DNA of 64,000 nt, taken from assembly GCA_045617345.1 (NCBI GenBank), contig JAZLIK010000111.1:8044-72043 (forward strand). Direction: 5' to 3'. This DNA comes from Lachnospiraceae bacterium. GTDB lineage: Bacteria > Bacillota > Clostridia > Lachnospirales > Lachnospiraceae. Positions 1-64,000 of the stretch are shown here, piece after piece; positions within the stretch are counted from its first letter, which is position 1, and every line of letters begins with the position of its first letter. Made by a program: the position numbers and the translations under genes. The notes under the pieces are model-generated. The model was not told where the DNA came from, made no database searches, and was given only the letters and a program-made list of their open reading frames with translations.

Positions 1-315
1 TCAACATTATCAACAAAAATTGTACACTTTTGTAGTTGGAAAAATATCGCGTCAAGTTCGAAAATCAGTTTTGTAGTTTGTGATAAATTTACAAAAAATG
101 AGCCTTACCTGTTGACAGAGGAATATATCGACAACACTGAACAATTTATACAATATTCAAGAAAATGATTGAAACACAGCAAAATTGAATTGAAATTGTG
201 TGCGAAAAAGATCGGAAATGAGCTCCAAACAGTGTAAACAGGCCTTAATCCTTCACTACAGACTAAGAACGAAAAGCAACAACGAATACAGTGAAAGTTC
301 GATTCACCACCTGAT

Positions 316-565
316 CAGAAAACATTCATAAAGCGCACCCCAAAATCAGTGGCTTATTAGTATCTCAACGGAAACGGCTTTATTTGTGCGAATAGCGAGT
401 AGTCTGATCGGAAGCTTGCTTCAGTTCAGACCCGGGCAAACGTCATCGAGTGACGTATGTCACGAGATATGTGCATAGTCCGGCCTCTATCACACAGCCG
501 GTATGACAATTACTTTACAAGCAAGCTTGCAGTAATTGTCAGTTGGTTATGTGGTGAATAGTAAC
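316..565. repeat. mosaic of dispersed repeat modules
   Basis: Shares AAAACATTCATAAAGC with 40460. Shares CGGAAGCTTGCTTCAG with 48603. Shares ATCGAGTGACnTnTGTCACGAGAT with 23160. Shares the GACAATTAC..GTAATTGTC hairpin plus GTGAATAGTAAC with 33380..33438. Confidence 0.65.
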
Positions 566-857
566 CACTTAAAAAAATATTACGTATCAGTTTTATATTT
601 TGTAGTGGTAAACTGAGCGTTATGGGTGTATACTGTTTATAATGATGGGATATTATGGTCAGTGATTCTGTTTACAGTCCGGTAATGACTGATGCAGGTC
701 GGAGCAGATAAGCCGCGAGCGGCAAAGAAATGATGGACTGCATAGCGGGAAGGACTTATGAACGGATTATTGACGGATTGTGAATAGTTATATTACACAG
801 AACAGGATTATCCTGAAAATGAAAGGAGAAGGCAGGTTTTATCCTGCCGTGAGCCGT

Positions 858-1601
858 ATGTTTGACGCCAAAAAGGTAAAAGACGAGTGTGTGGAATGGA
901 TCAGAGATTTCTTTGAGAAAAACGGACCGGACTGTAATGCGGTCGTAGGAATCTCGGGCGGAAAGGATAGCTCGATAGTTGCAGCGCTCTGTGTGGAGGC
1001 ACTTGGAAAGGACAGGGTTATCGGGGTACTGATGCCATGCGGTGTGCAGCATGATATAGATATGGCACAGCTTCTGGTAAATCATCTGGGAATCAAAAAT
1101 TATACTGTAAACATAAAAGATGCTATAGATGGGATTACAAAGAGTATTCCGTTTGAACTGGGGGCACAGTCTGTACAGAATCTGCCGCCGAGAATCAGAA
1201 TGGCGACTCTGTATGCTATTTCCCAGAGCCATAACGGAAGGGTAGCCAATACCTGCAATCTTTCAGAGGACTGGGTAGGATATTCGACCAGATATGGCGA
1301 TTCGGTAGGTGATTTCAGCCCCTGCTCACATCTGACAGTGGCGGAAATGAAGCAGATAGGAAGACTTCTCGGACTTCCCGATGTGCTGGTTGACAAGGTT
1401 CCGATTGACGGACTCTGCGGGAAGAGCGACGAAGAAAACCTGGGATTTACCTATGCTGAGCTGGACAGATACATTAGAACCGGCGAGATTGATGATGAAA
1501 ACAAAAAAGCAGTCATTGACCGCAAGCACAGAATGAATCTTTTTAAGCTTGATGTAATGCCGAGCTTTGATCCCGGTATTGACACAAAAGCTAATACCTA
1601 A
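858..1601 (+). CDS. nadE: NH3-dependent NAD+ synthetase
   Basis: ORF 780..1601. PP-loop motif GISGGKDSS and a NadE-like N-terminus MFDAKKVKDECVEWIRDFF. Start is ambiguous: ATG at 819 or 858. Confidence 0.85.
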   Translation: MFDAKKVKDECVEWIRDFFEKNGPDCNAVVGISGGKDSSIVAALCVEALGKDRVIGVLMPCGVQHDIDMAQLLVNHLGIKNYTVNIKDAIDGITKSIPFELGAQSVQNLPPRIRMATLYAISQSHNGRVANTCNLSEDWVGYSTRYGDSVGDFSPCSHLTVAEMKQIGRLLGLPDVLVDKVPIDGLCGKSDEENLGFTYAELDRYIRTGEIDDENKKAVIDRKHRMNLFKLDVMPSFDPGIDTKANT

Positions 1602-1650
1602 TAGAGTAATCTGTTGACTGCGTAACAGTCCGGGCTTATGAATACGTTTT

Positions 1651-1740
1651 GAACAGACAGTGAACAGTAACAGACAGTGGGCAGTAACAGACCAGTGAGC
1701 AGTAACAGACAGTGAACAGTAACAGACAGAGGGCAGTAAA
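1651..1740. repeat. tandem array, roughly 18-bp unit x about 5 (CAGTGAACAGTAACAGAC)
   Basis: Direct reading: GTGAACAGTAAC / GTGGGCAGTAAC / GTGAGCAGTAAC / GTGAACAGTAAC / GGGCAGTAAA. Confidence 0.8.
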
Positions 1741-1817
1741 GGGGAATACCGGTATACGTTATATTTTCGGCGTTCATGAAAGGAGGACTTCCCGAAAGCT
1801 ACAGCGGAAGTAAAAAA

Positions 1818-3014
1818 ATGAGACTACAACCTATTATTACATCATTACTTGATACGGACCTTTATAAATTTAACATGAATCAGGTCATTTTTCATAAACA
1901 CACGGATCTGACAGGCGTATATGTGTTTAAGTGCAGAAACAAAGGAGTAATATTCACCCGGGAAATGCTTGAAGAGATAAATGCACAGGTCGATCATCTC
2001 TGCACGCTCAGGTTTTCAAAGCAGGAGCTGGATTATCTCCGGTCTATCAGATTTATAAAAAAAGACTACGTTGAATTCCTGAGACTATGGCATCCGATAC
2101 GTGATTATGTAGAGACCGGACTTAATGAGAACGGAGTGCTGTCGTGTACGGTAACAGGACCGCTGTTTTCTGCAATGCAGTTTGAGATTTATCTTCTTGA
2201 AATAATAAATGAAGTGTATTTCAGAATGAATTATGATTATGACAGGCTGCTGGAATCTGCCGAGGAACGACTGAACAGAAAAATTGAGGATTTCAGGTAC
2301 AGCAGATATACGTTCAGTTTCGCTGAATTCGGATGCCGCCGTCGTCTTTCGAGAGAATGGGAGGACGTGGTAGTCAGACGTTTGGCGACTGAGACAAAAA
2401 ACTGCGTAGGCACATCGAATGTCTATCTGGCAATGAAATATGACCTTACTCCTATCGGAACTTATGCTCATGAGTTTGTTCAGATGTATCAGGGAATTGA
2501 TTCGATACCGCTTGCATATACAAACCACTATGCTATGGAAGACTGGTATAATGAGTATCAGGGAGATAACGGAACTGCGCTTACGGATACCGTGACAACG
2601 GATTTGTTCCTGCTCGATTTTACAAGAGCCAGGGTAAATAATTTTAGCGGAGTACGTCATGACAGCGGAGACCCCTATGAATGGGGCGAAAAAATCATCG
2701 CTCACTATAAAAAATATGGCGTTGATCCAAAAACCAAGCTTTTGCTGTTTAGTGACAGTCTCGATTTTGACAGGGCGCAGAAGCTGTATGAGTACTTTAT
2801 GGACCGTTCAAAGGTTTCGTTCGGAATAGGAACCTTCTGTAGTAACGATACCGAAGAGGATGCGCTGAACATAGTCATTAAGCTTCAGTATGTGAATGGA
2901 CGTCCGGTAGCGAAGCTTTCGGATGTTCCCGGCAAGACAATGTGTCAGGACGAGGATTATGCCGATTATCTGCACAGGGCGGTTGAATTCAGACTCAACA
3001 GAGAACAGCGCTGA
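1818..3014 (+). CDS. pncB: nicotinate phosphoribosyltransferase
   Basis: ORF 1776..3014. PncB-like N-terminus SLLDTDLYKFNMNQ. ATG at 1818 follows GGAAG with a 7-nt spacer. Confidence 0.85.
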   Translation: MRLQPIITSLLDTDLYKFNMNQVIFHKHTDLTGVYVFKCRNKGVIFTREMLEEINAQVDHLCTLRFSKQELDYLRSIRFIKKDYVEFLRLWHPIRDYVETGLNENGVLSCTVTGPLFSAMQFEIYLLEIINEVYFRMNYDYDRLLESAEERLNRKIEDFRYSRYTFSFAEFGCRRRLSREWEDVVVRRLATETKNCVGTSNVYLAMKYDLTPIGTYAHEFVQMYQGIDSIPLAYTNHYAMEDWYNEYQGDNGTALTDTVTTDLFLLDFTRARVNNFSGVRHDSGDPYEWGEKIIAHYKKYGVDPKTKLLLFSDSLDFDRAQKLYEYFMDRSKVSFGIGTFCSNDTEEDALNIVIKLQYVNGRPVAKLSDVPGKTMCQDEDYADYLHRAVEFRLNREQR

Positions 3015-3148
3015 GGGAACAGCGGGGACAGGCAATTAATAAAGCTGAGATAGCAGCCGGAGACAGCCGATTAATAAAGCTGAGGGAACAGCGGAGACAG
3101 CCGATTAATAAAGTTGAGAGAACAGCCGGAGACAGGCAATATATAAAA
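3011..3148. repeat. tandem array, 34-35-bp unit x 4, starting on the pncB stop codon
   Basis: Units begin CTGAGGGAACAGCGG / CTGAGATAGCAGCCGG / CTGAGGGAACAGCGG / TTGAGAGAACAGCCGG, and each ends ..ATTAATAAAG. Confidence 0.85.
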
Positions 3149-3178
3149 ATTTAGAAAACAGGATAAAAGGTGAATGAC

Positions 3179-4054
3179 ATGGAATGGATTAGTAAAAGTA
3201 ATATTTTGGTGGTTGGCTTGGGATTGATGGGCGGAAGCTATGCGAAGGCACTTAAGCGTCTCGGATATCATGTATGTGCAATAGATAACAGAAGTGAATC
3301 TATAACATACGCAATTAATGAAGAGATTATCGACAGTGGAAGCGTGACGGCGGATCCTTATCTGATAAACAGTGCAGATGCGGTAATATTTGCCCTTTAT
3401 CCGGAAGTGTTTAAAAAGTGGATAAATGATAATCAGCAGTATTTCAGACCCGGAACGCTGATCACGGACGTAACAGGTGTTAAAAGCAGTGTAGTATACG
3501 ATATTCAGTCTGTTTTGAGGGATGATGTGGAATTTATTCCGGCACATCCCATGGCAGGACGTGAGGTTTACGGTGTAGAGAACTCTGATGACAGAATGTT
3601 CCATGATGCGAACTATATTGTGACGCCGACTGAAAAAAATACTCCTCAGGCAATAGAATGGTGCAAGAGCCTTGGAAAAATACTTGGTTTCAGAAGAATT
3701 TCGCTGCTTAGTCCCGAAGAGCATGACGAAATGATAGGTTTTGTATCACAGCTGACACACTGTATTGCGGTTGCACTGATGACCTGTTCGGACAACCAGC
3801 ACCTGGTTGATTATACCGGTGATTCGTTCCGTGACCTGACACGAATAGCTCGAATAAATGAAAAGATGTGGAGCGAGCTGTTTCTGATGAACAAACAGAA
3901 TCTTCTTGAGCAGATGGACATTTTTATGCAGGAGTTTAAGGAACTCAGAGATATGCTGGCTAATGATGACAAGGATGGACTGTGTGAGAAGATGAAGCTC
4001 TCAACCGAACGTCGTTCATGGTTTGACAAGAAGGCTCCGACGGGCAAGAAATAA
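3179..4054 (+). CDS. tyrA: prephenate dehydrogenase
   Basis: ORF 3170..4054. Rossmann motif VVGLGLMGGSYA and core PAHPMAG. ATG 3179 follows AAAGGTGA. Confidence 0.85.
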   Translation: MEWISKSNILVVGLGLMGGSYAKALKRLGYHVCAIDNRSESITYAINEEIIDSGSVTADPYLINSADAVIFALYPEVFKKWINDNQQYFRPGTLITDVTGVKSSVVYDIQSVLRDDVEFIPAHPMAGREVYGVENSDDRMFHDANYIVTPTEKNTPQAIEWCKSLGKILGFRRISLLSPEEHDEMIGFVSQLTHCIAVALMTCSDNQHLVDYTGDSFRDLTRIARINEKMWSELFLMNKQNLLEQMDIFMQEFKELRDMLANDDKDGLCEKMKLSTERRSWFDKKAPTGKK

Positions 4055-4055
4055 G

Positions 4056-4200
4056 TACGCAGAAGAAAATTTCAATAAGCAGAAACAGGAATTTGGAAGA
4101 AGACTACGATAAGCGTAAAAAGGACCGCTGAAAAAGACTCCGATAAGCGGAAAAAGGACCGCAGAAGATGACTTCAAAAGCGGAAAAAGAAAATTCAAAA
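4056..4200. repeat. tandem array, roughly 33-bp unit x 3-4, starting just after the tyrA stop
   Basis: AGACTACGATAAGCGTAAAAAGGACCGC / AGACTCCGATAAGCGGAAAAAGGACCGC / degenerate flanking copies. Confidence 0.75.
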
Positions 4201-4237
4201 TAAATGAATTGTAGGCAAAAGGAAGGGTCAATAAGCT

Positions 4238-5269
4238 ATGGATATGGATTTTGAACGAAAACTGGCTATACCGATGGAAGTGAAGGAAATGTATCCTTTA
4301 ACAGGTAAAATCAGTGAGGTCGTAGACAAAAAAATAAATCAGATAAATCAGATTCTGTCAGGCCAGTCCGACAGGCTGCTGCTGATAATAGGACCGTGTT
4401 CGGCGGATAACGAAGACAGTGTAATAGACTATATCAGCAGACTCAGATCTGTTCAGGACAAGGTGGAGGAGAAGATTCTGATAGTGCCCAGAATATACAC
4501 GAATAAACCCAGAACGACAGGTGACGGGTATAAGGGCATGGTTCACCAGCCCGACCCGAATAAAAAGCCGGATTTGTTTAAGGGGATAATTGCTACAAGA
4601 GAGCTTCATATGCGTGCGGTTCAGGAGACAGGTTTTGCCTGCGCCGATGAAATGCTGTATCCCGAAAACCATAAATATCTGGATGATTTACTTGCCTATG
4701 TGGCAGTAGGTGCACGCTCTGTAGAGAATCAGCAGCACAGACTTACTGCGAGCGGACTTGGAATACCTGTAGGAATGAAGAACCCTACAAGCGGTGACAA
4801 CACAGTTATGCTCAATGCCATCATGGCTGCCCAGCACTCACATACCTTCATATACAGGGGATGGGAAGCACATTCGCATGGTAATCCTTATGCGCATGCC
4901 ATATTGAGAGGATACACAGACAATGACGGACAGACACATCCGAATTATCACTATGAAGATTTGATTCGCCTGTGTGATTCCTATGATAAACGTGAGTTGG
5001 CAAATCCGTCGATAATTATTGATACCAATCATGCCAATTCGGGCAAGAATCCATTTGAACAGCCAAGAATAATCAAGGATGTTCTTTACAGCTGCAGACA
5101 TGCAGAAACCATAAATCGTCACGTTAAGGGCTTTATGGTAGAAAGCTATATTGAGGACGGATCACAGAAAATCGGCGAGGGCTGTTACGGAAAATCAATT
5201 ACCGATCCTTGTCTGGGATGGGAAAAAACCGAAAGAATGATATATGAAATAGCGGATCTTATCAGTTGA
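4238..5269 (+). CDS. 3-deoxy-7-phosphoheptulonate (DAHP) synthase, class I
   Basis: 343 aa with LLIIGPCS, KPRTT..GYKG and IDTNHANS motifs, typical of class I DAHP synthases. Confidence 0.85.
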   Translation: MDMDFERKLAIPMEVKEMYPLTGKISEVVDKKINQINQILSGQSDRLLLIIGPCSADNEDSVIDYISRLRSVQDKVEEKILIVPRIYTNKPRTTGDGYKGMVHQPDPNKKPDLFKGIIATRELHMRAVQETGFACADEMLYPENHKYLDDLLAYVAVGARSVENQQHRLTASGLGIPVGMKNPTSGDNTVMLNAIMAAQHSHTFIYRGWEAHSHGNPYAHAILRGYTDNDGQTHPNYHYEDLIRLCDSYDKRELANPSIIIDTNHANSGKNPFEQPRIIKDVLYSCRHAETINRHVKGFMVESYIEDGSQKIGEGCYGKSITDPCLGWEKTERMIYEIADLIS

Positions 5270-6056
5270 ATTCGGTGAGGTTTTTCCTGTACCAGAGGGG
5301 CATAAGGTTTCTTTGAAGCTTCGGGTTGGTTCTGGGACCGATAGCGATGTTTTCGAAGAAAACCTTCCAAAGATCGACATAGTCAAGCTGTGACTCCTGC
5401 AAGGAATCAAGTCTGGCAGCCTCATCTGCGGACAGCTGAACGATGAAACAATCGCTGTTTTTCGGATGAAACGCCATTTCGTTATGTGTCTTGTCAAAAA
5501 TGGCAAACCATTCAACTGCAAACCGGTCTGCAAAATGATGCATTATGTACCTGAGAACATGTGAATGCGGTTCGATGGTTGCCAAAAGAAGCGGAGGGTC
5601 GAGCCGGACTTCCCGGAACCTGATGAATTCCAGAAAATAGTGGGACTCTCTGCTGACGGCGCGCGAAATTTCAAAAATACATTTAACGCAGGGAAGCTGG
5701 ATGGCATCGCATATTCCGGGACCCATAGAAAAACCGTAGACAAGAAAACGGTATATGGCTGTGCCTCTGTCCGCATCGCGGGATTCGGCGGCAGTAAGTA
5801 CAAGCTCGTAAGCCTTCGGTGATATGAGGCGTTTGACGGATTCTGCTACCGACATGCTTTTTTCGGTATCAGTCTGAACATCGATGTATTCGGTGAAGAA
5901 ATCGATATTATTGTATTCGGGACTGTCAGAGGGCAGAATTCTGATATATTCGTGTCCGTAGCGTGACTTCCCGGCTAAGTATACTGCGGTAAAAATGCCG
6001 TCCGGGTCTGCGGGACATCGATAAACACGTATATTTTTTGTTGCCGTACTGAGCAT
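5262..6056 (-). CDS. TIGR03915-family putative DNA metabolism/repair protein
   Basis: ORF 5262..6122, lying immediately downstream of the radical SAM partner. Start chosen at Met 6056, after the upstream stop at 6064. The family call rests on the known pairing and is from memory. Confidence 0.6.
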   Translation of the reverse strand: MLSTATKNIRVYRCPADPDGIFTAVYLAGKSRYGHEYIRILPSDSPEYNNIDFFTEYIDVQTDTEKSMSVAESVKRLISPKAYELVLTAAESRDADRGTAIYRFLVYGFSMGPGICDAIQLPCVKCIFEISRAVSRESHYFLEFIRFREVRLDPPLLLATIEPHSHVLRYIMHHFADRFAVEWFAIFDKTHNEMAFHPKNSDCFIVQLSADEAARLDSLQESQLDYVDLWKVFFENIAIGPRTNPKLQRNLMPLWYRKNLTEFN

Positions 6057-6063
6057 ATCCTGC

Positions 6064-7824
6064 TCAGGTGCATTGACTGATGAGGTTATTATTTTGTCCA
6101 TAGTCGCTCCAGATATCATCAAAGGAAAGCTGTTTATAGGTAACGCCCGAACCGAAGTCTGTCATAACATCTTTGTTGTCATGAAGAAGCTGACGCGTGA
6201 TGAAGTCTTCGTCCTGCTTCAAAAATGAACTGAACATTTTTCCATAGCAGGTGATAAAATAAATGGCACGTTTGAGTACCACTCCTGCGGTTTTCAGGGA
6301 GGCAAAGTCGATACGACCCTGTCTGCGGGCATCTACGATTCGGCGTGCTGATTTGGCGCCGATGCCGGGGACCTTGAGCAGGGTGTCATAGCCGGCGGTT
6401 GAGACTTCGATGGGGAAAAGCTCCATATGAGCCAGAGCCCAGTCACATTTCGGATCTAAAAACGGATTAAAAAACGGGCGCTTTTCCGAGAGCAAATCGT
6501 CTGTCGAAAAACCATAGTAACGGAGCAGAAAATCAGCCTGATACAGACGGTGTTCACGCAGAAGCGGAGGACCGTTCAGCGTAGAAGGAAGGGTACTGTC
6601 GTTATTGACATTCATAAATGCGGAGAAAAAGACTCTTTTCAAATCAAAATTCCGGTACAGTGCTTCGGTGACGGCCATAATCTGGTAGTCGGATTCACCT
6701 GTTGCGCCGATAATCATTTGTGTACTCTGACCGGCAGGAACGAATCCGTGTCTTAAATCTCTGCGTGCAAGCCCGGTAAGTATCGAGCCTGATTTGGAAT
6801 GATTGTGTACTGTCAGCTCTGAGTCTGATGAATTTGCGGAGTATTGTGAGGACGTAATCCCGGAAAGCTTCTGATAGGAGCGCCGGTTGACCGATTCATC
6901 GGAATGACAGGAATCAGGTCTGAAATCGAGTGACGAACCCGAGTGAACCGAATCTGAACCTGAGACCGTGCCCGAAATGCCGGCTTGCCGTGTGTGTGTT
7001 CCTTTAGGTTCATAGGAATTGAGTTCGGAAACGGAATCGGTTGATTCTTTATTGGATTTTGAAGTTACAGACCGGGTACGGGTGGCTTCGCCAACGAGCT
7101 GATGAACAGCATTGTCTACGGACAGTCCCGGTGTTTCATGACCGATGCGCTGCTGAGTAAAGTAATATGCACTTCTGTTTCCGCCGGTCATTCCGAGAAG
7201 CTCACGGCTTTCGGCCATACCGGCCTGAATCATACGCATGGGTGTGAGTATTTTTTTTCGGGTTTTGTTTGGAGCCAGTTCACGAAGACCATCCGCTGTG
7301 GGCAGTTCCAGGTTTATGCTCATTCTGTCGGCATACCAGCCGCATTCTTCCACTATTTCAGGGGATGCGCCGGGGATGGCTTTACAGTGAATATAGCCGT
7401 TGAAACGGTACTTTTTACGGAGGTCGCGCAAAGCAACCGTCATAAGCTCCATGGTTCTGTCGGGTGATTCAACGATGCCGGAGCTCAAAAAGAGTCCTTC
7501 AATATAGTTTCGACGGTAAAATTCAATTGTAAGCGTACATATTTCTTCGGGTGTAAAGGCGGTGCGGGGAATGTCGTTACTGACCCTGTTTATACAGTAT
7601 TTGCAATTATATATACACTCATTTGTCATGAGTATTTTCAGCAGCGAAATACATCTGCCGTCGGCAGCAAAGGAATGGCATATTCCGGCAGCGCAGGAAT
7701 TGCCCAGTTCGCCGGGGCGCGACTGTCGTTCGACACCGCTGGAGGTGCAGGCAACATCGTACTTGGCGGCATCGGACAAAATAGCAAGCTTTTCACGCAG
7801 TGTGGCATGTTCCAAAACAATCAT
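6064..7824 (-). CDS. putative DNA modification/repair radical SAM protein (TIGR03916-like) with a large internal Ser-rich insertion
   Basis: CxxxCxxC motif (CIYNCKYC), PAGQSTQMIIGATGESD, and a C-terminal helix-hairpin-helix LLKVPGIGAKSARRIV. ATG 7824 follows GAGGTG with a 6-nt spacer. Confidence 0.75.
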   Translation of the reverse strand: MIVLEHATLREKLAILSDAAKYDVACTSSGVERQSRPGELGNSCAAGICHSFAADGRCISLLKILMTNECIYNCKYCINRVSNDIPRTAFTPEEICTLTIEFYRRNYIEGLFLSSGIVESPDRTMELMTVALRDLRKKYRFNGYIHCKAIPGASPEIVEECGWYADRMSINLELPTADGLRELAPNKTRKKILTPMRMIQAGMAESRELLGMTGGNRSAYYFTQQRIGHETPGLSVDNAVHQLVGEATRTRSVTSKSNKESTDSVSELNSYEPKGTHTRQAGISGTVSGSDSVHSGSSLDFRPDSCHSDESVNRRSYQKLSGITSSQYSANSSDSELTVHNHSKSGSILTGLARRDLRHGFVPAGQSTQMIIGATGESDYQIMAVTEALYRNFDLKRVFFSAFMNVNNDSTLPSTLNGPPLLREHRLYQADFLLRYYGFSTDDLLSEKRPFFNPFLDPKCDWALAHMELFPIEVSTAGYDTLLKVPGIGAKSARRIVDARRQGRIDFASLKTAGVVLKRAIYFITCYGKMFSSFLKQDEDFITRQLLHDNKDVMTDFGSGVTYKQLSFDDIWSDYGQNNNLISQCT

Positions 7825-7833
7825 CTCAGGCAC

Positions 7834-7884
7834 CTCGAACATTTGTTTAGAACAATAATATCATACGAACAGAGGTTTGTCAAA
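7834..7884 (-). promoter_or_regulatory. sigmaA-type promoter with two LexA (Cheo/SOS) box-like sites upstream of the radical SAM operon
   Basis: On the minus strand: TTGACA (7878-7883), a 17-nt spacer, then TATTAT (7855-7860). CGAAC-N4-GTTT sites on the plus strand at 7836-7849 and 7866-7879. Confidence 0.6.
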
Positions 7885-8010
7885 TGTAAATTTCAACAAA
7901 ACTTATTTTCAGCTGCTATTTACAGACTTAACATAACGCATTCATAAGCCCTGCCGGCTACGCAGCGAAGCGGACTGCGAACTTTATTGACTAAACGTTG
8001 GAGCATGTTT

Positions 8011-8568
8011 ATGGTAAAGAAGACAATTCTTGTTGATATGGATGAGGTACTCGACGATATGGACCGTAAATGGGTGAGTTACCTGAATTCACGATACGGG
8101 ACTCATACAAGGTATGAGGATGTGAAGGAATGGGATATGACAAAAGCTTTTCCGGGGCTCAGTCGCGGGCAGGTATACGGTGCAATCCTTGAGGAAGAGC
8201 TTTACAGGAATTTTGAACCGACAGAGGGCGCGGCGGAGGTGCTTCAAAAGCTTATCGGTGAAGGACATGACATTTTTGTCGTGACCAACACGCCCTATCA
8301 GGTGGCAAAGGTTAAGATGGAAGAGGTGCTTTTTAAGTATTATCCGTTTCTTTCGTGGGAGCAGTGTATTTTCACATCAAAAAAGCAGATGATACGGGGA
8401 GACGTTCTGATAGATGACAGCCCCGGAAATCTGGAGGGCGGTGAATATGTGAAGCTCCTGTTTTCGGCTCCCTACAACAGAGATTATGATGCCGAAAAAA
8501 ACGGAATGATTCGTGTAAACAGCTGGGAAGAGATTTATGCGGTAATAGAAGGTCTTTTCAATGACTGA
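8011..8568 (+). CDS. HAD-superfamily 5'(3')-deoxyribonucleotidase-like protein
   Basis: DxDxV motif (LVDMDEVL) and about 185 aa. ATG 8011 lies 7 nt after GGAG. Confidence 0.6.
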   Translation: MVKKTILVDMDEVLDDMDRKWVSYLNSRYGTHTRYEDVKEWDMTKAFPGLSRGQVYGAILEEELYRNFEPTEGAAEVLQKLIGEGHDIFVVTNTPYQVAKVKMEEVLFKYYPFLSWEQCIFTSKKQMIRGDVLIDDSPGNLEGGEYVKLLFSAPYNRDYDAEKNGMIRVNSWEEIYAVIEGLFND

Positions 8569-8662
8569 GCCGGTGGCAGGCGGGCAGAAAAATGAGTTTG
8601 GCCCGGATTTACAAAAAGTCGTTTATTTTTAACCGGTCAGGTTAAGAACGGGGGGGTAAATT

Positions 8663-11104
8663 ATGGGGAAAAAAATATCAAAAATTATTGCATTTGCGGT
8701 GATAGTAAGTCTGATTACGGTAACAGGCTTTGGAAACTATACTCCGTCCATGGCAGCGAAAATGTATACACCGGAGCGCATAGATGAAGAGTCGGATACC
8801 GACGGTACGGTGGGAACATATGACAACGGGAAAGGCGGAATCCGGTCGGGAAATGCCGAAGATTATGACCGGAGCGCCGGCCGCGGGCAATTTGCACGTG
8901 AGGTGGCTGACATGGTCAATGAATACTGGGAGGATGACTACTTGACCGAGTTCAGTTACGGGAAAACCGACGGAGCAAAAAAAATTAACGGCAAATGGTA
9001 TGTACCGGCAAAGGATTTCTGTAAAAAAACAGGTGGAAAATATACACGAAAAGGGAAGCATTTTTCAATGCAATATACCGACGAAACCGTTGAATGTACC
9101 GTAAACAAAGAAGCGGCGACCGTAAACGGAGAAGACATAAGCCTTGAAAACATGCCTGTAAAAAAGAACAGTAAATACATGATTTCGGCGGATGAAGTAT
9201 TGACCTCCATCGGTTTTGAAGTCGAGGAAAGCGGGACGGGAATCACCGTCAGCAGACCGTATCAGACAAAACGTCTGATTGTTCAGGTAAAGCAAAACCG
9301 TTCAATTAATCCCGATGCTTACGGAGCCGTGAAATATGCGGATGACGGAGAAGGTCTGTATGTTCTCCAGTTTGACAGTGAAGATGACACAATATCTGCT
9401 TATGACAGGCTTACAAATACCGCTAAAATTGAATATGTTGAGGTTGACAGGTATATTTCGATGGTTGAGCCGCAGGAAATTCTTGGGGGCGGAGCAGCCG
9501 GAGGGGACTCCGCGAACGGATATTATGATGATTCTGTCCTGTGGGATGTCAGCATTCTCGGAGCCGATATTCTGGCCGATAAAATCAGAAAGGCCGGAAA
9601 TGACAGAGAAGTGATTGTCGCTGTGGTCGATACCGGTGTGGACTATACACATTCTCTGCTGCAGGACAGTATGTATTCAAAGGGGTACGATTATGTTAAC
9701 AATGATTCGGATGCCTATGATGACAACAGTCACGGCACGCATGTGGCAGGAACGATAGTACAGGTGGCGGATGGGCTGCCTGTTAAGATACTTCCCGTAA
9801 AGGTGTTGTCCGGACAGGGAAGCGGAACCAGTCTGACGGTGGCGAACGGTATTGAGTATGCTGTCGGAAAAGGTGCATCGGTAATAAACTTAAGCCTCGG
9901 AGGAGCCAGCTACGGAAGCGGGCATTACGAGGATCAGGCTGTTACGAAGGCCGTAAATGCAGGATGCATCGTTGTGGCAGGTGCCGGAAATGACAGCTCG
10001 GATACGGCTTATTTCTGTCCGGCACATAACGATAATGCAATCGTTGTGGCTGCAATAGATTCCGATAAAGACCGCGCATATTTTTCAAATTACGGGTACT
10101 CTGTGGATGTGGCTGCACCGGGAGTGGACATTTACAGCAGTATTCCGGGAAACAGATATGATTACTATTCGGGTACATCCATGGCAACTCCGCATATCAG
10201 CGGTCTTGCCGCAATATTAAAGATGATTTATCCCTCCTACGGCTGTGCCGAAATGGAAAAGCTTCTGCGTAATCTTTCGGTGGATTTGGGCGAAAAAGGC
10301 TTTGATGTTTATTATGGTTACGGAATGCCGTATGTCGGGGATGTTGATGTGGGTGGCACATCGGGAAATCCTGCGCCGACAGGAACGCCTTCGCCGACAG
10401 CTGCTCCGAAGCCGACATCGTCACCGAAGCCGTCTCCGACAGCTAATCCCTATCCCACATGGGAACCTTACCCCACATGGGAACCCTATCCTACGTGGGA
10501 ACCTTATCCCACATGGGAGCCCTATCCTACGTGGGAACCTTATCCCACTTGGAATCCTTATCCTACATTGAATCCGTCACCTTCACCTACGGGAAGACCG
10601 ACCGGAAGTCCGACAGCGGCACCTTCGCCTACGGGAAATCCGACCGGCAGCCCGACAGCGGCCCCTTCACCTACGGGAAATCCGACCGGCAGCCCGACAG
10701 CGGCCCCTTCGCCTACGGGAAATCCGACCGGCAGCCCGACAGCGGCCCCTTCACCTACGGGAAGACCGACCGGAAGTCCTACAGCAGCACCTTCGCCTAC
10801 GGGAAAGCCAACCGCTGCCCCGACACAGCCGCCTGCGTATTACGGTGATATTTCTATGAGTGTGAGTTCGTCATCCTCGAGTATTAACGGAAAAATAAGC
10901 GCAAAGATAAAGATATCGGCAGGGGCAGGCATTGCACAGATAACGATAGCCTACGGGGACGGAACCGTTAAAAAATATAAGGGCAGCGGTCAGCCGGTAA
11001 ACCTTGAACTGGAACCGGATATGGGAAGCGGAAAGAGAAGTGTAAAGGTTACCGGCTACGACTATTACGGGAAGGTTGTGTCTGTAACCTCCGTAAGTTA
11101 TTGA
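8663..11104 (+). CDS. secreted S8 (subtilisin-like) serine peptidase with a Pro/Thr-rich repeat tail
   Basis: N-terminal signal/TM segment. Catalytic triad motifs VVDTGVD, HGTHVAGT and GTSMATPHISG. C-terminal YPTWEP and PSPTGNPTGSPTAA repeats. Confidence 0.9.
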   Translation: MGKKISKIIAFAVIVSLITVTGFGNYTPSMAAKMYTPERIDEESDTDGTVGTYDNGKGGIRSGNAEDYDRSAGRGQFAREVADMVNEYWEDDYLTEFSYGKTDGAKKINGKWYVPAKDFCKKTGGKYTRKGKHFSMQYTDETVECTVNKEAATVNGEDISLENMPVKKNSKYMISADEVLTSIGFEVEESGTGITVSRPYQTKRLIVQVKQNRSINPDAYGAVKYADDGEGLYVLQFDSEDDTISAYDRLTNTAKIEYVEVDRYISMVEPQEILGGGAAGGDSANGYYDDSVLWDVSILGADILADKIRKAGNDREVIVAVVDTGVDYTHSLLQDSMYSKGYDYVNNDSDAYDDNSHGTHVAGTIVQVADGLPVKILPVKVLSGQGSGTSLTVANGIEYAVGKGASVINLSLGGASYGSGHYEDQAVTKAVNAGCIVVAGAGNDSSDTAYFCPAHNDNAIVVAAIDSDKDRAYFSNYGYSVDVAAPGVDIYSSIPGNRYDYYSGTSMATPHISGLAAILKMIYPSYGCAEMEKLLRNLSVDLGEKGFDVYYGYGMPYVGDVDVGGTSGNPAPTGTPSPTAAPKPTSSPKPSPTANPYPTWEPYPTWEPYPTWEPYPTWEPYPTWEPYPTWNPYPTLNPSPSPTGRPTGSPTAAPSPTGNPTGSPTAAPSPTGNPTGSPTAAPSPTGNPTGSPTAAPSPTGRPTGSPTAAPSPTGKPTAAPTQPPAYYGDISMSVSSSSSSINGKISAKIKISAGAGIAQITIAYGDGTVKKYKGSGQPVNLELEPDMGSGKRSVKVTGYDYYGKVVSVTSVSY
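10447..10572 (+). repeat. in-frame 18-bp repeats (YPTWEP x about 6-7) in the S8 peptidase gene
   Basis: Read from both the translation and the DNA. Confidence 0.9.
10576..10815 (+). repeat. in-frame 42-bp repeats (PSPTGNPTGSPTAA x about 5) in the S8 peptidase gene
   Basis: Read from both the translation and the DNA. Confidence 0.9.
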
Positions 11105-11168
11105 ATACAGTTATCGTTTGTATATGAACAGTGATAACGCGAACGGAAGAACATAGAAAGGCAGAAAA

Positions 11169-12257
11169 ATGGAAAGATATACTGATGTAAAAACTTCATC
11201 GGGAGAGTATCAGGTTGTTATCGGAACAAACCTCAATATCGGTGAACAGTTAAAAAAAATACACCGCGAGTGCCGCGTACTCCTGGTAAGTGATGACACG
11301 GTGTTTGCTCTTTACGGCGAAGATACGGTAAAATCACTTGAAGACAGCGGATTTACCGTGGATACGTTTGTATTCACGCACGGAGAGCAGAGCAAAAATA
11401 TTAATACAATGAATGATATTCTGGAATATGCGGGTAGCTGCCATCTGACACGAACGGATATGATGGCTGCTCTCGGGGGAGGCGTAGTGGGAGATATTAC
11501 CGGTTTCTGTTCGGCAGTATATCTCAGAGGAATCGATTTTGTTCAGATACCGACAACGGTACTGGCTGCGGTAGATTCGTCTGTCGGGGGCAAGACCGCG
11601 ATAGATCTGAAGGCGGGCAAAAATCTTGCGGGTGCGTTTCATCAGCCGGTAGGCGTATTCCTTGACGTGAACCGTTTTAACAGTCTTCCCGATGACATTT
11701 TTTCCGAAGGACTTGCCGAAGCCATAAAAGCCGGGATGATACAGGACAGTGAGCTTTTTGAAATTTTTGAAAAGGCTGATTCCACGGAAACAGGCAGACG
11801 TTTCGGACTTGATATGATGGATATCTGTGCCAGATGTATTGAAATAAAGGCGAAGGTAGTTCAGATTGATGAGTTTGATACCGGTCTGAGAAGAATCCTG
11901 AATTTCGGACATACACCGGCACATGCCATAGAAATACTGAGCGGACTGAAGATATCGCACGGAAAAGCAGTGGCTGTCGGCATGGTTATTATGACAAAAA
12001 CGAGTGAAAGACTCGGCAAAATACCGACAGGAAGTACGGAACGTCTGATAAAGGTGCTCAACAAATTCGGACTGCCGTCTGTCTGTGACTACAATGCCGA
12101 GGAAATGGCGGAAATCGGAGCCGTTGATAAGAAAAGGACCGGAAAAACCATGGGAATCATTCTGCTTGAGAAAATCGGACAGGCATATGTGGAAACAATA
12201 CCCGCTGACAGACTGAGCGAATATTTCGATACAACATTATTCACTAACCGTGATTAA
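11169..12257 (+). CDS. aroB: 3-dehydroquinate synthase
   Basis: 362 aa with GGGVVGDITGF, DSSVGGKTAIDL and NFGHTPAHAIE motifs. Confidence 0.9.
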   Translation: MERYTDVKTSSGEYQVVIGTNLNIGEQLKKIHRECRVLLVSDDTVFALYGEDTVKSLEDSGFTVDTFVFTHGEQSKNINTMNDILEYAGSCHLTRTDMMAALGGGVVGDITGFCSAVYLRGIDFVQIPTTVLAAVDSSVGGKTAIDLKAGKNLAGAFHQPVGVFLDVNRFNSLPDDIFSEGLAEAIKAGMIQDSELFEIFEKADSTETGRRFGLDMMDICARCIEIKAKVVQIDEFDTGLRRILNFGHTPAHAIEILSGLKISHGKAVAVGMVIMTKTSERLGKIPTGSTERLIKVLNKFGLPSVCDYNAEEMAEIGAVDKKRTGKTMGIILLEKIGQAYVETIPADRLSEYFDTTLFTNRD

Positions 12258-12358
12258 TAATTATACAGCGGCAATACTGTCTGAGAGCGATTGATAATTA
12301 TACAGCAGCAATACTGTCTGCGATTAATGGATTTACTGCAACATTACTATCTGACTGC
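12252..12358. repeat. tandem array, roughly 35-bp unit x 3, with the first unit containing the aroB stop
   Basis: GATTAATAATTATACAGCGGCAATACTGTCTG / GATTGATAATTATACAGCAGCAATACTGTCTG / GATTAATGGATTTACTGCAACATTACTATCTG. Confidence 0.85.
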
Positions 12359-12372
12359 GAGGGGAAAAAGCA

Positions 12373-13224
12373 ATGATGAGCGAATACGGACTGATAGGTG
12401 AAAAGCTGGGACACAGCTTTTCGAAGGAACTTCATCGCGAATTCGGTAATGACGGATACGAGCTGATGGAGATACCGAAGGATGAAATAGACGGTTATTT
12501 TGAAAAAGCCTGTTTCAAAGGGATAAATGTGACCATACCGTACAAACAGACGGCCATGAGATACTGCAGCACCGACAGTACGGCTGCTGAAATCGGGGCA
12601 GTGAACACGATGGTGAACCGCGAGGGTACCGTTTACGGATACAATACCGATTTTCTCGGCTTTGAATATATGCTTGGACGTGCGGAAATATCACTGAAAG
12701 GCAAAAAAATCGTTATTCTCGGAAGCGGCGGGACATCAAAGACCGCAAGGTTTGTCTGTAAAAGAGCCGGAGCGGCCGAGATTGTGGTTTTGTCACGAAA
12801 TGCAGACAAAGAGCAGATGAATTCCGATAACGATAAATGCATTCGTTTCGCTGCTTATGGACAGACGGACGAGTATACGGATGCTGACATTATCATAAAT
12901 ACAACGCCTGTCGGAATGTTTCCCAAAATCGATGAATGTCCTGTTGACATAGCCTTGTTTCCTCATCTGGAGGGCGTGGCGGATGTTATATATAATCCCC
13001 GGATTACAAGGCTGCTGAAGGCTGCATCGGAGAGAAATATCAAAAATACGGGAGGACTGCCGATGCTTGTTGCACAGGGCTGGTATGCAAATCTTCTTTT
13101 CAGGGGTGAGCCGGCGGAAAAACTGATGAAGCTTCAGCCCGCAAACGAAACGAAGGACAGCTTTATTACTGTACCTGAGATAGAACGTGTTATTGACGTG
13201 ATACAGGAAGCGCACCGTTTCTGA
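12373..13224 (+). CDS. aroE: shikimate dehydrogenase
   Basis: SFSKELH, NVTIPYK, NTDFLGF and GSGGTSK motifs. Confidence 0.85.
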   Translation: MMSEYGLIGEKLGHSFSKELHREFGNDGYELMEIPKDEIDGYFEKACFKGINVTIPYKQTAMRYCSTDSTAAEIGAVNTMVNREGTVYGYNTDFLGFEYMLGRAEISLKGKKIVILGSGGTSKTARFVCKRAGAAEIVVLSRNADKEQMNSDNDKCIRFAAYGQTDEYTDADIIINTTPVGMFPKIDECPVDIALFPHLEGVADVIYNPRITRLLKAASERNIKNTGGLPMLVAQGWYANLLFRGEPAEKLMKLQPANETKDSFITVPEIERVIDVIQEAHRF

Positions 13225-13309
13225 AGACTGGAGGATTTTATGTAAAAAGGCGATGAGGATACAGCACATTGCCTTGTGAAGCGCACCGTTTCTGAAGACT
13301 GGAGGATTT
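13207..13309 (+). repeat. 32-bp perfect direct repeat (13207-13238 and 13278-13309)
   Basis: GAAGCGCACCGTTTCTGAAGACTGGAGGATTT occurs twice. Copy 1 holds the aroE stop; copy 2 supplies the RBS of the next gene. Confidence 0.9.
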
Positions 13310-13714
13310 ATGGGAGAAGAAATATTCAGAAAAAAAAGTATTGAAAGAATTAACTCACCGGAGAGCCTGAATGATTATGTCAAGGTGGCCAACCCCGGTG
13401 TGTGGATACTATTTGTCGCGGTTATCATACTTCTTGTGGGAGTCGGTGTTTGGGGAATATTCGGAAGACTTGAGACAAAGCTTGAAACCGGGATTTCGGT
13501 AACGGAAGGTATAGGAGTCTGTACGCTGAGTGCGGAAGACTGCGAGAATGTTGAGGCGAACCAGACTGTGAGAATCGGAGACACAGAGGGTAAGGTAGTG
13601 TTTGCGGACAGGAAGGAAGGTATAGTCCGGGTTCAGATTGATGTGCCGGACGGCGAATACGGGGCACAGATAATTATCGAGAGCATCAGTCCCTTTTCAT
13701 TTATAACGAACTGA
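13310..13714 (+). CDS. short HlyD/NHLP-type bacteriocin secretion adaptor-like membrane protein
   Basis: N-terminus FRKKSIERINSPESLNDY followed by one TM helix, resembling the start of NHLP-system HlyD proteins. Only 134 aa. Sits directly upstream of the two exporter ABC genes. Confidence 0.5.
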   Translation: MGEEIFRKKSIERINSPESLNDYVKVANPGVWILFVAVIILLVGVGVWGIFGRLETKLETGISVTEGIGVCTLSAEDCENVEANQTVRIGDTEGKVVFADRKEGIVRVQIDVPDGEYGAQIIIESISPFSFITN

Positions 13715-13726
13715 GGTGTAGCATTT

Positions 13727-15901
13727 ATGCATAATAAAGTAAAGAGTCCCATAAAAAACGGTGTGGCAAAGGTTCCGGTCATAATGCAGCTTGATGCACT
13801 GGAATGCGGCGCGGCCTGCCTGACGATGGTACTGGCGTATTACAATAAATGGATACCGTTGGAGCAGGTCAGGTCCGACTGCGGAGTATCACGTGACGGT
13901 TCAAACGCAAAAAATATGGTAAAGGCAGCCAGACACTACGGACTGAAGGCTCAGGGCTACAGATATGAACCGGAAAACCTCAGGCGCAAGGGCAGCTTCC
14001 CCTGCGTTATCCACTGGAATTTTAATCATTTTGTGGTATTGAAAGGTTTTAGAGGGAATAAAGCCTATATTAACGATCCTGCCCGCGGGAACTGTACTGT
14101 ATCCATGGAGGAATTTGATAAGTGCTTTACCGGGATATGTATCATGTTTGCACCCGGGGAAAGCTTTATTCCGTCCGGAAAGCCTGTCAGTATGATGTCA
14201 TTCGTGGTCAGGCGCCTGAAGGGAACAGGGACAGCTGTGGCATTTACGGTAATAACGGCTGTTATTATGACTATTATGGAGCTGTTTAACTTCTCTTTTT
14301 CAAGAGTTTTTGTTGACAGACTGCTGACCCGGAGAAATCCGGAATGGCTGAGCGGCTTCCTTGTACTGCTGATTGCCTTCAATGCTGTTCGTATACTGAT
14401 GTCCGGAATTCAGGCGGTATATTGTCTTCGGATAAACGGAAAGATGGCTGCGGTAGGAAATACGACATATATGTGGAAGGTACTCAAAATGCCGATGGGG
14501 TTCTTTTCACAGCGAATGTCCGGAGATATACAGGGACGACAGGGTGACAACGCATCTATAGCGGGAACGCTGATAGACACATTTTCACCGCTTGTACTGG
14601 ACTCTGTCATGATTGTGGTTTATCTGATAATAATGCTCAGATACAGTCTGATACTTACCGTGGTCGGCCTGGCATCCTTATCAGTGAATGCATTTGTATC
14701 ACGGTATATTTCGAAAAAAAGAATAAATGTAACCCGTGTTTCAATGCGTGACAGTGCAAAGCTGAGTTCTGCAACCGTATCGGGAATTGAGATGGTGGAG
14801 ACCATAAAGGCATCGGGAGCTGAAAACGGTTTCTTTGCCAGATGGTCGGGCTATCAGGCCAGCGTAAACACACAGGAAGTGCGTTTCATGAAGCTGAACA
14901 GATATCTCGGAATGATTCCCCAGTTTGTTTCGACACTTGCAAACGATGCGGTTCTGGTTCTCGGTGTTTATCTGGTAATGAAGGGCGAGTTTACCGTTGG
15001 AATGATCATGGCCTTCCAGGGGTTCCTTGCTTCCTTTATGAATCCTGTCGGAAAACTGATAGCCGCGGGGCAGACGATACAGGAAATGCGTACCAGAATG
15101 GAGAGGATAGATGATGTAATGGAGTATCCGGAGGACGACGTTTTTGCTCCGGATGATGAAAATGCTGAGGTCGGAGGCAAGCTTTCGGGCAAAATAGAGC
15201 TTAAAAATGTTACTTTTGGCTATTCTCCGCTGGCTGAACCTTTTATAAAGGATTTCAGCATGACGCTTACTCCCGGGAAAACCGTAGCGATCGTCGGTTC
15301 TTCGGGGTGTGGAAAATCCACAATGTCAAAGCTGGTTTCGGGCCTGTACAAACCGTGGCAGGGAGAAATACTGTTTGACGGGAAAACCATGAAGGAGATT
15401 CCTGCCGGCGTATTTCACGGCTCGCTTGCGGTTGTGGATCAGGATATTATTCTGTTTGAGGATACAATAGCCAACAATATTAAAATGTGGGATGAGACAA
15501 TAGAGGATTTTGAGATGATTCTTGCGGCGCGTGATGCGCAGCTTCATGAGGACATTATGCAGAGACCCGACGGTTACAACCATAAAATAACGGAGGGCGG
15601 GAAGGATTTCTCGGGCGGACAGCGTCAGAGAATGGAGATAGCACGCGTATTGGCTCAGGATCCGACAATTATTATTTTAGACGAGGCAACCAGTGCACTT
15701 GATGCAAAGACGGAATATGAGGTTGTGAAGGCTATCCGTGACAGAGGAATCACCTGTATAGTGGTGGCACACAGACTTTCTACCATACGCTCGGCGGATG
15801 AAATAATAGTCATGAAAAACGGAGAAATAAATGACAGAGGTACACACAAATCGCTTATGAATACAAGCGCATTGTATAAAGAGCTTGTTTCGGCAGAGTA
15901 G
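13727..15901 (+). CDS. bacteriocin-export ABC transporter with C39 peptidase, permease and ATPase domains (NHLP-type)
   Basis: C39 motif QLDALECGAACLTMV, a 6-TM region, Walker A GSSGCGKST, signature FSGGQRQR, Walker B IIILDEATS. Confidence 0.85.
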   Translation: MHNKVKSPIKNGVAKVPVIMQLDALECGAACLTMVLAYYNKWIPLEQVRSDCGVSRDGSNAKNMVKAARHYGLKAQGYRYEPENLRRKGSFPCVIHWNFNHFVVLKGFRGNKAYINDPARGNCTVSMEEFDKCFTGICIMFAPGESFIPSGKPVSMMSFVVRRLKGTGTAVAFTVITAVIMTIMELFNFSFSRVFVDRLLTRRNPEWLSGFLVLLIAFNAVRILMSGIQAVYCLRINGKMAAVGNTTYMWKVLKMPMGFFSQRMSGDIQGRQGDNASIAGTLIDTFSPLVLDSVMIVVYLIIMLRYSLILTVVGLASLSVNAFVSRYISKKRINVTRVSMRDSAKLSSATVSGIEMVETIKASGAENGFFARWSGYQASVNTQEVRFMKLNRYLGMIPQFVSTLANDAVLVLGVYLVMKGEFTVGMIMAFQGFLASFMNPVGKLIAAGQTIQEMRTRMERIDDVMEYPEDDVFAPDDENAEVGGKLSGKIELKNVTFGYSPLAEPFIKDFSMTLTPGKTVAIVGSSGCGKSTMSKLVSGLYKPWQGEILFDGKTMKEIPAGVFHGSLAVVDQDIILFEDTIANNIKMWDETIEDFEMILAARDAQLHEDIMQRPDGYNHKITEGGKDFSGGQRQRMEIARVLAQDPTIIILDEATSALDAKTEYEVVKAIRDRGITCIVVAHRLSTIRSADEIIVMKNGEINDRGTHKSLMNTSALYKELVSAE

Positions 15902-15910
15902 GGGGCACAT

Positions 15911-18106
15911 ATGAGCTGGTTCGATGAACAGCTGCAGACGCGGCTGAAAAAGGATAATGAGGGCTTCTCTGATGCGCTTGATTCTGTAGCGGCTGCGGTA
16001 ATGGGGAAGCGGCTGAGCGAAGCTCTTTCGTCGGAGTCGGTGGCACAGTCGGCTCTTGAAGAGATACTCAGATATTATCACATAAAAATGAAGTCGGATG
16101 AAATTCCGAAGAATGTTACATCGATAGATGAACAGATTGAGTACAGAATCCGTCCGTTCGGCATCATGAGAAGAAATGTTGTGCTTGAAAAGGGCTGGTA
16201 TCACAACGCGGTCGGAGCAATGCTGGGCACCCTGAAGGAGGACGGCAGGGCAGTGGCACTTATACCGGGAAAAATGTCAGGATATTTTATGATAGATTTT
16301 ATGACCGGCAAAAAAACGAAGCTGAACAGAAAAAACGCGAAGCTGCTGGATGCTGAGGCAACGGCATTTTACAAGCCTCTTCCTATGAAATCGCTGAAAA
16401 TCAAAGATTTGCTTATATATATGGGCAGTCTTTTAAATACCTCGGATATAATTATGTATGTGGGAGTGACGCTTATAGTGACACTTCTGGGTCTTTTATC
16501 TCCCATGTTTACAAAATGGCTGTTCAGCAATGTTCTGGAGTCGGGAAGCTATACAATGCTTGCAGCCCTGACGGTATTTATGATATGTTTTACGATTTGC
16601 AGACTGCTGATAAGTACATTTCAGACGCTGATTAATGCCCGTATGGGAATCAAACAGAATATAGCGGTTCAGGCTGCTGTAATGAGCAGGATTATCAGTC
16701 TTCCCGCGTCTTTTTTCAAGGAGTATTCATCAGGTGAGCTGACCCAGAGAGCCATGTATGTGCAGTCACTCTGTTCAATGATATTTGATTCACTGACATC
16801 AGTCGGTTTTACGTCATTGTTTTCATTTGTTTACATCGGTCAGATTTTTGTGTTTGCGCCGTCACTTGTATTGCCTTCGCTGATTATCACGCTTTTGACG
16901 GTGGGTTTTTCGATAATTCTTATGCTGGCGAGGATGAAGATATCCGAAAAGAGAATGCTTTTGTCATCAAAGACAAGCGGATTTACCTATTCTACCATTA
17001 CGGGAATTCAGAAAATCAAGCTGGCCGGAGCAGAAAAAAGGATGTTTTCACGCTGGGCCGCGCAGTATTCGAAGGAAGCGGCGATTACGTACAACCCGCC
17101 CGTATTTCTGACTCTGGGTTCGACGATTTCACTTGCTTTTTCGCTTATAGGAACGATAGTGATATATTATCTTGCCGTAAGCACCGGAGTTGCGGTTTCG
17201 GATTACTATGCGTTTAATACGGCTTACGGTATGGTATCTTCGGCATTTGCGGCATTTACGTCAATTACGGCAACTTTGGCCAACATCAGACCTTCTCTGA
17301 ATATGGCACGTCCGATACTGGAGGCAGAGCCGGAGGTTGCTGAAGGAAGACTGACGGTAACGGAGCTAAAGGGAGCTGTTGAGCTTTCTGATATTTCGTT
17401 CCGTTATGACGAAAAAATGCCTTGGGTAATAGACAAACTGTCACTGAAAATTAAGCCCGGCGAATATCTGGCCATAGTCGGTTCGACAGGGTGTGGAAAA
17501 TCAACGCTTATGCGTCTCCTGCTCGGCTTTGAAAAGCCACAGAAGGGGGTAATCTATTATGACAGGAAGGATATGACAAGACTTGACCTCAAATCACTCC
17601 GTCGTAATATCGGAACCGTCATGCAGGACGGAAAGCTTTTTATGGGAGATATTTTTTCAAACATAATCATATCGGCACCGCAGCTGACTCTTGAGGACGC
17701 ATGGAAGGCAGCTGAGCTTGCATCGCTCGACGATGATATCAGGCAGATGCCGATGGGAATGAATACTCTGATTTCGGAAGGACAGGGCGGTATTTCGGGC
17801 GGTCAGAAACAGCGAATGATGATAGCCCGTGCGCTTGCGCCGAAGCCGAAGATTCTCATGTTTGACGAAGCTACCAGTGCACTGGACAATGTGACACAAA
17901 AAAAGGTGTCGGAAGCTATCGACACCCTTAAATGTACACGAATAGTTATTGCACACCGTCTCTCGACTATCCGGCATGCCGACAGGATTATTTGTCTTGA
18001 GGGCGGTAAGATAATCGAGGAAGGAACCTATGAGGATTTGATAAATAAAAAAGGTTATTTCGCATCATTGGTTGAACGCCAGAGACTTGACGTAGAGGTG
18101 GATTGA
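15911..18106 (+). CDS. bacteriocin-export ABC transporter permease/ATPase, second subunit without a peptidase cysteine
   Basis: Non-peptidase N-terminal domain, a TM region, GSTGCGKST, ISGGQKQR, ILMFDEATS. Tightly follows the previous gene. Confidence 0.8.
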   Translation: MSWFDEQLQTRLKKDNEGFSDALDSVAAAVMGKRLSEALSSESVAQSALEEILRYYHIKMKSDEIPKNVTSIDEQIEYRIRPFGIMRRNVVLEKGWYHNAVGAMLGTLKEDGRAVALIPGKMSGYFMIDFMTGKKTKLNRKNAKLLDAEATAFYKPLPMKSLKIKDLLIYMGSLLNTSDIIMYVGVTLIVTLLGLLSPMFTKWLFSNVLESGSYTMLAALTVFMICFTICRLLISTFQTLINARMGIKQNIAVQAAVMSRIISLPASFFKEYSSGELTQRAMYVQSLCSMIFDSLTSVGFTSLFSFVYIGQIFVFAPSLVLPSLIITLLTVGFSIILMLARMKISEKRMLLSSKTSGFTYSTITGIQKIKLAGAEKRMFSRWAAQYSKEAAITYNPPVFLTLGSTISLAFSLIGTIVIYYLAVSTGVAVSDYYAFNTAYGMVSSAFAAFTSITATLANIRPSLNMARPILEAEPEVAEGRLTVTELKGAVELSDISFRYDEKMPWVIDKLSLKIKPGEYLAIVGSTGCGKSTLMRLLLGFEKPQKGVIYYDRKDMTRLDLKSLRRNIGTVMQDGKLFMGDIFSNIIISAPQLTLEDAWKAAELASLDDDIRQMPMGMNTLISEGQGGISGGQKQRMMIARALAPKPKILMFDEATSALDNVTQKKVSEAIDTLKCTRIVIAHRLSTIRHADRIICLEGGKIIEEGTYEDLINKKGYFASLVERQRLDVEVD

Positions 18107-18122
18107 ATAATCCACCTTTTTG
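18096..18122 (+). terminator. Rho-independent terminator
   Basis: AGGTGGATT GAAT AATCCACCT followed by TTTT. The stem includes the stop codon of the ABC gene. Confidence 0.8.
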
Positions 18123-18161
18123 CTTTACAGGAAATTGCGTCCTATAAGGTAAAAAGCTTAA

Positions 18162-19580
18162 TCATTTCTCAAAGGCTTTCAGCAGCCTGAATTTCAGCTT
18201 GCCGATGAGTCCGGTATACGGATGTTCGCGTAGCGGAAGATTGAAATGGGTTGAGCCGCGCAGAACGGTCTGAGGGTGAGTAAATTCCTTAAAGCCCCAT
18301 TCGCCGTGGTAGGCTCCCATTCCGGAATGTCCGGTACCGTTGAAGGGAACGCCTTTTACAATCATGTGATAGCAGACTTCGTTGATACAACCGCCGCCGA
18401 ACTGCATGGTCTGCATAATTTTTTCGGCCCATGGGATATTGCGTGTAAACACGTAAAATGCGAGAGGTTTTTCGCGTCGGTCGATGATATCGAGCATTTT
18501 GTCGATTTCACTGTCTTTGTAGGTTACAACAGGGAGAAGAGGATTGAAGAGCTCATGACGTACTATGGGCTCGTCAGCTTTCACCGGATAAATGACGGTC
18601 GGAGCATATTTGCATTTTTCACGGCTTCCGAAGCCGCCGAATACTATACGTTCGCGGTAGAGTTCCGCTTCGTCGGCACACTTTTTATATGCTTCAGGGG
18701 TAATCAGCTTCGGGTACTCAGGATTTTCGGGTGCATTTTTGCCTATCTGACGGGTGAATTCCTTTTTCAGAAGTGACACGAATTCATCGGCCACCTCTTC
18801 GGCTACCGCAATCTGGTTGACATTTATACAGATCTGACCGCTGTTTATCAGCTTGAAAAAGACTATTTTTCGGGCGGCATCACGCAGGTTTGCATCCTTA
18901 CGTATGAGAGCCCAGTTGCCGGTTTCACCTCCAAGCTCAAGAGCACACGGAGTCAGATTGTTAGCGGCCTCGGCCAGTACATGACGGGCTACCTTCGGAG
19001 AACCGGTGTAGAATATTTTGTCAAAGGGCTGAGCCAGACACATATCGGCTATATCGTGACCGCCTTCGATTACCGTCACATATTCTTTCGGATAGATTTT
19101 TGAGATAAGCTTTGCAGTAATTCTGCTGCAGGCAGAGGATTTTGAGCTGACCTTCAGTACAGCGGTGTTTCCGCCGGCAATAGCGGCAATCAGTACGCCG
19201 AGTGACAGCAGAATGGGAAAATTGAAGGGACTCAGGATGAGCGTGGTACCGTATGGCATCTTGTAGACCTTTGTTACAATACTGGGGAAGCATGCCGGCC
19301 CACTGAAATGAATTTCGGGCTTTGCCCATTTTTTCAGACCTTTTACTGTTTCGTTGATTTCGAGAATCATCATTCCGACATCGCACAGGTAGGCTTCGGT
19401 TTTTGTCCTGCCCAGATCTTTTCCGAGTGCTTCAAGTATTTTGTCCTCATACCTGATAAGAGCCTTTTTGAGTCTGAGAAGCTGTCTGATTCTAAAATCA
19501 ATATCAAGTGTAATGCCTGTTCGGAAGTATTCCTTTTGAGCATCGGTGATTTTCTTAATACTATCTGCTGTGTATGTCAT
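18162..19580 (-). CDS. NAD(P)-dependent aldehyde dehydrogenase family protein
   Basis: 472 aa with FTGSPKVARHV-like (YTGSPKVARHV), ELGGE and catalytic NSGQIC motifs. Confidence 0.85.
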   Translation of the reverse strand: MTYTADSIKKITDAQKEYFRTGITLDIDFRIRQLLRLKKALIRYEDKILEALGKDLGRTKTEAYLCDVGMMILEINETVKGLKKWAKPEIHFSGPACFPSIVTKVYKMPYGTTLILSPFNFPILLSLGVLIAAIAGGNTAVLKVSSKSSACSRITAKLISKIYPKEYVTVIEGGHDIADMCLAQPFDKIFYTGSPKVARHVLAEAANNLTPCALELGGETGNWALIRKDANLRDAARKIVFFKLINSGQICINVNQIAVAEEVADEFVSLLKKEFTRQIGKNAPENPEYPKLITPEAYKKCADEAELYRERIVFGGFGSREKCKYAPTVIYPVKADEPIVRHELFNPLLPVVTYKDSEIDKMLDIIDRREKPLAFYVFTRNIPWAEKIMQTMQFGGGCINEVCYHMIVKGVPFNGTGHSGMGAYHGEWGFKEFTHPQTVLRGSTHFNLPLREHPYTGLIGKLKFRLLKAFEK

Positions 19581-19630
19581 AATATATCCTCCGTGATGTC
19601 ATTGAATGTTTTTGAAATATGATTTTTGTA

Positions 19631-20413
19631 TTATTTCCGGCTGATTTTAAGATTATGCTCCTGTTTCTTTTTTTCAATAAACCAGTAAGTATATTTTATC
19701 GGCGGGAAGTGTCCCATCAGCAGCTGCGAAATTTTAAACAGAAAGCAGGGATAAATCTGTTTCTTGCCTTTTTCTATGCCGGAAACGACCTTGCGTGCGA
19801 CAACGGAGGCCTCCTGAACCGGGAAGGGTCTCATGTATCCTTTACCGCCACCGCCGCCGGCGTTAAAGAAATTGGTGTTTGTAGCTACGGGATACACACA
19901 GGTAAACTGCAGATTTTTGGGCTTTTCGAGGCGGACAGCTTCTTCAAATCCGGCAAGTGCATATTTGGATGCCGTGTAAAGTGAGTAACCGGGCATTCCC
20001 AATTTTCCGATGGCACTGATTGTGGAAACAAAGGTGCCGCTACGGCCGTTAAGATGTTTTATATAACGCACATAAGAATATATGGGAGAATACGTATTTG
20101 TACGGAACAACTTATCGATTCTGTTCCAATTGACATAATTGTAGTTTTCGATATATGCGAAGCCAGCGTTTGCGTAAAAAATATCGATTTTATCGAAAAG
20201 CTTTTCGGACCTTCTGAAAACGGCCTCAACTCCCTCGGCAGTGCTTATGTCGCATTGCATTGGAATAATTTTTTTGGACATGCCCTCGAGAGAGGAAATG
20301 TCAAGTGCAACGGCAAGAATTCTGTTCCCGTGTCCTTTTTTCAAAAGCTTTAATACCTCAAGTCCGATACCGGAGCCGGCACCGGTTATTACTATGTTTT
20401 TGTTTTCTATCAT
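19631..20413 (-). CDS. SDR-family oxidoreductase
   Basis: ITGAGSGIG and YTASKYA motifs. ATG 20413 follows GAGGTG. Confidence 0.8.
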   Translation of the reverse strand: MIENKNIVITGAGSGIGLEVLKLLKKGHGNRILAVALDISSLEGMSKKIIPMQCDISTAEGVEAVFRRSEKLFDKIDIFYANAGFAYIENYNYVNWNRIDKLFRTNTYSPIYSYVRYIKHLNGRSGTFVSTISAIGKLGMPGYSLYTASKYALAGFEEAVRLEKPKNLQFTCVYPVATNTNFFNAGGGGGKGYMRPFPVQEASVVARKVVSGIEKGKKQIYPCFLFKISQLLMGHFPPIKYTYWFIEKKKQEHNLKISRK

Positions 20414-20460
20414 AATAAACACCTCACAATATTTTTTATGTTCGGATAATCCTGTATGAT

Positions 20461-20645
20461 GTTATTATTCACAGTCTGTCCAAAACGTATTCTTCAGCCC
20501 TGTCTGCAGCACAGTCATTCGCTGCTTCGCAAATGAAAGCTTACTTCATGTGCTTTGCCGGGCTTCCGCAGTCGGATGATAATGCTCACAAGCTTGAAGC
20601 AGGCTTCAGGCTTGCGTTCGTTATCATCCGACTGCGAATAGCAAC
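20461..20645 (+). mobile_element. MITE-like element, full-length copy (185 bp)
   Basis: Bounded by GTTATTATTCACAG ... CTGCGAATAGCAAC. Internal palindrome CAGTCGGATGATAATG..CGTTATCATCCGACTG. Colinear with 29279..29463. Confidence 0.7.
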
Positions 20646-20897
20646 ATTATTTTATCATATAATGTCTGCTTCGTCAAAAGTACTGATGCCTATTGAGACA
20701 CACATTTATTCGCACTATGTGTTCTTAAAACGCAAATATCATTCAAAATCTGCTGATTTTCTTCGAAAAAAAGGTTGGGTCTTCACTTTTTGATTCGAAA
20801 AGTTCATTTTTTCAGCAGGACTGCCGGAAAATAACATACTTTTGATGATTGTATTTTATTTGTGCATCGGCTAATATATCATGAGATATGAAAATGT

Positions 20898-20926
20898 TTG
20901 GCTATTGTCAACGAATGTGATATACT
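20898..20926 (+). promoter_or_regulatory. candidate promoter for the hypA-like cassette
   Basis: TTGGCT, a 17-nt spacer, then TATACT. This leaves a roughly 200-nt leader before ATG 21140. Confidence 0.35.
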
Positions 20927-21139
20927 AATAGTGGGGCAAGGGTTGCTGTTTCCAAACAAGTCGGGTGATAATTGCTTGTTGATGAGTGACATTATTATGC
21001 ATTTCGGGGATGGCAGTTTTGTTGAAAAAAAGAATCTGTCAGGATACAGCGGAGACGATTCACAAAGCAAATACAGATTGAAGATTCTCCTAAGAAATGG
21101 ATTGGCGGAAGTTCGATATACTGAGGTTTGAGATTATAT

Positions 21140-21382
21140 ATGCATGAGCTTGGTGTCTTATTACAGATTGTAAAAACCGTAGATAGAATTGCAAATGAAG
21201 AGCGAATAGATAAAGTACGATATATTGCTGTTGAAGTGGGGGAGGAATCAGGATTTGTTCCAATGTATTTAGGGAAACTGTTTCCTATAGCGGTTGATTC
21301 ATTTCCAATGCTTAAGAAAACACAGCTGAAGATAACTACAGTGCCGGGTGAAGGGCTAATAATCAAGGAAATTGGGTATTAA
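21140..21382 (+). CDS. HypA-like nickel metallochaperone lacking the zinc-finger domain
   Basis: Starts MHE (the HypA Ni-binding N-terminus). 80 aa with no cysteine at all. Ends LIIKEIGY, like the last HypA strand. Confidence 0.6.
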   Translation: MHELGVLLQIVKTVDRIANEERIDKVRYIAVEVGEESGFVPMYLGKLFPIAVDSFPMLKKTQLKITTVPGEGLIIKEIGY

Positions 21383-21390
21383 TTGAAAGG

Positions 21391-22419
21391 ATGCTGTTTT
21401 CCATGAATGATGCAAAGAAAAACTCAGGTAATATTGATGAAAAGGGGAATGTCCTATATCTGGACGAGGAACGATTAAAACGAAAAAAGACAGGATTTTT
21501 GCCATATAAGAATAAAAAGTCCGGGCTTGGAATCAGTAACTGGCTGTATGAGCATTTAATATATGTCAACAAAAAGCGTTTTCCAATTGTACACAAGGCT
21601 TATCGTATTCTCGTTAAATCATTTTATATAATCAAAAAGGGCGGATGGAAGTCACGTCTTTATAAACGCATTATAAGAATGTATCCTGATGAGAAGCACC
21701 CGACATCTACAATTGTTTTGCCTGTTAATATTGATGTTTCGGATAAAGCGGAAAAAACAGTTATTCCATTTGAACTAATTAAAGAATCCTTGAAAAAAGT
21801 TACATACATTGTTGGCGCAGATGTATGTTTATGCCGCGAAAGTAATGGCTGTAAGGATTATCCTCATGACCTGGGGTGTTTATTTTTAGGAGAAGCGGGA
21901 AAGGTGATTGTAAAGCACGGTTTGGGGCGAGAGCTTACTTATGAAGAAGCGTGTGCCAGAATAGATGAAGCTGCAGCCTTAGGACTTATGGGACAAGCCG
22001 TGTGGGTTGAATTCGAGCAGCTTGTATGGGGAATAAGAAATGACCGGATGGATCAAATGCTGGAAATATGTTTTTGCTGTCCATGCTGTTGTCTTGCCAT
22101 GAGAATGGCCAGAAATTCAACAGATAAGGAGAAAAAGCGCTTTCATCCTTCCGGATGGACGGCTGTTGCGGATTTGACAAAATGTATTGGATGCGGAAAA
22201 TGTACAAACAGCCGGATTGAACGGGATAAGTGCCCGATGGATGCCATTAGCCGCGGAGAAGACGGAAAAGTAAGGATAAATCAGGAATTATGTGTTGGAT
22301 GCGGAATATGTAAGGTCAGGTGTCCTGTGGATGCAATAAGTGTCAAACAGACAATGCCGATGCGAAAAGATATTCAGGAATACTTTTTAAAAGATTATAA
22401 TATTGATTTGAAACTCTAA
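21391..22419 (+). CDS. Cys-rich 4Fe-4S dicluster domain protein of unknown function
   Basis: Two ferredoxin motifs (CIGCGKC..CP, CVGCGICKVRCP), plus CLCRESNGC and CFCCPCCC clusters. Alternative start at 21403. Confidence 0.65.
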   Translation: MLFSMNDAKKNSGNIDEKGNVLYLDEERLKRKKTGFLPYKNKKSGLGISNWLYEHLIYVNKKRFPIVHKAYRILVKSFYIIKKGGWKSRLYKRIIRMYPDEKHPTSTIVLPVNIDVSDKAEKTVIPFELIKESLKKVTYIVGADVCLCRESNGCKDYPHDLGCLFLGEAGKVIVKHGLGRELTYEEACARIDEAAALGLMGQAVWVEFEQLVWGIRNDRMDQMLEICFCCPCCCLAMRMARNSTDKEKKRFHPSGWTAVADLTKCIGCGKCTNSRIERDKCPMDAISRGEDGKVRINQELCVGCGICKVRCPVDAISVKQTMPMRKDIQEYFLKDYNIDLKL

Positions 22420-22457
22420 GAAAATATATTCTAAAATGGGGGTAATAGATCAAACAA

Positions 22458-23168
22458 ATGGATGATGTTAGAATTATTGAAGTAAAACGAAGTGTTTTTG
22501 ATGATAATGATAAAGATGCTTGTTGCCTCAGACAGCAGTTAAAAGAAGAGAAAACGTTTCTATTAAATGTGATGTCATCACCGGGAGCCGGAAAGACAAT
22601 GATGTTAAAACGGCTTGCGGAAAAACTTGCAGGGAAGGTTAAATTTGCTGTAATGGAGGCTGATATTGATTCTGATGCGGATGCAAGAGCGATGCGCCAA
22701 ATCGGAGTTGATGCCATACAGATTCACACCGGTGGAATGTGTCATTTGGACGCGGATATGACAAGGCAGGGGCTTACGGAGCTTGGAAGCAGTAAGTATG
22801 ATCTTGTTATTTTGGAAAATGTGGGTAATTTAGTGTGCCCTGCGGAATTTGATACCGGTGCTGTTAAGAATATGACAATTCTCTCAGTACCTGAGGGAGA
22901 TGACAAGCCGCTGAAGTATCCATTGATGTATGAAATATGCAATTTGCTTGTTATCAGCAAAATGGATGTTATTGACAGCTTTGATTTTAATCCGGAGAAA
23001 GCAGTAAGCTATGCCAGGATGCGCAACCCGGAAATCAAAGTGATTTGTATTTCCGCTAAAACAGGTAAAGGAATCGATGAACTGGCGGATTGGATAATAG
23101 AAAATGTTAACAGTTGGAATATGGAAGCCGGTTTCCCGGGTCAGCCTCAAGCAAACGTTATCGAGTGA
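22458..23168 (+). CDS. hypB: hydrogenase/urease-type nickel incorporation GTPase HypB
   Basis: P-loop SSPGAGKT, ENVGNLVCPAEFD and ISKMD motifs. The last roughly 20 codons lie in a dispersed repeat. Confidence 0.8.
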   Translation: MDDVRIIEVKRSVFDDNDKDACCLRQQLKEEKTFLLNVMSSPGAGKTMMLKRLAEKLAGKVKFAVMEADIDSDADARAMRQIGVDAIQIHTGGMCHLDADMTRQGLTELGSSKYDLVILENVGNLVCPAEFDTGAVKNMTILSVPEGDDKPLKYPLMYEICNLLVISKMDVIDSFDFNPEKAVSYARMRNPEIKVICISAKTGKGIDELADWIIENVNSWNMEAGFPGQPQANVIE

Positions 23169-23336
23169 CTTTTGTCACGAGATTATGTGTTTTGTCCGGA
23201 TTTCATAGTCAGACGATAATGTTCATAAATCCTGAAGCAGGCTTCGGCGCGGAGCTCATTATCATCCTACTGTGGATAGAAGCGTTACATTAACATAAAA
23301 AAGTATTTGCGAGGAAAAGTTACTGTGAACGGTAAC
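23110..23336. repeat. mosaic of dispersed repeat modules overlapping the hypB 3' end
   Basis: GCAAACGTTATCGAGTGACTTTTGTCACGAGAT matches 429..470. Also CAGACGATAATG..CATTATCATCCTACTG and a terminal CTGTGAACGGTAAC. Confidence 0.6.
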
Positions 23337-23347
23337 TGAGAAAGAAA

Positions 23348-24052
23348 ATGAGTGATTTTATCAGATTTGAGAAAGTATGCAAGACCTATACCATGGGTGA
23401 AGTAAAGATTGAAGCCCTAAAGGATGCGGGATTTACAATTCAGAAGGGCGAAATATGCATTATAGTAGGCCCCTCGGGTGCGGGAAAAACCACACTTTTG
23501 AATATACTGGGAGGTATGGACAGCCTGACTTCGGGAAGGATTTTCCTTGAGGACAGGGAAATATCGTCGTATTCCAGGAAAGAGCTGACTTCGTTCAGAA
23601 GATATGATGTCGGGTTTGTGTTTCAGTTTTACAATCTGATTCCGAATCTGACAGCACTGGAAAATGTAGAGCTGGCATCCCAGATATGCAGGGAACCGCT
23701 TGATGCACATGAAGTTATGAAGAGAGTCGGACTTGAAGAAAGAGAAAAGAACTTTCCTGCACAGCTTTCCGGCGGAGAACAGCAGCGTGTGGCCATTGCC
23801 AGAGCACTGGCAAAGAATCCCAAGCTTTTGCTCTGTGACGAACCTACCGGTGCGCTTGATTATGTGACCGGCAAACAGATTTTAAAGCTTCTTCAGGATA
23901 CGGCGCGACAGACGGGAATGACGGTTATTATCATTACCCATAACAGTGCGCTTACAGATATGGCTGACAGAATTATCAGAGTAAAGAGCGGCACGGTGGT
24001 CGAAGAGAAGATAAATCCGGCTCCCGTACCGGTAGAGGATATTTCGTGGTAG
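23348..24052 (+). CDS. ABC transporter ATP-binding protein (MacB/LolD-like)
   Basis: [36 protein letters not shown]. Confidence 0.9.
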
Positions 24053-24158
24053 CTTTGCTTGTTTGACGTTACTGTTCATTATCATATGACTGTGAGCTTT
24101 GACCGGACTGTGAACAGTAACTGCTTGACTCTTTGAAGGTTTGTGAGGATGATTTGAA

Positions 24159-27014
24159 ATGATTTTCAAAAATATGCTACGTCAGATAAGGCATTCACTT
24201 GGGCGTTATCTGGCAATATTTGCAATAGTGGCGCTTGGTGTCGGTTTTTTTGCGGGGCTGAAGGTTACCAGGGATGCTATGGTAAAAACAGGCGAGAAGT
24301 ATTTTGAAGAACTGAAGCTGTTTGACTTAAGGCTTGTCAGTACGCTTGGATTTACGGAAGATGATGTGGATAAATTTGACAGTCTTACATTTGTGTCCGA
24401 ATGCATCGGATCTGTCAGTGCGGATGTACTGATTCTGCAGGAAAACGGAGCAGACGGAGTACTCCACGTCCATTCGCTGTCAGATTCGATGAATGTGCCG
24501 GAAATTCTGTTCGGAAGGCTTCCGGAGGCCGGTGATGAGTGTGTACTTGACAACAAGAACTACGACGAGGGAATGCTTGGAAAGTATATTGTACTTTCTG
24601 ACAATAACGAGGCGTCAGCCGGTGATACATTTGTTTATGACAGGTATAAAGTGGTCGGAGTGGTAAACTCACCCTATTATATCAATTTTGAAAGAGGTGC
24701 AAGCAGTCTTGGCTCGGTTTCGGGTTTTATGTATATTCCTGAGAGTGGGTTTAAAACTGATTATTATACGGAGATTTTCCTGCGTTTTTCGGAAAGGCAT
24801 GAGATTTATTCCGAAGAATACGAAAATTATACAGCCGAATGTGAACAGCAGATTACTCCGATGCTGGAGAAATGTGCGGCGGACAGATATGACAGCCTGA
24901 AATCAGATGCACTCGACCGTATACACAGTGCCGAAGCGGAGCTTGCGGACGGCAGAAAAGAATATGAAAGCAAAAAGGCAGACACCGAAAAAAAGCTGCT
25001 CGATGCTGAAGCACAAATAGCTGAGGGTGAAGAGCGGATTAACGTTGCGAAGGAGAATCTGGATAACGGGACTGAGCAGCTGAATGATGCGTACAGCCGT
25101 TTTGAAGCTTCAAAAAACTACATGGATACGCAGATGGCCGAACAGCAGGCAGCAGCTCTTGAAGGAATGAAAACAGAGCTTGATACGGCAGCGGAGCAGC
25201 TTGCCGAATCGGAGCTGCAGCTGGAGACGGCGCGTGCAGAGCTTGAAGAGAACAGGAAAACTGCAGAGGAAGAGTTTCTGAAGGCCGAGAGCGAGCTTAA
25301 TGATGCGCAGAGTAAGATTGATGAAGCATATATTCAGCTCGAAGATCTTGCTGAACCATCAACATTTGTTCTGGGAAGAAATACAAATATCGGATATGCC
25401 TGCCTTGAAAATGATACAGGAATAGTGAGCGGTATATCAAAGGTATTTCCGTTATTCTTTTTTATCGTGGCATCACTTGTCTGTGTTACTACAATGACCA
25501 GAATGGTTGATGAACAGCGTGTTCAGAACGGAGTACTGAAGGCACTTGGTTACAGTGATACTGTTATTGTGGGACAATATCTTTTTTATGCAGGCTCGGC
25601 GTCGGTTTTGGGGTGCATTCTCGGTTTTCTGATTGGTTCGCGCTATATGCCGATGGTATTGTGGAAGATTTACCACATCATGTATTCAATCGAAAGACCG
25701 ATAGTATATCTGCTTGACTGGAGTCTGTTTGCGTTCTGTGCAATTCTGTATCTGATAGCAACTCTCGGTGCCACATGGATGGCGGCTTCCGGAGATCTTA
25801 AGGAAGCGGCGGCGGAGCTTATCAGACCCAAATCTCCTGCGGCCGGAAAGAGGGTTCTTTTGGAACGGATAGGCTTTATCTGGAAGCGAATCAAATTCCT
25901 GCATAAAGTATCAATCCGCAATATACTCAGATATAAAAAGCGAATGTTTATGATGATAATCGGGGTAGGAGGCTGTACGGCACTGCTTTTGACCGGATTC
26001 GGTATCAGGGATTCAATCCAGCCGATACTGGACTATCAGTACAATGAGATACATTTATATGATATAGCGGTTATGTATCTTAATGAAGTGTCACCTGAGG
26101 AACAGAGAAATATAACTGAGGCTCATTCCGGCGATGCGAAAGGAATCAGGTTTATTCATTCGGAAACAATGGATCTTGTGACGAATGATTCCTCGGATTC
26201 CGTAACACTGGTTGCGGCGGACAACATTGAAAAGGAGTATATCAGTCTTCATAAGGGGGATGAGATATACAGCTGGCCCGGAAAGGGTGAAGTTATCATT
26301 GACTACAGACTTGCAAAGGACAATGATATTGAAATCGGTGACACAATAGAGTTCCGTGATTCAGATTTTAATTCGATAAAAGTAAAGGTTTCCGGTATAT
26401 TTGACAATTACATTTATGATTTTGCATACATCAGCTCAGATACCTATGAGGAACAGATGGGGAAAGCTCCCGTACAGGACGGTGCGTATGTACTTTTGAA
26501 GGACGGAACAGATGCTGCTGAGGCAGTAGCCGTGTTTTTAAAAGATAAAAACTGCGGAAGTGTCAGCATTATCGAAAATCAGCTGGCGAATGTCGGAAAT
26601 ATGCTTTCATCCCTTGATTATGTGGTGCTGATAGTTCTGGTGTGTGCCGGAGCACTTGCTTTCATAGTAATATATAATCTGACCAATATCAGCATAAATG
26701 AACGAATCCGTGAGATAGCAACGATAAAGGTACTTGGTTTCTATGAGAGCGAATCTGCCGCATATGTGTTCAGGGAAAATCTGGTGCTTTCACTGATTAG
26801 TGCAATAGTCGGGCTTCCCATGGGGGTAGCTCTCCACCGATACGTCATGGCGCAGATTAAGATTAAGGGTATGTATTTCGGACACAGGATACTTCCCGCG
26901 AGCTTTGTCTGGGCTCTGGTTCTGACTATGGTATTTGCCGTAATTGTTGATTTCTTTATGTATTTCAGACTGAAAAAAATAAATATGGCAGAATCCCTGA
27001 AGGCAATCGAGTAA
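24159..27014 (+). CDS. FtsX-family ABC transporter permease with two FtsX modules and a coiled-coil extracytoplasmic region
   Basis: 951 aa with an N-terminal TM, a long Glu/Ala/Leu-rich coiled-coil segment, and two 3-4 TM blocks. Follows the ATPase gene. Confidence 0.8.
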   Translation: MIFKNMLRQIRHSLGRYLAIFAIVALGVGFFAGLKVTRDAMVKTGEKYFEELKLFDLRLVSTLGFTEDDVDKFDSLTFVSECIGSVSADVLILQENGADGVLHVHSLSDSMNVPEILFGRLPEAGDECVLDNKNYDEGMLGKYIVLSDNNEASAGDTFVYDRYKVVGVVNSPYYINFERGASSLGSVSGFMYIPESGFKTDYYTEIFLRFSERHEIYSEEYENYTAECEQQITPMLEKCAADRYDSLKSDALDRIHSAEAELADGRKEYESKKADTEKKLLDAEAQIAEGEERINVAKENLDNGTEQLNDAYSRFEASKNYMDTQMAEQQAAALEGMKTELDTAAEQLAESELQLETARAELEENRKTAEEEFLKAESELNDAQSKIDEAYIQLEDLAEPSTFVLGRNTNIGYACLENDTGIVSGISKVFPLFFFIVASLVCVTTMTRMVDEQRVQNGVLKALGYSDTVIVGQYLFYAGSASVLGCILGFLIGSRYMPMVLWKIYHIMYSIERPIVYLLDWSLFAFCAILYLIATLGATWMAASGDLKEAAAELIRPKSPAAGKRVLLERIGFIWKRIKFLHKVSIRNILRYKKRMFMMIIGVGGCTALLLTGFGIRDSIQPILDYQYNEIHLYDIAVMYLNEVSPEEQRNITEAHSGDAKGIRFIHSETMDLVTNDSSDSVTLVAADNIEKEYISLHKGDEIYSWPGKGEVIIDYRLAKDNDIEIGDTIEFRDSDFNSIKVKVSGIFDNYIYDFAYISSDTYEEQMGKAPVQDGAYVLLKDGTDAAEAVAVFLKDKNCGSVSIIENQLANVGNMLSSLDYVVLIVLVCAGALAFIVIYNLTNISINERIREIATIKVLGFYESESAAYVFRENLVLSLISAIVGLPMGVALHRYVMAQIKIKGMYFGHRILPASFVWALVLTMVFAVIVDFFMYFRLKKINMAESLKAIE

Positions 27015-27159
27015 AATCGCCAGCAGTCAGACGTGAACCGTCGGACAGAACCGAATACCGGAAGAAAATAGCCGGGCAAATCGGCAGCAGTCAGACGTGA
27101 ACCGCCGGACAGAAACGAATACCGGAAGAAAATAACCGGGCAAATCGGCAGCAGTCAGC
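27014..27159. repeat. tandem array, 64-bp unit x about 2.3, starting at the permease stop codon
   Basis: AAATCGSCAGCAGTCAGACGTGAACCGYCGGACAGAAMCGAATACCGGAAGAAAATARCCGGGC, repeated. Confidence 0.85.
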
Positions 27160-27232
27160 ATATCTGCGCGAATAGCGGGTAGGCTGATCGCTGCCTGTTT
27201 TTGATTGTGAACGGTAACAGGAAATATACAAC

Positions 27233-29218
27233 TTACAGCAGGATTAACGGGATTACCAGGAAGAATACTCCGAAGGCAATTGCGGAAATCCTGCTTTTAC
27301 TTTTATGACTGATGTACATGACTGCGAGGCTGAGTGCAAATGCGATGAGTGCACGGAAGGCATAAAGCATAATCAGGTAAAAACCGGTTGACCATTCGAA
27401 CGGGAATCCGGACATGCAGGGAATGCTTTGGACGGGATAGTCGAAATTATCCAGCGGAAGCTTGCTTTTTATGGCAAAAAACTGTATCAGATGAATGACG
27501 GTGGAGCAGGCCATACTCGTAACGGCTACCAGAAGAAGCTTGTATGTCAGTAGCTTTTTACCGCCTTTGTACAGCGTATGGAGAGTAGTTTCCATATGTG
27601 AGGTCTTTTCACAGGCAAGAATTCCGGAGAACATCATGATTACGGCTATAAGTATATAGAGATAGTTCTGCCTTGTGGTCAGATAATCGTGGTCAAGCAG
27701 AGTGTCATAGCCCGTGGTATCGGAAAGTATAATCAGTATTCCTTTTTCATGAAGGAGGTTTACTCCGTCAAAGGCTCTGTCTCTTATAATTCCTATGGCT
27801 GTCAAATCGTGTTCATACTCATAAATTGTATCTTCGAGTCTTTTTATGGTTGCCGAGACGGAGCCGGTATCATAGCCAAGCATGCTGTATTCGATGAGTA
27901 TTTCGTACTGACGCTTAAGAGAAGCCTTTAAGCGTTCAAGTTTTTGTGTCATGGTGTCGGTTTTCTCATCAATTGCGGCAAGCTTAGCATCGTCGGCGGG
28001 ACCTTCAAACGTCTGATACCACCTGAGCAGACGCGGACTTCGTGAATCAATATAGGTCATGTCTTTTGCCGAGCTAAAGGCCACGAAAAAGATAAGGATG
28101 AGTATAATCAGGGCTTTCTGGGAAACAAAGAGTTTTTTCATTTCCCATAAAAAAGCCGGATATGCAGGTTTATGTCTGCTGATAAATGCTTCGGCACGAT
28201 TGAGAAAACGATTTGCTGAAGCATTACGTACGGGATATGAGAAGGTATATCTCAAAAGGCAAAGGGCAGAGAAAACAGTAAGCCCAACAGGCAGAAGTAT
28301 GTTGACTCCTTTATTTATGCCGACGGGAGTGCCGAATATGTTAAGGTTAAGATAGTGACCGTAGTCCGTACCGTTAAAGATAACCGTGTACAGGTTCAGG
28401 TATTTAAAAGCACAGAGTGAATCTGTCGGAAGCAAAGCCGCATAGAGGATTATTTCCAAAATACAGAAGGCAACAAAGAGAACAATGCTGAGGCTTGACC
28501 TTATTACAGACATGAAGAAATAGAGTATGAGACAGCTGAGAATGCAGGCGGCTGCCTTTTTTATCAGAAAAACTGCCATGTATCCGCCGATTGATATATG
28601 TCCCGTGACTCCGCCGAGCTCAGGAATCGACTGCACGGGACGTGACAGTGCAGGACCGGGGAATATTATACCGGATATGACTGCCGTAGCGGAAAAAAAC
28701 AGAATACCGGAAACAAAAACACCTGTGAACAGAGTAAGCAGTCTGGTAAGAGTGAGTGGAAATCTGCCCTTTGAAGTGCAGCGTACCAGAAGGAACAGAC
28801 CGTTTTTTTGCTCAGGCATGAATGACATGACGATATAGATACCCGTCAGCAGCATGAACAGACCGGTCATGCGATAATCGAGAACAGTCATGATTCCGCG
28901 GTTTTCACCGAAAACGGGAACTATGTCGGACAGCGTGGAATAATCCTTTTTGGTGACTTCCAGATTTTTAAAGGTAAATGAGGAGCTGTCGGAAAACAGT
29001 GGATTTGTAAGCATTGTATCGGCGTTTTCAAGAACTTCGCCGATTGAGGCACCAAAACCTTCTGCGTAGAGTTTAAGCTCTTCACCGGTCAGCGTGTTTG
29101 TTTTGAGTTCATTGCACTGGTAGAAGAAAAGCACGCTGTTCAGAAGCAGAAGAATACAGAAGAGGGTAATTGTTTTTCTGCTCAGCAGAACACGTTTGAT
29201 TTCAGGAAAAACAGGCAT
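27233..29218 (-). CDS. polytopic membrane protein, putative duplicated ABC-2/NatB-like permease
   Basis: Two multi-TM halves separated by a soluble coiled-coil-like segment. ATG 29218 follows AAAGGAG. Downstream of the ATPase gene and paralogous in layout to 48733..50829. Confidence 0.65.
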   Translation of the reverse strand: MPVFPEIKRVLLSRKTITLFCILLLLNSVLFFYQCNELKTNTLTGEELKLYAEGFGASIGEVLENADTMLTNPLFSDSSSFTFKNLEVTKKDYSTLSDIVPVFGENRGIMTVLDYRMTGLFMLLTGIYIVMSFMPEQKNGLFLLVRCTSKGRFPLTLTRLLTLFTGVFVSGILFFSATAVISGIIFPGPALSRPVQSIPELGGVTGHISIGGYMAVFLIKKAAACILSCLILYFFMSVIRSSLSIVLFVAFCILEIILYAALLPTDSLCAFKYLNLYTVIFNGTDYGHYLNLNIFGTPVGINKGVNILLPVGLTVFSALCLLRYTFSYPVRNASANRFLNRAEAFISRHKPAYPAFLWEMKKLFVSQKALIILILIFFVAFSSAKDMTYIDSRSPRLLRWYQTFEGPADDAKLAAIDEKTDTMTQKLERLKASLKRQYEILIEYSMLGYDTGSVSATIKRLEDTIYEYEHDLTAIGIIRDRAFDGVNLLHEKGILIILSDTTGYDTLLDHDYLTTRQNYLYILIAVIMMFSGILACEKTSHMETTLHTLYKGGKKLLTYKLLLVAVTSMACSTVIHLIQFFAIKSKLPLDNFDYPVQSIPCMSGFPFEWSTGFYLIMLYAFRALIAFALSLAVMYISHKSKSRISAIAFGVFFLVIPLILL

Positions 29219-29278
29219 AGAAGCTCCTTTCGGCAGAGTTGTTTCGGAATGTATTATGAATTGAGTTTTTCGCTGAAA

Positions 29279-29463
29279 GTTACTATTCACAGGCTGCCCA
29301 AATCACATTCATAAGCCCTGTCTGCTGCGCAGTCAGTTGTTGCCACGCAGCTTTTGGCTTATTCATGTATTTTGTCCAGCCTCCGCAGTCAGATAATAAT
29401 GTCCACAATCCTAGAAGCAAGCTTCAGGTTTGCGTTCATTATTATTCGCTTGTGAATAGTAAC
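29279..29463 (+). mobile_element. MITE-like element, full-length copy (185 bp)
   Basis: GTTACTATTCACAG ... TGTGAATAGTAAC. Colinear with 20461..20645. Lies between the ABC ATPase and permease-like genes and contains the ATPase stop codon. Confidence 0.7.
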
Positions 29464-30205
29464 CTTTGGCAGCATACAGGTACACGTCTTCGAGAGTCAG
29501 ATGATCGGGAATTTGGGAATTGTTCCGCCGCAGCTGCTCACGTGTCCGGTTTATCAGATTCTGCGGGGTGTCAAAACACATGAGGGTTCCGTGACTGAGC
29601 AGAAGCACCCTGTTCGATATAGTTTCAATATCACTGATGACATGTGTTGCCAGAAGAACTGTGCGGGTATCGGCCACAGAAGAAATGTAATCTCTGAGAC
29701 GCACCCGTTGTGCAGGATCGAGTCCGGCAGTCGGTTCGTCAAGAATCAGGATTTCCGGCTCGTCCAGCATTGCCGCAGCCAGGAGAACACGCTGCTTCAT
29801 GCCGCCGGAAAAGGAACCGAGTTTATGGTGGGCATTGTCGGAGAGGCAGACTATATCCAGAAACTGTTCCGTTTGCTGTTTACAGAGTCGTGATTTCATC
29901 CCCTTGAGAGCTCCGATATAGTGAAGAAAATCTCTGGCTGTGAAATCCTCGTATATTCCCTGAAGCTGCGGTGTATAGCCAATTTTCATGAAATATTTTC
30001 TGCTCAGACCGGAAATATCTGTGCCGTTATAAAGAACCTCACCCGATGTACGGGGGATATTTTTGGTGATGATGTTGAGCATGGTTGATTTACCGGCACC
30101 GTTTGCACCGAGAAGCCCGTAGACGCCCGAGCCGAAGGTGACGGACAGGCTGTCGAGGGCGGTTTTGTTTCCGTATTTTTTTGTCAGATTAATCAGTTCA
30201 AGCAT
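29411..30205 (-). CDS. ABC transporter ATP-binding protein (ABC-2/NatA-like)
   Basis: GANGAGKST, FSGGMKQRV, ILILDEPTAGLD. Start is MLELINLTKKYG. The 3' end runs into a MITE-like element. Confidence 0.85.
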   Translation of the reverse strand: MLELINLTKKYGNKTALDSLSVTFGSGVYGLLGANGAGKSTMLNIITKNIPRTSGEVLYNGTDISGLSRKYFMKIGYTPQLQGIYEDFTARDFLHYIGALKGMKSRLCKQQTEQFLDIVCLSDNAHHKLGSFSGGMKQRVLLAAAMLDEPEILILDEPTAGLDPAQRVRLRDYISSVADTRTVLLATHVISDIETISNRVLLLSHGTLMCFDTPQNLINRTREQLRRNNSQIPDHLTLEDVYLYAAKGYYSQANNNERKPEACF

Positions 30206-30256
30206 AAATAATCTCCGTTTTGAATGAATGTGATTTGTCCGGACTGTGAACAGCAA

Positions 30257-30300
30257 CTGATAATGAAGTCAAAAGAACCGACGCATGTCGATGCAGTTCA
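30257..30300 (-). promoter_or_regulatory. conserved box, looser copy 3
   Basis: Minus strand reads TGCATCGACATGCGTCGGTTCTTTTGACTTCATTATCAG, about 50 nt upstream of the ABC ATPase start at 30205. Confidence 0.4.
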
Positions 30301-30351
30301 CCTGCTTACAAATGGATGTAATCCGTGTATCGTTATCATGATTATAATTCG

Positions 30352-30397
30352 GGCGACAAAAAAAACAACCGCTTGGACAGAAGTGGTTGTTTTTGCG
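30352..30397 (-). terminator. Rho-independent terminator between the HK gene and the ABC ATPase gene
   Basis: 11-bp stem AACAACCGCTT..AAGTGGTTGTT with an A8 run on the plus strand, which is a U-tract on the minus strand. Confidence 0.7.
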
Positions 30398-30486
30398 ACG
30401 GAAGTGGAGCGCTGAAGCTATTGCAGCGGGATTTTGACGTTACCGCGACGCAGAATCGGTGCGGTAATGCCGCGAGTGACAGACAT

Positions 30487-32328
30487 TTACCTGTCGTTCA
30501 GGAGACATGTGACCGTAAAGGTGTTATTTTCGGTATTAATCTCAACAGAGCCGTTATATTTTTTACAAATCTGCTTCACGGAGGTCAGACCGAGACCATG
30601 ATTTACGGAATCTTTTTTTGTGGTTTCCAAAACGCCGTTTTTTTCTGAAAGCGTGCCGCTGTAGGGGTTTTGGCAGGAAACAATCAGCATGTTTCCCTGA
30701 TTGCCGATCGATACATGAATAACGGGTGCGGAGAGGACCGGGTTGTGACAGGCTTCAAGGGCATTGTCAAGAAGATTTCCGAACAGTCCGCAGAGGTCAT
30801 AGTCTGCAAAGTGAAATTTATCAAGACGGCTTCCCGTTATGAATTCAATCTTTACTCCGGTGTCCGCGGCTGTTCGGTTTTTCTGGTAAAAAAGCAGGTC
30901 GAGGGCATTTGAGCCTGTTCGGGTCGGCAACAGATAGCTTTTCCCGCGGTCCGATATGTCATCAATGTACTTTTCGGCTTCATCGGCGTGACCGGAGGCG
31001 TAAAGGGATTTTATCGTCAGCAGATGATTGTTAAAATCATGCCAGAGACGTCGGGTTTCACTGTATTTGGCATCAATTTCGGCATAGTAGGATTTTTGAA
31101 GTTCATTTCGGGTCTGGCCTGCCAGAGCTAAAAGCCTTCTGATGACGATGACGGAGAGCGGAATAAACATCAGCATATAAACACATAAAAACAGTGTGAG
31201 CCTTGGAACGGCCGAGGAAAAAATCTTCAGATTCAGGTACCGGTTAAAAAAACGTTCGGGGGTGAATGCCGAAAAGAGGTTAATCTCGGAAAAAATCTGA
31301 TGAATACTCATATTTTCAGCGTGCGGCGAAACAAGAATATATTCAGTCGTTATAAAAGCGACGGCAACGGATGAAAAGATGAATTTATGCTTTGATGTTG
31401 ATGCGGCAATAAAGCACATCAGGAAAAAGATGACCGCAGACAGCTTTATCAGCAGCCAAATGAGCAAAAATGAGCCAAAGGTCACGGAATAGGGACAGGT
31501 GTAATAGCTGCCCAGGGACTGAATGGGAACAGAGAGGTCCGGCAGTCCGAGTACAGACTCCGTAATCAGAATGTTGGTGATGTACATTGCGGCAGAACTC
31601 AGTATATATACGGCAAAAAGGCCCACCGGCATTTTTTTATTGCTGAAAATAAAGCTGTTTTGCGGGTACTTTAGGCTGCGGTAGGCAAATATGGAAAGAA
31701 TTATCAGCAAAATAACAGTCAGTATATCGGTGGTATGATACTGTACGAGCAGATTCGCGCTTTGATCGGTCACGGGAACCGGCTTGATGTGCTCCATACC
31801 GTAATAGTCTCTCTGACATTTTGCAATATTGTTCAGAAGAAATTTACCGAAGGATGAGTCTGCATAGTAGAAGCCGGAGAGAATCCGTATATTTTCGGGT
31901 ATGGATGTGATATATGTAGCGTAGTTGAGAGCATTCCCGACGATGGCTGCTGCTGAGGTGTAGACTTCGTAATCAGAGCTGTCGGAATGATTTAGCGAGA
32001 CAAGACCGGGAACATCGATATCATTAAACCTATCCAGATCAGCCCGTGACCGATACGTTTTGTTCTCAATGGCAAATAACTGTCTGAGATAGTTTACAGA
32101 CTGATTCAGCTCCGCATAGGCTTCTTTCATGCTGTCAGGAAGTGAAGAAAGAATCTGGTTTAGTTTATTATAGTCCGACAGTCTTATGGAATCCTGCTGA
32201 CCCCAGACGTTTTCGGTCTGGAGGTATTCGCTGTTCAGGTTTGACGAGTAGAACAGAAAGCCGTTAAGCAGAAGCATAAACAGAATGATGCACGCTGCGC
32301 CGGCATAAAGACGTTTTCGAGTGGTCAT
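30487..32328 (-). CDS. sensor histidine kinase (HPK10/GHKL, LytTR-partner type)
   Basis: N-terminal TM, extracytoplasmic domain and TM bundle. HDFNNHL H-box, LLDNALEA, NHGLGL. Overlaps the RR gene by 4 nt. Confidence 0.85.
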   Translation of the reverse strand: MTTRKRLYAGAACIILFMLLLNGFLFYSSNLNSEYLQTENVWGQQDSIRLSDYNKLNQILSSLPDSMKEAYAELNQSVNYLRQLFAIENKTYRSRADLDRFNDIDVPGLVSLNHSDSSDYEVYTSAAAIVGNALNYATYITSIPENIRILSGFYYADSSFGKFLLNNIAKCQRDYYGMEHIKPVPVTDQSANLLVQYHTTDILTVILLIILSIFAYRSLKYPQNSFIFSNKKMPVGLFAVYILSSAAMYITNILITESVLGLPDLSVPIQSLGSYYTCPYSVTFGSFLLIWLLIKLSAVIFFLMCFIAASTSKHKFIFSSVAVAFITTEYILVSPHAENMSIHQIFSEINLFSAFTPERFFNRYLNLKIFSSAVPRLTLFLCVYMLMFIPLSVIVIRRLLALAGQTRNELQKSYYAEIDAKYSETRRLWHDFNNHLLTIKSLYASGHADEAEKYIDDISDRGKSYLLPTRTGSNALDLLFYQKNRTAADTGVKIEFITGSRLDKFHFADYDLCGLFGNLLDNALEACHNPVLSAPVIHVSIGNQGNMLIVSCQNPYSGTLSEKNGVLETTKKDSVNHGLGLTSVKQICKKYNGSVEINTENNTFTVTCLLNDR

Positions 32329-33032
32329 TTGCTTCGAACCCTCCTCATGATGGCTGACATAAGTTCCTTACGTTTGCGACGGCTGACGGGAACAGTTTCG
32401 TTATTGTCGAGCAGGAGCGAATCGCTGTCAACACGGGAAACATGGTCAACATTGACAAAAAGTGCATGATAGACTTCTACAAAGCAGTCCGACGGAAGCT
32501 GCAGCGAAAAGGTCTGAATTGCTGTTGCATCGGTGTGAATCTCTTTCTCGGTATGAACGGAGGTATTTCTTTTGTCGGCATCGGCGTAGTATATGTCTGA
32601 AGCTTTCAGCATTACTACCGAATTCTTTGTCTTTACCGCAATTGTCTGACCGATATAGACTTCGTTGATGAAACGTTCCAAAACCGACGGAAGCTTTTCT
32701 GTCCAGGTTCTTTTGAAAAGGTAATTATATGCATTGACATCGTAACCTTCGGCAATCCGGTCTTCGAGGCCGGTCAGGAATATAACGGGAGTTTTCATCC
32801 CACGGTCCCTGAGCTCTTTTACAACATTCACACCGTCCGAATCTCCAAGCTGTATATCCATAAATATCAGGTCAGGTTCGAAGTCTGTGCCATCCGGATT
32901 CTTGAGAAAAGCACTGCCGGAAGCAAAACGGACAATTTTGGAAGCAATGCCTCGAAGGTTAAGCAGTGTAAAAACAGTATGAGCGAGTTCTTTTGCAAAT
33001 TCGCTCTCGTCTTCGCAGATAACAATATTCAT
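32325..33032 (-). CDS. LytTR-family response regulator
   Basis: REC domain (ICEDE, FMDIQL) plus a C-terminal LytTR-type DNA-binding domain. RBS AGGAGG. Confidence 0.85.
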   Translation of the reverse strand: MNIVICEDESEFAKELAHTVFTLLNLRGIASKIVRFASGSAFLKNPDGTDFEPDLIFMDIQLGDSDGVNVVKELRDRGMKTPVIFLTGLEDRIAEGYDVNAYNYLFKRTWTEKLPSVLERFINEVYIGQTIAVKTKNSVVMLKASDIYYADADKRNTSVHTEKEIHTDATAIQTFSLQLPSDCFVEVYHALFVNVDHVSRVDSDSLLLDNNETVPVSRRKRKELMSAIMRRVRSK

Positions 33033-33050
33033 GGCGCGCCTCCTTTACCT

Positions 33051-33095
33051 TGCGTATCAATGTGTGTCAGTATTTTTGACAGAGTAATTATTATT
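33051..33095 (+). promoter_or_regulatory. conserved box, looser copy 4
   Basis: TGCGTATCAATGTGTGTCAGTATTTTTGACAGAGTAATTATTAT, in the divergent region between the RR gene and the 33475 secreted protein gene. Confidence 0.4.
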
Positions 33096-33104
33096 TTACG
33101 TTTT

Positions 33105-33133
33105 ATCATAAGCTTTCGGTTAATTAACGTCAA
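33105..33133 (-). promoter_or_regulatory. candidate sigmaA promoter for the LytTR RR/HK operon
   Basis: On the minus strand: TTGACG, a 17-nt spacer, then TATGAT, about 70 nt upstream of ATG 33032. Confidence 0.5.
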
Positions 33134-33136
33134 CAG

Positions 33137-33438
33137 TTATTTGGACTGACTGCGAAGCAGGCAGTCGCTGCTTCCGGGTTATTTGTCCGGATAGCGGGCA
33201 GGCTGACCGGAAGCTTTTGGTAATTGTTATTTGGCTATGTGGCGAATAGTGATATTATCGTAATATATGACATATATATCATAACATAGTCAATGTTTAT
33301 TTTTGTGAAAATCATCTATTATTTAGAGCATGGGAAAATGTAACCCTTTGGGGACAGCCTGTATCACATAACCATTATGACAATTACTTTACAGGCAAGA
33401 TTGCAGTAATTGTCATTTGATTTGTGATGAATAGTAAC
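33137..33438. repeat. mosaic of dispersed repeat modules
   Basis: CGGATAGCGGGCAGGCTGACCGGAAGCTT resembles 391..420 and 27168..27195. TATGACAATTACTTTACAGGCAAGATTGCAGTAATTGTCA plus GATGAATAGTAAC matches 503..565. Confidence 0.6.
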
Positions 33439-33474
33439 TGTAATCAAAATTATTAAGTGGAGAAAGGAAAAAAA

Positions 33475-35466
33475 ATGAAACGTACAAAGATGTTTTTGGG
33501 AGCACTGTTTGCAGTTGTTTTCTGTATGATTATCGGAGGAACTGCGGCATATGCTCAGGATGAGACGTGGGACAAGGGCATGACACTCAGTTCCGACACT
33601 ACTGTAAACGGCAACCTTTATGTTAAAGGTGGCACAGTCGATTTAAACGGTTATACACTTAATGTAACGGGTGATTATAATCAGATAGCCGGTACACTGA
33701 AGATTGGCACCGGTACACTGAATGTAGGCGGAGACCTTGATTTGTGTGTACTGAACGGTAATACATACGGAAAGACCTCCTCAAGCGTATATTTTTCGAT
33801 GACCGATGCCAAGGGCAGAGTGAATGTGGGCGGAAGCTACAGACAGAACGCAAATCTTTATGATAGCAGAAGCGCCGGAATTATGACAGTGGCAGGAGAT
33901 TTTTGTCAGTACGGCAGCAACAGCTTTTATTCAAGCAGTTCATTTGAGCTGGTACTTACCGGCGAGAAGGTACACAATTTCTTATTTGAAAGCAGCAGTT
34001 CATGTATTCAGACGCTGACTGTGAAGGACGGCGGAAGCCTGAAGTGTTCAAATTCTTATTTCAAAGCAAATGCTGTAACGACAAATATTACTATTAATTC
34101 TGACGGCGGGCTCGTTCTTGAAGGACTCGGACTGCAGGGAACCAAGTGTACAATTAACAGCCCCGAGGCGGTTATTGCCGAGGGAGGAAGCATAGATATC
34201 GGACTCGGACAGTCGGGAGCGGAGCTTAATGTGACCGGTGATTTCGAGATTCACGGAGGCACCCTGAAGATTGGCGCCGGGGTACTGAATGTAGCAGGCG
34301 ATTTAAATCTTTGTGTTGTAAACGGCAGTAATTACAGTAAGACCTCTTCAAGCGTATATTTTTCGATGACCGATGCAAAGGGCAGAGTGAATGTGGGCGG
34401 AAGCTACAGACAGAACGCAAATCTTTATGATAGCAGAAGCGCCGGAATTATGACGGTGAACGGAGATTTCTGTCAGTACGGTACGAATTCATTTTATTCA
34501 AGCAGTGCCTTCGAGCTTGTTCTGGTAGGAAATAGGGCTCACGAAATCAAGCTTGAAGAAAAAAGCAGTAAAATAGGAAATCTGACAATTAATAACGGAG
34601 CTGATACGAAGCTGTTGTCGGATGTTATTGTTGACAAGGATGTAAATCTGTACGATGCCGTTCTGAATCTGAACGGATATACATTAACAGTCGGAGGCAA
34701 CTTCAATCAGTTTGGCGGTACAGTTAAGGAAAACGGAGGAACGCTTACGGTTAAGGGCAAGCATAATGTCAATGGTGCGGTAAAGCAGCCTGAGGTTACG
34801 GCAATACCTACGGCAAAGCCCACGGAGGCGCCTGCAGCCACACCTACGGAGGCACCTGTGTCAACGCCTACGGCAAAGCCCACGGAAGCACCTGCAGCCA
34901 CACCTACTGAGGCTCCCGTATCAACGCCTGCCGGGGAGGATGACGAATATGATGATGACGAAGATTTGATTGATATCGCTGACTGCTCCGTAACGGTTAA
35001 AAACGTTAAATATACCGGCTCGGCCAGAAAGGCAACGGTAACGGTTAAATATGACGGTGAGAAGCTCAAGAAGAACAGGGATTATATACTTACTTATTCC
35101 AACAATACCAAAATCGGAAAAGCTACAGTTAAGGTAACAGGCAAGGGAAAATACGAAGGAAGCATAAAGAAAACCTTCAAGATTCTGCCTCAGACTCCTG
35201 AAATTCTGGACATATATGAGAATGAGGACGGCAGAGGATATGTGATTGAGTGGGAAGAATCCGAGGATGTTTCGGGTTATGAAATCAAATATGCAAAGAA
35301 AAAGAGCGGGACATATTCAAAGCTGAAGACAGTTGCGGATAATGACACCGAATGTACCACTACAAAGCTAAGAGACGGGATGTACGTAAAAATCAGAGCA
35401 TACAAAAAGGTAAACGGAACAAAGTTCTACAGTGATTATTCCGAGATTTTCAGATTCGAGGAATAG
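33475..35466 (+). CDS. secreted repeat protein (beta-helix-like duplicated module, Pro/Thr linker, Ig-like C-terminal domains)
   Basis: Signal peptide MKRTKMFLGALFAVVFCMIIGGTAAYA, a roughly 105-aa module repeated 189 aa apart, and a duplicated PTAKPTEAPAATPTEAPVST linker. Confidence 0.7.
   Translation: MKRTKMFLGALFAVVFCMIIGGTAAYAQDETWDKGMTLSSDTTVNGNLYVKGGTVDLNGYTLNVTGDYNQIAGTLKIGTGTLNVGGDLDLCVLNGNTYGKTSSSVYFSMTDAKGRVNVGGSYRQNANLYDSRSAGIMTVAGDFCQYGSNSFYSSSSFELVLTGEKVHNFLFESSSSCIQTLTVKDGGSLKCSNSYFKANAVTTNITINSDGGLVLEGLGLQGTKCTINSPEAVIAEGGSIDIGLGQSGAELNVTGDFEIHGGTLKIGAGVLNVAGDLNLCVVNGSNYSKTSSSVYFSMTDAKGRVNVGGSYRQNANLYDSRSAGIMTVNGDFCQYGTNSFYSSSAFELVLVGNRAHEIKLEEKSSKIGNLTINNGADTKLLSDVIVDKDVNLYDAVLNLNGYTLTVGGNFNQFGGTVKENGGTLTVKGKHNVNGAVKQPEVTAIPTAKPTEAPAATPTEAPVSTPTAKPTEAPAATPTEAPVSTPAGEDDEYDDDEDLIDIADCSVTVKNVKYTGSARKATVTVKYDGEKLKKNRDYILTYSNNTKIGKATVKVTGKGKYEGSIKKTFKILPQTPEILDIYENEDGRGYVIEWEESEDVSGYEIKYAKKKSGTYSKLKTVADNDTECTTTKLRDGMYVKIRAYKKVNGTKFYSDYSEIFRFEE
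33658..34545 (+). repeat. intragenic duplication: roughly 315-bp module at 33658-33975 repeated at 34225-34545
   Basis: The core (about 33775-33890 versus 34342-34457) is almost identical at nucleotide level. Offset is 567 bp (189 codons). Confidence 0.85.
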
Positions 35467-35532
35467 CTTTTGCCCGACTGTGCTTTGAGACCACGGGACA
35501 GTTGAAGCAAACAGTATACAGAAAGTAAAGGG

Positions 35533-35568
35533 AAAAAGCGGCAAAAGTGTTTTGCCGCTTTTTTCCTT
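35533..35568 (+). terminator. Rho-independent terminator
   Basis: AAAAAGCGGCAAAA GTG TTTTGCCGCTTTTTT. Confidence 0.85.
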
Positions 35569-35881
35569 TATAGGAAATTACGTCCTATAAAGTAAAAAAC
35601 GCTCCGCGAGGATGCGCACGCTTTTGCAGCGGTATTTTGTCGCTAACGCGACGCAAAAGCGGCGCAGCATGTCGCAAGCAACATGCTTTCTTGATTGCAG
35701 TATTACAGAATTGATTTTAATGTTTATAAATGGTATTATAATAATAAATTGTTGCTGTTCACAGTCTGTTCGAAACACATTCAAAAGCTTTGCCTGCGCG
35801 TAGTCAGTCGCTGCTTATGGATTCGGTTCGAACAGACCGTGAAAAGTAACCGGAAAACATCAGTGTGGAGGAACCGGGGAT

Positions 35882-36802
35882 ATGACAGATGAACTGAAAA
35901 AGGGAATTGCCGGGTTTTTTATCGGCAAAGATGATGTAGTTGAAAATATTCTGATATGCATGTTTACAGGCGGTCATGTTTTGCTGGAAGACGTGCCCGG
36001 AGTAGGAAAGACCACACTGGCCAGAACGGTGGCCCGGGCAGTCAGCTGCGATTTTGGGCGAATTCAGTTTACGCCGGATACTTTACCCGGTGATGTAATC
36101 GGAAATGAAATATACAACATGAAGAGCGGTCAGTTTGAGTTCAGAGAGGGTGCCGTAATGCACCAGATAATTCTGGCCGATGAGATAAACAGAACCTCAC
36201 CGAAAACCCAGTCCAGCCTTCTTGAAGCCATGGCAGAGGGTCAGATTACCGTCGGTAATGTAAAAAGAATGCTTCCGCAGCCTTTTATGGTAATTGCTAC
36301 GCAGAATCCGGTGGAGTTTATGGGAACATATCCGCTTCCGGAGGCACAGATGGACCGTTTTATGATGAAGCTGACGCTCGGATATCCCTCACAGGAGGAA
36401 GAAATCAGGCTGGCGAGAAATATGATAGACGGGATTACTCCGGATGCCGTCAAGCCGGTATGCAGTGCGGAGGATGTGCTGAAAATACGTGAAGAGATAT
36501 CGAAGGTGACCGTAAAGGACGAGATTCTGGGCTATATCCGTGAAATAATTGATTTGACCAGACACGAGAAGAATTTTGTACTCGGAGCGAGCCCGCGAGC
36601 AATGCTGGCACTGACAAAGGCATCTCAGGCGAGGGCGTACATGCAGGGACGTGATTTTGTAAAGCCTGATGATGTAAAGGCCATGGTGCAGCCGGTACTC
36701 GGACACAGAATTACGCTTACCTCCGAGGCCAGAATTGCGAAGGAGAGCGTGACATCGATTCTTTCCGCACTCCTGTTTAAGGTAAAGGTTCCGACGATGT
36801 GA
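35882..36802 (+). CDS. MoxR-family AAA+ ATPase
   Basis: GVPGVGKT, ILADEINR, and a MoxR-like length of 306 aa. Confidence 0.9.
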   Translation: MTDELKKGIAGFFIGKDDVVENILICMFTGGHVLLEDVPGVGKTTLARTVARAVSCDFGRIQFTPDTLPGDVIGNEIYNMKSGQFEFREGAVMHQIILADEINRTSPKTQSSLLEAMAEGQITVGNVKRMLPQPFMVIATQNPVEFMGTYPLPEAQMDRFMMKLTLGYPSQEEEIRLARNMIDGITPDAVKPVCSAEDVLKIREEISKVTVKDEILGYIREIIDLTRHEKNFVLGASPRAMLALTKASQARAYMQGRDFVKPDDVKAMVQPVLGHRITLTSEARIAKESVTSILSALLFKVKVPTM

Positions 36803-36805
36803 CCT

Positions 36806-36955
36806 CGTACCGGACGGGAGGACGGGAGGCATAAGTTCGATTAATGTCCGAAACGAAAACGGGAAAACGTACCGGACGGGAGACCGGGAGGCATAAGTTC
36901 GATTAATGTCCGAAACGAAAACGGGAAAACGTACCGGATGGGAGGACGGGAGGCT
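36806..36955. repeat. tandem array, 62-bp unit x about 2.4, starting 4 nt after the moxR stop
   Basis: CGTACCGGACGGGAGGACGGGAGGCATAAGTTCGATTAATGTCCGAAACGAAAACGGGAAAA, repeated. Confidence 0.85.
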
Positions 36956-37049
36956 TGTGCTCATTATCACCCGGCTGTGAGCAGTAACGGGGACATGTTA
37001 CTGATTATTGGATAGAAGTGTAAGTTAGAAAATACTGCGGAGGACAGAG

Positions 37050-38216
37050 ATGAGGAGAAACAGGATAATATGGCTGTTGGTATGGATTTTATCCGTAGTC
37101 GGCATCAGTTTTTTCGGTGGTGCGGTAAGCTATGGTTTCTTTATTGTTGCCACAATCACGCCTGTTATTTCTCTGCTCTATCTTGTTTATGTTTTGTTTT
37201 TCTACAGAATATACCAGAAAATTGAAACGAAGGGACTTGTTGTAAACAGCACTGTTCCTTTTTTCTTTACGCTTGTTAATGAGTATCCTTTGTCGTTTGC
37301 GGGTATCAGAGTGAAGTTTTTTTCGGATTTTTCTGATATCATCGGGCTGGACGACAGTATTGAATATGAACTCGGATCGAAGGAAGGCGTTACCAGGGAA
37401 ACGGGGCTTGTCTGCAAATACAGGGGCGAATATGAGGTTGGTATAAAGACGGTAATTATTCAGGATTATCTTCGACTGTTTAAGTTTTCGATTAATAATC
37501 CCGAAACACTTAAGGTTCAGGTGAAGCCTGAACTGGTTTACCTTGATTCCTTAAGCTCCATTGAAGATGAAAGTGTGGCGAAGCTTTCGGCAGCAGGGGA
37601 CACGGAGCCTGATGTTTTGACCGGAAAATATGTACCCGGAGATGATATCAGGCTGATTAACTGGTCTCAGGCTGCAAAAAACGGTGAACTTACCGTCAGA
37701 AAAAGAATAGGCGAGGCTCAGCAGAATGTGGCGGTGATTGTTGATACCTGCAGATATGACAAGCTTCCCGAGCACTTTATACCGAACGAAAACAAGGTCC
37801 TTGAGACCGCACTCGCATTGTCTCTTTATCTTGCAAAGAAAGGAATTCCCGTGCTGGAATTTCATCTTGCAAGCGGGATTTCCGCTTTTGGGCTGTCTTC
37901 AATGGTTAAATTTGATGAATTCTACAATGTGATGTCTGAAGTCAGATTCTCCGAAAACAGGTCACAGAAGGCTCTTTTCAGCGAGGTGGCCGCATGTCAT
38001 GGGACAGAACACAGCAGAGCGGTTTTTATGGTGCTTCAGCGATGGTCTGAGGCTGCGGACCGGATGTGCATGATGCTGGAACTGATAAACACACCGGTGA
38101 CCGTATATCTGATTGGCAACCGTGATGAAACCGAAAAAGCAGCGGAAGCGCGACAGTACAGGAATGTTCATTTTGTCGGTATATCCGCAGACGATGATTT
38201 GAGGAGCTGCTTATGA
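37050..38216 (+). CDS. DUF58 domain protein (MoxR-associated)
   Basis: N-terminal two-TM segment and its position between the MoxR and transglutaminase genes. DUF58 assignment is from the layout and is partly contextual. Confidence 0.65.
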   Translation: MRRNRIIWLLVWILSVVGISFFGGAVSYGFFIVATITPVISLLYLVYVLFFYRIYQKIETKGLVVNSTVPFFFTLVNEYPLSFAGIRVKFFSDFSDIIGLDDSIEYELGSKEGVTRETGLVCKYRGEYEVGIKTVIIQDYLRLFKFSINNPETLKVQVKPELVYLDSLSSIEDESVAKLSAAGDTEPDVLTGKYVPGDDIRLINWSQAAKNGELTVRKRIGEAQQNVAVIVDTCRYDKLPEHFIPNENKVLETALALSLYLAKKGIPVLEFHLASGISAFGLSSMVKFDEFYNVMSEVRFSENRSQKALFSEVAACHGTEHSRAVFMVLQRWSEAADRMCMMLELINTPVTVYLIGNRDETEKAAEARQYRNVHFVGISADDDLRSCL

Positions 38217-40417
38217 CTTATTTTCTGTATGACCTTCTCTATATGCTGCCTGTATGCCTGATGGCAGTTATTTCGTGCGGTGAACTGCTTCAAATCCCTG
38301 AAGGAAGTCCATGGGGACCGGTGCTGGCGGTGATTATTGTAATATTAACGGACGGGGTACGAAGAGCCGGGAAAAGATTAAAAATACTGCTTGTGGGAAT
38401 ACCTGCGGTATTTTTTGTCGGAGTCTGTACGGTACTGATAATTATTGGGAAAGCGGAGCTGCTGACGGAAAATATATGGGTTTTATGGGTATTCCTGGCA
38501 GCAGAGGCTTCTTTTGCGGCGGGGCTGTTACTGACAAGGGGTTTCGCGGTACGAAGAATTGCATCCGTTCTGCTTACGGTGGCAGCGGTCCTGGTTATGA
38601 CCGGGAATCTGGAAGCGGATAAAGCAGTGGTCGCCCTATATTTCTTTCTGATGCTTCTGTTCCTGGTTGAAGAGGTTCAGAAAAGCTGGAAGAAAGGCGG
38701 AAATACCGATGGAAGAAAGCATCTGGTAAATATCTCACCGTTTATTCTGATTATACTTTTACTTGTTTATAAAATTCCTGCGCCCGAGGAACCCTATGAC
38801 TGGGAGCTTTTTATCAAAGTCTGGGACAAAATGGTGACCGGAATAAAGAAGCTTACCAGTGAATTGTTTTACCATGAGGATGAATATGCCGTGATGGGAT
38901 TTACGGACGAAAATTCCATAGCCGGTAATATATCCAGTGAGGATCCGAGGGAAATTATGGTGCTCGGAGGCTTTGGATATCACGAAAACAAGGTGTATCT
39001 CGGAGGTAAAATATTCGATACCTTCAACGGAAGAGAGTGGACAGCCGATTTTTCCGAGGAAGGCCATCGCCGAATGATGGATACGCTGGAAACACAGTGC
39101 GCAGTCAGAAAATACGACCCTAAATTTATGAACGATTACCTGTATTCTGCGGAGATTGACATTTCTTACAGAATGCATAACACAAAATTTATCTTTCTGC
39201 CGTTGAAGTCATTAATAAGCGGAAACGAGGTCTCGGGTATCCTTTTTAACGAAAAGAGCGACAGTGTTGAATCGGAGGATACACTTGGATATGATGCTTC
39301 GTATAATTACAGGTATTATTGCCTGAACATGAGGAGCAGTCTTTTTAACGACATGCTTGTAAATCACGATAAAATCACGGAAGAAGACTGGAATGAAAAT
39401 ATAGTCAATGCCAGGCTTGATGGTAATCCGGAATACTCGTACCCGGAATATCTGAAATACAGGGAAGAAATTCAGGAGAACTATACGCAGGAAATTACGC
39501 TTTCTGCAGAACTCAGAAGCGTCCTTGACGAATTATTTGACGGAACACAGAGTGATTTAGAGAGACTGCGGTGCCTGGAACAATACCTTGGGGAGTTTGA
39601 ATATTCCACTAATCCCGGTGTGCTTCCGGACAGCGTTGATTCACTGGAGCAGTTTCTGGACTATTTGATTCTTGATAAAAAAGAGGGTTACTGCATTCAT
39701 TATGCTACGGCTTTTTCACTGATTGCGCGTGCCATGGGTCTGCCCACCAGGTTTGTTCAGGGGTATTATGTGCCGAGGATCGGTTCGGAAAGTACTGTCG
39801 TTACATCGGCAATGGCGCATGCATGGCCTGAGGTGTATATTGAGGATATCGGCTGGATAGGCTTCGAGCCTACGCCGGGGCATAAAATCGATGAGGGCTG
39901 GGTCCTTAGTAACCGCTCGGATGTGGTAAACGAGGGTGCGTTCCCTCATAAATTGCCATCGCAGGAGGAAGATGATAATAAATCGTCATTGCAGGAGGAA
40001 GAGAAACAGTCGGTAGGTGTCGTGATTATTCTGATTCCGTTCGGGCTGCTGATTGTATTTTTGATTGCATATATCTACATTTCAGCATTGGTTTCTCATA
40101 TACATTATAAGAAACTCGATACTTCGGGTAAAACAGCGGAATTATGCAGAAAAAGCATAAAGCTTCTGAGCGGCATGGAAAGAAAGCTTTTACCGGGAGA
40201 AACCCTGGCGGAATACAGGACAGAGCTTATTAAGGCGGGTATTCCGGAAAGTGCTCTGAGTAATATTGTAATATTTGAGGAGTTATCCTACAGAAGCGGC
40301 GAGGTTTCACCGGAAACGCTTGAAAATGCCGAAAAATCCTATGAAATACTGTTGGGTGTTCTGAAGAGGAGGAGCAGATTCGGATACGTGATGTATACTC
40401 TCGGGGGAAGACGATAA
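38213..40417 (+). CDS. transglutaminase-domain membrane protein
   Basis: N-terminal multi-TM region and a transglutaminase core EGYCIHYATAFSLIARAMGLPTRFVQGY ... HAWPEVY. 4-nt overlap with the DUF58 gene. Confidence 0.85.
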   Translation: MTYFLYDLLYMLPVCLMAVISCGELLQIPEGSPWGPVLAVIIVILTDGVRRAGKRLKILLVGIPAVFFVGVCTVLIIIGKAELLTENIWVLWVFLAAEASFAAGLLLTRGFAVRRIASVLLTVAAVLVMTGNLEADKAVVALYFFLMLLFLVEEVQKSWKKGGNTDGRKHLVNISPFILIILLLVYKIPAPEEPYDWELFIKVWDKMVTGIKKLTSELFYHEDEYAVMGFTDENSIAGNISSEDPREIMVLGGFGYHENKVYLGGKIFDTFNGREWTADFSEEGHRRMMDTLETQCAVRKYDPKFMNDYLYSAEIDISYRMHNTKFIFLPLKSLISGNEVSGILFNEKSDSVESEDTLGYDASYNYRYYCLNMRSSLFNDMLVNHDKITEEDWNENIVNARLDGNPEYSYPEYLKYREEIQENYTQEITLSAELRSVLDELFDGTQSDLERLRCLEQYLGEFEYSTNPGVLPDSVDSLEQFLDYLILDKKEGYCIHYATAFSLIARAMGLPTRFVQGYYVPRIGSESTVVTSAMAHAWPEVYIEDIGWIGFEPTPGHKIDEGWVLSNRSDVVNEGAFPHKLPSQEEDDNKSSLQEEEKQSVGVVIILIPFGLLIVFLIAYIYISALVSHIHYKKLDTSGKTAELCRKSIKLLSGMERKLLPGETLAEYRTELIKAGIPESALSNIVIFEELSYRSGEVSPETLENAEKSYEILLGVLKRRSRFGYVMYTLGGRR

Positions 40418-40658
40418 GAAAAACTGTGAGGGTTGTTGACTTTATTATTTACCGTCCGGTCAAAACATTCATAAAGCTTGACACAAAACCAGTGACTATG
40501 TGGTGAACAGTAACTTGTTGACCAATCAATTGATGAGTGGTATCATGTAAAATATGATATAGGCCTTCGACCGAAAAGCAGTCGGGGCATATAAATGTGC
40601 TTTGGGCAGACCGTGAACAATATAACCCGGAGTTCACATTTTAGAGGGGGACTTTACG

Positions 40659-41363
40659 ATGGATTCATTATATGTGGTAATGCCGGCTTACAATGAGGAG
40701 GCAAATATTGAGGCCGTTGTCAGACAGTGGTATCCGGTGCTTCAAGGCAAAGGCGAGGCATCGCGTCTGGTCATTGCAGACAGCGGAAGCTCTGACAAAA
40801 CACATGAAATACTTGAAAATCTGAAGAAGGAAATGACTCAGCTGGAAATACTTACCGAGACTGAAAAACAGCACGGACCAAAGGTTATAGCACTTTACGA
40901 TTATGCTATAAAGCAGGGTGCGGATTATGTATTTCAGACAGATTCCGACGGACAGACAAACCCGGATGAATTTGAGGAATTCTGGCAGGCTCGTACCGAA
41001 TATGACGGTGTGTTCGGACACAGAAATGCAAGAGGAGACGGTAAATCGCGTGCTTTCGTGGAAAAGGTGGTTTGCTTACTGCTGAAGCTTTATTTCAAGG
41101 TCAAGGTGCCTGATGCAAATGCACCGTTCAGACTGATGAAGACAGAGGTAGTGAAGAAGTATTTGTACAAGCTTCCTTCGGATTACAATATTCCGAACAT
41201 TATGATGACAACATACTTTGTTCATTACAAGGAGAAGACGGTTTTCAAACCGATTACCTTCAAGCCCCGTCAGGGAGGAAAGAACTCTATCAATATCAAA
41301 AAGATTTTCAAAATCGGCTGGAAGGCACTCGGAGATTTCAGAAGACTGAAGAAGGAAATGTAA
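40659..41363 (+). CDS. family 2 glycosyltransferase
   Basis: VVMPAYNEE and DSDGQ motifs, 234 aa. Confidence 0.8.
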   Translation: MDSLYVVMPAYNEEANIEAVVRQWYPVLQGKGEASRLVIADSGSSDKTHEILENLKKEMTQLEILTETEKQHGPKVIALYDYAIKQGADYVFQTDSDGQTNPDEFEEFWQARTEYDGVFGHRNARGDGKSRAFVEKVVCLLLKLYFKVKVPDANAPFRLMKTEVVKKYLYKLPSDYNIPNIMMTTYFVHYKEKTVFKPITFKPRQGGKNSINIKKIFKIGWKALGDFRRLKKEM

Positions 41364-41424
41364 GAAGCAGACAGGGCAATTTGTTCTGTAAGGTAACTGA
41401 GAACCTGCTGCGTATTAATAGGTG

Positions 41425-41991
41425 TCAGTTATTTTGATGCGGCAATAATTTATATATCATATATAGAATTTCAGCACTTATTATTCCAATGAATACCGCA
41501 GAACTAACAGACGGATTTATTAAATGAAATAATACTATAATACCCAAAAAGAAGATTAGCATGAATATGCTTTTCTTCTTTTGCTTTTTTAAGTATACGG
41601 TGTCATTGGCGTGTTCATTTCGGTGTATAATTGGATTCGATTGTGTGCGAAGAATGATAAGAAGAACAATAACAATAATTTTTATTAAAAGAGAAATGTT
41701 TGTAAAAAACTGTATTGCCGAAAGTGATATTATACCTAAAATGATACTTGCCAGAATGCATCTAAAATGAGATTTCGCATGATATCCGCCGATAATGTTT
41801 CTGTAAACCAAAAAAGAACCGAGCCAACATAACATGGGGAGCATCATTGCATGAAATGCCGAATAGACGATGTAAATCAGTACCGGAATGAAAGTATTAA
41901 TGATACACTCCAATCCGTATGTAAGTATATCACACTGATCTTTATTGTTACTTAATTTACCGGCCAAATATCTGGAGATTGATTTTACCAT
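41425..41991 (-). CDS. agrB: accessory gene regulator B (AgrB-family peptide-processing membrane protein)
   Basis: 188 aa, multi-TM, with the conserved GGYHAKSHFRC motif. RBS AAGGAG. Confidence 0.75.
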   Translation of the reverse strand: MVKSISRYLAGKLSNNKDQCDILTYGLECIINTFIPVLIYIVYSAFHAMMLPMLCWLGSFLVYRNIIGGYHAKSHFRCILASIILGIISLSAIQFFTNISLLIKIIVIVLLIILRTQSNPIIHRNEHANDTVYLKKQKKKSIFMLIFFLGIIVLFHLINPSVSSAVFIGIISAEILYMIYKLLPHQNN

Positions 41992-42184
41992 AATGTTGGT
42001 GCTCCTTATGTTGTTAAGCTTATAGACTTTGCTTAATCGTTTATTTGTATTTCTGTTAGTTATTGCGTTCCTTTATGCCTATTGCCCTGTTGATTTTCCA
42101 TAGTCCAATAATAAGGTGCATGAGCGAAAAATTAGGTCTGGTTTTGAAGTTATTGTCACTGCTTGTTGCGAATGGTAACCATTA

Positions 42185-42952
42185 TTACAAATCGCGAAAA
42201 CTATCTGCAATAAGCTCCATGAGTGCGCTTTTTGTTTTTGGGATATAGTTTCTGCCAATAGTCTGATTCGTATTATTTGATAAATACAATAATGATCCTG
42301 AAAATGAACGAACATGATTAATGTTGACAATACAGGATTTGTGACAGCGAATGAATTGGCTGGGTAGTCTACTCTCTATAGTATTTAACGATGTTCGTTC
42401 AGAGTAATTTTGTTCGATGGAATTAATGATGCAGTCATGACCTAAGCGGGTTATGGCAATGATATTGTTATATGGAATCTGGATTATTTTCCCGTCATCG
42501 TGCAGATAGTAAAAATCAGGAGCATGGAGAGATACATATTGGTTCATACATTTATTTATTTGAGAAGGGTTGATAGGTTTTAAAAGATAATTTGCAGCTC
42601 TGACACTGTATCCGTGAAATACATATTCTTTATAAGCAGTAAGAAATATTATGTCTCCTTTAAATCCTTTTTTTCTTAACTGACTGCAGATTTCTATGCC
42701 ATTTTCCGAAAAAACGTCATCAGTGTCTGCTTTAGATTTTTGAGTGAAGGTATTTTTTGACGCGGGGACGTTAATATCGGAGAACAGAAGGTGACAGGCA
42801 GATATGTTATCCGATTTTAACAATTCGTTACCATTAACAAAGTGATGTGTATGAATTATGTTTCCATTGCATTCTGCCCACTTGGACAGAATAATTTTAA
42901 GCATATTATAGTCATAATAGTTATCTTCTAAAATAAATATATTTATGTTCAT
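42185..42952 (-). CDS. LytTR-family response regulator (AgrA-like)
   Basis: REC domain with an insertion, plus a LytTR C-terminal domain. Adjacent to an HPK10 kinase and agrB. Confidence 0.8.
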   Translation of the reverse strand: MNINIFILEDNYYDYNMLKIILSKWAECNGNIIHTHHFVNGNELLKSDNISACHLLFSDINVPASKNTFTQKSKADTDDVFSENGIEICSQLRKKGFKGDIIFLTAYKEYVFHGYSVRAANYLLKPINPSQINKCMNQYVSLHAPDFYYLHDDGKIIQIPYNNIIAITRLGHDCIINSIEQNYSERTSLNTIESRLPSQFIRCHKSCIVNINHVRSFSGSLLYLSNNTNQTIGRNYIPKTKSALMELIADSFRDL

Positions 42953-42956
42953 AATG

Positions 42957-44264
42957 TCAGTCCTCTGAGTACATAAGTGGAATCAGGATAGAAACAGAAA
43001 ATAAGTCTGACTCCGGTTCAATATTAATTAATGAGTTGTATTTCTTGAGAATGCTATGTATTCTATTTAGTCCCAATCCATGGTCTGTTGAATAGGGAGT
43101 ATGAGTAGGATGGTGAATATTTTTAGGATAGTTTCCATTAGAAGAATTTTTCATAAAGATAGACAGCATATCTTTATATGGTTTAATAAATAGAGTAATG
43201 TATTTGTTTTCTGTAAGCATGTTGCAGGCATTAATTGCATTATCAAATAAGTTTCCAATAAGCGAACAGAATTCAACATCGGTGAGAGGGATTCCGTCAG
43301 GGAGACAAAGGGAATAATCTACGTGAATATCATCTTTTTTGCAGGTTCTAAGTTTGGTGGTAATAATACAGTCCAGTGAAGTAATCCCTGAAGAAACCAT
43401 AATGCTTGCACTGCTGACGTCGACAGCCAGATTGTTGACATATTGTTTTAAATCATCAGTGTTTTCTTGTGCAATCATTTTCTTTATGGTTTCAAGATGA
43501 TTTGTCAGGTCATGTTTAAGATAGCGTAATTCCAAAACAGAAGATTCTATTTCTTTATATTGTTTTAATTCGGTTTTTTCAAGAGTGTTTATTTCCGCCA
43601 GTTTTATGGTTTTGTCCTGTTCAATTCCGAGTTTATATACAAAAAAAGTAAAACATATATATATTAAAAGAACGAGGAAAAAAAGCACATACAGTATTTT
43701 ATATACGCTCAATTCGGAATCTGTGTATACCTGTGCGAATTCGATTATGGATTCAATCGCAAGACACAGAACTGATATTATCAGGAAAATAGTCTGTTGA
43801 ACCGAAGTAATGTAAAATGAACGTGGACGAATCAACAACAGAATAGATACAAATAATGAAATAATAAGGATATAAATAAGGGTAGAATAAAATCTAAATT
43901 CACCGTTAAACAGCAGAGAATTGAGATCGCAATTGAAAATATAATTTGGAATAATTGTTATCAGCGAATCGGCTGTCAATTCTATGATGCTGTATACAAT
44001 AAGCCAAAAAGCAATCGATATAAATCGATCATGGTATAAATAAAGAAGCAGTAACAGTCGTGATATTGCTAAAATAGCTGTTGTGATCAGGTAAGGTAGT
44101 TCTGCGTAGTTTGATACAAAAATTACTGCTGCAAGAAACAGAACAGCCGCTGTCATTCTTGTACTGTAGTGAGATAGTTTTCTTGAAATAAGTTTGTGTG
44201 ATGTTAATACAAACAATAACACTGTTTCTAATAAATCAATCAGTAATTCCCATAAATATGTCAT
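42957..44264 (-). CDS. AgrC-like sensor histidine kinase (HPK10/GHKL)
   Basis: Roughly 6-7 N-terminal TMs. H-box LKHDLTNHL, GNLFDNAINA, DHGLGL. Confidence 0.8.
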   Translation of the reverse strand: MTYLWELLIDLLETVLLFVLTSHKLISRKLSHYSTRMTAAVLFLAAVIFVSNYAELPYLITTAILAISRLLLLLYLYHDRFISIAFWLIVYSIIELTADSLITIIPNYIFNCDLNSLLFNGEFRFYSTLIYILIISLFVSILLLIRPRSFYITSVQQTIFLIISVLCLAIESIIEFAQVYTDSELSVYKILYVLFFLVLLIYICFTFFVYKLGIEQDKTIKLAEINTLEKTELKQYKEIESSVLELRYLKHDLTNHLETIKKMIAQENTDDLKQYVNNLAVDVSSASIMVSSGITSLDCIITTKLRTCKKDDIHVDYSLCLPDGIPLTDVEFCSLIGNLFDNAINACNMLTENKYITLFIKPYKDMLSIFMKNSSNGNYPKNIHHPTHTPYSTDHGLGLNRIHSILKKYNSLINIEPESDLFSVSILIPLMYSED

Positions 44265-44477
44265 AACAATATCCTCGTATGTTTATTTAGCCCGAGTGTC
44301 CGGCGGATTAATTCGGACAATGCTAATTATTGTCTGCCGAAACTCATTTACTTTGGCTTATTATATGATTTTAAGACGGGTAAATATTTCAGCGAATCTA
44401 TAGTTAATGAATAGCCATTTTTCGAAGAAAAATGAGCGGATTTTGAATGTTTTTAGCATTTCGAGAGCACAAAGTGT

Positions 44478-44532
44478 AAAGAAATGCGTGTATCGTTAGG
44501 CGTCAGCTCTTTTGACACCATAACCATAATAT
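44478..44532 (+). promoter_or_regulatory. conserved box, copy 1 (GAAATGCGTGTATCRTTAGGCGTCAGCTCTTTTGACACCATAAYCATARTAT)
   Basis: 52 nt with 3 mismatches relative to copy 2. Lies upstream of the lipoprotein/ABC genes. Confidence 0.55.
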
Positions 44533-44818
44533 GAATTCTTACTTATATCATAGCATAATGATTTATTTATTAATAGATGGTTTATTGCGTTATGTGACCA
44601 AATTACTGTTGTTTGCGCATTAACATATTGTGATTTTGTGTGCGTATGGTAATCTCATTGAGGAAGCTGTTATGTTAGCTTTAGTTTGTCATCCGGTGAC
44701 AGAAGTGTAAAGATATCTTCTGAGCACTATATTGATAATTCGGGTACTGTTTTGGCATATGGGCAGACCTCGTTGCTGTATCCGTAATTTAGTATGAACA
44801 CTATGGGGGATATTTGTC

Positions 44819-46282
44819 ATGAGAAAAATTAAGCTGTTATTTTGTATAGCTTTTTCTGTCGTTTTTGTATTGTATGGTTGTCAGAATTCAGATACATCAA
44901 AGAATGACAAGGAGAGTTCTTCAACATCTTCAGTATCTTCGGTATCGATACATGACATAGATTATGAATGTGAGAGTCAGGTTGTAAATGATACCGAAAA
45001 AACAATTGTCAGTGAAAAGGACAAAAATACAATTGTCATTGCTTTCCCATTAACATACGGTTTGTATGGAGTGGACAGAACGGTGGATATACTGAATACA
45101 AAACTTGCAGCTGACGGATATCCCTATAAAGTTGAAATACAGTATATTGATGATACGGGAGAAAACGGATATCGGGGCTATGTAGACAATGTATGTGACT
45201 GTGATGCAGATATTGTTCATACAGGGCTCAGAATGACAGGAGAGGCATATAATCCGGCTTATACTGCAGCTAAAGCCGGCAAATATCTGAAATTGAATGA
45301 TTATCTGGAACAGAGCTTGTTATATGATTTTTATCCTGAGAAGGTTTGGAATTCGGTAAGGATAAATGACGGCGTATACTGTATTCCAAATTTGTCGTCC
45401 CCGGATTGCGGAGTGACGCTTCTGATAAGCAAAAAAGATTTTACGCAGGAACAGATTGATACATTTGATGGGACTTTTGAAGGTTTAATACCATTAATAA
45501 AAGCAAATGATAAAAAGTTGTTTTTCTTTGCCGGTCTGGATTGTATTCCGGCCATGTACGAGAGTGAAACGGTGAAAAATACTTTCGCATGGCTGACAAA
45601 AGGTGATAAAGGGTATGAAAATATCCTAAATATGGATTCGATAAAAAATTCACTTAGTTTTCTAAATGAAATGCAGAATGATGGTCGTATCTTATGTTAT
45701 GAGGATTGCAGGCTTTATTCGGATGAGTGGTCAGTAGCTTTGTTTTATATGGATAATTCAGCGGTTTATTCCGACGAAGAATATTGGAGATTTGATTATG
45801 CAAGGAATGTTAAAGAACATTTTGGAAATACTCTTGCTATTCGCGCTGATTCACACAATCCTAAGGGAGCATTTGACCTGCTTGAACTTTTGATTACGGA
45901 TTCTGAGTATGCAAATTTACTGATATATGGAGTTGACTGCGAAACACTTGACGGAATGACTGTAAACGGCTATGGGGAACCTAAATACACTTATGTGGAC
46001 AGAATGTATTGGGGGATTGAAATTGGTATTGTCAAAAGTATAGAAGACAGATTAACTTTTTCTTCCTCGGATGAATGCAAAGCATACTATGATAAATATA
46101 CCCGTGAATGTTATGACGTGAAGCTGATGGAGTATGAAGATTTGTTTACAGAGAAAAGAACGATTGACAGTGAAATAGAAAATCTGGTCGGTACATCAGG
46201 TGACTTTAGTGAAAAATATGAGTTGTGCAGACAGAAAATGGATGAGATAACCGAAAAGATTAATCTTAAAGAAATTGAATAA
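44819..46282 (+). CDS. lipoprotein, possibly solute-binding-protein-like
   Basis: Lipobox LYGC after a signal peptide, then a Ser-rich linker. The SBP-like resemblance is tentative. Confidence 0.55.
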   Translation: MRKIKLLFCIAFSVVFVLYGCQNSDTSKNDKESSSTSSVSSVSIHDIDYECESQVVNDTEKTIVSEKDKNTIVIAFPLTYGLYGVDRTVDILNTKLAADGYPYKVEIQYIDDTGENGYRGYVDNVCDCDADIVHTGLRMTGEAYNPAYTAAKAGKYLKLNDYLEQSLLYDFYPEKVWNSVRINDGVYCIPNLSSPDCGVTLLISKKDFTQEQIDTFDGTFEGLIPLIKANDKKLFFFAGLDCIPAMYESETVKNTFAWLTKGDKGYENILNMDSIKNSLSFLNEMQNDGRILCYEDCRLYSDEWSVALFYMDNSAVYSDEEYWRFDYARNVKEHFGNTLAIRADSHNPKGAFDLLELLITDSEYANLLIYGVDCETLDGMTVNGYGEPKYTYVDRMYWGIEIGIVKSIEDRLTFSSSDECKAYYDKYTRECYDVKLMEYEDLFTEKRTIDSEIENLVGTSGDFSEKYELCRQKMDEITEKINLKEIE

Positions 46283-46330
46283 TGATTTTTTGCCGACTAA
46301 TGGTAAATAATCTATTGAATGGAGTGGCAG

Positions 46331-47593
46331 ATGAGTATAGTCAATAGAAATAAGTATCTGACAGTGCTTTTTTTGTTGTTGATATCAATATTGCTTTTTT
46401 CTTGCGGTAATGATGTAAATATAGCAGAGACAGAAAGAACAGAGAATGAGTCAGATGAAGTTTATTTCAATTACTCTATGAGTTTCTGTAAAGGCGGTTT
46501 CTGTTATACAGATATGTATGGAATGGCATATTATACAGATCCTTATACCGGAAATAGTTCTGTTATTTGTGCAAGACCGAATTGTGAGCACAAAAGGGCT
46601 TCATACCTGAACCCGAAGGCAGAATGCGACGGTTGGCTGGGATATATGCCACAGTTCTTGTTCATGACAGATGAAAATGAGTTTTATCTTGTGAAACATG
46701 AATATGACGGCGTTCATACAAAAGGTATGTTTGATCTGTCATTTGTGAGAGCGGATTTAAACGGAAGCAACAGAAAAGTATTGGCAGAACTTGAAAATAC
46801 AGAAAATGCCCTGGCAGCAGCATATGGGAACGGATTGTTCGCGTTTGGATACCGACTGAGCAGTGACATGGAATCAGTCGGAGTTGGAGCAATGGACAGT
46901 TTAGATAAGTTTGTATCCGGTATATATCTGATTGATGTAAAGGATGGAACAAAAAAGAAAATTAGGGAAATTGAGGAGTATCAGGCGTACTGTGGGAATG
47001 TTCATATTATTGGGGACAGACTGTATTATCAGATAAATTATACCAATGAGTATGTTGATTATGACAGAGCTTTTTCTGAAAATCTTCAAGAAAGACTTGA
47101 TTTTGAAGCGGAATTAACCGGGAAAATTGTTACGGAGATGTATTATTATGACATATCATCCGGAATTGAGACCTGCTACTTAAAAACGGGACGTTGTGAA
47201 TCATATGCAGCAGGTGACAGGCAGCTGATAAGAATTGACGGAAGGCTCAAGTATTATGAAGCCGGAATGGAAAAAAATTTGAAAAATGAGATCGCACTGG
47301 AAGAATATTTTGATTTGAACCTGCATTCGTTTTCCGGCATCTATATCAGGGAGGATTCCATACTTATTTTTACGGATGACAGAGTTCTTGAGTATATGTT
47401 TGAAACCGGAGAAATATCTGATTTTGCAAATGGAACATTAAATGGGAAAGAAATTTGCACGGTAAATGCTGAGGTGGGGGATATTGTTTACTATTCTGTT
47501 AAAATAAATGACCATGGGCAGATTGCTTTTAGAAGCGTTAACAAGGAAATGTTTGATAAAGGAGATTTATCAAAAGCAGTAAAGCTGTATTGA
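46331..47593 (+). CDS. lipoprotein, possibly DUF5050-like beta-propeller
   Basis: Lipobox LFSCGN and a VRADLNGSNRKVL-type motif. The family call is tentative. Confidence 0.5.
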   Translation: MSIVNRNKYLTVLFLLLISILLFSCGNDVNIAETERTENESDEVYFNYSMSFCKGGFCYTDMYGMAYYTDPYTGNSSVICARPNCEHKRASYLNPKAECDGWLGYMPQFLFMTDENEFYLVKHEYDGVHTKGMFDLSFVRADLNGSNRKVLAELENTENALAAAYGNGLFAFGYRLSSDMESVGVGAMDSLDKFVSGIYLIDVKDGTKKKIREIEEYQAYCGNVHIIGDRLYYQINYTNEYVDYDRAFSENLQERLDFEAELTGKIVTEMYYYDISSGIETCYLKTGRCESYAAGDRQLIRIDGRLKYYEAGMEKNLKNEIALEEYFDLNLHSFSGIYIREDSILIFTDDRVLEYMFETGEISDFANGTLNGKEICTVNAEVGDIVYYSVKINDHGQIAFRSVNKEMFDKGDLSKAVKLY

Positions 47594-47664
47594 AAGCAGT
47601 AAAGTGAATTCTGAAAAGTTATGTTGAATTCAATATAGTTATATTGAGTAAAGAGGAGATGAAT

Positions 47665-48546
47665 ATGCTACTTGAATTAAGGGGAATAAAAAAGAAATAC
47701 GGAAACAATGTGGCATTGAAGGATTTCTCGTTTTCTTTTACGCCCGGGATATACGGCATTCTGGGACCTAACGGTGCAGGGAAATCTACGCTGATAAATA
47801 TTATCACAGGCAATTTGAGTCAGTCAGCAGGAGTGATATTTCTGGACGGGGAAAATATTAAAAGCATGGGTAAAAGGTATTATGGCAGGATTGGTTTTAT
47901 GCCTCAACAGCAACAGATGCCGGTTGGATTTACTCTGCGGCGGTTTCTTTGGTATATGGGTGGACTAAAGGGGCTTGATAAATATGAGACAGAATCGGAA
48001 ATACAGAGTCTTGTAAAAAAAGTGAATCTGGAGTCTGATCTGGATAAAAAACTGACGGTTTTTTCAGGAGGAATGAAACAGCGTGCATTACTGGTTCAGG
48101 CAATGATGGGACATCCGGATATTTTAATACTTGATGAACCGACAGCCGGGCTTGATCCGGTAGAAAGAGTGCGTTTTAGAAATCTTGTTTCGAAGGTAGC
48201 ATTTGAAAAGACAGTTCTTTTGGCGACACATGTGGTATCGGATATTCAGTATGTTGCGAATGAGGTTATCGTATTGAAAAAGGGATGCATACTGGAATCA
48301 GGTACTCCGTGGGAGTTATGTGAAGGATTAAAAGGAAAAGTATTTGAAGCTGTGGTATCTGAAAAAGAAATAAATGAAGTTGAAAAGGACTTCAAAATTG
48401 CGGATATGGTAAAGGACAGAGACAAGATAAGAATAAGAATTATCAGTGAGAGAAAACCTGAAGAGTATGAATATACAGAATTGAAGCCTACACTTGAGGA
48501 TGTATATCTAACACTGTGTGAACCGAGTATGATGTACCAATACTGA
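47665..48546 (+). CDS. ABC transporter ATP-binding protein (ABC-2/NatA-like), paralog of 29411..30205
   Basis: GPNGAGKST, FSGGMKQRA, ILILDEPTAGLD. ATG 47665 lies 6 nt after AAGAGGAG. Confidence 0.85.
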   Translation: MLLELRGIKKKYGNNVALKDFSFSFTPGIYGILGPNGAGKSTLINIITGNLSQSAGVIFLDGENIKSMGKRYYGRIGFMPQQQQMPVGFTLRRFLWYMGGLKGLDKYETESEIQSLVKKVNLESDLDKKLTVFSGGMKQRALLVQAMMGHPDILILDEPTAGLDPVERVRFRNLVSKVAFEKTVLLATHVVSDIQYVANEVIVLKKGCILESGTPWELCEGLKGKVFEAVVSEKEINEVEKDFKIADMVKDRDKIRIRIISERKPEEYEYTELKPTLEDVYLTLCEPSMMYQY

Positions 48547-48570
48547 CGAATCGTTCAGTTGACTAAAATT

Positions 48571-48657
48571 TAGTCACAGTCGGATGATAATGAACGCTAG
48601 CCGGAAGCTTGCTTCAGGGTTTATGAATGCGTTTTGGCCGGGCTGTGAATGGTATCC
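48571..48657 (-). repeat. internally deleted derivative of the MITE-like family
   Basis: TAGTCACAGTCGGATGATAATG..GGAAGCTTGCTTCAGG..TTATGAATGCGTTTTGGCCGGGCTGTGAATGGTATC. Confidence 0.6.
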
Positions 48658-48712
48658 GAAGAAATGCGTGTATCATTAGGCGTCAGCTCTTTTGACACCA
48701 TAATCATAGTAT
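48658..48712 (+). promoter_or_regulatory. conserved box, copy 2
   Basis: Near-identical to 44478-44532. Ends about 20 nt before the RBS of the 48733 membrane protein gene. Confidence 0.55.
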
Positions 48713-48732
48713 ATTTATCGGGAGAAGGTTAT

Positions 48733-50829
48733 ATGTTATTTGTTAATGAATTCAGGCGTCTTTGGACAAATCCGAGATTCCTGTTTTTTTTATTTGTGAT
48801 GTGTCTGGCAGAGATAGTGGTACTCTGCTTACAGGCATCATCAGGGATAACTTACAAGGTTGAATCATATCGTAATTTCTATGAGATGATAGGTGAGGAT
48901 TCAAAATCGCAGGATATTCAAGAAAATCCGGATATTTCGTTTTATATGGATAGTGTAGCGAAGCTTAATGACGATAATGGAATACTTGCGACGGCGGATT
49001 TGCAGAGACTTCTCACAGAAGAAATCAATTCGGTATATAGCTATCGTGAGTACATATCTGAAATAAGTGAACAGGCACAAAAAATGTCTTCTTTGTTCAT
49101 ATTCCGGCATGATGATGAGTTTTCTCAGAGGAATATTTTGAAAACTTATGATAGGTATAATGGACTTGAAAACCTGAAACCGGAACTCGGACCGTCGCGA
49201 GGTGTGGAGCTGTTTTCAGAATGTTTTGGTACAGGTATTCTTTTGATACTTTGTATGCTGTTTATGGTAAATGAATTAATTTTATGTGACAGAGAGAGTG
49301 GCTTTCTACAATTATGCTTTCCGACCGTCAGAGGAAGACATGCTCACGGGATTGCAGTTATTACAGTAGGATTAATATCATGCTTCATAGTTACCGCATT
49401 ACTAATGACGGTCTGTTTGGTGACATGTAATGAACTGTTCGGAATAGGGAATATTTTTCGTACTGTTCAATCTGTAAGAGGTTTGAAATCATGTCCATAC
49501 AGAATAAGTCTTGCAGAGTATTTTTTTATATCATTAGTCTTTAGAATGTTTTCATCTTTTTTGTTTTTTTTACTCTTCAATCTGTTTTCGGTAATATTTT
49601 CTTCACAGGTATTTGTGTATAGCATTACGATATTGACAACTGGTATTGAAATGGCATGTTACTATTTGATTGATGATAACAGTTATCTGGTGCTGCTTAA
49701 AAGGATTAATCCTGTTTCGTTTGCGGATTCGGGCGGATATCTTAATTCATTTTATTGCCTAAATTTACGAGGTAACCCGATTGAATATGTTCTCGTGGTT
49801 GGAATATTAGTGCCAGTATTGATAACGGTCCTGATTCCGGTTGACGTTGTTATGTACACAAAGCAGAATTCTGTGACAGACCGTAAATCACCCGCGAATA
49901 TGAAAGTAAGCGGCAGATGCAGACACCGTTATTTATCTGTTTTTATACATGAGATGTATAGACTGCTGGTAAACGGAAAAGTGGGTCTTGTACTGACTGC
50001 GTTTGCGATTATTCAGTTTGTGACATTTGAACCAATGCACGAGTATTTTGAAAATGAAGATGCGGTTTATTATAAGAAATATATTACTATGCTTCTTGGT
50101 GAGGTAACCGAAGAAAAGAAGGAATATATCGAAGCTGAAAAAATAGCTGTTGAGAACGCAGAATTCCAATTGGAACTGCTGATGCATACGAATGCACGAA
50201 GTTTTTCAGAGAATTATTTACAAACGGTAAGTGAAAAACTGAAATGGAGAAATGCACTTATTGAGGTTGATGACAAGAAAAATGAGCTGATTGCGACAGG
50301 AGGAGATTTTGTGCATGAAACAGGATACAGATTTTTAACAGGAAATCTTGGACATGATAAAATTATCATACTTGATACAATAGCAGCTATAATGACAGTT
50401 TTATGTATTACCGGACTGTTTGCAAACGATGATTGTATCAGCTTTGACAGAATTACGTCTGTGTGTCTCAAGGGTGGAAGCAGACTCATGCGAAAAAAAC
50501 TTCTTTTGGGAACGTGTATATTGTCTGTTGTTTGGAGCTTGAACTATCTGCCGTATATTTATAATGTTTTACATACATATGGTTTTGCCGGGGCGACATC
50601 TCCGGCAGTATCACTGACACATCTAAAGGACAGTCTTGTTGCTCAGACGGGCATCTCTGTCAGAGGTTATCTGATACTGTTTTATTTTGTGAGATATATG
50701 ATTATGGTTTTGGAGATGTGCTTGATTACAAGAGTATCACGGAGGGTGAGAAGCTACGGACGTACTATGATTACCGGAATATGTGTTTTTGGCGGTCCTA
50801 TAGTTATTGCATTTGTGATGAAGGTTTGA
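48733..50829 (+). CDS. polytopic membrane protein, putative duplicated ABC-2/NatB-like permease, paralogous in layout to 27233..29218
   Basis: Two multi-TM halves around a soluble coiled-coil segment. ATG 48733 follows GGAGAAGG. Sequence upstream of it within the listed ORF is repeat/regulatory DNA. Confidence 0.65.
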   Translation: MLFVNEFRRLWTNPRFLFFLFVMCLAEIVVLCLQASSGITYKVESYRNFYEMIGEDSKSQDIQENPDISFYMDSVAKLNDDNGILATADLQRLLTEEINSVYSYREYISEISEQAQKMSSLFIFRHDDEFSQRNILKTYDRYNGLENLKPELGPSRGVELFSECFGTGILLILCMLFMVNELILCDRESGFLQLCFPTVRGRHAHGIAVITVGLISCFIVTALLMTVCLVTCNELFGIGNIFRTVQSVRGLKSCPYRISLAEYFFISLVFRMFSSFLFFLLFNLFSVIFSSQVFVYSITILTTGIEMACYYLIDDNSYLVLLKRINPVSFADSGGYLNSFYCLNLRGNPIEYVLVVGILVPVLITVLIPVDVVMYTKQNSVTDRKSPANMKVSGRCRHRYLSVFIHEMYRLLVNGKVGLVLTAFAIIQFVTFEPMHEYFENEDAVYYKKYITMLLGEVTEEKKEYIEAEKIAVENAEFQLELLMHTNARSFSENYLQTVSEKLKWRNALIEVDDKKNELIATGGDFVHETGYRFLTGNLGHDKIIILDTIAAIMTVLCITGLFANDDCISFDRITSVCLKGGSRLMRKKLLLGTCILSVVWSLNYLPYIYNVLHTYGFAGATSPAVSLTHLKDSLVAQTGISVRGYLILFYFVRYMIMVLEMCLITRVSRRVRSYGRTMITGICVFGGPIVIAFVMKV

Positions 50830-50950
50830 GAGGCTGAAAATTTATTGTTATTTTTGGCAGGAAGATAAAAATCTTTTGCCGGATTTTTGAATTTTTTCAT
50901 GGACATAACTGTCAGTTTTGTTTTTGAACGGATTGTAAATAAAAAAACTC

Positions 50951-50979
50951 TTAACTTGACGGGAGTTTTCGGTTATAAT
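50951..50979 (+). promoter_or_regulatory. candidate promoter for the HD-GYP/GGDEF gene
   Basis: TTAACT, a 17-nt spacer, then TATAAT, about 50 nt upstream of ATG 51032. Confidence 0.4.
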
Positions 50980-51031
50980 ACTTTTGTAGCCCAATATCAC
51001 AACATTGTGTAATCAGGAATGGTATATTGAT

Positions 51032-53722
51032 ATGGAAAATTTCATTATTATTTTATATATTATCCTTACGTTTGTAGCGACATTTGAATTCTTTAGTGTG
51101 TACAGACAAACGCCGTCCCCGTCACAAAAGATACTGCTTCTGTTAGTTACCACCAATTTACTGTTTATATTCGGATATACTTATTCGCTGGTATCCTTTG
51201 ACACCGGTTCTTATTTCATGTCATCGATTGTGGAACATATCGGTGCAGTCTATATAGGTTTTGGTTTTGTCCATTACATTTGTGCAAACTGCGGCTATAC
51301 GATTAAGAAATGGCAGTATGTTTTGATGCTGTCATTCAATCTGATTGTTATTTCTTTTTTCTGTACGGATTTTCGACTTCATCTAATGTATTCATCCATA
51401 GAACTGATTCCAAACGGCAATATAGTTGAGCCGAGTATAGTACACGGTCCGCTTTTTATAAGCTATGTGATATTGATGCTTGCATACTTTTTGATTATTC
51501 TGGGTCTGGCTGTATACAGCCGCAAAAAGAAGGAGTACATATACGATAATGTGATTTTGCGTAAGAATCTATTCTGTGTTTTGAATGTTTCGGTAGGTAT
51601 TGCTGTATCGTTTGTATTTGACTTATTCAGATTTATACCTGTTGATATATCTACAATCATTACGGTAATGGGAGTAGCATTTGTTCTTCGCACAAACAGA
51701 ACCTATCCTGCTTATTCGCTCAAGACAAATACACAGGAAGATATTCTTAATGAACTGAGTGATATGATTCTTGTAACCGACAAAAATGACGGTTTTCTGT
51801 TTGCCAACAAGGCCTGCAAGGAATATCTGAACGATGAGCTGGTAAATGTTTCCAATATGATGCCTATAACGGATTTGGGACCGAAAACTTCGTTGCTTCT
51901 GACAGCCGACAGCGGTGAAGTGATTACAATAAATAATCTGAAATTCGCTTTTTCAATTATTAAATCGAATTATAATGAGGAAATCGAAGGCACAATCAGA
52001 TGGTTCAAGGATGTAACCCGTGAGCATCAGTATATTACCGAACTGGAATATCTGAGAAATAATCTGGCGGAAGAAGTTGCCATACAGACGAAGGAGGTCA
52101 GACGGAGACAGAAAGAAGTCGAGGAATTGTCTATGCAGATGGTTGTCACGCTGGCCGATGCCATTGATGCCAAAGATGCATATACAAAGGGACATTCCAC
52201 CAGGGTATCATGTTATTCGGTTCTGCTTGGCAGAAAACTGGGACTTTCAGATAAAGAACTGGAAAACCTCCGTTATGCCGCAATTCTGCACGATATAGGT
52301 AAAATCGGTGTTCCGGATGTGATTCTGAACAAGCCGGAGAGACTTACCGAGACTGAATACAGCCTTATTAAGACACATACATCAATAGGCGGTGAAATAC
52401 TTAAAAGCTCAAATACCATAAAGGATGCTGCGCTGATTGCCAGACATCATCATGAAAAATATGACGGAACGGGTTATCCTGACGGTCTTGTCGGCGAAGC
52501 CATTCCGTATGTATCGCGAATAGTTGCTATTGCGGATGCCTATGATGCCATGAATTCGTCGCGTGTTTATCGAAAAAAACTGGATCCGCTGCGTATCAGA
52601 GATGAACTTGTTCGGGGAAAGGGAAAGCAGTTCGACCCGCATATGACGGATGTTTTTATTCAGATGATTGATGCGGATGAACTTATAACGGAGCCCGGCA
52701 GGAATGAGGAAAATGATGATAACAATAACGTATCAATGGCTAAAGAATCAGGCGAACTGTTAAGAAAAGTCATGGAACAGATTGCCCTCGGCGCTGCGGA
52801 GGAAGAGTATGACCTTGTTACGGGACTTCTTACCAGAAATGTCGGCGAACGAAAGATTTTCGAAGCAATGAGGAAGAAGACGGGCGGTTTCGTCTTCTTT
52901 GACGTAGACAATCTAAAGAAAATCAATGATACATACGGCCATGAGGCGGGCGATGCCGCATTAAGCATGGTTGGTCATATTCTGAAAGAAATACCGGGGA
53001 ATATCGCATGTCGACTCGGCGGGGATGAGTTTCTTGCTTTTTTTGAAGAAATGGACGAGTCGGATATTGTAAGGACAGTCTCTGAAATCATCGAGCGGTA
53101 TATGAAATTAAAAAACGAAAACCCTGTCACAAGAGCCGCCTCCATTTCGGCGGGAATTGTTATGACGGATACAGACAGCATTTACGAGGAAGTATATAAT
53201 CATGCTGACAAAGCGTTGTATCATGTTAAGCAAAACGGAAAAGCAGGTTATTTTATCTATGGTGAAAAGGAAAGAGAAAGCGAAGACGATTCCGTCAATA
53301 TTAATCTGTTGCAGAAATCAATAGTTGCAAGCGGCTCATACGAAGGTGCGATGGATGTTGAATATCGACAGTTTACAAAGCTGTACGAATACACAAAAAA
53401 TATATGCGAGCGATATGATTTTGAGTTACGACTGATTATGATTACCATGGCGTCAAAGCAGAAAAGTCCGGTATCTTTCGAAGAAACCGAAACTGCTATG
53501 AAGTATATGGAACAAAGCATTAATGAATGCATAAGAAATGTTGATATTTTTTCAAGGTACGGCAAGAATAAATTTATTCTTATCTGCCTTAATGCCAATG
53601 AAGAACAGATTAATTTGCTGATAAAGCGTGTAATAAGCAGATTTTACAAAATTTGCGGTTCAAGTATATTTGAGCCGGTTTATGAAGTGGCATCAAATCC
53701 GGAAACAGGTCATAAGTCGTAA
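51032..53722 (+). CDS. membrane-anchored HD-GYP / GGDEF signalling protein
   Basis: N-terminal 7-TM region, HD-GYP motifs (HDIGK, HHHEKYDGTGYP), GGDEF motif (RLGGDEFLAF), and a C-terminal degenerate GGDEF-like domain. Confidence 0.85.
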   Translation: MENFIIILYIILTFVATFEFFSVYRQTPSPSQKILLLLVTTNLLFIFGYTYSLVSFDTGSYFMSSIVEHIGAVYIGFGFVHYICANCGYTIKKWQYVLMLSFNLIVISFFCTDFRLHLMYSSIELIPNGNIVEPSIVHGPLFISYVILMLAYFLIILGLAVYSRKKKEYIYDNVILRKNLFCVLNVSVGIAVSFVFDLFRFIPVDISTIITVMGVAFVLRTNRTYPAYSLKTNTQEDILNELSDMILVTDKNDGFLFANKACKEYLNDELVNVSNMMPITDLGPKTSLLLTADSGEVITINNLKFAFSIIKSNYNEEIEGTIRWFKDVTREHQYITELEYLRNNLAEEVAIQTKEVRRRQKEVEELSMQMVVTLADAIDAKDAYTKGHSTRVSCYSVLLGRKLGLSDKELENLRYAAILHDIGKIGVPDVILNKPERLTETEYSLIKTHTSIGGEILKSSNTIKDAALIARHHHEKYDGTGYPDGLVGEAIPYVSRIVAIADAYDAMNSSRVYRKKLDPLRIRDELVRGKGKQFDPHMTDVFIQMIDADELITEPGRNEENDDNNNVSMAKESGELLRKVMEQIALGAAEEEYDLVTGLLTRNVGERKIFEAMRKKTGGFVFFDVDNLKKINDTYGHEAGDAALSMVGHILKEIPGNIACRLGGDEFLAFFEEMDESDIVRTVSEIIERYMKLKNENPVTRAASISAGIVMTDTDSIYEEVYNHADKALYHVKQNGKAGYFIYGEKERESEDDSVNINLLQKSIVASGSYEGAMDVEYRQFTKLYEYTKNICERYDFELRLIMITMASKQKSPVSFEETETAMKYMEQSINECIRNVDIFSRYGKNKFILICLNANEEQINLLIKRVISRFYKICGSSIFEPVYEVASNPETGHKS

Positions 53723-53746
53723 AATGTTAACGGGTAATAATAATGA

Positions 53747-53788
53747 CAAAGAGACGCAGATTGCAGTAGTAATCTGTGTCTCTTTTTG
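53747..53788 (+). terminator. Rho-independent terminator
   Basis: AAAGAGACGCAGATT..AATCTGTGTCTCTTTTT. Confidence 0.8.
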
Positions 53789-53842
53789 GTATAATATTGC
53801 TATTCACAGCGGGGCGAAAATGAACACAGGTCGTTACTATTC

Positions 53843-54025
53843 ACAGTCGGGTAATAATAAACGCAAGCCCGAGAGTTTGCTCTCGAGCTTGCGGATATTA
53901 TTATCCGACTATGGAGGTCTGATAAAATGCATGAGATAAGCTTTCGGGTGCGAAGCGGAGGCTGGCTGCGCATGCAGACATATGAATGCTTTTTGGATGG
54001 GCTGTGAATAATAAAATATTATCGA
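53843..54025 (-). mobile_element. MITE-like element, full-length copy in inverted orientation (183 bp)
   Basis: Matches the reverse complement of 20461..20645 module by module: TIR, CAGTCGG..palindrome, ATGAATGCTTTTTGG, CTGTGAATAATAA. Confidence 0.65.
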
Positions 54026-54084
54026 AATAAAGAAGACGGCAGGCGACCGTTTTCGATAATACGGTAATGAAGGCGAGGAAAAAT

Positions 54085-55767
54085 ATGGAATTTTTAAATG
54101 CGGAAAAAGCGGAAAAAAAGGAACGTCCTGTAAGAGTGCTTCAGTACGGAGAGGGCAATTTTCTTCGTGCTTTTGCTGACTATATGTTTGATGTGGCAAA
54201 TGAAAAGGGTGTTTTTGACGGTGATATAGTAATCGTTAAGCCCAGAAATTTAGGAAGTCTTGAAAAATTTAAGAAGCAGGACAGCTGTTATACCGTCTGC
54301 TTCAGGGGAATTAAGAATGGTAAACCGGGTATTTCAAAGAGAGTGGTGACAGCTGTGAAGGAGACACTCAGTGCTTACGATGATTATGGCAGATATATGG
54401 CATATGCACATCTTGATACACTGAGATTTATTGTTTCAAACACTACCGAGGCCGGGATTGTTTATGATGAAAAGGACAGGCTGGAGGATATGCCCCAACA
54501 GACTTATCCGGGAAAGCTTTGCAGATTCCTGTACGAAAGATACGTGTTTTTTTCCGGAGCGGCAGATAAAGGTCTCATTGTTTTGCCTGTTGAACTGATA
54601 GACAATAATGGGACAGAGCTGAAAAAATGTGTAATGAAGCATGCCGAGAAATGGGGGCTTACTCATGCATTTATGAAGTGGCTGGATGAGTCCTGCATAT
54701 TTGCTTCCACGCTTGTGGACAGGATAGTTCCGGGATTCCCGAAGGATGAGGCTGAGAAGCTTTTTAACGAATGGGGATACCGTGATGACCTTGCTGTTAC
54801 TGCGGAGCCTTACGGTCTGTGGATAATTGAATCGGAGAAGGACATCTCAAAGGAACTGCCGTTAAAGGAAGCAGGGATGGACATCGTGTTTACTGATGAC
54901 CTGAAACCTTACAAAAAGCGTAAGGTCAGAATTCTGAACGGTGCACATACTTCGTTTGTGCCGGCTTCGTTTCTGGCAGGAAATGATTATGTCAGACAGT
55001 CAATGGAAGATGATGATATCAGCAGTTTCATGAAGAAAACTCTTTTTGACGAGATAATTCCGGCACTTGTAGAAAGTGAGAAAAGACCTGAAGGTACATT
55101 GTCAGGAGAGTCTGAATGTAAGGAAAGACCTGAAGGTATACCGGCAGGAGAGTCTGAATGTAAGGAAAAAACTGAAGGTGTATTTTCGGGAGAGTCGGAG
55201 AGCGGAGAAGGAAGGACTGAGTTTGTAAATGTGACGAATTCGGAAAAAGAGGCATCCGTTGAAAAAGATAACGCATCGGCGTCTTTTGAGGATGAATGCA
55301 GACAGTTCGCTGAAGATGTCATTACGAGATTTATGAATCCGTATGTGAAACATATGCATATGTCGATTGCGCTTAACTCCGTGTCAAAGTGGAGAACAAG
55401 ATGCCTTCCGAGCCTTCTGGACTATGTGAAGTATTTCGGAAAGCTTCCCGTTTGCCTGACGTTTTCACTGGCAGCGCTGATGGAGCTTTATACGGGTAAT
55501 GAGGTAAAGGATGGATTCCTGATCTGTCACAGAGGAAGTGAGGAATACAGAATATCGGATGATGCCGCAGTTCTGGACTTCTTTGCGAAGCATTCTCAGG
55601 AACAGCCCGAGAGCTTTGTCAATGCTTTGTTTGAAAGAGAGGATTTTTTCGGAATCCGTCCGGATGAGATTCCGGGTTTTGCGGATGCGGTAACTGAGAA
55701 TTTGAAGCGCATCAGACAGGAAGGAAGCAGAAATGTGATTCGAGTGTTTTTGTCCGATTATGAGTGA
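54085..55767 (+). CDS. uxaB: tagaturonate reductase (altronate oxidoreductase) with an internal repeat insertion
   Basis: Mannitol-dehydrogenase-family N-terminus VLQYGEGNFLRAF, RFMNPYVKH, and a position next to uxaA. Contains a 3 x 42-bp in-frame repeat. Confidence 0.8.
   Translation: MEFLNAEKAEKKERPVRVLQYGEGNFLRAFADYMFDVANEKGVFDGDIVIVKPRNLGSLEKFKKQDSCYTVCFRGIKNGKPGISKRVVTAVKETLSAYDDYGRYMAYAHLDTLRFIVSNTTEAGIVYDEKDRLEDMPQQTYPGKLCRFLYERYVFFSGAADKGLIVLPVELIDNNGTELKKCVMKHAEKWGLTHAFMKWLDESCIFASTLVDRIVPGFPKDEAEKLFNEWGYRDDLAVTAEPYGLWIIESEKDISKELPLKEAGMDIVFTDDLKPYKKRKVRILNGAHTSFVPASFLAGNDYVRQSMEDDDISSFMKKTLFDEIIPALVESEKRPEGTLSGESECKERPEGIPAGESECKEKTEGVFSGESESGEGRTEFVNVTNSEKEASVEKDNASASFEDECRQFAEDVITRFMNPYVKHMHMSIALNSVSKWRTRCLPSLLDYVKYFGKLPVCLTFSLAALMELYTGNEVKDGFLICHRGSEEYRISDDAAVLDFFAKHSQEQPESFVNALFEREDFFGIRPDEIPGFADAVTENLKRIRQEGSRNVIRVFLSDYE
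55084..55209 (+). repeat. in-frame intragenic tandem repeat, 42 bp x 3, inside uxaB
   Basis: AGACCTGAAGGTACATTGTCAGGAGAGTCTGAATGTAAGGAA and two variants. Encodes RPEGTLSGESECKE / RPEGIPAGESECKE / KTEGVFSGESESGE. Confidence 0.9.
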
Positions 55768-55870
55768 GTTATGTTCAGACTGTGGATAGTAACATGAGCC
55801 TGAGTTATGTTCAGACTGTGGATAGTAACATAGGCCTGAGTGTTGGACGGACTGTAACAGAATAGCAACC
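55765..55870. repeat. tandem array, 36-bp unit x 3, with each unit starting with TGA and the first being the uxaB stop
   Basis: TGAGTTATGTTCAGACTGTGGATAGTAACAT(GA/AG)GCC twice, then TGAGTGTTGGACGGACTGTAACAGAATAGCAACC. Confidence 0.85.
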
Positions 55871-55898
55871 GGGGCTGAGATGAGCGGAGCAGATTAGT

Positions 55899-57497
55899 AT
55901 GCAGTCATTTATTATTATTAACAAAAAAGATAATGTTGCGGTAGCTCTGAGGGATTTGGAAAAGGGCGAAACAATTGAAATACCGGACGGTGAAGGCGGT
56001 ATCTGTACACTGTGTCCGGCAGGAGATATCCCACGTGGGCATAAATTTGCCTGCAGAGATATTGCTGAGGCTGAAAATGTCATAAAATACGGTTACCCGA
56101 TTGGTCATGCCAGGGCGAACATTAAGGCCGGAGAGCATGTACATATCCATAATCTGGTCACGAATCTCGGTGACGATGTCGAGTACAGTTATTGCCCGGT
56201 TTTTGAAAAAAACGGGCAACGGGAGAGTATGGTGACGGATGTGGGCTGTGGTGCTGAAAATCCGAAGTCTGTTGCCGGAAGAAACATTGCGGAAAGCGGC
56301 TGCAATGCTGCCGTTAATGGAGAGGCCCCTCTTTTTTGGGGGTATGAGCGTGCCGACGATCGTGTGGGTATCAGAAATGAGCTTTGGATTATTCCGACGG
56401 TGGGATGCGTTAATTCTGTGGCAAAAGCGGTAGAGGCGCGTTGTCGGGGACTTGCGGGTAACGGAATCGATGCTGTTGTCGCATTTAATCATCCTTATGG
56501 CTGTTCACAGATGGGGGACGATCAGGAAAACACAAGGGAAGCGCTGGCTGCACTGATAAAGCATCCGAATGCAGGGGGCGTGCTGGTTCTCGGTCTGGGC
56601 TGTGAGAATTCCAATATCGGAGTGTTGAAGGACTATCTTGGCGACTATGACAGAGAACATATATATTTCCTGAATTGTCAGGACGAGGAGGATGAGGTTT
56701 CGCGTGCGGTTGAACTGATGGAAAAGCTGGCGGCGAAGGCTTCTGCAATGAAGCGTACCGAAATCTCCGCTGACAGACTTATTATCGGAATGAAATGCGG
56801 CGGTTCGGATGGGCTGTCCGGAATCACGGCAAATCCTACGGTCGGACGTCTTTCGGATATAGTAACGGGGTTTGGAGGCAGTACAATTCTTACCGAGGTT
56901 CCGGAGATGTTCGGCGCCGAAACGATTCTGATGAACAGAGCTGAAAATAAGGCTGTGTTTGACAAGACGGTAAATCTGATTCAGGATTTTAAGGAGTATT
57001 ACAGGAAAAACGGACAGACTATTTACGAAAATCCTTCGCCGGGAAATAAAGCGGGCGGGATTTCAACGCTGGAGGATAAAGCTCTGGGCTGTACACAGAA
57101 GTCGGGCTCGGCTGTTGTGAAGGATGTATTGAAATATGCTGAGAGACTGAGTGTGAACGGACTGAACCTGCTGTCCGCACCGGGTAACGATCTGGTGGCG
57201 GCAACGGCTCTTGCTCTTTCGGGGGCACAGATGATTCTGTTCACGACGGGAAGAGGGACACCCTTTGCTGCGGCAGTACCCACTATAAAGATTTCATCAA
57301 ATTCTCCTCTTGCGGAGAAAAAGTGCGGCTGGATTGATTTTGACTGCGGAGTTCTTCTGAACGACGGGCAGGATATTGACGAACTCGGTAAAAAACTGTT
57401 TGAATACTGTCTGCGTGTGGCATCGGGAGAAAAGGTTAAATCAGAACTGGAAGGGTTCAGAGATCTTGCTGTGTTTAAAACCGGTGTTACGTTATAA
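55899..57497 (+). CDS. uxaA: altronate dehydratase
   Basis: SAF-type N-terminus KKDNVAVAL, GHKFA, HVHIHN, and a GiRNELWIIPTVGCVN-like core. Confidence 0.85.
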   Translation: MQSFIIINKKDNVAVALRDLEKGETIEIPDGEGGICTLCPAGDIPRGHKFACRDIAEAENVIKYGYPIGHARANIKAGEHVHIHNLVTNLGDDVEYSYCPVFEKNGQRESMVTDVGCGAENPKSVAGRNIAESGCNAAVNGEAPLFWGYERADDRVGIRNELWIIPTVGCVNSVAKAVEARCRGLAGNGIDAVVAFNHPYGCSQMGDDQENTREALAALIKHPNAGGVLVLGLGCENSNIGVLKDYLGDYDREHIYFLNCQDEEDEVSRAVELMEKLAAKASAMKRTEISADRLIIGMKCGGSDGLSGITANPTVGRLSDIVTGFGGSTILTEVPEMFGAETILMNRAENKAVFDKTVNLIQDFKEYYRKNGQTIYENPSPGNKAGGISTLEDKALGCTQKSGSAVVKDVLKYAERLSVNGLNLLSAPGNDLVAATALALSGAQMILFTTGRGTPFAAAVPTIKISSNSPLAEKKCGWIDFDCGVLLNDGQDIDELGKKLFEYCLRVASGEKVKSELEGFRDLAVFKTGVTL

Positions 57498-57636
57498 ATA
57501 AATGATTAATGGATTTGAGACAGTAATGATTAATGCGTTATTTCCATTCTGTGAACAGTAACTGCGGCACCATGAGACTGTTTATTGTGCGAGTGAATGG
57601 GTTATGACGCATGTATCATGTTTTACGGAGTATACT

Positions 57637-58140
57637 ATGGAAGAATTAAGCAGAAAACAGGCAGCCATGAGGTATTTCCTTGAAGGGTACAACTGTGCTC
57701 AGTCGGTTGTGCTGGCATTTAAGGACCTGGTTGATATGGATGAAGATACATTATTGAAAGTTGCATGTTCCTTCGGAGGCGGAATGGGACGCTTGAGAGA
57801 GGTATGCGGTTCTGTCAGCGGGATGTTTATTATAGCCGGACTTTTATACGGATACAGCGGTCCGGAAACCGGCGACGTAAAGAAGGAGCATTATGCGAGA
57901 ATTCAGCAGCTGGCTCACAGTTTTGAAGAGAAGCACGGTTCTATTGTGTGCAGAGAGCTTCTGGGGCTGAACGTGAAGCATGATGTACCCGAACCGGAGG
58001 CGCGGACGAAGGAGTACTATGTGAAGCGACCATGCAGGACGATTATCGGGGATGCGGTCGAAATACTGGAGGATTTTTTAAAGGAAGAGGCGGGAAGGAC
58101 GAAGGCAGAAGCAACGAACGGTGATGAAGCCGGATGCTGA
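57637..58140 (+). CDS. C_GCAxxG_C_C family protein
   Basis: GYNCAQSV motif plus downstream conserved Cys residues. Start at MEELSRKQ. Confidence 0.7.
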   Translation: MEELSRKQAAMRYFLEGYNCAQSVVLAFKDLVDMDEDTLLKVACSFGGGMGRLREVCGSVSGMFIIAGLLYGYSGPETGDVKKEHYARIQQLAHSFEEKHGSIVCRELLGLNVKHDVPEPEARTKEYYVKRPCRTIIGDAVEILEDFLKEEAGRTKAEATNGDEAGC

Positions 58141-58268
58141 TGTTCACAAGATCGGAAGTGACCTTTTGGTTAGCACCTGTCATTATTCGCTTATGAATTG
58201 AACAATACAGCTTTATTGCGTTTTTGTCGCGGCTTATGAATGTTTTTGACCGGACGGTGAATGGAACT
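58141..58268. repeat. degenerate MITE-family copy
   Basis: TGTTCACAAG ... GCGGCTTATGAATGTTTTTGACCGGACGGTGAATGGAAC. Confidence 0.5.
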
Positions 58269-58298
58269 GATAATGAATTGAAGCTTACGGAGGTTTAT

Positions 58299-58910
58299 GT
58301 GATAAAGAATATTATACTTGATGTCGGGCGGGTTCTGGTTCAGTGGGACCCCGTTCATGCGATGAGGGAGCTTGGCTTTTCAACAGAGGCGACAGATGCT
58401 ATTAACACGAAGGTGGTAGAATCGGGGCTCTGGGATCTGGAGGATGAAGGAAAGCTGTCGGATACGGAGATTATTGCAAGGTTTGTGGATGCGGTTCCGG
58501 GATATGAGAAGGAGATTCATACTCTTTGGGATAACATAGAGAAGGCAATCTGGCAGTTTGACGATTCATGTGACTGGATACGCAGGCTGAAGCAGGACGG
58601 ATACCGTGTATATATCCTGTCAAATTACGGTGCGCATACCTATGAAAAGACGAAGGATGATGCTCTCAGTTTTTTGGAACTTGTTGACGGAATCACTTTT
58701 TCTTACAGAGTGAAGCTTGTAAAACCGAATAAAGAGATTTATCTGAAGCTTCTTCAGATGCACGGACTGAAGAGTGAGGAATGTGTGTTTATTGATGACA
58801 GGACCGAAAATATTGCAGCTGCCGAAAGCTGCGGAATACGTGGAATAGTGTACCGGAACCGTGCGCAGGCTGATTCGGAGCTTGAGAGAATCTGCACAGA
58901 GAAAAACTGA
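58299..58910 (+). CDS. HAD-IA family hydrolase (YihX-like)
   Basis: ILDVGRVLV motif I and FIDDRTEN motif IV. GTG 58299 lies 5 nt after GGAGG. The upstream part of the listed ORF is repeat DNA. Confidence 0.7.
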   Translation: MIKNIILDVGRVLVQWDPVHAMRELGFSTEATDAINTKVVESGLWDLEDEGKLSDTEIIARFVDAVPGYEKEIHTLWDNIEKAIWQFDDSCDWIRRLKQDGYRVYILSNYGAHTYEKTKDDALSFLELVDGITFSYRVKLVKPNKEIYLKLLQMHGLKSEECVFIDDRTENIAAAESCGIRGIVYRNRAQADSELERICTEKN

Positions 58911-59000
58911 ACAGAGGAAAAACTGAACAGTGAAAACCTGAACAGAGGAAACACCGAACAGAGGAAAACAGAACAGTGAAAACCTGAACAGTGAAAAACG
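58900..59000. repeat. tandem array of 13-14-bp units (AAAACYTGAACAGWG), spanning the HAD gene stop codon
   Basis: Read directly: about 7 units, four of which carry CTGAACAG. Confidence 0.75.
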
Positions 59001-59033
59001 AATAAAGGGAAAATAGGAAGGGAAGGATGTTTG

Positions 59034-60062
59034 ATGGCAAAATTTGGTAAAACGGCTACAGTACTGTTAATACTGTGTCTGATTGTGTCAGCGTTGACAG
59101 GCTGCGGAGGGAAAAGCGTAGAATACAGTGAATACAAATACGGAGATGCATCGGAGTATCTGACAGGAGATGTCAGCGGGCTTGCAGAGGAATTTGATTC
59201 TGTTGATATTGACTGGCTGAGCGGAGAGGTCATGCTGGTTTATTCTGCCGATGACAGTGCTTCCCTGACCGAAAGTGCAAATATGGATCTGACGGACGGT
59301 ATCAGGCTTCGTTACCGGGTATCGGGGAAGACACTGATGATTAAGTACTGTGCCGACGGTGCGGGAGAGGAACTGATCAATCTGACAAAGAAGCTGACGT
59401 TAACTCTGCCTGCGGGCAAAAAGCTTTCAAGACTTAATGTTTCCACAACCACTGCCGATGTGCTGAGTGATGGTGTGAATGTCGGTCAGGTGACGTTGAC
59501 CACATCAAGCGGCTGCATAGCCACAAAATTTACCGATTCTGACAGTGCAGCATTTAACACAACAGAGGGAAGTATTGATACCGAACTTGATTCTGTTCGT
59601 GACGTGAAGCTGGAAACAGGCGCCGGAAGTATTGATGCTATTGTAAAGGATGCGGTAAATGCCGAATTTACATCTACCACGGGTTCTGTTACGGTGAAGC
59701 AGAAGGGAGATACCGACAAACTGAGAATTGAGTCCGCTGCGGGCAAGATTGAGCTTAAGGCCAACAATATTAAGAATCCTGAGATTAATTCAACCAGCGG
59801 CAACATTAAAATGAAATTTAAGACGGTACCGCCCGTGATTAATGCCAGAACGACCTCGGGAAAAATGACAATACAGCTGCCTCCCGATGCGGGCTTTACG
59901 GCAACCATTAAGTCGGCAAACGGCGATTTTGACTGTGACTTCAAGGATGCTGTCAGAAACGGTAAAACATACACACGCGGTGACGGATACTCCGATATGA
60001 ATTTGTCAAGTACATCGGGAAATATTAATATTAAGCCTATAGAAGAAAAAGAAGACAAGTAG
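59034..60062 (+). CDS. lipoprotein with DUF4097-like beta-strand repeats
   Basis: Lipobox LTGCGG and repeated T(S/T)(S/T)G.I motifs. Confidence 0.6.
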   Translation: MAKFGKTATVLLILCLIVSALTGCGGKSVEYSEYKYGDASEYLTGDVSGLAEEFDSVDIDWLSGEVMLVYSADDSASLTESANMDLTDGIRLRYRVSGKTLMIKYCADGAGEELINLTKKLTLTLPAGKKLSRLNVSTTTADVLSDGVNVGQVTLTTSSGCIATKFTDSDSAAFNTTEGSIDTELDSVRDVKLETGAGSIDAIVKDAVNAEFTSTTGSVTVKQKGDTDKLRIESAAGKIELKANNIKNPEINSTSGNIKMKFKTVPPVINARTTSGKMTIQLPPDAGFTATIKSANGDFDCDFKDAVRNGKTYTRGDGYSDMNLSSTSGNINIKPIEEKEDK

Positions 60063-60081
60063 GAACGGAGGGTTGAGAGTT

Positions 60082-61209
60082 ATGGATTTTGACAAAATAA
60101 CAGAATATATTGATTCACTTAAAAACGAACAGATTCCCGGTGCAGACTGCATTATTTACCGGAATCATGAACCTGTTTACAGACATATGATGGGAACGGG
60201 TGATGCAGCCGGCACGAAACCTCTGACCGGTAATGAGAAGTACCTGATGTTTTCAATGACAAAGGTTCAGACTATGACTGCTTTTATGCAGCTCGTCGAA
60301 CAGGGAAAGGTATCACTTGAGGATGAAGTGTCAAAATATCTTCCGGCATACGGGAAGCTTTCGGTGAAGAAGAACGGAGAAATCGTTCCTGCATCAACGC
60401 CGTTAAGAATTAAGCATCTTTTATCAATGCAGTCAGGTCTTGATTACAACCTCGAGCGTCCGGGCATTGTCAGAGTGCTTAAGGAAAAGGGAATGAAGGC
60501 TACAACAAGGGAAATTGTGAATGCGTTTACCGAGTCGCCTCTTGATTTTGAACCGGGCGAGCATTTTCAGTACAGTCTGAGCCATGACGTTGCAGCGGCA
60601 GTAATCGAAGTGATTTCGGGAATGAGCTTTGGCGAGTATCTGAAGAAGCATATATGGGAACCTCTTGAAATGAAGAATACTTCTTTTGCGAAATCCATGA
60701 ATGACGGTGTGCGTGATCTGACACAGCAGTACATTCTGAATGACAAAGGAAAAATTGTTCCGATGGAGCAGTCCTGCTGCTACCAGTTCAGCGATGCTTA
60801 CGAGAGCGGCGGTGCAGGGCTGATGAGCTGTACCGCAGATTATGGAATTTTGGCGGATATGCTGGCATGCGGCGGAGAAGGCTTTAACGGCTCCCGGATA
60901 TTGAAAGCGGAGACTGTGGAACTGATAAAGAAGAATCTGCTGAGTGATGCGGGGCGTGAAGATATAGCCCGTTTAATGGGGCGTATCGGATACGGTTACG
61001 GCTGTGGCATGCAGGTGTTGCTTGAACCGGAGAAGATTAATTCATCATCACCGGCAGGTGTTTTCGGATGGGATGGCGCGGCCGGAAGCTGTATAACGAT
61101 GGATACTGCATCAAAGACGTCGATAGTATATGTTATGCACGTAAGAAACTGCGGTTTTGCATATGGTGTGATTCATCCGACACTTAGGGATATGGTGTTT
61201 GGAAAGTAA
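60082..61209 (+). CDS. serine hydrolase (beta-lactamase/PBP4* family)
   Basis: SxxK motif (FSMTKV), 375 aa. Confidence 0.75.
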   Translation: MDFDKITEYIDSLKNEQIPGADCIIYRNHEPVYRHMMGTGDAAGTKPLTGNEKYLMFSMTKVQTMTAFMQLVEQGKVSLEDEVSKYLPAYGKLSVKKNGEIVPASTPLRIKHLLSMQSGLDYNLERPGIVRVLKEKGMKATTREIVNAFTESPLDFEPGEHFQYSLSHDVAAAVIEVISGMSFGEYLKKHIWEPLEMKNTSFAKSMNDGVRDLTQQYILNDKGKIVPMEQSCCYQFSDAYESGGAGLMSCTADYGILADMLACGGEGFNGSRILKAETVELIKKNLLSDAGREDIARLMGRIGYGYGCGMQVLLEPEKINSSSPAGVFGWDGAAGSCITMDTASKTSIVYVMHVRNCGFAYGVIHPTLRDMVFGK

Positions 61210-61242
61210 TCTTTATCAGTGAAATTATATAAAAGCAGAAAG

Positions 61243-61278
61243 ATAACCCACTGCCTTTAGGCGGTGGGTTATTCATTT
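61243..61278. terminator. bidirectional terminator between convergent genes
   Basis: ATAACCCACTGCC TTTAG GCGGTGGGTTAT, with A/T-rich flanks. Confidence 0.75.
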
Positions 61279-61289
61279 GCCGGTTCAGT

Positions 61290-62453
61290 TCACGTTGACT
61301 GTTCGGTGTTCTCGGGTTTTGTGAGCTTTATCTCGCCTTCACCGAGAGCAACCTTTATTTTGTTGTCATTCAGTTCAAGACTGTCGAGCATGTGACGGGG
61401 TATCTGCATACGTCCTGCGCGGTCGAGTATTACGAACTCTTCCTGGGTATCCTCTTCCATCCAGTTAACCTCACCGGACTGGAAGTTGCCCTGATACTGG
61501 GTACGAAGAATTCGCTCACTGCTGATTTTACCGTCTCTGATGGCAACTACGCGGTTTACCTTCTTTGAGAGTTCCACATCATGTGTAACAATGATAATGG
61601 TCTGATTGTATTCGCGATTCAGACGTTTGAAAACATCGAAGATATAGTCGGCTGTCTTTCTGTCGACGGAGCCGGTCGGTTCGTCGGCGAGAAGGAGCTT
61701 CGGTGAATTTGCGAGCGCAATCGCAATGGCAATTCGCTGCTGTTCACCACCTGACATTTGCGACAGACGACTGTCCTTTCTGTGCATCATTCCGACCAGA
61801 TCGAGAAGCTCGAGTGCTTTTTCTTTTGGATTTGCGGTTTTTGTCAGATGCATGGGAGTCATAATGTTTTCAAAGGAAGTCAGGTATGGCAGAAGATTTC
61901 TTCCGTTGTTCTGCCATACGAAGCCGACGGTGTTTCTCTTGTATAAATCTTTTTCTTTTCGATTCATCTTGAACAGGTCACGTCCATCCACAAAAAGCTT
62001 ACCGGCAGACGGCTCATCAAGACCGCCGAGCATGTTCAGAAAGGTTGATTTACCCGATCCGCTGTTTCCGATAATGGCTGTCAGTTCGCCGCGTTCAACC
62101 CGAAGGTCGAGTCCCTGCAGCGCAAGCACCTCAAGGTCGGAGGTTTTATAGATTTTGACAAGATTCTCTGCCAGAACCATCGGAGTGGAGTCATCTGATT
62201 TGTCATCGTGGGCGTCGTTGCCCTGCCTGTCGTTTTGACTGTTCTGAGAGGCTGCCTTATTGGTATTTTTTACCGATTCCTCAGATGATGCTGTTTCATT
62301 CGGCTGTTTACCGTTAGGCTGAGAAGCATCGGAAACGGAAGCTTCTTCTGCCTGCGCAACGGCATTTTCAACTATTTCGGCTGCTGTAGGTACTTTAGTC
62401 TTTTTATCTGTATCTGATTTAACGGCAAATGTATTTTTCTTTGTTTTGCTCAT
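61290..62453 (-). CDS. ABC transporter ATP-binding protein with a roughly 95-aa low-complexity N-terminal extension
   Basis: GNSGSGKST, MSGGEQQRIAIAIAL, LLLADEPTGSVD. The N-terminus is rich in Ser, Asn, Asp and Lys. Confidence 0.85.
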   Translation of the reverse strand: MSKTKKNTFAVKSDTDKKTKVPTAAEIVENAVAQAEEASVSDASQPNGKQPNETASSEESVKNTNKAASQNSQNDRQGNDAHDDKSDDSTPMVLAENLVKIYKTSDLEVLALQGLDLRVERGELTAIIGNSGSGKSTFLNMLGGLDEPSAGKLFVDGRDLFKMNRKEKDLYKRNTVGFVWQNNGRNLLPYLTSFENIMTPMHLTKTANPKEKALELLDLVGMMHRKDSRLSQMSGGEQQRIAIAIALANSPKLLLADEPTGSVDRKTADYIFDVFKRLNREYNQTIIIVTHDVELSKKVNRVVAIRDGKISSERILRTQYQGNFQSGEVNWMEEDTQEEFVILDRAGRMQIPRHMLDSLELNDNKIKVALGEGEIKLTKPENTEQST

Positions 62454-62498
62454 TGTATTTCCTTTCGTGCGGTGCGTCCGGCAACGCGAGAAGTATAA

Positions 62499-63167
62499 TT
62501 AAACAATTGTACCCTGATCGATGGTATATGCAACGTCTCCGGCAGACATCAGGCTTGTATCGTGCGTGGTCATAACGATAGTGATGCCTTCCTCTCGGAT
62601 AAGTCCCTTGAAGATGTTGACAACATTTATTGCAGTCTGGCTGTCCAGCTCGGCAGTAGGTTCGTCCGCAAAAACAAGTGCGGGCTTATGAGCTATGGCG
62701 CGCGCTATCGCAACTCGCTGCTGCTCACCACCGGAAAGCTCCTGCGGCATGTGTCTGTATCTGGCACCGAGTCCAACCATCTTCAGACATTTCATAACTC
62801 TTTCCTCACGATTACCTTTATATCCTGAGAGTCTGAGGGCAAATTCAACATTTTCGTATACCGTCATCATTGGGATGAGCGATACTGACTGGAATACAAA
62901 TCCAAATTTCTCACGACGGATTTTTTCACGGGTTTTCTCAACGGCATCGCCTATTTCCTGACCGTTGAACAGGACAGAACCCGAGGTTGGAGCATCAAGT
63001 GCTCCGAGAATATTCATGAGTGTGGTTTTTCCTGAACCGGAAGGACCTTTGAGCAGAGTGAGAGCACCCTGCTGGATTGTCACACTGATATCCTTCAGAA
63101 CGTGTATTTTGCCGCCGCCCGACAGGTCGAATATTCTGTTTACGTTTTTTGTTTCGATAATATTCAT
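62499..63167 (-). CDS. ABC transporter ATP-binding protein
   Basis: [35 protein letters not shown]. Confidence 0.85.
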   Translation of the reverse strand: MNIIETKNVNRIFDLSGGGKIHVLKDISVTIQQGALTLLKGPSGSGKTTLMNILGALDAPTSGSVLFNGQEIGDAVEKTREKIRREKFGFVFQSVSLIPMMTVYENVEFALRLSGYKGNREERVMKCLKMVGLGARYRHMPQELSGGEQQRVAIARAIAHKPALVFADEPTAELDSQTAINVVNIFKGLIREEGITIVMTTHDTSLMSAGDVAYTIDQGTIV

Positions 63168-63179
63168 ATTGTCCACCTA

Positions 63180-64000
63180 TTAATCCTCACCAAGCTTCAG
63201 TGCCTGTGATATCTTCATACGGAATACCTGATTTATGAGGATTCCGAGACAGATGATAAACATTACTGCGATGATGATGACAAGTCTTGCCACATCGCTG
63301 TTCTTTGTGATAAGCTCGAGCGGAAGTACTCTGTCTGCCGCCGAATAAGCAATCTGGATAATCGGAACGAAGAGATATGACGCAAGCCATCCGATTCCAA
63401 GACCGAATATGATACCGAATGCGCCTGTAAATACCTGTTCATTAATAAGCATATGTATGATTTCGTTTCGGGTCATACCCATTGCACGGAAAATACCGAA
63501 CAGAAGCTCACGCGATTTGATGGAAAGCATCCAGTAAATAACATATCCGATGCAGCATATCAGAAGTATTGTGATAAAGCTCATGGTCAGAATACCGTTT
63601 GTTCCCTGGAAAAGCGGATCGGTGGAAATGTCTTCCTTTTTTTCCGTACCATCGACAAGCGAGGTAAGCTGGACGTTGTCATTTTCAAGGAAGGTGTACA
63701 GGCTTGATGTATCACCGTTCATATTGAGCCAAATCTGGTAAGGGAATATTCCAAGTGTCTCCTGAATAGTTGACAGGTGGGATACAATGAGGTACTTGTC
63801 TTCAAGCGTTGAGGTACCGTCGTCACTGACATGGAGCTCAGTGGGACTGTAGGACGGCCAGTAATCAAAGAAACCGTATACGGTAGCCGTGAGTGTTCCG
63901 TTGTAATAAAGATTTGAAATTGTATAGGAAATCTTGTCTCCAACCTTAAGCCCGAGCTTGTCACGGTAATTGGCTGACAGAAGCACCGCATTTGAGTTGG
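63180..64000 (-). CDS. FtsX-family ABC permease, C-terminal part (gene continues beyond the window edge)
   Basis: C-terminal FtsX 3-4 TM block. The reading frame is open to the window end. Confidence 0.7.
   Translation of the reverse strand, partial: NSNAVLLSANYRDKLGLKVGDKISYTISNLYYNGTLTATVYGFFDYWPSYSPTELHVSDDGTSTLEDKYLIVSHLSTIQETLGIFPYQIWLNMNGDTSSLYTFLENDNVQLTSLVDGTEKKEDISTDPLFQGTNGILTMSFITILLICCIGYVIYWMLSIKSRELLFGIFRAMGMTRNEIIHMLINEQVFTGAFGIIFGLGIGWLASYLFVPIIQIAYSAADRVLPLELITKNSDVARLVIIIAVMFIICLGILINQVFRMKISQALKLGED

Follow-up and report, generated by a model that had tools for sequence, protein, structure and literature searches.

The stretch of Lachnospiraceae DNA analysed here (64,000 nucleotides in total, hereafter the window) harbours a dispersed repeat that is very probably a family of MITEs of about 185 bp, which bear terminal inverted repeats (TIRs) of the IS66 type and are moved in trans by a transposase of the IS66 family. 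The repeat family and its TIRs, 8-bp target-site duplications, empty orthologous sites, the identity of the TIRs with those of an IS66-family insertion sequence (IS) and a conserved folding of the copies were observed directly; judging from the sequences, the IS66-family transposase would be the enzyme that mobilises the MITE. A previous sequence-only reading of the window had described the repeat as MITE-like, and this description is supported by the presence of copies elsewhere, by their non-orthologous sites, by the 8-bp duplications and the empty sites and by the lack of a transposase in the window. Indeed, the family unites the features by which MITEs are recognised, namely a small size, a non-coding sequence, TIRs, a duplication of fixed length (in relatives, not at the window copies), dispersed copies, polymorphic sites and an autonomous element with matching ends. 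The family is new and of a well-known kind, and its fold is unusually well conserved.

The window is ordinary chromosome with a GC content of 43%, and the best matches of its proteins come from Lachnospiraceae MAGs. Its genes concern aromatic amino acids, NAD and hexuronate, several ABC transporters and two agr-like modules. The three full-length, colinear copies of about 185 bp that had been noticed in the window all exist, with a mean column identity of 78%. Copy 1 (20461-20645, plus strand, 185 bp; 138 bits with the covariance model) is located between an SDR gene (19631-20422, minus strand) and the promoter-like site of that gene (20677-20649, minus strand). Copy 2 (29279-29463, plus strand, 185 bp; 169 bits) is inserted in the 3'-terminal part of an ABC ATPase gene, just upstream of a permease gene, the true start of which is at about 29218. 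Copy 3 (53833-54015, inverted on the minus strand, 183 bp; 146 bits) separates a GGDEF/HD gene from the tagaturonate reductase gene, and an extra solo end (53796-53809) is situated beside it. While the positions previously given for copies 1 and 2 are right, those for copy 3 (53843-54025) were 10 bp off.

The copies begin and end with GTTAYTATTCACAG ... CTGYGAATARYAAC, except that the right end of copy 2 reads TTGTGAATAGTAAC and the left end of copy 3 starts with TTTATT. The 14-bp TIRs and end sequences described earlier were confirmed; among 12 copies taken from several species, the TIR hardly varies. In copy 1, the TIRs occupy positions 20461-20474 and 20632-20645, and hairpin B spans positions 20567-20636; the inner palindrome that had been reported is formed there by two 34-nt arms (20567-20600 and 20603-20636), which are 85% complementary and centred on GAAGCAGGCTTC. 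With at most one mismatch, the terminal 14-mer GTTRYTRTTCACAG occurs 17 times in the window, which far exceeds chance (0.12 occurrences expected; none of 100 shuffled sequences reached 17). The ORFs that run across the full copies (181-186 bp) and the derivatives (51-111 bp) are spurious and match no protein family. Copy 1 is adjoined at 20655-20790 by another repeat, which is unrelated to it and about 130 nt long. The other copy of this repeat (72-80% identical) is inverted at 44400-44534 and falls into the divergent promoter region next to an agr-like operon encoding AgrB, a LytTR regulator and a kinase (41425-44264). Metagenome contigs break at position 20672, too, and this repeat may be a further mobile element or else a promoter that both sites share and that is under LytTR control.

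The claim that many deleted and mosaic derivatives fill the intergenic regions also held. Using nhmmer profiles and a covariance model, matches at E<=0.01 were found to cover 1.3 kb, corresponding to 19% of the intergenic DNA, and to touch 15 of the 34 gaps of at least 40 nt; almost none are located inside genes. Most of the derivatives listed before were recovered, with the exception of 27160-27222, which contains only degenerate end-like motifs, and with weak matches at 40441-40624 and, against the model, at 33350-33438. Six further ones can be added (630-791, 1613-1739, 30224-30257, 36951-36988, 53796-53809 and 55757-55855). The sequence-only reading had called this density unusual for a Firmicute; the density is real, but it is unusual only as a matter of degree when compared with the BOX, RUP and bcr1 families, which reach comparable numbers.

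The derivatives are of several types (the strand is given for those with an assigned orientation). Partial copies that combine a hairpin-B module with an end are located at 23142-23336 (plus strand, right end with TIR at 23323-23336) and at 58127-58262, where the hairpin is only B-like. Mosaics were found at 48571-48657, where a hairpin-B module and an end module lie between ABC ATPase and permease genes, and at 297-565, where end-like motifs are joined to a hairpin-B variant with a right TIR at 552-565. The derivative at 33350-33438 (plus strand) consists of a hairpin-B variant and a degenerate right end and belongs to the same subfamily as 469-565; positions 483-548 and 33357-33422 are 86% identical. 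Partial or degenerate forms are also present at 630-791, at 7916-7972 (plus strand, part of an A-side end module) and at 40441-40624, a degenerate full-size copy of 184 bp with end modules on both sides that scores only 13 bits. A two-ended derivative of 100 bp (35751-35850) retains the TIRs and the hairpin-A arms only (38-nt arms, 79% complementary). Solo ends occur at 36951-36988 (plus strand, TIR at 36975-36988), at 57518-57562 (minus strand, between uxaA and the C_GCAxxG gene, recovered by the profile searches at 57549-57562), at 30224-30257 (minus strand, in the 5' leader of the same ABC ATPase gene in which copy 2 is inserted) and possibly at 24068-24121, which is either a short derivative or a solo end located 37 nt upstream of an FtsX permease gene. 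Moreover, ends have been amplified in tandem: the end module at 1613-1739 (minus strand) carries about five copies of the terminal 17 nt (AGACAGTGAACAGTAAC) at 1652-1739, and a 36-nt TIR-bearing unit is repeated 2-2.5 times (55765-55855) within the derivative between uxaB and uxaA (55757-55855, minus strand).

Pairs of TIRs bracket some of the genes, such as the ATPase gene (29279...30257) and the MoxR gene (35751...36988). However, a composite transposon was rejected as an explanation because duplications are lacking and locus L040, which carries the orthologous ATPase gene, has a single end; the bracketing is a coincidence of a dense repeat. In three separate ABC ATPase-permease pairs (23348-27014, 27233-30256 and 47644-50829), the spacer between the two genes is precisely where a copy or a fragment of the MITE lies. 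This placement may reflect safe landing sites reached by coincidence, or it may hint at an effect on the relative expression of the genes in the operon.

Several other repeats were noticed in the window. Tandem duplications with units of 34-69 nt (3010-3147, 4075-4189, 27014-27158 and 36806-36954) or 15-16 nt (58884-59013) begin either at the stop codon of the upstream gene or directly behind it (genes of NAPRTase, prephenate dehydrogenase, FtsX permease, MoxR ATPase and a HAD hydrolase), and in L040 a 44-nt duplication in the orthologous spacer at 4200-4290 extends across the stop codon of the ATPase gene. The duplication of gene 3' ends thus looks like a genome-wide tendency. The tagaturonate reductase gene (54067-55767) contains an in-frame tandem repeat (42 bp x 2.8, 55072-55197); the protein has 560 aa as compared with about 486 aa in most homologues, and the insert is covered only by the homologues P0033 and P0034 (about 63% identity). 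Furthermore, the gene of a subtilase-family protein (8663-11104) carries long arrays of 18-, 36-, 42- and 84-bp repeats at 10393-10868, which encode a repetitive linker rich in Pro, Thr, Trp and Glu, and the gene of a 669-aa protein without a clear family (33457-35466) contains a 266-nt duplication (33691-33956 and 34258-34523, 84% identical) as well as 24- and 60-nt repeats (34802-34929).

A comparison of strains for presence or absence of the repeat had been suggested, and the orthologous sites were indeed found to be empty. In L040, an ortholog of the permease beside copy 2 was found (83% aa identity), and the ATPase-permease spacer, which holds the 185-bp copy in the window, is free of the element in L040 (88 nt) as well as in L041 and L042 (18-20 nt). 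Conversely, a partial copy that follows the kinase gene in L040 is missing from the window. The syntenic uxaB-uxaA-C_GCAxxG-HAD-DUF4097 cluster in L044 is empty in every spacer, including the 50-nt spacer between uxaB and uxaA, whereas the window has a copy in each. Conservation at orthologous positions, which the sequence-only reading had named as evidence for UTR structure rather than mobility, was not seen at these sites.

The window copies look like old relics. The full copies share only 73-80% pairwise identity, their flanks match at 4/8, 4/8 and 2/8 positions and thus show no recognisable duplication, and many further copies have been truncated, have a mosaic make-up or persist as solo ends only. 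The element would by now be inactive in this genome. Copy 2 has evidently rewritten the C-terminus of the ABC ATPase: the protein ends with ...YLYAAKG followed by YYSQANNNERKPEACF and the stop codon, the ortholog ends with ...YLYHAREQLSS, and the final 16 residues together with the stop codon are supplied by the MITE (29411-29463, minus strand).

Further copies outside the window, on which the earlier description had been made to depend, are present in several Lachnospiraceae MAGs and metagenomes. When 185,579 species genomes were scanned with a 24-nt end pattern, only Lachnospiraceae MAGs were matched besides two likely chance matches; the carriers are SGB_5640, SGB_6054, Tb.RUG.451/532, a yak-rumen MAG and Lachnoclostridium UBA1308. 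Many of these matches lie at contig ends, as expected since the repeat breaks assemblies. Full-length copies of 181-186 bp were found in the loci L002, L009, L010, L013, L019, L022 and L032, which represent at least five other Lachnospiraceae MAGs or metagenomes. In loci of other genomes, the element alone matches the window, the flanks being unrelated and the sites non-orthologous. A variant of 170 bp (L012 and L038) has the same TIRs as the MITE and an unrelated interior, which indicates that the ends are the mobilised unit. Neither the element nor its 42-nt end matched the plasmid and phage collections, and a scan of viral contigs with two end patterns gave no match with the one and a single match at chance level with the other.

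The target-site duplications that had been asked for were detected in these relatives and measure 8 bp. Perfect duplications (8/8) flank the copy in L002 (AATAGGTC), a 111-bp deletion derivative in L007 (AATTTATT) and a 51-bp mini-element in L024 (TATTTCAT), and near-exact ones were found in L010 (7/8), L022 (7/8) and L008 (6/8). Offset flanks, which served as a control, give about 2-3/8 matches. Since 6 of 16 sites have a duplication of at least 6/8 and the chance per site is about 1% by our own estimate, the duplications cannot be due to chance. Moreover, the copies within the MAG SGB_6054 are 98% identical to each other, which indicates recent activity in SGB_6054. In gut metagenomes that hold the strain, the contig depth of the end module is 218-811 as compared with about 3 for the flanks (70-300x), which suggests about 100-300 copies of the end module. 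The resulting figure, on the order of 10^2, should be read as an upper estimate, since part of the depth may stem from other species in the sample. Metagenome contigs with differing, unrelated flanks stop exactly at positions 20461 and 29279, thereby confirming the edges of the element. In L009, two MITE copies (1-107 and 109-291) directly follow each other, their outer ends being 1 nt apart, in L023 the terminal 13-nt unit is duplicated in tandem (4811-4837), and the loose metagenome ends at 29279 display an adjoining ...CTGTGGATAGTAAC end. These observations suggest insertion beside or into existing ends.

None of the 49 ORFs in the window has a transposase domain, which agrees with the earlier statement that no IS, RAYT or TnpA gene is in view, and the ORFs beside solo ends in the MAG loci are housekeeping genes only and include no transposase. 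An IS with ends matching the TIR, for which a search had been recommended, was found outside the window. All retrieved loci were searched for inverted end motifs 0.6-4.5 kb apart, and L033 stood out because its ends are 2634 bp apart and enclose two ORFs, a small one and one of 659 aa that has a DDE_Tnp_IS66 domain. Homologues of this transposase (99%, 87% and 81% identical) are encoded on three more contigs (L045, L046 and L047). Thus, four copies of the IS are available from independent metagenome contigs (L033 188-2821, L045 55-2688, L046 54-2691 and L047 1-2638); they are 2634-2638 bp long and carry inverted GTTACT(A/G)TTCACAG at both ends, the end sequence of the proposed IS66-family partner being GTTACTATTCACAG. 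The contig L047 consists of exactly the IS and nothing else, which is the signature of a collapsed multi-copy IS. Except for this element, no IS66 transposase was found in the retrieved loci or in the window, and the L033 IS was not detected at a nucleotide identity of at least 80% in the metagenome runs X1-X5, which contain the strain.

The 657-aa transposase matches the NCBIfam model NF033517 'IS66 family transposase' with 196.9 bits (cutoff 180) and the Pfam model PF03050 DDE_Tnp_IS66 with 82 bits (cutoff 23.1), and it has a coiled-coil N-terminal extension of about 250 aa. Upstream of it lies a 117-aa ORF that belongs to no Pfam or NCBIfam family, and recognisable tnpA or tnpB genes were not found in the IS. 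The layout of the element comprises the left end, a perfect hairpin (CCTCCCTGAC...GTCAGGGAGG), a promoter region with repeated CATAACTATG motifs, the 117-aa ORF, the transposase gene, a terminator-like hairpin and the right end. The IS appears to be an undescribed IS66-family insertion sequence. Read inward, its IRR, which is the end downstream of the transposase gene, has the sequence GTTACTGTTCACAGCCTGCCCAAAATGAAT, and copy 2 reads GTTACTATTCACAGGCTGCCCAAAT; the IRR matches the A-side of the MITE (the end beside hairpin A) over about 24-26 nt, and the IRL matches the B-side over about 14-20 nt. The IS and the MITE have only their ends in common, and the interior of the MITE is unrelated to the IS. 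Experimentally captured elements of the IS66 family are flanked by 8-bp direct repeats (PMC3281130 Table 2), which fits the 8-bp duplications of the MITE. The flanks of the IS copies themselves match at 2/8, 2/8 and 5/8 positions, while the fourth copy has no flanks; clean duplications may be absent here due to chimeric assembly of a multi-copy element.

According to the explanation favoured here, the MITE carries the 14-nt TIRs of the 2.63-kb IS66-family IS and, on one side, about 24-26 nt of the end of the IS. The 657-aa DDE transposase of the IS, which also encodes the 117-aa ORF, would move the non-coding MITE in trans, cutting AT-rich targets, most of them in short spacers between genes, with a stagger of 8 bp. 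In uncultured gut Lachnospiraceae, the family has grown to a copy number on the order of 10^2, and it decays into deleted forms of 51-111 bp, into mosaics and into ends that are either solitary or amplified in tandem. The window contains old relics throughout, with no transposase nearby, and one of its copies rewrote the C-terminus of an ABC ATPase.

The interior of the MITE deserves separate consideration. All full copies share an architecture in which the TIRs form a closing stem around arm A, a conserved linker and arm B; arm A is a long stem enclosing two small hairpins (three-way), and arm B is a 25-30-bp stem with the apex AAGCTTGCTT. Copy 2 is predicted to fold with -81.7 kcal/mol as RNA (z = -11) and with -40.9 kcal/mol as DNA (z = -8.4). 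The interior diverges in sequence between species. When ten copies were aligned, which represent about six species and are phylogenetically related, 88% of the cells were seen to pair in the consensus structure and changes on both sides were found in 29 of the 61 pairs. None of 500 shuffled alignments reached any of five measures, and slid controls pair at 33-46%. The TIR helix (helix 1) is invariant and 96% paired, and the arms A and B covary; indeed, the arms of hairpin B are 82% complementary within a copy as compared with 59% between copies. The apex and the linker (CTGTAAAGGCTGG) are conserved, while the stems vary. The bottom strand, i.e. the reverse complement of the strand used to build the model, folds more stably in 11 of 13 copies and contains 55 G-U pairs versus 23 on the other strand. 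The consensus structure has 44 G-U versus 21 A-C pairs (p=0.006), but this test favours the strand on which the structure was predicted, and it was applied to related sequences. The interior fold is thus conserved, probably on one of the two strands. The conserved fold exceeds what the recognition of the TIRs by a transposase requires.

This raises the question of whether the repeat is primarily a functional module of structured RNA or single-stranded DNA that is mobile only incidentally, which would be compatible with the MITE reading. Selection would then maintain the two-arm fold on one strand because of its action in transcripts. Such a module could act as a determinant of processing or stability within operons, as a leader element or as a small RNA, or it could be needed in cis for transposition. 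The covariation, the conserved loop and linker amid variable stems, the fold z-score of -11 and the favoured bottom strand speak for it, as do the location of several copies in ATPase-permease spacers or 5' leaders and the presence of the element in contigs from RNA runs. However, these contigs are undirected and may contain DNA, the arms of a palindrome can also co-evolve without any function by intrastrand template switching, and the orientation relative to the flanking genes is unbiased (7:4 for the full copies alone and about 7:7 when the orientable partial copies are included). Moreover, Rfam gave no match at the gathering threshold over the whole window, the only match on the element at E<=10 being due to chance (E=3.7), and neither a convincing promoter inside the element nor a terminator tail on the favoured strand was found. 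Hence, we regard a primarily functional module as rather unlikely. A similarly low probability is assigned to the idea that selection might keep the interior as a strand-specific structured nucleic acid, be it an operon-modulating RNA or a single-stranded or cruciform cis-requirement of IS66-type transposition.

Two other readings fit the data far less well than a MITE mobilised by an IS66-family transposase. The repeats could be vertically inherited cis-regulatory or UTR sequences, for instance operators for a host regulator binding CTGTGAATAGTAAC, as even old fragments preserve the 14-mer almost unchanged and the leaders of the ABC ATPase gene in the window and in L040 carry a solo TIR at matching positions, even though the surrounding spacer cannot be aligned. 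However, the unrelated flanks of the copies in other genomes, the many different flanks into which contigs break at the edges of the element, the empty orthologous sites and the duplications contradict vertical inheritance, and the neighbouring genes share no function, so that we consider regulatory sequences of this kind very improbable. Still less credible are REP/REPIN or IS200/IS605-type palindromes, which are spread as single-stranded hairpins by a Y1 transposase (RAYT or TnpA). The high intergenic density, the long hairpins, the strand-asymmetric folding and the lack of duplications at the window copies would be in line with such an origin. Yet the exact 8-bp duplications in relatives are incompatible with Y1 transposition, which makes none, and the 14-nt ends are true TIRs identical to those of a DDE (IS66) element; a REP unit of 20-40 nt headed by GTAG or CGTC is missing, and no Y1 transposase is encoded in the window. 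On account of the duplications and the DDE-type ends, a REPIN/RAYT or IS200/IS605 identity was rejected.

The analysis adds an undescribed MITE family together with an IS66-family parent, whose hosts are abundant, uncultured gut Lachnospiraceae. The end sequence was absent from the literature searched, from Rfam models and from plasmid and phage records, and the literature searched contained nothing on a Lachnospiraceae MITE either. To our knowledge, MITEs tied to IS66 elements have rarely been reported. The repeat is of practical relevance because it fragments MAG assemblies, rewrites gene ends and occupies spacers within operons, and it therefore matters for annotation, strain typing and possibly operon regulation. 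Furthermore, the covarying, strand-biased fold provides a tractable case for studying selection on MITE interiors. If a cis-acting structure were indeed needed for IS66 transposition, it would be the first structural cis-requirement described for a poorly understood mechanism.

Among known systems, the ISBst12-type subgroup of the IS66 family is characterised by the lack of tnpA and tnpB, and the parent IS resembles this organisation, with the 117-aa ORF instead of these accessory genes of IS66 elements; its transposase differs by the extra coiled-coil region at the N-terminus. ISfinder gives GTAA ends for the IS66 family; the ends described here read GTTA and thus start with GT as well. The TIR is identical to that of the IS66-family element and the size of the duplication agrees with the family (PMC3281130), whereas the MITE is non-coding and has an unrelated interior. 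REP, BIME and REPIN sequences are similar in their intergenic density, hairpins and mosaic arrangements, but REPINs depend on Y1 enzymes and have neither target-site duplications nor DDE-type TIRs. The Correia elements of Neisseria, the ERIC/IRU elements of Enterobacteria and the RUP elements of Streptococcus pneumoniae are co-transcribed long hairpins that can alter mRNA processing or stability or add coding tails. They differ from the MITE in that their sequences are unrelated, their hosts belong to another clade and they form a single hairpin instead of two arms and a closing stem; moreover, Correia and RUP duplicate TA and are linked to other IS families. Like the MITE, these elements are small, TIR-bounded and non-autonomous and are found in or near genes (PMC2229807, PMC3184786). 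The bcr1 repeat of the Bacillus cereus group is also unrelated in sequence and duplicates TTTAT rather than 8 bp. We know of no IS66 parent for bcr1. In other respects, bcr1 is similar to the MITE, as it is an intergenic Firmicute repeat of about 150-190 bp that is present in 10^2 copies and is predicted to fold stably, with compensatory changes having been reported (reviewed in PMC3184786).

Follow-up and report, generated by a model that had tools for sequence, protein, structure and literature searches.

The 64-kb stretch of DNA analyzed in this work (hereafter, the window) contains a cassette of three adjacent genes coding for a HypA-like protein of 80 aa (mini-HypA), a cysteine-rich Fe-S protein of 342 aa, and a HypB GTPase (Table 1). 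All three open reading frames (ORFs) were found between positions 21140 and 23168, as the initial annotation of this region had claimed, and lie on the forward strand. For the Fe-S gene, the public gene call gives a protein of 338 aa starting at the ATG at 21403, 4 codons downstream of the ORF start; this is likely the true start codon, since it fits the ribosome binding site at 21384–21390 better. The absence of hydrogenase, hypCDEF, urease, and CODH genes, also claimed previously, was borne out among the large ORFs: no hypC, hypD, hypE, or hypF gene and no gene for a hydrogenase large or small subunit was found in the 64-kb window, and neither LarA nor nickel transporter genes were detected among its large ORFs. 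Rfam searches returned no riboswitch or leader RNA at the gathering threshold in the window, and noise alone at E ≤ 10 in the region 20400–21400. A leader partly conserved in the closest relative of the locus was considered as a regulatory RNA and rejected, the conserved part being what is left of the 3' end of a decayed ABC-ATPase gene.

Table 1. Genes of the cassette, domains and cysteine blocks of the Fe-S protein, and adjacent elements, with their positions in the window.
Feature	Position	Strand	Remarks
mini-HypA gene	21140..21382	+	ORF, 80 aa; HypA Ni-binding domain only, MHE N-terminus
Cys-rich Fe-S protein ("mini-IsrA")	21391..22419	+	ORF, 342 aa
HypB GTPase nickel chaperone	22458..23168	+	ORF; TIGR00073
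Cys-rich core domain, aa ~105–255	21703..22155	+	Proposed Ni/Fe-S site; common to the wider superfamily and IsrA-type N-domains
First Cys block, C146-L-C148-R...C154...C163	21826..21879	+	CxC motif 1 plus 2 more invariant Cys
Second Cys block, C227-F-C229-C230-P-C232-C233-C234	22069..22092	+	CxC motif 2 plus 4 more Cys
2x[4Fe-4S] ferredoxin module	22165..22341	+	Fer4 / Fer4_21; presumed electron entry wire
Candidate sigma-70-type promoter, TTGGCT-17-TATACT with TG	20898..20926	+	Consensus scan; ~210 nt 5' of hypA; weak
Upstream repeat copy, palindromic	20540..20662	.	Hairpin arms 20567–20600 / 20603–20636; not cassette-specific
Downstream repeat copy, same family	23180..23300	.	In the hypB / ABC-ATPase spacer

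Mini-HypA was recognized by the Pfam HypA profile only (PF01155; 45 bits against a cut-off of 28.9), of which it covers positions 1–70 out of 112; its score on the NCBIfam HypA equivalog (TIGR00100) was 27.4, below the cut-off of 88.1, and a single-sequence search of the PDB matched no HypA. As reported from its sequence, the protein starts with MHE (reading MHELG) and contains no cysteine. Alignment with the full-length HypA (118 aa) encoded at a related locus, L076, showed that the zinc module is cleanly absent, leaving a gap of exactly 33 residues at CxxC...CxxC, and that the end of the protein does resemble the last HypA strand, with IKEIGY being kept. Its orthologues show 39–83% identity across families and a conserved C-terminal strand: MHE, or V-HE with a GTG start, is found in 71/71, a length of exactly 80 aa in 66 and the lack of cysteines in 47. 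We found no description of a zinc-less HypA in the literature.

HypB, described previously as canonical, proved to be so: it scored 236.7 bits on TIGR00073 (cut-off, 121.2) and contains the P-loop SSPGAGKT (residues 40–47) and the ENVGNLVCP motif. Its best PDB match was HypB from Helicobacter pylori (4LPS, 1.5e-44), and C95-H96...C127 of its G-domain aligns with the nickel/zinc site of that protein. The N-terminal CxxCGC high-affinity site of the Escherichia coli type is absent from HypB, and homologues do not conserve its C22-C23 pair. Like the HypB proteins of H. pylori and of the isr operon (see below), it thus has no metal site at the N-terminus. Homologues align to residues 1–221 only, the last ~15 residues being unique to this genome.

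The Fe-S protein is composed of an N-terminal helical extension, a cysteine-rich alpha/beta core and a C-terminal 2x[4Fe-4S] module. The clusters CLCRESNGC (C146–C154) and CFCCPCCC (C227–C234) and the two ferredoxin motifs pointed out earlier are present, the latter being formed by C265/268/271/281, with a 9-residue spacer before the fourth cysteine, and C301/304/307/311. Pfam and NCBIfam models matched residues 259–317 only (Fer4, PF00037, 44 bits; Fer4_21, PF14697, 35.8 bits). AlphaFold modeling from 24 close homologues gave a pLDDT of only 58, and a model based on 80 diverse sequences reached a pLDDT of 90.6 and a pTM of 0.89. With Foldseek, the ferredoxin module matched the PFOR delta subunit and clostridial ferredoxins (rmsd 1.3–1.5 Å). 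For the core, which is homologous to the N-domain of IsrA (see below), neither Foldseek on the model nor a profile search of PDB sequences gave a PDB match. In the 80 diverse superfamily sequences C146, C148, R149, C154, C163, C227, and C229 are invariant and C230, C232, C233, and C234 are at least 90% conserved, and the spacing from one CxC motif to the other (~78–81 residues) is constant superfamily-wide; the 24 close homologues share 124 invariant columns. In a representative search, residues ~105–245 were matched in many proteins of 270–300 aa. The family is large and unnamed, with members in 162 GTDB species genomes and more than 1000 protein clusters at 90% identity.

In order to analyze the genetic context of the Fe-S gene, 82 loci from Lachnospiraceae, Oscillospiraceae, Anaerovoracaceae, and other families were compared, including flanks of ±8–10 kb. 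A hypA gene lies directly upstream of the Fe-S gene in 69 of 76 evaluable loci and a hypB gene directly downstream in 62 of 73; the complete hypA-FeS-hypB arrangement, with intact and strongly conserved genes, occurs in 57 of the 68 loci that were fully evaluable, which far exceeds chance. Gaps between the ORFs of the trio are short or the ORFs overlap, and in one contig (P0088) the Fe-S protein and HypB form one fused ORF, with an 80-aa hypA upstream. In a metagenome scan using 8 mini-HypA sequences, all 21 evaluable mini-HypA copies had the Fe-S gene directly downstream, the pattern employed (MHELG[VI]Lx[HQK][IA]) biasing this sample to close relatives. Even the closest relative, from a Lachnospiraceae MAG and ~80% identical, has flanks unrelated to those in the window. 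These results support the initial proposal of a putative stand-alone nickel delivery module outside any hydrogenase locus: the three genes are conserved together while their surroundings vary, and mini-HypA was found only beside the Fe-S gene. We found no description of the trio in the literature.

About 10–15% of the close Fe-S homologues lack an adjacent hypA or hypB, and many distant relatives have neither nearby, so some members of the superfamily may not use nickel. In one locus (L086), a 38%-identical protein with core and ferredoxin module is followed by HypA and HypB within a CoA-dependent catabolic cluster, an independent recurrence of this association. Other distant core-ferredoxin proteins pair with flavoproteins or, in L089, with a molybdopterin oxidoreductase, none of these partners having an annotated ferredoxin or core-type module. 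Since such pairs resemble "split IsrA" enzymes, the core protein appears to behave as a working redox subunit. The sole widespread recurrent neighbor of the 82 loci is a divergent TetR regulator gene (28 loci). A NifS/NifU/desulfoferrodoxin block is present in 8–9 loci, all but one from Oscillospiraceae MAGs; recurrent neighbors were rejected as clients, this block being confined to few loci and genes for an ABC ATPase, a MATE protein, and a PALP enzyme being sporadic. None of the genes for hydrogenase, HypCDEF, CODH, or urease was recurrent in the clustered ±8-kb flanks.

The closest described precedent comes from Acetobacterium, whose IsrA (oxidoreductase family "clade 9") has been put forward as a Ni-dependent reductase of isoprene (Kronen et al., 2023; PMC10134865). 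In Acetobacterium wieringae ISORED-2 the isr operon has the order isrA-hypA1-hypB-fdx-hypA2, where fdx codes for a "4Fe-4S ferredoxin" (VUZ27135.1) of ~350 aa that can be aligned to IsrA over the first ~270 residues; the Acetobacterium genome lacks [NiFe]-hydrogenase, and its CODH and LarA have their own maturases (PMC10134865). A Cys6 "cluster V" site, located where the substrate tunnel of IsrA ends, has been proposed to bind nickel, and among 988 IsrA homologues HypA was found within 5 genes in 73% and HypB in 56% (PMC10134865). The core of the Fe-S protein is homologous to the N-domain of IsrA, as revealed by hhalign against the IsrA N-domain profile (99.7%, E 8.4e-27, query residues 81–288) and by BLASTP against an IsrA-type N-domain (E 2e-8). 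C146, C148, C154, C163, C227, and C229 (and C234) align with conserved IsrA cysteines, the IsrA-type counterparts of the two cysteine blocks reading CsCR...C...C and C-N-C-x4-C. The idea that the middle protein is an orphan without precedent was therefore discarded, since a protein of the same type is also found in the published isr operon.

The cassette resembles the isr operon in combining HypA and HypB with a protein of ~340–350 aa formed by a cysteine-rich N-domain of ~270 aa and a ferredoxin module, the architecture of the Fe-S protein being identical to the published description of VUZ27135.1; in both cases there is no [NiFe]-hydrogenase context and HypB has no N-terminal metal site. In contrast, neither the cassette nor its flanks contain IsrA, and hence the FAD/NAD(P)H GltD/Nfn-like module is missing. 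This module (Fer4_20, PF14691, plus Pyr_redox_2, PF07992) is absent from the 342-aa protein according to Pfam, and the two ferredoxin halves, which are contiguous here, align to residues ~305–330 and ~850–876 of a 912-aa IsrA-type protein, where they flank the FAD/NAD(P)H module. The gene order also differs (hypA-FeS-hypB), and there is a single zinc-less HypA instead of two isr HypAs that both keep CxxC...CxxC. For the isr ferredoxin-type protein no association with HypA/HypB has been reported (PMC10134865), whereas in the loci analyzed here that arrangement is dominant. No biochemical follow-up on IsrA was found in the literature, nor any report of nickel binding or catalysis by a family member.

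Based on these data, our preferred reading, held with middling confidence, is that the three genes form an autonomous operon encoding a ferredoxin-fed Ni-Fe-S reductase together with its own nickel insertase. According to this proposal, the Fe-S protein would be an enzyme, whose core would be the stand-alone counterpart of the IsrA "cluster V" domain and would hold a Ni-containing Fe-S center on the six invariant cysteines, which include two CxC motifs, and the four conserved ones. The 2x[4Fe-4S] module would conduct electrons to the core center, the donor being a low-potential carrier, be it ferredoxin, flavodoxin, or an unlinked flavoprotein; in IsrA this job is done by the inserted FAD/NAD(P)H module. 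The cassette itself encodes no electron donor and no substrate-related gene. HypB would load nickel in a GTP-dependent manner and hand it over to mini-HypA, which would use its MHE N-terminus to transfer the metal to the core. The nickel and GTP motifs of HypA and HypB are intact, and the zinc domain appears to be dispensable for this small client. That the middle protein could be the client itself, as suggested in the initial annotation, is likely in view of the Fe-S-HypB fusion and the homology to the presumed nickel domain of IsrA; the annotation had not considered a role as scaffold or partner (see below). Judging from the analogy to IsrA and the frequent divergent TetR, the substrate would most likely be a small unsaturated or xenobiotic gut molecule.

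Several known systems share features with the proposed one. HypA and HypB acting on [NiFe]-hydrogenase (or on urease in H. pylori) have the MHE motif, the fold signature of the HypA nickel domain, the G3E P-loop and the CH...C site in common with the proteins of the cassette; the latter differs in the absence of hypCDEF, hydrogenase, and urease genes, in a HypA without zinc domain and in its client. To our knowledge, HypA/HypB have been linked to hydrogenase and, in Helicobacter, to urease, and to nothing else, and only about 10 kinds of nickel enzymes are known; a further client was hinted at by the IsrA proposal of 2023. In the A-cluster of ACS, the distal nickel occupies an N2S2 site provided by a Cys-Gly-Cys (CxC) motif, so that a CxC adjoining an Fe-S site is a known mode of nickel binding. 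This cluster and the C-cluster of CODH, in which nickel is bound on or in a [4Fe-4S] cluster via cysteines and inserted by dedicated NTPase maturases, offer a chemical analogy; their maturases are CooC/AcsF-type ATPases instead of HypA/HypB, and no sequence or fold similarity of ACS or CODH to the Fe-S protein was detected by PDB profile search or Foldseek. The fusion of a MeaB-type G3E GTPase to its client mutase in IcmF parallels the Fe-S-HypB fusion, with other families and cofactors being involved.

A rather unlikely alternative, and the main one, is that the trio is a pure maturation cassette whose Fe-S protein, a paralogue of the IsrA catalytic domain, is a scaffold, or an obligatory partner, for an IsrA-type oxidoreductase encoded elsewhere. 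HypA and HypB would then assemble the Ni-Fe-S center of that enzyme on the Fe-S protein. NifEN, a paralogue of the catalytic domain of NifDK that acts as assembly scaffold, is a parallel for it from other families and with another cofactor. The alternative was opened by loci (L076 and L121/L122) in which relatives ~50% identical to the Fe-S protein lie beside full-length IsrA-type enzymes, between the IsrA-type and HypA genes, an arrangement that it fits at least as well. It is also favored by the order of the published isr operon, by the homology of the Fe-S protein to the IsrA domain believed to carry the special cluster, and by the finding that IsrA-type N-domains share their taxa with it, Lachnospiraceae, Clostridia, and Limivicinus being among these. 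Moreover, hyp genes are often located apart from the structural genes they serve. Against it, 81 of the 82 loci have no IsrA-type gene in their ±8–10-kb flanks, and most IsrA homologues have HypA/HypB nearby and no such Fe-S protein (PMC10134865), so it is not generally needed for IsrA. The flavoproteins paired with distant relatives lack any annotated ferredoxin or core-type module that a scaffold could serve in cis. In addition, the divergent TetR at 28 trio loci is typical of substrate-induced enzymes, and the four extra conserved cysteines are lacking in IsrA, so the two sites are not simple copies.

It is improbable that the Fe-S protein is a mere ferredoxin or redox helper, for instance keeping a target cluster reduced, while HypA/HypB serve a classical nickel enzyme encoded elsewhere ([NiFe]-hydrogenase, CODH/ACS, urease, or LarA). 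The 2x[4Fe-4S] module is indeed the only part that matches known families and structures, and distant relatives adjoin unrelated oxidoreductases such as the molybdopterin enzyme in L089. However, the ~250-aa core is much more conserved than expected for a linker, both among close homologues and among diverse sequences, in which six of the seven invariant residues are cysteines. Furthermore, the sampled mini-HypA copies lie only beside the Fe-S gene, the flanks of the 82 loci contain no recurring hydrogenase, CODH, or urease gene, and the same protein types occur in Acetobacterium, which has no such hydrogenase and matures CODH and LarA separately. The loss of the HypA zinc domain also argues for a changed client.

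More improbable still is a role in storage, buffering, or sensing of nickel or another metal, with the Fe-S protein sequestering it like a metallothionein and HypA/HypB shuttling it. In Helicobacter, relatives of HypB and HypA are involved in storing and trafficking nickel, the cysteines are very dense (CFCCPCCC), and the cassette is devoid of substrate-related genes. Nevertheless, these cysteines occupy fixed positions, with constant spacing across the superfamily, in a confidently predicted alpha/beta fold that is homologous to an oxidoreductase domain and always fused to an electron-transfer module, and the neighboring regulator is of the TetR type and not a metal sensor like NikR, with no riboswitch found in Rfam. 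Finally, a decaying hyp-operon remnant with a truncated HypA pseudogene, brought to mind by the length of HypA (80 aa versus ~115 usual) and by the decayed ABC-ATPase fragment and repeats just upstream, is effectively refuted by the conservation data: nearly all HypA orthologues have the same length, with the start intact and the last strand conserved, and most loci retain the three genes in intact form.

The preferred reading, a reductase with its own nickel insertase, can be extended further: it is possible, though short of probable, that the trio represents a new class of nickel enzymes widespread in gut and rumen Clostridia, with a core of unsolved fold holding an undescribed Ni-Fe-S cofactor, and that it constitutes the minimal form of this class, a ferredoxin-driven reductase acting in the gut on unactivated C=C bonds or on similarly hard substrates, for which isoprene, dienes, terpenoids, or xenobiotics come into consideration. 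IsrA is a 900-aa protein with multiple cofactors whose nickel site is conjectural, and the cassette strips away nearly everything else; since the 342-aa protein is the only candidate client encoded together with the chaperones, the presumed nickel site is narrowed to ~150 residues. The system, of only three genes, is small enough for heterologous expression. Members of the family are frequent among Clostridia of the human and ruminant gut; if they are enzymes, the gut microbiota would possess a reductive activity, probably inducible, that has gone unrecognized. Mini-HypA also amounts to a natural experiment on HypA, an entire lineage managing without the zinc domain.

The cassette had been described as bracketed by MITE copies and as more AT-rich than its neighbors. 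The flanking repeats are real, and they belong to a dispersed family of palindromic intergenic elements with 8 matches in the window, versus 0.05 expected. The AT-richness is modest (GC content of 39.2% versus 43.6% in the flanks) and does not extend to the family, the cassette being below its flanks in just 20 of 40 related loci. Since the repeat is dispersed and the GC dip is not general, neither feature is evidence of mobility; with no transposase or integrase gene recurring in the flanks, a mobile-element origin was rejected. The downstream repeat copy possibly acts as the terminator hairpin of the operon.

The region 21140–23168 of the window contains three closely spaced ORFs transcribed in the same direction from the + strand (see table). 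ORF 1, coding for a protein referred to here as mini-HypA, matched the Pfam HypA family with 45 bits (gathering score 28.9), only over profile positions 1–70 of 112, and it scored below the cut-off of the NCBIfam HypA equivalog (27.4 versus 88.1). Pfam and NCBIfam matches of ORF 2, which codes for the middle protein, were confined to residues 259–317, a 2×[4Fe-4S] ferredoxin module, and the first ~255 residues matched no family in either database. The public gene call for ORF 2 starts at ATG 21403 (338 aa), which fits the ribosome-binding site GAAAGGA (21384–21390) better than the start at 21391. ORF 3 reached 236.7 bits against TIGR00073 (cut-off 121.2); its sequence contains the P-loop (SSPGAGKT) as well as the nickel site of the G-domain (C95-H96...C127), and the best match among solved structures is H. 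pylori HypB (4LPS). The ORFs and these scores confirmed the initial annotation of the region as a cassette for a cysteine-free HypA, an Fe-S protein and a canonical HypB. Among the other annotated large ORFs of the window there was no hydrogenase, hypCDEF, urease, CODH, LarA or nickel transporter gene, the first four of which had also been reported missing on first reading. The last ~15 residues of HypB (aa 222–236, window 23121–23165; MEAGFPGQPQANVIE) were found in this genome only: alignments of HypB homologues end at ~aa 221, and the extension points in the direction of the downstream repeat copy, so that the native hypB stop may have been displaced.

Coordinates of features in the window and in related loci (L numbers, from genome and metagenome searches)
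Sequence	Feature	Position	Strand	Description
Window	Subtilase	8663–11104		upstream of two NHLP-family transporters (region 8663–18106)
Window	NHLP-family bacteriocin export ABC transporter	13727–15901		TIGR03796, over its cut-off
Window	NHLP-family bacteriocin export ABC transporter	15911–18106		TIGR03797, slightly under its cut-off
Window	ABC-ATPase 3' fragment	~20995–21100		decayed; within ORF 20898–21131
Window	ORF 1, mini-HypA	21140–21382	+	80 aa, N-terminus MHELG, no Cys
Window	ORF 2, Fe-S protein	21391–22419	+	342 aa
Window	ORF 3, HypB	22458–23168	+	236 aa, canonical
Window	ABC ATPase and FtsX-type permease	23348–27014		intact, downstream of cassette
Window	Apparent operon	35882–40417		MoxR-type AAA ATPase (35882–36802), unannotated 388-aa protein, 734-aa transglutaminase-like protein
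Window	agr-like quorum-sensing module	41425–44264	−	
Window	AgrB	41425–41991	−	
Window	LytTR response regulator	42185–42952	−	
Window	GHKL histidine kinase	42957–44264	−	
Window	C_GCAxxG_C_C family protein	57604–58140		'putative redox-active protein' (PF09719)
L001	ABC ATPase	8922–9710		intact
L002	alpha/beta-hydrolase	7928–8836		
L008	NifS-like cysteine desulfurase, NifU, desulfoferrodoxin	7461–9506		
L010	alpha/beta-hydrolase	1216–2706		
L086	CoA-dependent catabolic cluster	1963–8000		
L093	alpha/beta-hydrolase	344–1234		
L121	isr-type operon	4453–12301		Mogibacterium MAG
L124	Fe-S–HypB fusion (80-aa hypA upstream)	1200–2900		fusion protein P0088

From related loci, 71 copies of the gene preceding the Fe-S gene were gathered. 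The product was exactly 80 aa long in 66 of the copies, began with MHE (or V-HE, with a GTG start) in all 71, and contained no cysteine in 47. The HypA of L076, an isr-type locus, is full-length (118 aa, Pfam HypA positions 1–110 of 112); compared with it, the mini-HypAs lack exactly 33 residues containing CxxC...CxxC, the alignment resuming at the last strand, IKEIGY. Judged from these alignments, mini-HypA represents a clean and conserved excision of the zinc module, not a truncation.

In a search of one genome per GTDB species, relatives of the Fe-S protein were encoded in 162 genomes; 80 loci were taken from these, all of them from MAGs of gut or rumen Clostridia (Lachnospiraceae, Oscillospiraceae, Anaerovoracaceae, Mogibacterium, Ruminiclostridium and others). 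Counting only loci with sufficient sequence on the relevant side, hypA lay directly upstream of the Fe-S gene in 69/76 loci and hypB directly downstream in 62/73. The company of both genes, seen in the window, recurred among the homologues (57/68 loci), and gaps between the ORFs were short or overlapping. Neither gene was adjacent in four loci, three of which carry the most distant homologues (47–50% identity). Reciprocally, when metagenome contigs were searched with mini-HypA, the Fe-S gene was directly downstream in 21/21 hits with enough downstream sequence; the sequence pattern used in this search is biased to close relatives of the query. In L124, the Fe-S protein and HypB form one in-frame ORF of 566 aa preceded by an 80-aa hypA; this fusion is known from a single 3.5-kb metagenomic contig and may reflect a sequencing error deleting the stop codon. 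When flanking ORFs within ±8 kb were clustered across loci, the only widespread additional neighbor was a divergently transcribed TetR-family regulator (28 loci, several families). L001, the closest relative (~80% protein identity), had nothing in common with the window beyond the cassette. A NifS/NifU/desulfoferrodoxin block was found near the trio mostly in one Oscillospiraceae lineage (L008, L011–L014, L017, L022, L024 and L073, all Oscillospiraceae MAGs except L073), in most cases on the strand opposite to the cassette and immediately upstream of it; it could serve Fe-S supply or be merely lineage synteny. In three loci (L002, L010 and L093), two with close homologues without hypB and one with a distant relative, the Fe-S gene has an alpha/beta-hydrolase gene as its immediate neighbor, which may point to an ester- or lactone-type substrate.

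The close family of the Fe-S protein comprised 1278 matches at E ≤ 0.001, the best 120 of which were all at least 62% identical and nearly full length, and an alignment of 24 sequences contained 124 invariant columns. An exhaustive search with residues 1–258 alone retrieved 327 representatives at 50% clustering, many of which are 270–300 aa long, match residues ~105–245 and carry a C-terminal ferredoxin module. None of these representatives had a Pfam family for the core, the Cys-rich alpha/beta domain (aa ~105–255) shared with a wider superfamily. In 80 diverse members C146, C148, R149, C154, C163, C227 and C229 were invariant, and C230, C232, C233 and C234 were at least 90% conserved; the two CxC motifs lie at a constant distance of ~78–81 residues from each other. 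A confident AlphaFold model built on the 80-member alignment (pLDDT 90.6, pTM 0.89) consisted of an N-terminal helical part, the alpha/beta core and the ferredoxin module. Since a Foldseek search of the PDB with this model (TM on query ≤0.2) and a profile search of PDB sequences both reached the ferredoxin module only, the core has no solved structural relative.

The nearest described system is the isr operon, which isoprene induces in Acetobacterium wieringae; [NiFe]-hydrogenase is absent from that genome (Kronen et al., 2023, PMC10134865). The operon encodes IsrA, a 901-aa FAD/NAD(P)H, GltD/Nfn-like oxidoreductase, together with two HypAs, one HypB and a '4Fe-4S ferredoxin' of 350 aa, which aligns over its first ~270 residues with the unannotated N-terminus of IsrA. 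Within this N-terminal domain of IsrA, a cluster of six cysteines with two CxC motifs ('cluster V') sits where the predicted substrate tunnel ends; this cluster was proposed as the nickel site. Of 988 IsrA homologues, 73% lie within five genes of HypA and 56% within five genes of HypB, and no such association was seen by the authors for the ferredoxin-type protein (Kronen et al., 2023, PMC10134865). In the literature searched, IsrA is as of 2026 still a 'putative' nickel enzyme, biochemical proof not being found, and no report on zinc-less HypAs or on the hypA/Fe-S/hypB trio was found.

At locus L076, a relative with 50% identity to the window protein is encoded together with a full-length HypA and a 912-aa IsrA-type protein (PF14691 and PF07992). 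BLASTP matched the window protein to the IsrA-type N-domain (E 2e-8), and a profile of 42 such domains matched the superfamily profile with 99.7% probability (E 8.4e-27, 183 columns), C146/148/154/163/227/229 and C234 falling on conserved IsrA cysteines. The two ferredoxin half-motifs of the window protein align at ~305–330 and ~850–876 of the IsrA-type protein. Together with the N-domain homology, this indicated that the window protein is, at the level of sequence, the counterpart of IsrA minus the inserted FAD/NAD(P)H module. The isr-type operon of L121 contains a divergent TetR gene, an IsrA-like gene (912 aa), hypA (114 aa), a relative of the window protein (339 aa), a second IsrA-like gene (897 aa) and hypA (123 aa), both HypAs being full-length. 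Unlike the published Acetobacterium operon, it has two IsrA-like paralogues and no HypB inside it.

In L086, the gene of a 38% identical relative precedes those of a full-length HypA and of HypB; they lie in a CoA-dependent catabolic cluster that also contains a CoA ligase, a thiolase, SCP2, two DUF2148 proteins and a TRAP transporter; a second copy of the core, with ferredoxin, is fused to an epimerase/3beta-HSD domain (584 aa). This cluster may represent an anaerobic steroid- or lipid-type pathway with the same presumed nickel module. In L078, a 50% identical relative without HypA or HypB has a 377-aa FAD protein directly upstream. Other distant relatives are accompanied by a 382-aa FAD/Pyr_redox protein and divergent TetR (P0139, 295 aa; L090/91), a 487-aa amine-oxidase-like FAD protein and divergent TetR (P0133, 421 aa; L092), a 493-aa FAD_binding_2 protein and IclR regulator (P0433, 350 aa; L123), a 725-aa molybdopterin oxidoreductase and TetR (P0125, 304 aa; L089), or, without Hyp genes, a nitroreductase, an ABC transporter and an acyl-CoA dehydrogenase (P0164, 274 aa; L084). 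No ferredoxin or core-type module was annotated in the flavoprotein partners. These pairs look like a 'split' IsrA, in which the core-plus-ferredoxin protein would be a working redox subunit.

We give an even chance to the trio being an autonomous nickel-dependent Fe-S reductase that comes with an insertase of its own. This is suggested by the tight reciprocal linkage, the Fe-S–HypB fusion and the lack of other clients in cis, by the homology to the proposed IsrA nickel domain, by the independent HypA/HypB association in L086, and by the enzyme-like behavior of distant relatives together with TetR-type (small-molecule) regulation. HypB would hand nickel to mini-HypA (at MHE) using GTP, mini-HypA would deliver it to the Cys-rich core, and an external donor of low potential would feed electrons to the core over the 2×[4Fe-4S] wire of the protein; we infer nickel binding, electron flow and catalysis for the middle protein. 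In acetyl-CoA synthase, the distal nickel is bound via a CxC motif adjoining an Fe-S cluster. As the main rival reading, the trio could be a pure maturation cassette, in which the middle protein would assist an IsrA-type enzyme from another locus as its scaffold or partner; the isr-type operons of L076, L121 and A. wieringae lend this credibility, and we consider it possible but rather doubtful. It is improbable that the middle protein is a mere electron carrier and that HypA and HypB serve a classical nickel enzyme elsewhere, and a metal storage or sensing module is very improbable. Gene decay is effectively excluded by conservation.

The cassette is not categorically new, since the protein type and its HypA/HypB company were already described in the isr operon. 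New are the tight, reciprocal HypA/HypB linkage of the stand-alone protein, not of IsrA alone, the widespread minimal three-gene form without IsrA, and the loss of the zinc domain in the trio's HypA as a lineage-wide trait. The cassette confines the candidate nickel site to a domain of ~150 residues, whose fold is without solved relative, and provides a small, tractable test system for it.

The cassette had been described initially as seemingly richer in AT than its surroundings and as bracketed by MITE-family copies. The flanking repeats are real, and their core CGCAGTCGGATGATAATG occurs eight times in the window (0.05 expected), at 12342, 20567, 20619, 23257, 24077, 29384, 36962 and 48575. 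They belong to a palindromic, intergenic and dispersed REP/MITE-like family (hairpin arms ~34 nt), present at many intergenic sites and not a specific bracket of the cassette; these repeats may act as terminators. GC content is slightly lower in the window's cassette (39.2% versus 43.6% in the flanks), a difference that is not general, being found in only 20/40 loci. Hints of a mobile element were therefore dropped. The long leader upstream of hypA had no match in Rfam, and part of it is the decayed ABC-ATPase fragment, the intact homologue of which occupies the same position in L001. The decayed fragment upstream and the intact ABC ATPase and FtsX-type permease downstream suggest a local rearrangement.

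Elsewhere in the window, large ORFs code for NHLP-type bacteriocin exporters, an aldehyde dehydrogenase, an SDR, MacB/FtsX-type ABC systems, shikimate-pathway genes, the agr-like module and sugar-acid enzymes. The region 8663–18106 probably lies near a RiPP/bacteriocin locus. The PF09719 gene adjoins altronate/galactarate dehydratase and mannitol dehydrogenase-family genes.
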